DNA of 64,000 nt from Magallana gigas (Eukaryota), in NCBI RefSeq assembly GCF_963853765.1, contig NC_088855.1, positions 42,346,001 to 42,410,000 of the forward strand. The letters run 5' to 3'. The notes beneath the pieces are model-generated. The model searched no databases, had not been told where the DNA came from, and saw nothing but the letters and a program-made list of their open reading frames with translations. Shown piece after piece: positions 1 to 64,000 of this stretch (its first letter is position 1; each line of letters begins with the position of its first letter). The translations under genes and the position numbers were made by a program.

Positions 1-149
1 TCGACATCACCTTTTTTTTTCACAATTCATTCTAACATATGCTAGCTAGTCTCAAACTACATTTAACCCTGCAGCATCCTGTTTAATAAATACAATAAAA
101 AAGCACCTTTTCAATACATTTCTTTTTATTTAAAATGCATTATTTGAGC

Positions 150-3100
150 TCAATCTGAATCTGATAACTCAAAGTTCTTGACAATGTCCTCTTTATCATC
201 AATGTCCTCCAGCTCATCGCTTTCATCTTCATTGCTGTCTTCTCCCTCCTCTCCTTCTTCCTCCTCATCTACACCATTCATGTCATCATCATCATCATCA
301 TCATCATCATTGCTCCCTCCTTCTTCATTATTTTCCCCATCATCCATGAATTCTTCATCAGAATCTTCATCTCCCGACCTCGCTAAGATTTCAAGTTCAT
401 CACTGTCAAAATCACTGCAAAATTAATAACACAAAAATATAAATACAATGTAATATGACAGATTGCTTAAAAATAACTAAGTTATTTTTATTAAGTAAAT
501 CTTCTTACCATCCATTGCTTCAGTTTTAACCCAATAATCTTATACAATGAAGAAGCTGACAAATCAAATATTGTAAAGGCACTTTTATCTGACATACTGA
601 CATTGGCTGAAATCCCACCTTTTTTTATGTTACACTACTGATGGTATATAACAAAAGTCAGACAGTGAGGACAGGTGTAATAAAAGTATCCTTCACACTT
701 GTACTGTAGGAATTAAGAATTCACAACAAAATCAATAAATTAATACATGCATTATATATTTCCAAGCAATTTTGGATTTGTAATTTTTTTTTTGGAGGTG
801 GGGGAAAGGTGAGGGGGGGGGGGGGGGGCTTTTTTCTTTTTTTTTTTTTAGAAAAAGAATTGTTTTTGTTATGTTATGTGTTATGAGGATTAAAAAAATT
901 CAAATTTTAGTTGAGGAAGTAATTTTTTGCCAAGTGTTTCAAAGGGAAATGTAATTTACCCACCTACAATTCTAATTTAGGCTTCACAATGAAGTGATAT
1001 AGATGTCTTGCATAATGACACTTTCCTTTTTATTGAGTTTCACTGTTATATAACAAAAAACCTTCGCTAACTTCCCCTTCAGAGCACTCAGTGTTGCTAT
1101 TTTAAAGATAGCCTTGATTATTATTAGTATTCTCTGAAATGTGGTTCTTCATACAAACAAGCATCTCCTTGATTCATAACCTGCCAAGCAGCTATACATG
1201 TATTTATAGTCCAAAATTTTATAATACTGGTAGGTTTCTTGAACCCTAATTTCTCTTTTCTAAATGCAGTAATAATTTACATGCAAAGCCCTCAACATCA
1301 GATTCTATTTCCGAAATAATTAGTTACAACATTTCATTAATTTCCTTGACACGAGTTCCTGCATGAATGAGTGTAGATTACCGTACCTATAGTCTTGACT
1401 CTCATCTGAACTATTACCATGGCTGGTCTTTTGTTTTTTAACTGGACGCTCCTCTTTCAGAAGAAATCTGTCAAATAAAATAATGTGTTCATTAAATTCA
1501 TACGAATGTCAATGTTATATGTATGTATATTGTATAATACATTGTCCAGGTACATGTATTGCGATAATAATTGGTATGTGGATATCTATACCCGGTGACT
1601 TTCATTAACATACATGTATATATTCTTAGTACTTTGCACATATATCTCTCTGTGGACAGATTACCAAGGGTTAGACAGTATCAAAGAAATAAGGCTCTAA
1701 GTACTGATGAAATGGACAATGACTAAGATACCAGTAATAAAGGGATTAGACAGGTTTTTTACATCTATAATGGGTGTAACTTCTTATAACAAAACTGGGT
1801 TTTTTTGCATTTTATTTTTACAGATTATTATATATATATATAGAAACAGAATCAAACATTTTTATTTTTTTGTCATAATGATATCATCACAAAGAATACA
1901 CCCTATTGGGCAATGAGACCCCTTTAGGTGTTTTGTTGTATCACCTTAAACCTCTATCAGGAGAAGACAAACTATGTAGATGGTCTCATTTACCTGGTGT
2001 CATCATCACTGTCCGACTCATCAAACAAGGCCCCAAACTCCTTCTTGTCTTCTTCTGATGCTTTGATTGGCCCCCTCTGGCGCTCAATTCTGGGCATTTC
2101 ATCCACACCCACAATCTAAAGGTAAAAGGTAAAAAATCATTTCAAAGTCACAAACTTACAAGTGAAAGAATAAAAATACTAAAATAATTTCTCAATGAAT
2201 ATACTTTAAACTATTCAAATGGAAATGTATGAAATGTAGATTTCACAGAGTTTAGTATGTATTTGTTTGAATTTGATAGGTGATAGGTCTTACAAGGTCT
2301 TTCTGTGCGATCTGGTGCTGAAGTTCTACATCTCGTAGCTTTCTCCAGTTGTTGTAGAATTTGTCCAGCGGTGTACCAGCTTCCCTGCATTCTCTCTCCC
2401 ATGCCGCCTACAATAAGCAATTGACATTTTACTCCCTTAAAATTACTGTGTATTGACTGTATAATTTGAGGAGTATGTTGATTGAATGCTGAATGCTGTA
2501 ATTATGCTGCATACCACAGCCTTAGTGTCAGACAGCTTAATGTTGGCAGACTTTCTTCTGTTGTTGATAAACTTGGTGTTGTCATCCACTTTGTCAACTA
2601 TTTGTTTGATCTGCTTGCAGTAATTGGCCACCTTACATTTCTTCAAAAAGTCTCGCAGCTATAAATAAATTGATTCATATTCCTCATTAAAATCTGCACT
2701 CTATTTCATGCAGATATTATGCTAAAACCTACAAAAAGTGCAAAAAGCTAAAACAAAGATTAGGTGTTCTTTCTGCATATCATTGACCCAGTAAACATCA
2801 ATAATGTGTCTATATGTGCACTCTTATGAAAAAATCCCCAAAGTTTGTGCACATACATGAAAGACAATATTTACCTTTATCAAGAGTACAACAAGTAGCA
2901 TACGCCCAATAAATCACAAGGAAGGCCTCAAGTAATATGTCACTTAAACTGGAGACTCGCTTTCATGATTTTTGATTATTTAATCCCCTGTCGGGTTTGA
3001 AGAAGTGGTTCGTACCTGAATTATCCCTGGGAGAACCAGCTCAGGAAAACCGACGGAGCTGGCGTGAACGTGGAGCTGTTCCAGCAGTAGCTCATACAGC

Positions 3101-3594
3101 TGATCTATCAAACCATCCTGAAATCAAATCAGCTTATTCATCATTCATTTAAACCTGCACCCACAAAAAACTGGGCTTTGGGGTTACATTGATCGACCAA
3201 TAAAGGAGTCTAAAAATTGTAAATTTTTAGAACATAACAAAGGGAATCTTAGTATTCAACAGCAAAAATACTTACATCTTACATTATGAATTTTTATCTA
3301 TAATCTTTTTTCAATTTTTGACATTAATAATGAAAGGTTATCTTATTTTTTAACTGATGTCTGAGATGGAGATTCCATACGAAACAAACAAGGTAGAGTA
3401 ACGTAATTATCAATCTTTCTAAAAATGTTATTTTATGCACAAATAATATAAGTAACTATTTTTTTTTATAGACTTGTTACCTTAAATGCCTTCTCTTGAA
3501 GTTGTGCCTTTGAAAACTTAAGTATGCAGGCAAAGTTGAAAGGTTTTAGGCTGACCGTCTTGTGACGTTTGTTGAAGTCGGTTTGCTCCAGAAC
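150..3594 (-). CDS. NOC2L: NOC2L 3' exon block (coding exons 12-18)
   Basis: Seven exons from [26 protein letters not shown] to the acidic tail ending FELSDSD*. Acceptor tttcag|GTT at 3595/3594 is phase 0, matching exon 11. Candidate AATAAA on the minus strand at 125-130. Confidence 0.96.
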
Positions 3595-6500
3595 CTGAAA
3601 TAGACAAATCACACCACAGTTATCTCTCTTGCATTATGTACCCTTCTGCTGACGATTAATTACTGAAGCTAATTATACTGATTCAGGATACTCATAATAA
3701 ATATACCTGAAATTAGTTTACAATTTTATTATCTACTTTTTATCATAATATACAGTGTGTACATTGATAGGAATTCCAGTCTGTTTAGGATATCTGATTT
3801 TAAAAAGGTGATAACAATGAAAATTTAATTTCTCGAGGTGTAGTGTATAGATGATAAAAAAAAAAGATCTAAAATTTAATTAAAACATGGAGTAATTATT
3901 GTGTTCTTTTTTCTCCTTTATAATTTTAAGACAAAAAAAATTTCAATATTTTTTTATTTAAAACCACATTGACAACTTCCTTTTGCGGGAAAATTCCATA
4001 CCCTTTGACATGCTATGGAAAATTTATCAATAGGACTTATGGGTGATGGAGTTCCTGCTATTTCCATATACAGATCGTGTTTCTGCTACAAGTGAGTGCA
4101 GATGTTAAAACAGATATTCGAAACATGCAGCAATCTTACTAGAAATCTAGCTAACGTGTGAATCATTTTAAAACAAGTGAATCAGCTAGCTCATGTATAA
4201 ACTAACAGCCATGACATAGCATTCAGCAGAGGTCAAATCTTCTAACCAATAGAACAGACCAGCAAGCCCGCCATTTGAGCTCTGAGCACAAACAATTGAC
4301 TTCTGTTGCTCCTCAAATTCAGATCAACAAATCCAAAGCAGTAAATTGACTGAATAAATGGGATAAGTTCACCTTATCATACAGGATAGGCATGTGACCT
4401 GGAATTCGTGTCAGTGGGTCAGACGTTGCACTCAGTTCAAAGCACCCTTTCAGTGCTTTCTCCATGGGGCATTCTGATGTATTATCCAATCGATTAAATA
4501 TCCGTCATGCATGTGGGATCATGCATACATTGCGATAAACTTGGCAGAAGAAATGCTTTCCACTGTTGTTTTACCAACCAAAAAACCCTGTCTTTTGATA
4601 TGTATTATTTCATGAAGATTCCTTCTCCAATTTAGCAGCTGTTCTAATGAACAGAAGATGAAACAAGGTGTATAAGAATGAAATTCCTTTGATGAAAAAC
4701 GAGAAACTCTGGTTCAAGATAAAAACATCAGAAGATTCCTGAAAAGTGAGATAACCAAAATATAAAAAAAAAGTTTATAAAAAAATAAAGATATTACAAA
4801 AGAAGCCTGATCATATTGCAGGGGCTGAGTCACTATACAGTAACACCAGCACCGAGTGTAAACACAGAACTCATATTTTTATTTGGATAACAAAATGTTT
4901 CAGACATCCAAAAATAGCTTTCCAATTCTATTTACAGAGAACCAAGTGGCATTTGAATTGCTACATTTGCAAATGTTGGGAAAAACCTTGATCATCATTT
5001 GACAATTGGTGTATAGGAAATAAGCATGTCTAGCTGTCATGTTGAACTCTTACTTTCACAATTCACATTTCCTGCTAGGTAATCAAAGGAGACCAATTGA
5101 AATGTTTTTTGAATGAAAAGTTCTCGAATGATTTTCACTGTTCTTTAGTGCACTATTATGAAACTCGCGACAACCAGATCAAACTAATATTGATACCACG
5201 TGCCGTAAATAAAACCAACCGAATTTGGTATGGAACCAGAAAGAACTAGTATTTTACAATATATGTAGTAGAAATCTATTTTAAAAATGCATGTTCATTT
5301 CCAGGAAAGTTATTTCAATAATCATTGTTTGAATGTAGTAAATTGTAAATACACACTTAAGGACTAAAAAAAAAAATCACTTCCTGTGCACAGGTTTTCA
5401 CCCATGTTTTGAGTCATTGATTTAGTAATTTCAAGAGAAATTTACCCACACTGCATGTTATTTGTAATTATAGATTGCCCTGCATGTAGTTGTACTCACA
5501 CATTCACTATAAATAAAATACCTATAGCTTTACAATAGTTACCAGTACATGTGGGCGATGTGGTATCATCTTTACTACATACTAGTACAGTAAAACACGG
5601 TTATAGTGAACACGCTTACAATGAATTGATGCCTACAGCGAAGTGATTTTCATTCCCCATGACTATAAAATATGTTGTAAACTTGGATATAATGAATGTC
5701 GCTAATAACGAAGTAAAATCACCCGTCCCTGGCACTTTGTTATAAGCATGTTTTACTGTACTCAAGCAAAATAAAGTAAGTGGTTAAAACCACTTACTGA
5801 ACTAAAGAGACTCAGTGAGTTTGTGGATGAAAGGTCGATAATGCAGAAAAATATCCACATCGCTCTAAATCTTGTCTCATCTCTCAATGAATGACAATGT
5901 TAAGTAAACTCTTATTTTAAACACTGAAATACCATACTTTACAAAAGTACTTCTTCTCCTAGCTATGCTATTGAAACCTACAGGTAATGTTTATTTGTTA
6001 AATATAAAATTGGACAAGCAATATAATTCTCATGAATCGGTTTCTTTCAGACATCTAGAAGAATGTATACTGTATAGGTGTGATGTACTTTATCATATGA
6101 GAAAATATTAAAGGAATCTAATTGCAAAACAAATATTATTCAAGCAGACATCACAACAAACATCTATCAGTACAAACAACATTTACACTGCACTGTTGCC
6201 CACTTGTGCCATCTACCACTCATAACAGTGCACTCTCGGGTCAAAGTTAAGGTCATGACCTTTGGTGGAGTACATCTCCAAATTCACTCAGTAGACACTG
6301 AACAGTTCCACGTCAAGTGTGATTTATCACCACAGTTCAGTGATGTACCTGGAAAATCTGCAGTGTAATTAATTAAGAGTACATGCATACATATAAAAAA
6401 GGCTAAAACAGTCTGGTAAAAGCTAATGGACATTTTTCATTAAAATTAACAACAATTTGTCAAATTGTCAATCCTGCATTAAGTAGCCAGTGGCACACGT

Positions 6501-9500
6501 TTTTGTCTAAGCTCATTTCTCAGAAAGGATGGTTCAGAGACAGAACGATCTGATTTATTTTGGTACCAGGTGGTCCCAGTGCTTTGATTTCCAGACACAC
6601 ATCATACAAACAAAATCAAAACATTATCTTGGGCAGTATCTGAAAATCTTTATTTAAAGTTGCTGATTTTTGAGATTGTAAATAACTATCCACAAAAACT
6701 TTATACCTGTTTAACTCAAGGAATTTAAAACACTTTCCAGGACATTTTCTGAAAATTTAATTTTTCAAATTGAAAATTAATTTTCTTCACCTTTGTGGTT
6801 TAGTTATATAATATCAGAGTTATACATATGTAATTTCAAACTGCATGACTAAAACAGAACATGATTCAAGAGCATATGTTTTGAAAAGCTGATACCTCTC
6901 CAACTTGCACCAATTTACTTAATCTTTTACAAATACATTGAATAAATTCCCATGACTAAGTGTAGCTGATAAGCAAGGGAGTTCTGTTTTACTCATGTGA
7001 AGCTTCAACTGAATCAAAGTGTAGATGATGATGTGTTGAAGAAAGTTACGCAATCTTTCTCTGCAGGGTGGTTATTAGAAGGGTCTAACCCACTGACACA
7101 GATTAACATGTCTAACCACCAGTTTAACTTCAGGGTTCAATTAAAAAAAAAAAAAAAAGAAGTGTTCATGACCAAGTTTTGTTTTATGTTGTAAAATTTT
7201 GAGGTCTGCTGGATGTTTCATGAAGGAAACAACAGGTGTTCCTCGCAGGCAAACACGACTGGGACTAATATTGGAGCCCTATACATGTCCTGTCACCGAA
7301 TCGTGATCTGTCTGATTCAAGTATTTCATCCCACCATTACTCGGTTGATTGCTATCTGAGAAATTTGGAATATATAGTAGTTTTACTAATAAACCTTAAT
7401 TTCTCTCTCCAGATTAATTACAATATCTGGTGTTCTGANNNNNNNNNNNNNNNNNNNNNNNNNNNNNNNNNNNNNNNNNNNNNNNNNNNNNNNNNNNNNN
7501 NNNNNNNNNNNNNNNNNNNNNNNNNNNNNNNNNNNNNNNNNNNNNNNNNNNNNNNNNNNNNNNNNNNNNNNNNAATTGGCATTTGCAATTAATTAGTCAA
7601 ATAATGAACTGTATTGTAATCAAGAAATATTTCTGTGCATCTACTCAGGTTATTAATTCTCATCAGCAGCACAAGTATGTGTTTGATCTTTTCCAAATCG
7701 TTGCAGAACTAGTCATCTTGGCAGCTCAAGGCAGCAGCAGCTGGAGAGGCAGGGTATACCAAGGACATGTACTAGTAACCGACTACTGCTGTTACCTTCA
7801 CGGTAAAACAAAAACTCTCCGTCTTAATTAGCATCCTCTCCTGATAAGGAATTATCTTTCATTGTTTCTGCAATATCATATCTGCCAAGGTTAGTACAAT
7901 TTTTTTCCCCCCTTAAGACTAAAGTCATCACAGGATGACAAATCAATATGTTAAAAATGCAATCTTCCTCTACTAACACTGAAACACAGATTTTCTGAAG
8001 GTTAGAATCTAGAAACAGGGAGTTTAATACCACACTGGCTAATGGAAGTCCCCAGAGCTTTCTGATTGAAAGCCTGTAGGCTGGAAAATGTCAGCACACC
8101 TACGTAACAATGTCCAAAAACAAACAGAAATTGATCAGGATAAAAGAAATGCCATTTAAAAGTGTTCATTTACATGGAAATTAAAAACAATGCAATTTGA
8201 GTAGTATTCCTATTCCAGGACCTTTTAATGTAGCATTATAAAAGGCCCTCAACATGAAACAATGCATGATGTCTGGCATCCATAATTAATGCACAAATTT
8301 GAATACAAACTCTTCTATCTGTAAACCAGTATGCTTGAAGAGTCTGTTAACTACTAGAGCTTAATAAGATAGACATCTAAATTCCTCTTTATGTAAAGTA
8401 AAGAAAAAACACAGCCATCACAGGAAAATGACGTAATCTTAATGACTGTAGGTTGTTTTTGTGGGATAAATACGCAGACAGCAATATCATACAATATGAC
8501 ATGCCGAAAAATGCCTTGGCTTCGTACACAAACAGCAAGAATACCCAAAATCAAGACGTTTACTGTGTGGTTTTATTTTAACAGAAAAATAAATTATGCA
8601 TATCTATTTATTGCTTTTATTTTTTATTATAGATTAGAAAAGATTGATGCCTTCGTGATGAAATCTGAGGTTGTAATAATATACTAGGTACCTATAACTA
8701 AAACGTGTGACTTCGGCACATGTATGTATACAACTGATGCCAGGTACAGGAAATGATGTCACACATTTGCATTCTGAGGTATCCAGACACCAACTGATGT
8801 GCCAACAAACATATGCGCTGGGTTGATATCAACTAGACATATAAATATACTCACAAGTGAATGTTTTGGTTTTCTATGTGGGAAGGATTTGGTGGGAACA
8901 AAGAATGCATTACCTAAATTGGTTTGGTCTTTAATTAATGAAAAACAATTCAAAAAGGTTTGAAGATTTCTGATAAAGAAAACTGAATGAGTATAAAGAT
9001 TTGGTGGGAATTTTCAGAAGAGTCTCTGCATGGCTTTCTGTTTGACCTAAAACCTAGCCCCTCCCATGCCAGTAATACAAATCTGTCTGAGATCTCTAGA
9101 GTTCTAGTGGGTGGTCTGTCTGGCCGATTTCAATTCATTAGATTACTTGCCTCTGTCTGAAGTGTTGACTTCTGCTTATAAGTTCTGAGCAGATCACACT
9201 AAGTTGCGATAAGCTAATGACAGAATTTGATCAATTACTGCTGTAACATTTCTTCTTCATTAGGGTCTGTTCCTATTCACAAGCTTGCCTTTCCAAACCT
9301 TGACACCTTGGTGTGAAGCAATTCCCAACAATACAAATATTTACCAAAAGGTGAGAGTCTCTAACTAAGTCTTTCTATCAAACTAAAGTTCAATAAATCT
9401 GCGTCTTATTCCCGACCAAATTTGAGCGAGTACAGCTATGGCACTCGGTCAGGAAGCCACAAGCACACCAAGGTTAAACTGCAACAGTCTGCATGACACT

Positions 9501-12500
9501 TAAACCATCTTGAAGTCAATGGCTTTGTGCTGCCATATTAAAAGGGGTTATTACTGAGCAAAATCTACTGGAGTCATCTCTCAGACCAACTGGAAGTAAC
9601 TAGACCAAGTCTTTGTCTTTACAACCGATTACATGTGAATGTTCAGCCAGACTGAACATCAATGTACGGTCAATTAAACCCTTAGAGTTAGCTTCTATAT
9701 ATAGTGTCGTAAATGCAACTCTGTATTTTTCTTTCCCAATATAGACCAGTTTTATAAGTGTTTTATTTCAAAATACAATGCGTGGAAAAGTTCCACCTGA
9801 GAGAGGGAGTCAGTAGGTTAGCAGGCCAATGGCAAGCCGAGGTCAGTCCGGGCACACCTTAATATGCCGCACCTCAACACAGCACAAAATCATCTGTCAT
9901 AGCCCTGACAGCTTCCGCCATAAATCTATTACTGCCCTGAGTAAGATATAGACATTCCATTCAGCCCAAGATACTAAAATGAGACTTTTTATGCATACAA
10001 ATTCATTGCTTCACCTAACAGAGAGCTTCTTTTTCGATCATTTACGCTATTTATAAACAATGAAACCAGACTGTCTTCAATGAATGATCATTATAAAATG
10101 TTATAAATGGCTTTTTATCTAATAAAACTATTGTGATTATTTTGAGATGCTTATAAAAAGATCAGCTAATATTTAGTAATGTTTAACTAGAGGACAAAAT
10201 GTCCATAAAATTAATCTTTAGTAATACTAGTATATCTTGAAAGTGTATTTGTTTTTCCCGTTTCCTAGACAGCAAGTTAGTAATACATATATCTTCTGTT
10301 GTAGGCTATTCAAAACATCTATTTGTAATCTCTGCAGGTATCAGTTCTACAATGTCTACGGGAATTAAGTCTCATAATTTTGTCTATGATAAATTCTAAG
10401 GACAGTGAGACATATACAGACCTTCAGTCATTACATAAACTGAGGTATCACAGCATCTCATGAAAGTAGGATGCAATATTCTATCCAGGAAAACCCATCA
10501 CAATATCATTAGTTACAAGCCACCTACATTTACAGTACACATATAAGTATATTTATAATTGACTTCCTAATAATACGTTAACTATTACAAAAAACCACTA
10601 AACCACTTTTAGAAATAACTATTACACTGAAGCTGACAGAACCACTACAAAACTTTTAAAATGGGTCTCACATTTCCACCCATTCATGGTTACAATCATA
10701 ACTGAAGCAAGAAATTTCACACAGCTCATATTTATATACAACCAGAGACTTACATAAGCATTTAAGGAAAATATAAATACAGTTGAACTTCGTTATCTCG
10801 AACACTGATATCTCGAATACAATGGATACATGGAATAGTGAAGTCCCAACTACTTCAAAGAAGGGAGGGCATATTGCTTTGCTGCTATCTGTCAGTCGGT
10901 CGGTCCACCAACAGTTTCCGTTCATTTTCTTCACAGAGGATGAACATATTCAAATGAAATTTGGTATACAGGTTTATCATGATAATATCTAGATCAAATT
11001 TGATAATAGGTATGATCGAGCAATTTTCGACAGAGTTATGGCTCTTGGACACAGAAAAATTCCAGTTATTTGCAGTTTCTGCTCATTTTCTTCGCAGAGG
11101 GTGCACATATTGTTATGAAATTTAGTATACAGGTTTATCTAAATAATATCTAGGTCAAGTTTGATTTTGGGTATGATAGAGCAATTGTCGACAGAGTTAT
11201 GCCCCTTCGACTTAGAAAAATTCCAAATATTTGCAGATATATATATATATCTAGAATACCCAGATATCTCAAAGAGTTTAAACAGTGCCATATATATATA
11301 GTTTGAGATAACAAAGTTTGACTGTACATGTTACTCTGAAGATTATTTCCATCAAAGGAAATTGTTTATTTAAACTTCAGAGCACTGTCACATTTCTACA
11401 TCTTCAAACTGTTGTATTTTATGTCCCTCAATTAATTTTCATTCCGTTTTCTAATGACTTGATCATGACAGAGGAGAATTTCAGATTGCAGACATATTTT
11501 TGTAATTCTAGGAAATGAATATCATTAATCATTAAACCATATATTCCTTGGTTTATTTACCATGGCTTTCACTTGACAGCTGGTGAACCCAGTTCCTGGA
11601 AAATAAGACACAGATGCAGACCTGTCTGTGCATTGACTTAAGCTATGTCAATAAACAACATTTTATTAACACATTACAAAATAATACAAGTCAAATTGGA
11701 TAGTTTATTGACTAGATGTCTAATGAATAAACAGTGTTTATTAATTCAACTATAGTGTTTAATAAACACTATATTTGAATTATTTGTTGTAGATATTAAT
11801 TTGAAGGCAACTTAAGACCCAAAGAAATCCACCAAACTAGAAAAGCTGTCAATGTGACGGCAAACCAGGTTTTCTTTTGTGTGAACTGTATCCATAATCC
11901 ATTTGTCAACCCTGAATTGATAAACACTACCTCTCCAGACAAATGCAGTATTTTGCCAAAAAATGACGAAGTTCAACAGGTGCTATTTTTTTCATAAATT
12001 ACTAAAATTGAAAATCCAAGTAATATGCACATCTCTGATATATGTACATTTGATATGCAAAACCGCAACTTCCTATCTTGAAAACTGTAGGAGGATTTAC
12101 CCGTACAATAGGAGACCCCTATATGCAATATGAAAAAATGACTAAGATCAACAGCTAGTATTTTTTTCATAAAAAATCAAAAATCAAAATCTAAGTAATA
12201 TGCACATCTTTGATATATGTACAATTGATCTGCAAAATAACAACTTTCTATCTTGAAAACTGTAGGAGGATTTACCCGTACAATAGGAGAACCCTATATG
12301 CAATATGAAAAAATTACTAAGATCAACAGCTAGTATTTTTTTCATAAAATATCAAAAATTAAAATCCAAGTAATATGCACATCTCTGATATATGTAAAAT
12401 TGATCTGCAAAACAACAACTTCCTATCTTGAAAACTGTAGGAAGAGTTGCTGTGCACCACCCACCCACCTGCCATTTTCACCATTTCAATAACCAGATTT

Positions 12501-37600: not shown

Positions 37601-40600
37601 GGTTACAGAGTGATGCATTCCTTCACAAGTTGACTCACTAATAGAATCTCCATAGAAATCAGATCAAAACAAACATCAATCTATAAACACGGTGCTATGA
37701 TTCTGTCTTGTTGTTTCTATAGTCTACAGATCAAAAGAAACCTGACTAATAAACTGACTACCTTAACACACAATTATTTGAATTTCTTTTTAAGTTTTAA
37801 AAATTGATTTTGTATTGGTAGTGTATCAGAAATCAGTTGTGGATTTAGGAATGGAAATCTGATTTTAGACAATAAATCTGTTTTTTTTCTCAAAACTTAT
37901 TTCAATGAAGTCATTTTTTGAAAAACAGTTTTTACAGGTCTCATCCATTATAAAAAAATTAAGACTAAGGGTATAAGAAATCCCCTGTGTGTTAACTAAT
38001 GTTTTTGTTTTCCTCATTATCATAAATTCCAATTGCATCACTCTAGTTCTGCGCATTTTTTAAAAGCTTCTACGCATTCCTCGCTGAACTCAGGTGAATG
38101 TGAGCAATACTTATCAGTCAGAACGCATATGTATCAAGATATTTTTAGCTCTCACGCCTTAATGAAAAGCCTTTTGTTTTCCTAACATGTGTCCACTGAC
38201 AGTGAGCCAAATTTTTAAGTACTGGCATTATGGTCTTTTGGCATCTGCTGGTGATTGGGTCTAGAATTAGTATTGATCAAAACCAGCTTTATTTATAGAA
38301 ATGAGGAATGTCTGGATGAAGAGATTGTAAACAGAGCCTCATTATCGAACTGTTTGCGTAACTTTCATTACTCAAGCATTCATTATCACATACACATACA
38401 CTAGCAGAATGCGATTCTGACCAAACGGAACTGGTTATTGATGAGAATAATTAAAATAACATTTTTCATGTTTGAAATTGGTGAAAAAAGAGTTTCAGTA
38501 TAGCATGGTCCATGCATTTTATCTATCGAATATAAAATCCATGTTCTGCTAAAATAATAAATTCATAGAATATTGATTTAATGAATGAAATGATTGGGAA
38601 TATACTGAATTCATTGCAGTGCCTAATCCTGAATACAGACAAAAGTCTCTAGAATGTTTATGCGCCTTTTGTTTGTCAACTATTTCCTTCAAAAGTAATC
38701 TCCACCCAACGCATGAATTTACATCATCATGGTCTTTAATCTATATGTTAAATTCTTAAGTCCCTTAATCTTTCAGGGAGATTAAGGACAACCTTACAAT
38801 CCAAAACTTAAAAACATCTCCCATTCTCCCATCGTAACCTCAACTTGAACTAACAGTGTAATCAAATTAATGAGATTAAGGGACGAAATTTATCAAACAC
38901 TAACGACAAAAACGAAAAACCAACTTGACAAAACCAATAAAATGTTCTTTAAAATGGCAGGTTTAGACACAATTAGAGAAAAAATGATAATTGTGAAATG
39001 CATCTACTTCACACCTGTTGAACTTTTGTCACGGTGATCTTTAAGACATTTCCCTATAATGCTCATCTAAATTACAAATGAGTTCTACTTGAAGATAGAT
39101 TTATTGCGTTTCCTTGAATTACAGAAAAGATGACTATATAAACTTACACCTGACACTTGGAAACAAAGGTGTACTCTTTTTTGGATTCCTCCTGAACTTT
39201 TGGTACATAAATTGGTATCTATTTACGGTAGTTCTTTTAGAGGTGAGAATGGGTATTACCCGGTACATGTTTTTCTGCATCCAGGTGACCTCTGTGTGGA
39301 ATTAAGGCTTCCAGCACAAAGAAGACAACCATAGATATTATTACAATGTTTTATGCTGTTATTTATAACCTTAATATCATGCATTGGTTTGTGTTACTGG
39401 CTTACTGCATGTACATCCAATAAACGGGACAATTGAATTGTGCAATATCTCTTCAATTACCTACTGGCAAAAGGAAATTAAATTATCACTTAAGGTGGCT
39501 CACTACACCTTGAAATATTTTCTCAAAGCAGCAGAAAATTACTTAATTAGATAGATATTATAATGGATAAGAACTATTTCAGTCCAATAGGCAAAAAAAA
39601 TGTGCAATTTTGGATGAAAAATTACATTTTTGAAAATGTTATTCAGTAAACATGAACAAAAGCTCCAGTCGGATTCGAACTCATGACCTGCGGTTTAGAA
39701 GGCCAATACTTTAACCACTGAGCTACAACGTTATACACCCCAAATGAACTATATAAAAGAGTTTAACAAAACATTTAAATCGCCATCTTGTGGCATAGTG
39801 TCTTAAAAAGTAAAAGTCTAGGTGTAGTGAGGTACCTTAAATTTTTTCAAATCAGAAAACTGCGGAGATCTGAATGTATGCTCATGTATTCCGATAGCAC
39901 GGTGTCTACCTCAATATATTGTGCCAGACCATTATTACCAGACATGAAAAGCTTCCAATTTATTGAATTTCTGAATGCAGATCAAGTTTGAATAAAGTAT
40001 TTTTCATAAACAAAACACAAGATCGCACAAGAACATTCTACAGTTATCTTGAGCAGATAGGAATTTTAACTACTGCTGTTTGTCTGAGTTTTATCTGATG
40101 GCTTCACACTGCATTGTTCTAAAGAGTGCATTTTGTATTGAGCATTTTATGACCTACTGAGCCAGTATTTTGATGATTTTGTAGATTAAGTCCAAAACAG
40201 TGAATAACAGGCATTGTTTTCATACAGTCATGTGTGTTTTGATTTGTTAAAATATATGCGCTAATTAATTTCTATAAAGCCATAAAGATTTAATGACTGA
40301 TGACAGCAATTTGCAACAAGTCGCAAGGCTCCAAAAATCATATTGATAACCTATTTTCATTGTATGGCCCTATATGCCACAGCTGCTAAGCAATTTATTC
40401 AGCTACTGAATTGTTCTTTGGAATGAAAGAATTTATTTAAAATGAAAAAACATATAAGAAAGCCCCCAAAAACAAACAGTCACAATAAAAAAATATATTG
40501 ATGCATTGTATGGGGAACTTGAGGGAAATTGCAAATAGTTAAGGAGGCAGGCAAGTGGAAATATTGAATTGGACGACTAAAATAAAGGGAAAAATCAGTT

Positions 40601-43600
40601 TAAAATAGAATGCCTTTCTAATTTTTATCACTGATTAAGGTAGTTGTATTCAACATAAATTAGTAAGAAAAATATGCATGTTTTAAAGCTATCTGAAATG
40701 TAATGGTATCTAATGTAAATTGGTTATTAATCTTTATGTATCCTTTTACATTATTTTAGTCAATCATAGGTAAATGTATATGTGTTTATATAATGCGTAA
40801 AACCTTATTAGCAATAGAAATAAGTAAACATCACATACACCCCTATTAATGTGACCCAACCTTAAGGTGACAAGAGTTGGATGCAATTCAAGAATTTCCA
40901 AAACCAATCCGACATTTACATTCAGACTATAATGCAAGATTTTGGCTTTAAACCAAAAATATTCCCAGGTAGTTATTGGTATTATCAATGGATCATGTTT
41001 ATATAAATGTTATGACGTAAAGTAGTCGGGTTTACACCAAGGGAAAAAATGATCATATGTCAGATGATGCTTAAATAAGAACGTAATAAATCAAAACGAT
41101 AAAGTATTTCTCCCTTTATTCTATAAAAAGCTTAATACAGTGATAACAACAAATCAAGTTGTTTTATTTTTCTTATAAGTTTTTTTGTGGGTGACTTCCA
41201 TTTCATATATTGATAGTCAAATTTCAGCAGCTAAAAATTATACATATATTCATAATTTCTTGGAAAAAAAACCTCACTCTCATACCATTAAGATGTAATT
41301 ACCAAGTTATCGGTAAGTAGACATAGATAAAAAGTCAATATTCAAATTTTCTTTATTGTCACATTTTAAAGTTAATGCGAGCAGGTGTTTAATAGATAAA
41401 ATTATCCTTAGAATCTATTTACCGGTATTTACAGAAAAAAGAACCTTAAACTTCAGAACTTACGAGAAAAAAAATGAAGTGAAAAAATAAATAAACATTG
41501 AACATATGTTGCCACAAATAGTGTCTCCTAATTTATAAATGTATTAAAAAAAACAAACAAAAGGGTCTTCCTTGTTTATTGTGTTAATACTGCCAATTTT
41601 TACAGAAGTAACTTCAAAATTTATGCAGCAGGAAATAAAGGAACCAATCAAAAGCAGATAGCAGGTGCCCTTGTTTTCCTTCAGTAGTTGGGATTGGTTA
41701 ACAGATGTTTACCTGGACACTCCATTGTTGTTAGTCTTCAGCAAGGGGTGGGGGGGGGGGGGTATTTTCTTTCCCTTTGTCCCAGGGTATTTCTTTGTGT
41801 ATTCTAATCACATTCCAGTTACTTAATGTATCAGGATACAAAACAGAATACTGTACTCAAATATTGTTGCTTTGGCATTTGCACATTTACGCAATCATAT
41901 TGAATGCGATGCCATTTTTATATTTTTATTTAATATTGGTAACTTGTTGAAAAGATCTCCCGGAACATACATTTTTGATCAATTTAAAAAATTCAGTCAC
42001 TCGATCCTTATACGAAAAGTGTTTTTTATAAATGTCCCATGGTACCAAATTTTAAATGCTTCGCCTTTTTGATAAAAAGGTTTTCCTGTTGAACTCATCC
42101 TACTACTCTTTTTAAATTGAATGCAATCAATTGGAATTTTTAACAGCTATAAAATATACACGTAATTACCTTAGTAACTGAACTTGAAATCTCAACTATT
42201 AACTGAGATACTGTAACTCGGTCATACATTTCAACCTGTACTGTGCTAAAATATTTAAAATGCCATAACTGTGGGAAAACACTCATTGAAGAAAATGATA
42301 CACCCCAAAAACGAGTTAGGTCACCAATTGTCCCTGCTTTAGACAGGATTTTTTACGGTTCTTAGTCAAGCACGGAAAAACATTTAAACTTCCTAGTCTG
42401 TGTTGTGTATCTAGTTGTGACTTAAAGCCCTGATTTTAAGGGCCCTCTGAATGCTGCACACTGAAGAATTCTAATTTAGCAGTGAGAGTGAGCTGGGTGG
42501 GAAAAATATCACCTATCCCAAGTTGAAAATTTATGAACAAAGTTGTTTGTAAATTTTTACGGCATATAATTTATGTCAAAAATCAATTTCATTTAAAATT
42601 GTAGTATATGTATATATATAGAGTCTATTTTGTACTGATAAACTGATAAGCAGTGTCAATGTCCTATGAAGTCATTCGAGGATGGAAATTGGTGCATGCT
42701 GGGGAATGTTTTTAAAATAAAAATACATGTATGTCACCAGTTCCATGCAGGTGCACAACATAAAACCCCAATGCACTGCATCACCTTACCCCTGCAGAGA
42801 GGGTTATCTATGATGCAGTAATAGATTTACTTACGTTTCTAGCTAAATTACTTAATTTAGCAAGGAAGCCTTAATATTATTTATTTGCATTGATACTGTA
42901 TAAAGATATAATTCAGGTTGTTCCATTCTTTGAAAGGTGAAACAAATATCTTATGATTCGAGATCTAGCAAAATTATTAGTAATTAAATTAGTTAAGAAG
43001 CTCTAGCGTTGATACAGTATACAGATATCATTGAAGCTGCATGAGTCCTTGAAAGGTGAATCAAATACAACAACCTGACATATTTCCGTAGACAGTCAAT
43101 AACAAACCTGATGTGTTTTTGTTTTGTTGTTTTGAAAACCAAAACCTTTTGTATGTAATTTAAATGCAATAAGAAAAACATCAAGCTACCTTGTTGCGAA
43201 AGAGTCTGGAATCATTTTATTAAATAACAGCATCATATCATTCAAGTTAAAGGCAAAACAAACAGATATTTTCTTAATAAATCTACATATGAATCATTGT
43301 TTGCTTACTTATTCCTGTATCATATGTAAAACATTGTATACACTGAAATTTTAGAGTCTGCATACGTTAAAACAATTATAAGATACATATGCATGTTTAT
43401 TGTAAATCTTCAGTGCCGAAAGGTTCAAACAAATGTATTATCTTTCCTTGATGTATACTTGTATATGCATTTATGATTTTTCACATTGAAGATATAATTT
43501 TAGGTATTTCTGCAACTTCAATATGTGTATTACTTTAAGAAAAAGTGATTTTCATGATTTTTTATCATAGCTGTGAAAATAACCTTTACATATTTTATTG

Positions 43601-46600
43601 TTGATTGTTTGCTGACAATATTTCTACTGTCTGATGAAAATGAACAAACATACCTCAAATGTTTTCAAAATGATTCTAGTAATCTTTTATTCTTCAATCA
43701 GAAAGTTTCAACTTGACTTTTTTCCAACTATAAAGGTCTGTCTCGAACCATGGCCACATGCAAAGAGAGCAAACGTCAACTTTTCAGCCAGACTGGTTTT
43801 TTAATTGGGGAGGGGGAGGGGGGAATTCGTTACAAATCCAGGCTATAGTTATATTCTTATAGGAAACTTAAAACTTTCTGGTTAATATTAAAGTAGTCCG
43901 AGTATCGCACTACGTCATAATACGGATTTTACAATATTGGTTCGACTTTTACAAAGCGTTTTTGATACCCGGTATTGATTTTGCTCTACATCGCTGTTGT
44001 AAACAATGGCAATAATAAGCAATTAGAACGGTGATATTTGTATTCTATGAGAGATAGAAATGATTAATGTTGAGAAACTCGACTCTGTTAAAGTAAAATG
44101 AAAAAATGAAGTTTCTGATTAACCAGGATCTCATGCAGGTAGGCTTATATCTTCTTTGTTTTGATCCCCCCCCCCCCCCCCCCCCCCCCGAATTTTTCTT
44201 TTTCTTTTACTAAAACCGGTTTAAATTTAGAGACAGAAGCTATTTCGAATTTAATCAATCGTCAATTAATTAATGTTTAAATGATATCTAACATTGTTGA
44301 CAGATTTAGGCAGAAAACTGTAGCAAAATGTGATTTTTACGGATTTTTTCGTCAGGGTCTACTTTGTTTAGAGCTTATAGCGTGAAAAGTAATCCGTCAA
44401 CATATAATTTATTTTACCAAATCTTTTTTCTAAGATGTCAATCTTTAGAATAAACACCATGAATCTAAGTTTGAGTCCATAAAATAGTAAAAAAAACTTA
44501 CCAAACGCGTACTAGCATTGCATTTTTTGTTTTCTATTTTGATACATCAGGTCCATAAAGCGTACTTACTTACAAAAATTTGCGCAAAATTATTGATGAG
44601 ATATGGCTTAAATAAACATTTATACTCTATTTTGTATGTTCAGTTCTAATTTTCCCAAAATTGGTAATTATTTTTAGGAAAAACGGACGTCTGGCAAAAT
44701 TCATAATTGTCAATAATTTTCGCAAGGGGGTACACCCATCTGAGAGGTGATAACAAACTAGCATGTAAACATACATATTTTCTTTTGTATATGTATTGCT
44801 AGAATGTATATTTATCATTTAAAGCTAAGCTTTTAATGATTGAGCCCATTTAGTGCCAAGTATAGGACTACCTTAAAGGAAAAGTTCGACTTAATAAACA
44901 CCTTAGGGAACAAAAATGAAAAAAAAAATCTTCTTCCTTCCAGAAAACATCTCCAAAGTTTAATATATACTGGTTTATTTTCCCCCCGTGTTATTTTCGC
45001 TCCTTTACACTTGCAAACCATTTCGCTCCACCTTGAATTTGCCCACACATAGTTGTACTAAAAGAGGTAATATGAGAAATTTAAATTCACTTTGTCTTAA
45101 ATTCACCTACTGACAATGAGGGCAAAAGGATCTAAAATATAATGGGGTAAATATATCCCTGTATTTGCCCCTATGTAGACTGAGTTTTAAAGAGGAGATA
45201 TCCATGCAAATAAAAGAAATTAGACTGTTAATTTACTACAATGTACTGGTTAATTAATATTCTTTTAATGGTGAATTTCACACAAACTTAAGTACTGTGA
45301 CTTGCGGTAAATTTCATGCCTATTGGTAAACCAGACATTTCTTTGACAAAAACTTTATCATAAATATTTATTGGCAAAAAGGATCATACTTCCAAGGAAA
45401 GATGTACCAAGTAGTAACTTTTGGAGAGTAAGCTTTCTGGCATATGCTCACACATCTCTTCACAAAAAAATCAATTTAATGCTGCATGTTTTATTAAACC
45501 CAGAGTAGAAGTTTTGCATCTGAATAGAAATAGTATGATCTACGTCATAAAGCCCATAAATGGGATGATCACTGCAGCAAATTCAGATCTGCTCTGCATG
45601 ATGACAATAAAACCATACAGTGTGCGTTAGAATGGCCAGCTGTTACAGCGTTGTAAGCTGAATGCAACACCTACGTACATATAACTACATAGAAATGATT
45701 TGACAGCAAAGAGTAATGAATAATCGACAACACATTGCCAGCATCTCTGTACATATAGCTTGGTGTACACTCTGTATTACATCCTGTCATATCAGCCAGA
45801 ATGGAAATAATAAAAACAGAACAAGAAAATAAACAGCAGAAAAATCCAACATCACTTTCCTTTCCATTGACTTGATTTTAAAAGACAAAGCAACATGTGT
45901 TAAGAAATTATTATGTGCATGTACCTAATTGTGCACAAACTAAACAAAATATCTGCTGTACCTATTTTCAACAATTGATTAATCCCAAACATGTCTGTTA
46001 ATTAATTAAATACCTTTATTACAATAAAATACATTTCCACCAAAACACTAGAATACATGAAATAACTTCTACCAGTATTTAAAAGAATAACCTGGTTTAC
46101 AAACATGTAAACATTGAAATGTTTCAGCAGGAATAGAAAAAAGATTTTCTAACTTGTCAACTGATTATCAATAATTTCTAATTAATATTTCATATTAATT
46201 ACAGTAGTTATGGTACCTTCACTCACACACAACAGTCTATCACTATAGCTAAAGGGCAATTGCAAGGAAGAGAGTTTGTACTTTAGTAGATAAAACAAAG
46301 TTCATCAGATTAAACTCAATTATAAAAATACAGCCTCGTATATAACAAGGAAAGCAGGGATGAAAATAAACTCCTTGCATTCTTTGCTTCAGGTCAATCT
46401 TTAAAAAAAAATTTCTCACAAGAAGTTGGTCTTCTATGCATGTATTTTTTTTTCTCTTTTAAACTTCAAACCAAATATTTTAGGATTATTTTCTCCCACA
46501 TATTTACTCATCGACTGAAAATAGAATTCATACAGCTTTAAGTCCCTGCCAATAATAATATTCTGACAAAATAACTACTAGGAATGTCTGGAACAGTCAG

Positions 46601-49600
46601 CCGGAGGTCCAAGGCCATGACCTACGCCAATTGACCAACATATTTTCCTCGCATGTCCTTGGAGGGTGGTAGGTGTTATTGTAGCTACAGGTAGGACTCC
46701 CACTACCAGATATATTTAGTATGGGCATTGAGTAATCTGATGCTCTAGGCAGCTGTGCTATTGGCTGCCAATCTCAGTGTTTGGCCACAGAGGGACAGAA
46801 CACTACATGTATATTCATCCCAACTTTTAACTCTACTCTCACTTAAATTCTGCTGACTGATTGCATGTGTTACAATCTTAATAGAAATTTCTTCAAAGTC
46901 ATTTTGAACTTTTTTCTATAATTATTAAGATGTCAGCACATTTACATTCCTAAGTTCACAGTGAAATTTGACAATGCAAAAATTCGGTCATTTTAGCAAG
47001 ATAAAAACCTTTCCTTGACCTTAGATATTGACAAAAAACAAAACAAATGTTTGCGATGCAGCAATCTTTGCACCCGGTCATTCTACATATTCACGTGGGG
47101 ATAACCTGCCCAAGTGCACATCTGATCATGTGATGCTAGCAAGCAATCACTTCACGTGAGTTCAATGGAGAAATAAATACTCTGCCTATTGACATGGTCC
47201 CATGGGTGTCATGTTACCATTATTATCATCCCGTGTCATGTTATGAACAGTTTTTAAAAATGTTTTTAAAAACTGCATTATACATGTATTACTAAAACTG
47301 GACAAAATCATGTGATCTTAAAGTTTCATCACTACCTTAACATGTGATGTTAACTTTAAAAAAAGAAATGACTTTCCATCAATGATGACATTGAGGCATG
47401 TATCCCCACTTATATGAGGATCTGTAAGACAATTATTGACGTCATATTTCATGCTGTAATAAATATCTCATCAACTTTCTGGACCCTCTCCAACTGAAGT
47501 GTGCATGTACTGGTGTATCGAAACAGAAAGTGAAATGTATAGTATAAGTACCTTTGGGTCTTTGAAAAAAATAATGAATTCACCAATCAAATATGCTTGC
47601 AAAAATGTTTGGAGGGACAGAATAAGCGTTAATGGTCCCAAAGCTTCAATCAAGAGTTGAATTTTAAAATAATTATGGGTACAACAATAAAAGAAAGACA
47701 ACTCTTGCTGTATTTTAGATTGTAGAACCACTGTAAAATCTTGCTGTGAAGCAACCAGTATTCTGACTTTGATCTTGTAAACAGACACTTGTAATATTTC
47801 ATCCTTTCCAGCAAATTCAAAATCAGACATTTCATGAAATCTCATGATTATGTCTACATGTATTAAGATATCTCTAAATTCAACCAGTGGAATTAATTTC
47901 ATACTGATATATTAATTTCACCATGTTGATTCCATGTCTAGATTTGGAGTCAGTCATTGCTGACAATCAGTAATGAGGAGATAAAAAGACAACAAAGTTC
48001 CATGACCAGGTACACCTCATAATAGAGTTCAGACCATTGGTACAATGTCTTACCTCCAAAATCAGTGGCAGAACAGGTATGTAAGTGTCAGTAGCTTTAG
48101 ACAGGCGATTCAAGGCCTGAACCAGGTGAAACCTCAGAGGATAGTACCTAGCTATAGGAATCAACCTACAAGAGAGAGAGCAGTGAATCTGTTGTATTCA
48201 TCAACCACAGAATTTCAACCTAAGTCACTGTTAGTTAATTTTGTTTGCATTTTTCTCCATCTTGTTTTACTGCTTTAAACCAACTTTTATTAGTGACAAC
48301 ATAATGTACACAGGGTTATTTTCACCCGGAGTTATTTTCCCCTTCTACACTTGCAAACAGTTTCGCCACATCTTAAATTTGTCCAGACTCGCTTGTGTAC
48401 TAAAGAAATAGCTTGGAACATTGGATTTCGGCCAGTCTTTAATTCGCCCACTGACAACGAGGGCGAAAGGGACGAAAACAATACAGGGGCAAATATTTCA
48501 CTGTATACAGTAGTTTTGCAATAAACCAGTGATAAAAATTGCTTTGCCAAGACTACCTGGTAGTTCTTTACTATCAAACCTATGTTTATAATCTTAAACA
48601 AAAGAATGGCTCATGGCAAGATAAATTTTCAATGACAATGCACAGTTCTCATAAACTTTTTAAAGTTATTTTTTAAGTCATCTACATGATGGTGATGATT
48701 TCAAATGTATACATATTGATGTAACAAATAGAATTTATTGTAACAAACAATTAAAAAGATACCTGCTATTCAAAAGTGATTACATAAATAATTTAGGACT
48801 TTTTATGTGATAAAGCAAACAATACGTTTCCCCGATTTTAACAAGGTGATGTTATTAAACTGTCAAAACATTGGTATTTAATCTTTGGTAAGAAAGCCGA
48901 TAATAACTGCCAAACATGACATTTATAAACTGTATCATTACTTATATGAAAAAACCCAGTAAGGACATATAGTGCATCTAGAGTTCACATTTAAGGTAAT
49001 GATCTATACTTTACAATACAATCAGCCTGTAGGTTATTATGCTTGCCTGTGCCCTATTGAATTGAGGCAGAGGCAATACCGTTTATCTATCAATTTTCGC
49101 GATGATCTAGTTTTTGCTTTCTTTGCGATCTATTTTAAATCGCAAATAATTGAATACACAGAAATTAAATACTGTATCATTTTCTATAACAAACTTTACA
49201 AATGGCAAAGAATGACTGACACAAATCAAAAATGTTACAGATTTTCCCTATTTTCGCAAATTTTTGACAAACGAAAAAAAACCGGATGTACGGTAGATTT
49301 TATTAAAAGAACCATGCTGACCTTGAAACCGAGTTATAACAAATCTACTTACTTGATTGTTCCCAAGATAGTCTGAGTGAGCGGATAAATCAAAGGTCGG
49401 AGAGCCTCACTGGGGTGACTGCTACTCAGTAATCGAACCCAGAACTCCAAGCACCGAACAAACTGCCAGTTGTACACCGCTTGACAATTCTCCTGGAAAT
49501 GAATTCAGTATTATGTTCAATTTAATATTTTCTAACCTTTTCAGTACAGTCATACTATATAATTCTATTACAAATACATGTTGGTATATATTCATTGATA

Positions 49601-52600
49601 TATATATCAAAAGTATTGGACAATTATGGAATTCAATGGTTGTAGACAATGAAGGATTGAAGATAAGAAAAAACGTTTAGCGTAGTGTAACCAGGCCTGT
49701 CTTTGAGTAAGCAAAACCTCTGTAACATTTCATTTGACATCATCTTTAAGGAAGGAGTCTTCTTGTTATTAAGCATAACTCTTATCACAACAAATTCATG
49801 AAATTTTGACACAGTAAAACAGATCATAAAACCAAATGATTCTATCAGTTTAATCAAATTTGACCCCCTTGTTTTCGCATAAAGGTCAGGTCAAGGTCAC
49901 TACCTTATTCTGCATGTTAGCTTCAAGCTGTATATTAACCTTGAGTTCTACTTTGAAGGACTCGGTAGTATGGTCAGTGATAAATACTACCGAGACATCA
50001 ACGTAAAAAAAAGAATCAAATGTGCCCATGCATTAACAGTCAAATTTCGAGGAAGATATAAACACGAAGACTTCATTCATCATTTTAGTCCAAGTAAGAT
50101 AAGAGAAAGCAATACAACCTATAAAATCTAATAAATCTGCCAAAAAATTCAACAATTAGGATCATATAAAAACCAAAATTTTGTGACAGAAAAAATAAAA
50201 TTAAAAACCCCAAATGAGTAAACTTTACCAATTGCATTTAAAGTAAAAACATTTTTACACTTCTATGAGATTAAAATGTTATAACCAGGAACATGTCATG
50301 AACACAATTTTCTATATACACTTTCTTCTCCTTCATGAGTTATCCTTTTTCATTTTATAATCAATCAAACCAGTATTTGTACTTGTAATTGCTCAATTAA
50401 GATTTTGATGAGCATATACTTTAATTGTACATTTACATGTACTAGTAAGAAATCAGGAACACCTTTTCCCTGTAAACAATATCAACACCATGTTAAATTG
50501 ATATGAAAGGGTCGGCCAATTCAATATTTTCAATGAGTGACTTGAGTCGAAGATGATAAAATGTGTTTATAATAAATTTGAGACATGGTCATGATTTGAA
50601 CTGAAAATTTTCAACATTTATTTGTTTTATTTATGAAGCGAGATACACTATTATGTAAACAAGGCTTGCGCAAAGATATAATTTATAACAAAATGAGGTG
50701 TGACAAATACTAGAAACTGTTTACTGTTGATTGTTTTCATGAATAACTTGCTAATGGAATAAATACTCTGAATTAAATGATTTTTTCCAATACACAACCT
50801 ATGTACCGGTAAACAAAAACAAGGTACAAACCTGTTTATAACAAAGAATTGTAATTTATATTTCTCTTTTTACTCGACACCCTCCTTCAGTTGGACAAGT
50901 CCATTACAAGAGAGTAAAATGTCCTTATTAGACTTAATTCATACACAAGAATTGTGGACATTTTATTTGATATAAAATGCATATATATATGCATCACTAA
51001 TAAACACACAATTTAATACAGTGGCAGTGCAATTTTCATCAAGAATCAAATTGGAAACAATTATCATATTACATTGTATGACACAAACTAGCATTCCCCA
51101 TGCTTCAATGCACTTCAATGCAATATCATCTTTATTTTATTCCATATCTGAATTAACTTTACCAAAAAAAAAGTTTCTTAATTTCATAGGCAACAAAAGT
51201 ATCATGTGGGTTTCTCCCTTCTTCCAATCCTCTAGATTTTATGTTTACACCTACTATTTTATATTTTTAGATATCTTCAAAATTCCTTTTTACCATCAAG
51301 AGTTTCTAAATCTATTATGGATATTATTGAAATATTTTTTATGGATTTTTATTTTCTCTGCACAAGTTTTTCACCTTCATAATCCTAGAAAATCAGCATC
51401 CCTGTAATTTTGCCATGTGACACTCACCTTCTTTTTGACAGTGATGGCGTTGCGTAGATGGATCGCCAACTGTCTGATGTAGATGAACGCATGTTGGTAG
51501 GCCTGGGTCAGGTCAATGGCGAAGATTTCGACCATGGACATCTGCATGAAGTTGATCAGAGGGATGGTGGTGGGGGAAGTGAACTTGGAGTTCTTCACAT
51601 ACGACATGTACATTGCCTGCAAATCAAGTCCACTGAATAATTTCAGATCACAATGTGAAATTCAATTACCTTGGTTATCACTTAATGTGCTGTTTTTTTT
51701 TACGAAAGATTTTTCTATCTGTTTTATTAATTAAATACTACAAAAAAACCTCTCTAACTTTTAATAAAATTTCTTCACAAAATTAAGTCTCTTCATACCT
51801 ATGGTAAAAACAATCCAAAGAGAGGGTTTTTAATGTAAACAACTTCTTACCATAATTTAACAACCTTGAAAATCTATGACAATTGCTAATTCTTTCTCAC
51901 AGCCAGCAAGGAAACAATTTCTAAGAAATGGAAAGATTATTTGGTAAAATTATTAAGACAGCCATTTCGTACCTTCATACAAGGTTCAAGCAGGCTTTTT
52001 TTGGAGATTAGCACCACCTTGTTCAGACACAGGAAGGCCAGGACTCGCGTGGTTTCCTCCCCTTTACTCCACATTGATATCATTTTCTAGAAATATCAGA
52101 TCAAATTTGAATTCTGTAAACATTTAATTTCTGTTTGTCAAGTCGTGTTTAAAGTTTTAAAAGTTAATATTTTGGATACAATGGGAACAGGAATTCATTA
52201 TGTTCTATTCTATAATATGAGCAAATCAAATAGATATTGGCTTCACAGTTGTCTTCATATCCTTTCCAATGATGAGTTTTGCCTTAATGGAAAGATCAGA
52301 TACGAAAGTATATATACATATATTAAAAGTGACATGAGATTAAGGTAGGTAGTCACCTTCATCATGAGTTTGACCAGTTTTGGGAAGACTGAGTAGAAAG
52401 CCACCAGTCTGTGTACATGTTTCAGAATCACATTCAACATGGTCGACTCTGTCATCTCACCCAATAACTGTAAAAAACAATCAGACATATATAACAAAAA
52501 TATCTCATTTCCAGTTCTGTAAATTATATTTTCAAAACAGATCAACACATCTCATGATCACTGGCGGATGTACGTTTTTTTCCCCCAATCTTTAATGAAT

Positions 52601-55600
52601 ACAATTGTTTTCACTTTATAAATAACAGCTAGTATAGTTTATAGAAAATAAATTCTGTAATGGAACTCTTTTCTTAAAAGAAGTTTTAAATTCATATTTC
52701 AGACACCCTGGTGTATGGCCCATCAGTGCACCAGCCAGTACTTGACCGTGCTTACATGTAAGAGGTGTGTGAGGTACGTCTTGGTGTCCAGTTTGACGGT
52801 CTTCCATTTCTTGCTCTGTTGGTTGGGGAGGACTGGTTTTTGTAGGTCGGTGGTTTGGGGTACACCGGTCACTTTATGGAGAGCGGGAGACATGTGAGCG
52901 AGACAGAGCCTCACAATGCCATTAAACACTGTAAAGTTTAATGTCAAAGGTATAGTTAATATTGCAATCATACTGGTACAATTTAGAACCATTTTAACAA
53001 GGCCTTGGACTTTCCGTAGGACGTAGCTATCATTTCTTGCGTCAAAACATGTTAAAAATGACGCTGGATTCAAGTGAAATATGCACCGATTGCGTAGTCT
53101 CAGCTCAAAAGCCAGACAAATCGTGTTGATTTCAATGAGCTTTCACTGAGTGTGCAGCAATGAACTAGACAGGCATACGTCACATTGCTGTTTCACACAA
53201 CTACCCAAAGTCCAAGCTCCTGTTATAATGGTTCTATTTATCAAAACAGAATAAAATACCCTCCTGATTTTTTAACCTCAGTTTTTAAAATTGTAAATAT
53301 CTAAGTATTTTATGACAAACACAGTATATTGCATATTTGTGTAAGTAATTTTTATTTTTTGTGTAAGAATTGAAAATAACAGCTCCATAAGATACCAATA
53401 AGACACTACATTACAGAGCTGTAGATTTCACATCTCTTTTTCTCTTTGTTTGTTTCCTTTTCCCTATCATTTACCTTCTACTGTTTAGATATTGACTTGA
53501 TTGTACGAGGTACCCTTTATATCATTGCTAAATACCTTTGCTGCCCTCCACCCTGTACTTGTTGACCTCTGTCTCATGACCAGCTTGCTTCACAGCTGCT
53601 TTAAATGCACAGATCACATCTTTAATCAAACTGGCTGATGGCTTCTCCTTTAATAAACAAAACAAATTAATAAGACATCTACATTCTTCAATCTCTTTTC
53701 TAAGTTTATCTCAGTTACCAATACAGTAAAACACGATTATAACAAAGTGTCAGGGACGCGTGATTTTAATTCGTTATAGGCAAAATTCATTATACCTGTC
53801 AAGTTTACAGCATGTAATAAAGTCATGGGGAATGAAAATCTGGAAGCGTCAATTCATTGTAAGCGTGTTCGCTATAACCATGTTTTACTGTATTCAGTGT
53901 TGACAGGCTGTTCTGATGAAGTCCAAGTTTCAAAAATTTATCTTGGTCAGTACATGTACTAGACCTTTTCCTGATAACTATGGTACTGCTCTCTCGAATG
54001 GCAAATTGATAAATCTTAGCGAAGTTTTAAATGATAGATAATTAAATGATATGATTAAACAATGGAGGTTATATCACATAACACCAAACTGTCATTTTGC
54101 TATGCAAAAATGAAGTCCCGCAGTAATTGTGAAGGATGCAGATTTGAGCATCTCTTTTAAAATGGTATCCTTTTATCAAATGAAATGATAATCTCAGGCT
54201 AGAAGATAAAAATTTGTCATATGGTTCGATGTGTTATGTCCCTTGGATGCTTGATTTGAACATTCTAGATGCAACTAAATACAGCGGAAGACTTACCTCC
54301 AGAGCTTTGCTCCAGTGAGAGATCATCTTGACAGTTACAAGTGTGCCTTGCATCCTCCCTCCCTTTGGTTTAGTTGCTTCATCTTCCTCCTCATCTTCTT
54401 CCCCTTGATCTTCTTCATCCTCATCCTCATCACTAGCAACCTGAAAATATCATTTGGTAACATTAGACAAATGTAAGATAAATCATATATCTAATCAGCA
54501 ATAATATGCATGTAACAAACAGAGAATCAGTTCAATCTCTTCAAAATCTAAATCTTAAAATCTTGCAAGTCTGTAATTTGTACACTATTTACAAAATATA
54601 ACAATAAAAATTCTATTACTAAGCTACAAACAATTAATATATATATAAATGCTTACATATTCACAAATTAGCATCTTGCTTTAAAAAATCCTACTCAATG
54701 TACGTGTGTATGTCACTCTATCTTAATTTGCACAGTCTGGGGAAAGTTACTGTAGATGTCTTACATTTGGCTGTACAGCTTTCACTAAATCAAGAACATT
54801 GCTAACTGCCATGCACATATGTACATGTATAAGAATAGATGCATTAAAAATTTGTGAATTCAATGCCAACTTGTCAAAAAATCAATTTCCGCCAAATATT
54901 GCACATGCAAAATATAGTTTCATTTTCAGTACCTCTAGCTTTGATGGAAGTTTATGAAATTTCCCTCCAGTCTCAGTGTCTGACTCTTCTTCTTCACTAT
55001 CTTCATCTTCACTTGTGGACAGGATATCATCCAGGTCTTCTTCCTTGGCACCCCTCTTTTTTCCCACCACCACTTTTCCTTTCATTCCTTTCACAGATAC
55101 AGTTTTGGTCTGTGTCTCATCATCTGATGACTCATCACTAAGACCGATGTCATCTTCCTCATTCAAATCTTCATCACTCTCATCAAAGTTTAGTAAACTT
55201 TCATCTTCATTCTTCAGAAATTCGTAGAATTCAGGATCTTGGGCTTTTAATTTGTCTTCTAGTTTTTCTGCTTTGGCTTGAGATTTCTTTTTATTTCTGT
55301 GATTAAAAAAATACTTTATTTTGTGAGTTATTCTCCTAATTTCCTTTTTTTTTTTTCTTTCTCGCTTGATTGGTAGGTGATTAGGTGAATAACATGCATA
55401 AAACATTTTTTATGAACTTCTTTAATTCATTAATGGTGAAACATTATTTAATGATATAAGAATTGTATACTTTTTAACATTCTTTGATGGGATCTTGGCT
55501 TTTGTTGATTTAGCTGTTTCTGTCTTGCTAGAGGCCTTGACAACATCTTGATTCATATCAGCCAGTTTTCTAAAGTAGAGGAAAAAACAGTAAATATTGT

Positions 55601-57325
55601 CTTCTAAACAGAAATTAAAGAGAAGTAGCTAAATACGTAGAGTTTGTTGAAGTAACCTCACACAATACTTCATTTAAGCATTGAATGCTTATTTTTGGAT
55701 GTTGTTGTCCTATAACTTGAGCATGCAGACAAAATGAATACTGTGCATTAGCGCGGTATAATTAATTTCATAATTATCATTCATAATTTTAATACACGCT
55801 TTTCTTTGACAGTAATTTTTTTTTACATATTCCAAAGAATACTGTCTTCTTATTAGTTGCACATGTCCATAGTTACAATATAAGCTTCAATACAGCACTT
55901 CCTCAAATTCAAGCTTTACATGTTGACATGAATGAGGCAAAAATACATGTCATTCACAATTATGGAATTTATGCCAGCAACATGGGATAGACTTTTCTAT
56001 GAGATAAAAAACAAAATGTTAGGTTTGAATTCTCTCTTTTGTATGACTACTGGACAATCAAAAATTTGGGCTTTGGGTTTTACCTGGCGTTTGTCATAAT
56101 CAACCGAGTGAAAAACTGATGCTTGCACGTTCACCTTAAACTGACACAATCCCTAGTGATAATGCATTTCATTCCCTGACCTATGCAGGAAAAAATGAAA
56201 TTTGCCAAATCCACAAATGCACAATGATTGTTGGAAGGCAAGGTGATGACAGCCCAACTTCCTAGTTCATTTTAGTGATGTAGCACGTCTAGCACTCGGG
56301 TTGTATTTTGAGATACTATAGTCTGTCTCAAGATATTTATGCAGCACATTAATACGATTTTTAATAAAAATACACATACCTGTGAGAGAAGTGCAATTAA
56401 AATCGATGAATGGGATTGTCTGTTCTTCATTGACACATTATCATTTTTCACTCATAAAAATTCACAGGATTAAAAACAGATATCTTACAGAGATTTATAA
56501 TGGGAAATGTTAACATCTTTTCTTTATTTGGAAGTTACTTGAAATACCTCACACAATTTTTCAACTTTATCATCCCGATACTCTTATGTCTACTGCAAAA
56601 TCCCAATTGACTTTTTTTTTAGCTGTGTATTGAAACCTGATAAGCTAGTGGGGAAGTTTCAAAGGAATAATCTTGATTTTTTTTCATACTATTGAATGAA
56701 CATTATTTAAACTCTGAGGTTTTTGATAAATTTTGAATAATTTAAGAAAATGTGCTGCATAAATATTTTGGGACAGAGCAGATCATTGATGGCCTCCAAT
56801 GTAACATGCCTCAAACTCCAGACATATTGCAGAGTTTGTTACACACATGAAAGGTTTATGAATATGTCACTAGTGACTTGTATGCATTTTTAAAAAATAG
56901 ATATTGACCTTATACTTATGATAATTTAATAGGTTTCAAAATGAGGGAATTGTTTGATGAATAATTAAATTGTTTTAAAAGTATTGTTTTAGATGTAAGT
57001 TATGAAAAACATATATTTTTTACCAAGGTTGTTTAAAATAAATTCGAATAAATGATAAATTTGCTACTGCTGACAAGTAAATACAAATAATATACCTCTG
57101 TTATTTCAACAGTACATATTTGATTCTGTTAACATGTGCAACATGTTCTATATACTGTACGTGTACCAATAAGCTTAGGCTTCGATTTCGTTTTATCACA
57201 GAATCTTTAACGGAATAATATGTTATAGTCATCGAACCGTTATGTCTTATACACTTGCTACGTTTAAACACGATATCTTAAATATCTAACCTCTTCTTCT
57301 TCATTTTTTCAGCCAAGAGGACCAT
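150..57325 (-). CDS. NOC2L: Nucleolar complex protein 2 homolog (NOC2L/NIR), spliced gene of about 840 aa
   Basis: GT-AG exons that join in frame (minus strand, 5'->3'): [57291-57325 candidate first coding exon [12 protein letters not shown]], 55471-55569, 54933-55296, 54297-54440, 53536-53647, 52756-52928, 52357-52467, 51973-52086, 51428-51616, 49353-49492, 48054-48165, 3481-3594, 3016-3117, 2515-2658, 2294-2407, 1994-2115, 1387-1467, 150-414 (TGA 150-152). Recognisable Noc2 motifs: [73 protein letters not shown], acidic N- and C-terminal tracts. The first exon is uncertain (see findings). Confidence 0.96.
5588..5758. mobile_element. Tc1/mariner-type MITE (CAGTAAAAC termini, TA TSD)
   Basis: TA|CAGTAAAACAC...ATGTTTTACTG|TA; second copy in inverted orientation at 53724-53890. 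Confidence 0.8.
7439..7573. other. Assembly gap (135 N)
   Basis: Run of N inside NOC2L intron 11. Confidence 1.
10780..11324. mobile_element. pogo/Tigger-like MITE interrupted by a Helentron-type insert
   Basis: Imperfect TIRs CAGTTGAACTTCGTTATCTCGAA / TTTGAGATAACAAAGTTTGACTG with TA flanks. Insert about 10855-11236 has a GTCG/GTCC microsatellite and two 161-bp units. Confidence 0.7.
11834..12525. mobile_element. Non-autonomous Helentron-like element with internal 175-bp tandem array
   Basis: Units start at 11958, 12133 and 12308. CACC microsatellite; terminal short hairpin plus A-run at about 12491-12525. Shares its AAAAGCTGTCAATGTGAC end with 19759-20078. Confidence 0.75.
15004..15583. 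mobile_element. MITE with about 37-bp imperfect TIRs (AAAGGACTAWGTGCRGT...GCCCCC)
   Basis: Inverted termini at 15004-15040 and 15546-15583; no clear TSD; three internal TGACGTCA. Confidence 0.65.
17092..17196. repeat. About 105-bp fold-back inverted repeat
   Basis: TTCCTGTCCCAGTCAAGTTTTGAGGCAATTTTAAAAAAA versus TTTTTTTAAAATTGCCCTAAAACTTGATTGGAACAGGAA, loop about 13 nt. Confidence 0.8.
18309..18337. repeat. (AG)n microsatellite
   Basis: Direct reading. Confidence 0.95.
19759..20078. mobile_element. Helentron-like element, same family as 11834-12525, about one repeat unit
   Basis: Same terminus and core (ATATGCACATCTCTGATATATGTACAATTGATCTGCAAAA...CTTCCTATCTTGAAAACTGTAGGAGG); CCGC microsatellite and A-run end. 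Confidence 0.75.
22561..22935. mobile_element. Non-autonomous element with a long one-sided subterminal inverted repeat (Crypton-like, tentative)
   Basis: About 145-bp hairpin 22786-22930 with CTCCGCTTCGCGTC in the loop; the other end begins TTATTATTATACTTTC...CTGATTGG. Family assignment is from recalled architecture only. Confidence 0.6.
24650..24820 (+). promoter_or_regulatory. Putative core promoter of the nested ORF
   Basis: CCAAT 24650-24654; perfect NFI palindrome TTGGC-GTCGA-GCCAA 24754-24768; TATAAA 24786-24791; predicted start near 24818. Confidence 0.5.
25211..25855 (+). CDS. Intronless hypothetical protein (214 aa) nested antisense in NOC2L intron 11
   Basis: Longest ORF in the window, Kozak-like caacATGG, higher GC than the flanks. 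Non-random composition: Lys-rich basic blocks and a Ser/Asp/Glu acidic tail. Upstream TATA/NFI/CCAAT; downstream AATAAA at 26859-26864. No family recognised. Confidence 0.8.
   Translation: MAMFPNASRGYMPFVTGQHHKKAIAMAKQKQAKSGKSDKKRKMKTYLVTLRDKSGATYTYTVRTDGTKSMPVLCDSKVTLGATASLPNLGLTSPIQKMLYSRDDLDVKDEKKGGIFSSFFRFIKEKTGKSKGGKSKRKPKSLEQRKRQRTISAMSNLDPIQESPDEEEYEDVDEDNDSYTHSESDDSSSDSEPNSENVSICEDDLKKTEIQIQS
27671..27709. repeat. (CT)n microsatellite
   Basis: Direct reading, one interruption. Confidence 0.95.
28266..28779. mobile_element. Kolobok-type MITE (TTAA TSD)
   Basis: TTAA|AGGGACTTAGACACG...CGTGTCCAAGTCCCT|TTAA, 14/15 TIR match. RR...YY termini fit Kolobok rather than piggyBac. A decayed relative appears near 50575-50770. 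Confidence 0.8.
31554..31605. repeat. (GA)n microsatellite
   Basis: Direct reading. Confidence 0.95.
37396..37575. repeat. Degenerate 3-copy tandem repeat (58-76 bp period)
   Basis: CCAGATGACCAACA at 37407, 37483 and 37541, each followed by CTAAT(TAT)CATCA. Confidence 0.75.
39494..39836. mobile_element. Kolobok-type MITE (TTAA TSD) containing a tRNA-like segment
   Basis: TTAA|GGTGGCTCACTACACC...GGTGTAGTGAGGTACC|TTAA, 14/16 TIR match. Confidence 0.8.
39658..39730 (-). pseudogene. tRNA-derived sequence (A box, B box, T4), not a functional tRNA
   Basis: Minus strand GTAGCTCAGTGGTTAAAGTATTGGCCTTCTAAACCGCAGGTCATGAGTTCGAATCCGACTGGAGCTTTT. Acceptor and T stems do not pair. Loop CTTCTAA suggests Arg-TCT ancestry. 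Confidence 0.7.
44964..45164. mobile_element. Decayed MITE, same family as 48304-48510
   Basis: Shared core GTTATTTTC...TACACTTGCAAAC...ACTGACAAYGAGGGC...AAATAT..CCTGTAT. Confidence 0.6.
48054..55569 (-). CDS. NOC2L: NOC2L 5' exon block (coding exons 2-11)
   Basis: Ten exons with canonical splice sites and consistent phases, from [10 protein letters not shown] to [10 protein letters not shown]; last donor GAG|gtaaga at 48054/48053. Confidence 0.96.
48304..48510. mobile_element. TA-flanked MITE (CTGTATACAG terminus)
   Basis: TA|ATGTACACAGGGTTATTTTC...AAATATTTCACTGTATACAG|TA in NOC2L intron 10. Confidence 0.7.
52986..53234. mobile_element. MITE with GAACCATTTTAACAAG TIRs
   Basis: TA|GAACCATTTTAACAAGGCCTTGGACTTT...AAAGTCCAAGCTCCTGTTATAATGGTTC|TA; inverted copy at 59985-60229. 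Confidence 0.8.
53724..53890. mobile_element. Tc1/mariner-type MITE, same family as 5588-5758
   Basis: TA|CAGTAAAACACG...ATGTTTTACTG|TA; internal sequence is the reverse complement of the 5588 copy. Confidence 0.8.
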
Positions 57326-58469
57326 GCTTTCGATGTGCTGTTTATAGTAATGGGAATTATTTGTCTTTCGATCCCGATCAAAAAAAGACTTATTAAAATA
57401 TTGGTGGGTTGGGGGGGGGGGGGGGGGTCATACCTGTAACGTGTAACTGTCTCACAAAAAAAAACCCCACAGGGTATATACATGTATTTTGATCTTTTAA
57501 ATAGTCATGTCAAGATTTTGCTCGTAAAGTTTTCCAAAGCTGTATTTATTTTACATGTAACATCCCCTCCCAAATCAAAATGTTAGTAAGATATTGTACG
57601 ACGAAATTTGTTAATAATTTTGATGTTGTGCAAGTGCAGTTTACCAGTTCTGAGTTGAGATTTACTGATCAAATCATAATTTATTCTATACATGTACTAT
57701 ACACTAAACCGTGGCATTACTTATTTTTTAAGCATCATTGGATATATTAATGTAAGCGATCATGAAACCGATTTTAAACTCATCTTTGATTTATTCAATC
57801 AAACATTTACAGTTATTTGTGGTTATTCTTTGATTTAACATGCTGATATGCACATCCTCAATTTTAAATAGAAGTTTAGTCGAAAACATGAAATATTTTA
57901 ATGATTTTATCTCCAATTTTATATCAGATTAACTATTCAAATATGTAACTATCTATGTACATATTAATAATAAAAAGTAATTCCTGTACAATGCTATACA
58001 GTTCAAGTTCTTTATTTCCGTAAAAACAATTGACTTTATGTAATAGGTTTACAAAATAAAAATATAACATAGGAATATGATAAGTACGTGCATAAAAGAT
58101 TTACAAAAAAAAAATAGTTTATAATTTTAACCGTTTATGACATAGTGTACTTCTGATCATAGTTTTCGCTAATTTTTCGCAATGAAGGTGTTTAAATTAA
58201 ATCAGAAATATGTCTTAAAGGTATACAATTAACGAAAAAAGGAGTAAAGAGTCAGTGGTTCAGACTTCTGTGGTGGAGGGGGGGGGGGGGGGGGGGGGGG
58301 TCGATCCTGTCCTCAAGCATGCAAAGCCCGTATGAATCATTTTGCTGTTTATATATTTACATGCATCTACGGTACCTCTGATTCATTTCATCAATTATTA
58401 ATGAAGAGTGATTAAAAGTACATGGATTACTTTTACTGCCTAAACGTTACACAAAAAGAACAGTCCTTA

Positions 58470-59500
58470 TATATGAATGTTACCATGGTAACTACAGCTT
58501 CTTGGAAGTTTGAGGTCAGCCTGCGCATGTCCTCGGAGTCTGTGCTCTCAATGTTGTTGGTCAATTAGTATCACTTAGTCAAGAAATATTTTACGCAAAT
58601 TTGACAACAAAGGCACATATATTCGTTGGGTTAAAATTTCGTTGTTTTTAAATCAAATACAAAATTTCGTTAGGATTAAATTTCGTCTTATCATGGTCTC
58701 TAAAATGAATTACGTATCAGCACTGTATTAATGAATACTTGGGGGAAAATTTGTCATGGATTTAATTTCGTTGATAAATGCTGCCAACAAAAAAAAAAGA
58801 AAAAGAAAAAAGAAATTATATAAATCCTCAACGAATATTTTTGCTTCTACATAAAGACATCAGTGAACGATGTAAGAAATTATTTTAGCTTTTTAGATGA
58901 AATCTGATCAGCTTAACAATGCATTAAAGGAAAAATACCTTTTAAGAAATGCATTTTGTTTCAAATCGATCTTTTTCTTTCTATATTTTCGGGTATAGGT
59001 CGACCCCCCCCCCCCCAACTTTCCAAAACGATGTCATGCATATGAATACTGTTTTCTCTCTAAATACTGTTCTGCCTGTTCTTCCAAAAGTCTAATCTGT
59101 TCAAAGAACCTAGATCTGCCTCTGTATGGATTCCCAGGAGCCACGTGCACTGGAACATGTAAGCAAATATATTTACGTGCACCAATTTGTAAACAATGGA
59201 AACCTATAAACTATAGTGTGTATATAAACGTCTTTAAACTGATGATATTAAAAATAACAAATTTCCATGGTTATGTAAGTGTATATGTAGGATTAATTTC
59301 ATAATATTATTTCATAAAATGGTATTGAAGAAACTGACGTATGTACACATAACATCATTTGTTTACTACTGAGCGTACGAAGGTGTGTACTTTTTAGTGA
59401 AAGCTGATTGGCCAATGAATGCATTGAATATGTGGACAAACATTACATTCAGTTGTTGAACGTGAGCAGGAGCAGTTTGCGATATACGCTTCGGAAAAGA
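58470..59500. promoter_or_regulatory. Head-to-head NOC2L/CDA promoter region
   Basis: Divergent genes. X-box-like palindrome GTTACCATGGTAAC 58479-58492; E-box CACGTG 59142-59147; double CCAAT palindrome ATTGGCCAAT 59407-59416; Inr-like TCAGTT 59449-59454, about 50 nt before the CDA ATG. Confidence 0.55.
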
Positions 59501-63460
<3,960 letters not shown>

Positions 63461-64000
63461 TACATTTTAGTTTGTTCTGCTTGAATTAGTACAACATTAT
63501 CCCATGTTGTTATACTACTTTTGTTAGCTGTCAAAGCCAGTATATATTTAAGTCATGAAACAATTTAATTACAGTAACTGTGGGAATAAAGTAATTTTTT
63601 AGAGATTAGTTAACTAAAATTAATTTACTTGAGTATGAATAGGATCACCAAGGTAAAATGTGGGTTTATATTGGAGAACTAAAAATATCATGTTTCATAT
63701 CAATGTTCTTTTGGCACTAGAATAGTCCTAATCCTGTGGTTGTGATCTTTGCTTACTGGCAATTACACTTGCGAAAATTTCCAAATTTGCAGTTTTTAGC
63801 AAAACATTAACTTTGTATACATTTATGTAAGCTAATAATTATTCTATGTATGCAAAATATTATTGAAAAATGATTTTTTCCCCCCCTAAATTGTAATTTT
63901 ATTGAAGCTCAATTTAAAGGAAAATGTTAATTAGGTACATGTACTTGAATATGTACCATCGTGTGTGAAATGCGTTCAAGCAGTGTAACAGGGAACTTTA

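Follow-up and report, generated by a model that had tools for sequence, protein, structure and literature searches.

The NOC2L locus of the oyster Magallana gigas raises the question of why a housekeeping gene should contain one giant intron with a second gene inside it on the opposite strand, and whether host and guest are held together by regulatory sequences. In a 64,000-nucleotide stretch of M. gigas DNA, here called the window, sequence reading and tblastn placed NOC2L on the minus strand with 18 exons and a start codon at about 57325 in the first coding exon (Table 1). Assignment of the host to the NOC2L/Noc2 family is based on full-length colinear similarity of 97-100% per exon over all 18 exons, and homologues carry PF03715. 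Exon 11 terminates in CTGATTTTGGAG at 48054, followed by the donor GTAAGA; intron 11 ends in TTTCAG at 3595, and GTTCTGGAGCAA opens exon 12 at 3594. At the protein level LPLILE stands directly before the junction, which is in phase 0, and the two exons are consecutive with no residue missing when either Aplysia or M. gigas NOC2L is used as the tblastn query. The same two queries returned no NOC2L exon match within intron 11. RefSeq protein XP_011436218.3 (Magallana gigas) matches exon 11 of the window exactly, and its model crosses the exon 11-12 junction. Splice sites, tblastn and RefSeq thus bear out the in-frame join across 44,459 bp claimed in an earlier note on this DNA, and the size of 107-1935 bp given there for the other 16 introns also stands, 11 of them having been resolved exactly and the remaining five placed in the same range by HSP spacing. 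The giant intron 11 is confirmed as a real observation at the level of sequence, protein and RefSeq support.

An assembly gap is present in the distal part of this intron. The gap is intronic and the reading frame is therefore unaffected. Exons 12-18 are found within 1-7438, correctly ordered and on the proper strand relative to exons 1-11, and 7574-64000 is free of gaps and contains exons 1-11 together with the nested gene, so that the intron measures at least 40,480 bp regardless of what the gap contains. A scaffolding or assembly error would imply that 7574-48053 or 1-7438 is misplaced and that the real intron is short, and it could appeal to the N gap of estimated length at 7439-7573, which separates exons 12-18 from everything else. 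This reading is already disfavoured and we consider it extremely improbable: 22 kb of gap-free sequence without exon 12 lie between exon 11 and the nested gene, exon order and strand are correct on both sides of the gap, the RefSeq gene model has the same structure, and the giant intron or the nesting recurs in three independent assemblies, those of Ostrea, Mytilus and Pecten, the Pecten locus containing no N.

Table 1 Features of the NOC2L locus, in window coordinates.
Feature	Position	Strand	Details
NOC2L exons 12-18	153..3594	-	sequence reading, tblastn, junction resolution
NOC2L exon 12	3481-3594	-	
NOC2L intron 11	3595..48053	-	44,459 bp, GT..AG, phase 0
Assembly gap within intron 11	7439..7573		135 N; flanks unique and mutually non-overlapping
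Short tandem arrays	10912..12482		161-nt and 175-nt units; another copy at 19766-20054
Upstream collinear blocks common to Ostrea	20246-20483, 23280-23530, 23828-23926		span 20246..23926
CpG-preserved island in the CpG-depleted NOC2L body	22500..33000		CpG o/e; same island at the orthologous place in Ostrea
Multi-copy repeat	22565..22990		palindrome at 22817-22897 (inverted repeat I2)
Upstream block conserved with Ostrea	24206..25115	+	72%; promoter region
Promoter-proximal 17-mer	25005..25021	+	core GACGTCA, cAMP response element-like
TATA-like ATAAAT	25094-25099	+	
Nested gene, main polyA transcript	25116..26800	+	unspliced; 5' ends 25116-25121; stranded polyA RNA
Nested gene, CDS	25211..25855	+	214 aa; intronless ORF
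Collinear Ostrea blocks	26680-26878, 27024-27177, 27564-27639, 27900-27984, 28045-28091		span 26680..30882, with the following row
Collinear Ostrea blocks, continued	29202-29379, 30075-30143, 30363-30482, 30733-30882		
Second repeat	28262-28369		
NOC2L exon 11	48054-48165	-	
NOC2L exons 1-11	48054..57325	-	tblastn with M. gigas NOC2L, 97-100% per exon; junction resolution
CpG-preserved patch at NOC2L 5' end, presumed promoter	57000..59000		CpG o/e 0.89-0.93; first coding exon ~57325

The antisense intronless ORF that had been noticed in the intron is real, transcribed and unspliced, as seen in stranded polyA RNA. Reads over the nested gene reach a depth of 25-230, run in a single direction opposite to that of the host and contain no joints. 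Molecule ends fall at 25116 and 25121, which gives a sharp 5' end, and coverage drops near 26800. A contig from one RNA run (X1) spans 24777 to 27660 over the nested gene, and even at this extent the guest transcript lies wholly within intron 11 with no host exon between. Faint coverage in the opposite direction over 23-25 kb in the same RNA data is as expected of NOC2L pre-mRNA. The guest, with its own strand and its own 5' and 3' ends, is an independent transcription unit. Public gene models place a false intron in it, which is corrected by the present analysis. A long mRNA suggested by Logan contigs of 4.7-5.4 kb was dropped as a candidate; the interval that separates the flanking repeats (22990 to 27660) is just as long, and the contigs may thus merely break at repeats.

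The promoter-proximal 17-mer of the nested gene, CAGACAGACGTCAATTG, is identical in Ostrea and Octopus, differs by one change in Pinctada and carries a one-base insertion in Pomacea, and 0.05 matches per shuffled window are expected by chance. Two promoter-like clusters and a number of motif-dense segments had been claimed for the intron without coordinates; what could be located is the promoter of the nested gene at ~25000-25120 and a CpG-preserved stretch at 22.5-33 kb, and nothing further.

Database searches with the nested protein returned 98-110 homologues, every named one from a mollusc, and these span bivalves, gastropods and a cephalopod. With ~110 homologues and 39 invariant columns, the protein is an encoded product under selection; the invariant short motifs include a basic RKRQRTIS site. 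Its structure model has a mean pLDDT of 57 and is mostly disordered, with one hairpin and one helix. Pfam comparison yielded sub-threshold noise only, and an Atlas look-alike search gave no credible match, all scores being at or below 0.67. The nested gene encodes a small disordered protein that has no DNA-binding or other known domain, unlike the developmental regulator, typically a transcription factor, that is the usual target gene of a genomic regulatory block. It is flagged here as strongly conserved, mollusc-only and uncharacterised, and its gene has a promoter element in common with Octopus.

Base composition sets the surroundings of the guest apart from the rest of the intron. The island has a mean CpG o/e of 0.86 vs 0.40 for intron sequence outside it (Mann-Whitney p = 1.8e-6); CpG is locally not depleted, depleted DNA lies on both sides, and the feature is conserved at the orthologous site in Ostrea. 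Mosaic gene-body methylation of housekeeping genes has been published for the Pacific oyster (PMC4378273). Judged by CpG o/e only, the island would be unmethylated in the germ line. The comparison with Ostrea covered the equivalent of ~20-34 kb of the window, and within this range collinear blocks are confined to ~20.2-30.9 kb. Those at 26680..30882 are single matches in the same order and strand as in Ostrea, with 70-83% identity. The first of them terminates in the 3' UTR of the nested gene. The other downstream blocks are located past the end of the main polyA transcript; the X1 RNA contig covers the ones up to 27660. The downstream collinear blocks are candidate regulatory elements. Alignment with Ostrea is possible over ~35% of the island vs ~3% of the CpG-depleted flank at the Ostrea locus; elsewhere the intron shows CpG depletion and, where comparable, does not align. 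Non-coding alignment with Pinctada, Mytilus and Pecten gave nothing past the promoter, and beyond oysters alignment is limited to coding sequence and the short promoter element. The guest and ~10 kb around it have thus escaped the CpG depletion of the NOC2L body and hold the only Ostrea-alignable non-coding blocks in the ~20-34 kb compared. A simple composition measure, CpG o/e, delimits the likely control region of the nested gene within its presumably methylated host, which makes this region readily testable.

In the intron, repeats account for only 4% by self-comparison, a figure that refers to copies within the window itself and is not genome-wide. The multi-copy repeat upstream of the nested gene appears in RNA reads at very high depth in both directions, with many variants, loose ends and strand-switch joints. 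No transposon domains were found by Pfam in the 10 longest other stop-free intron frames, and an Atrophin Pfam match in one intron frame was rejected as a GA-microsatellite artefact. Rfam at the gathering threshold and a tRNA scan returned nothing in the window. The initial 3 kb of the Pecten locus, compared in translation, matched nothing in the window, so this search gave no sign of the cytidine-deaminase neighbour that Mytilus and Pecten have.

Conserved linkage of the two genes, previously a guess, holds in other bivalves. The Ostrea edulis orthologue of the nested gene is annotated antisense within the span of the Noc2-domain gene, and in Mytilus edulis the 171-kb NOC2L gene has a single gene called within its span, the 208-aa orthologue, which is antisense to it. 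Adjacent protein accession numbers agree with nesting in other bivalves. Nesting arose no later than in the last ancestor that oysters and mussels share. The orthologous intron had been proposed as a check, and relatives answer it in part: nesting is seen in Ostrea and Mytilus, and Pecten maximus has an intron of 51.8 kb at the same position in a 70-kb NOC2L gene, but this intron contains no nested ORF and no CpG island. A large intron thus persists independently of the guest. Among gastropods, the Pomacea orthologue of the nested gene is three locus tags from NOC2L, and NOC2L and the guest fall on separate contigs in five species, several of them heterobranchs (two species of Elysia, Plakobranchus, Candidula and Nucella), which argues against a mollusc-wide lock. 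Babylonia was initially counted as unlinked; this was withdrawn when a second paralogue of the guest was found on the NOC2L chromosome. No NOC2L exon lies within ±10 kb of the guest in Pinctada, Lottia, Octopus and Pomacea, a result still compatible with nesting in a larger intron. The Haliotis NOC2L gene is 241 kb long.

The locus is probably best explained as a host-and-nested gene pair with a compact, self-contained control region of ~10 kb, the rest of the intron being ordinary. Intron 11 of the minus-strand housekeeping ribosome-biogenesis gene NOC2L houses an independent plus-strand gene that lacks introns and whose own promoter, made up of the TATA-like box and the CRE-like 17-mer identical in Octopus, gives rise to an mRNA of ~1.7 kb encoding the 214-aa, largely disordered and mollusc-restricted protein. 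The CpG-preserved stretch would represent an unmethylated, self-contained regulatory domain that moves with the gene, and the remaining ~three quarters of the intron would be ordinary CpG-depleted filler, including repeats, as suggested by its CpG depletion and lack of alignment. Nesting may have persisted mainly because exit of the guest would require a precise rearrangement that leaves the host intact, and local regulatory constraint may also have contributed; in scallops, the gene was presumably lost or moved and the large intron kept. A stronger form of this explanation, which we consider rather unlikely, is that the island is epigenetically insulated and germ-line-unmethylated, resisting gene-body methylation from NOC2L transcription, and that keeping island and enhancers intact has held host and guest together since before the oyster-mussel split. 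If true, the insulated island would be an invertebrate example of a methylation valley within an intron that is transcribed as part of its host, and the fate of the intron after guest loss could be read from the scallop.

The reading proposed in the earlier note was a genomic regulatory block, in which enhancers of the nested gene are distributed across the whole intron and NOC2L is an inseparable bystander, so that both intron size and linkage are explained. Nesting kept in Ostrea and Mytilus, proximity of the two genes in Pomacea and their shared chromosome in Babylonia, the collinear non-coding blocks common to Ostrea and the recurrence of giant NOC2L genes in Mytilus, Pecten and Haliotis are all in its favour. 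However, conserved blocks and CpG island fill only ~10.5 of the 44.5 kb, Pecten retains its 52-kb intron with neither gene nor island, the genes are separated onto different contigs in the five gastropods named above, alignment past oysters is restricted to coding sequence and a short promoter element, and the product lacks developmental-regulator features. A block of this kind therefore seems unlikely. The intron, the nested gene and the conserved linkage stand from the proposal that NOC2L is locked around a regulatory domain, but the regulatory signs are limited to ~10.5 kb around the guest; an intron-wide regulatory landscape is not supported, as the island is confined to the surroundings of the guest, the Ostrea blocks cluster there within the ~20-34 kb compared, and the intron elsewhere is CpG-depleted and non-alignable where comparable. 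At the other extreme, the intron may already have been large, growing by insertion with genome size, and the guest may have been inserted once, e.g. by retroposition, as a passive passenger with no functional tie to its host. The intronless structure of the guest would fit, as would the large guest-free intron of Pecten, the several-fold variation in host gene span among species and the retention of the promoter element in Octopus and Pomacea, whose guest loci are free of NOC2L exons for 10 kb on either side. Such neutrality largely overlaps the self-contained gene pair preferred here, but by itself leaves the sharply bounded, Ostrea-shared CpG island and the conserved downstream blocks unexplained, and we regard it as very improbable.

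Genomic regulatory blocks with bystander genes were described by Irimia et al. 2012 (PMC3514665), building on vertebrate work. The oyster locus resembles them in that a housekeeping gene has long been kept beside or around an unrelated gene and has conserved non-coding blocks in its intron. It differs in that these blocks occupy ~10 kb and not the whole intron and are detected between two oyster genera only. Moreover, its target cannot be recognised as a developmental regulator, several gastropods do not keep the linkage, and the scallop intron lacks the gene. The main text of PMC3514665 makes no mention of NOC2L. As in the mosaic methylation of the Pacific oyster (PMC4378273), the housekeeping body is CpG-depleted, and the promoter region and the lineage-specific gene are not, although here the unmethylated state is a prediction from sequence composition.

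A literature search on NOC2L with nested genes, or on oyster nested genes, returned nothing relevant, and no description was found of an unmethylated island surviving inside a transcribed, methylated host intron. Nested host-guest genes of animals usually have the guest in antisense orientation, inside an intron of unusual length. The NOC2L pair is an ordinary nested gene of this known type and leaves the general understanding of gene regulation unchanged: a complete, independently transcribed antisense gene with its own promoter and 3' end is located in one long intron, and the arrangement is retained across related lineages. The oyster guest differs from other nested animal genes in being intronless, mollusc-only and of uncharacterised function and in carrying a sharply bounded CpG-preserved island in a CpG-depleted host body, and its host intron remains giant in a scallop lineage lacking the guest. 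The locus thus offers a well-bounded host and guest pair that has stayed together across pteriomorph bivalves, with scallops as a natural 'after loss' comparison.

NOC2L, a ribosome-biogenesis gene on the minus strand, was modelled with a script that places the public M. gigas protein (P0271) on the window by GT/AG sites. The model comprises 18 exons, the first coding exon lying near 57325, and contains an intron 11 of 44,459 bp; eleven other introns were fitted at 107-1935 bp and HSP spacing places the remaining ones within a similar size range. Exons 11 and 12 join in phase 0, with LPLILE before the junction. The NOC2L proteins of Aplysia and M. gigas are colinear on the window with these two exons consecutive, and neither query detected NOC2L similarity within 3595-48053. 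The residues of RefSeq XP_011436218.3 (P0396) match exon 11 exactly and the protein crosses the exon 11/12 junction; the window is therefore from Magallana gigas, and its public annotation already includes this intron. The exon count, the giant intron and the sizes of the other introns, all proposed in an earlier note from sequence alone, were thus accurate.

Features of the NOC2L intron 11 region, in window positions
Feature	Position	Strand	Detail
NOC2L exon 11 3' end	48054	-	...TTGGAG, then GTAAGA
NOC2L intron 11 3' end	3595	-	...TTTCAG; exon 12 begins 3594
N gap	7439-7573		135 N, inside intron 11
Short tandem arrays	10912-12482		intron 11
Multi-copy repeats (at least two)	22565-22990, 28262-28369		flank the nested gene
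17-mer CAGACAGACGTCAATTG	25005-25021		~100 nt upstream of nested-gene 5' end
ATAAAT	~20-25 nt upstream of nested-gene 5' ends

The assembly gap is intronic and therefore leaves the NOC2L reading frame unaffected. Each flank is unique within the window, the two share no overlap, and exons 12-18 across the gap are in the correct order and on the correct strand. The gap-free stretch 7574-64000 carries exons 1-11 and the nested gene without exon 12, which sets a minimum length of 40,480 bp for intron 11 independent of the gap. Independent assemblies agree with a giant intron: 51.8 kb separates the orthologous exons in Pecten maximus (protein residues ~531; 16242 to 68009 of a locus with zero N), and the NOC2L gene spans 171 kb in Mytilus edulis and 241 kb in Haliotis rufescens. 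In the same Pecten locus (L010, 14181-14650), a 20-residue exon piece (residues 476-495) has four further tandem copies, spaced ~115 nt apart, in the intron that follows that exon.

The antisense intronless ORF noticed earlier inside this intron (25211-25855, plus strand, 214 aa) is a real gene, with mollusc homologues and transcripts. Between 65 and 87% of sampled words of 24200-27200 are present in RNA runs, and two stranded polyA runs contain reads over ~25116 to ~26800 at a depth of 25-230 in a single direction, corresponding to plus-strand RNA. These reads contain no joints; the gene therefore lacks introns and runs antisense to NOC2L. Molecule ends accumulate at 25116 and 25121. The 5' UTR measures ~95 nt and the 3' UTR ~0.95 kb. 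High-depth contigs spanning 24777-27660 in one further RNA run indicate that longer transcript forms may exist, and weak opposite-direction coverage at 23-25 kb fits NOC2L pre-mRNA. Public M. gigas models of the gene are truncated (UniProt A0A8W8KCI5, 185 aa; A0A8W8K8U8, 120 aa), and a splice matching the 29 internal residues skipped in A0A8W8KCI5 was not found in the polyA reads.

Homology searches returned 98 homologues by single query and 110 by profile; all named ones are from molluscs (oysters, pearl oyster, mussels, limpets, snails, slugs and octopus). A 23-member alignment contains 39 invariant columns grouped as short motifs, including MAMFPNAxxGYMPFV at the start, KxYxVTLxD, KSKRK and, in the acidic tail, DSYTH. 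The Pfam search gave no match above threshold and the Atlas search no usable lead. The AlphaFold model is mostly disordered (mean pLDDT 57), with a hairpin at residues 44-64 and a helix at 115-127. Two paralogues each occur in Babylonia (P0084/P0369), Nucella (P0083/P0370) and Candidula (P0062/P0089), and one copy in the bivalves examined.

Nesting is found in another oyster and in a mussel. In Ostrea edulis a Noc2-domain gene that extends beyond both ends of a 20.7-kb locus contains the orthologue, LOC125673815, in antisense orientation, and the Mytilus edulis orthologue is the sole gene called within the 171-kb NOC2L gene, on the opposite strand, with consistent neighbouring accession numbers. 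Pecten retains the large intron without the ORF: the whole NOC2L locus shows no trace of it by tblastn or by a six-frame search with the family profile, and the 52-kb intron is CpG-depleted throughout. Since scallops branch inside the mussel and oyster group in the usual bivalve tree, this absence is a secondary loss or relocation. The conserved linkage envisaged in the earlier note thus holds for oysters and mussels but not across gastropods, as the two genes are on contigs of different length in Elysia crispata, E. chlorotica, Plakobranchus, Candidula and Nucella. In Pomacea they share a chromosome (C0Q70_04064 and C0Q70_04067), tag order suggesting neighbours rather than nesting, and one of the two Babylonia paralogues is on the NOC2L chromosome. 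Upstream of NOC2L, a cytidine/dCMP deaminase gene is positioned head-to-head in Mytilus and Pecten. Part of this deaminase gene falls in the initial 3 kb of the Pecten locus; a translated comparison of that segment gave no match in the window, including the 6.6 kb upstream of NOC2L.

Ostrea and Octopus carry the 17-mer upstream of the nested gene unchanged; Pinctada differs by one substitution and Pomacea by a one-base insertion, and searches of the Mytilus and Lottia loci did not recover it. Shuffled windows gave 0.05 such matches. Its GACGTCA core resembles a cAMP response element. In Octopus and Pomacea the 17-mer stays with the orthologue even though the nearest 10 kb contain no NOC2L exon. 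A useful by-product of the analysis is this promoter element, which is deeply conserved and belongs to the gene of a mollusc protein that is still uncharacterised.

CpG observed/expected is mostly 0.1-0.6 along the NOC2L gene body and its intron but 0.8-1.3 at ~22.5-33 kb (mean 0.86 in this island versus 0.40 in the rest of the intron, Mann-Whitney p = 1.8e-6); a second CpG-preserved patch at 57-59 kb corresponds to the NOC2L 5' end. Methylation in this oyster is mosaic and aimed at housekeeping-gene bodies, promoters being generally free of it (PMC4378273), and the CpG contrast therefore suggests an unmethylated island within a methylated host, a feature open to direct test. The Ostrea locus, equivalent to ~20-34 kb of the window, switches at the orthologous boundary, from 0-0.33 in its first 6 kb to 0.55-1.2 up to its end. 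It aligns to the window in 13 single, collinear blocks, all between 20246 and 30882, one being 24206-26532 and eight to nine falling 3' of the main transcript. Alignable sequence makes up about 35% of the island versus ~3% of the CpG-depleted flank, which belongs to the same Ostrea locus and serves as internal control. For Pinctada, Mytilus, Lottia, Pomacea and Octopus, only the CDS and short promoter pieces align. The Lottia gigantea orthologue (L006, KB202283.1) lies at the start of a ~10-kb CpG-preserved stretch with strongly CpG-depleted DNA on either side; no host gene is annotated there and no NOC2L exon lies inside 10 kb. Milder preservation (0.6-0.8) occurs in the window's intron at 14001-17000 and 43001-45000. 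The latter overlaps a repeat copy (44961-45164) also found in intron 10 (48302-48506), so this patch may be a young insertion.

Outside the island, intron 11 carries dinucleotide runs as well as tandem arrays. The repeats flanking the nested gene, one of which holds a 39-nt palindrome at 22817-22897, show very high two-direction RNA depth with many variants, loose ends and strand-switch joints. Judged against the window alone, just 4% of the intron is repeated sequence; no transposon protein remnants occur in its ten longest frames, and no Rfam or tRNA matches were found. The rest of the intron is probably ordinary filler. Upstream of NOC2L, a GA/CT dinucleotide run at 59680-59825 gives an Arg-Glu repeat whichever minus-strand frame is translated, and similar runs occur at 18309, 27671 and 31554.

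The earlier regulatory-block reading of the 44.5-kb intron is only partly supported. A candidate regulatory domain does surround the nested gene, but it covers ~10.5 kb, not 44 kb; further, the intron is still giant in a scallop without the nested gene and gastropods do not keep the linkage throughout. The compact control region, judged by its base composition, is probably unmethylated. The product is also unlike a developmental regulator. The arrangement is best described not as a regulatory block spanning the intron but as an ordinary, old nested gene.
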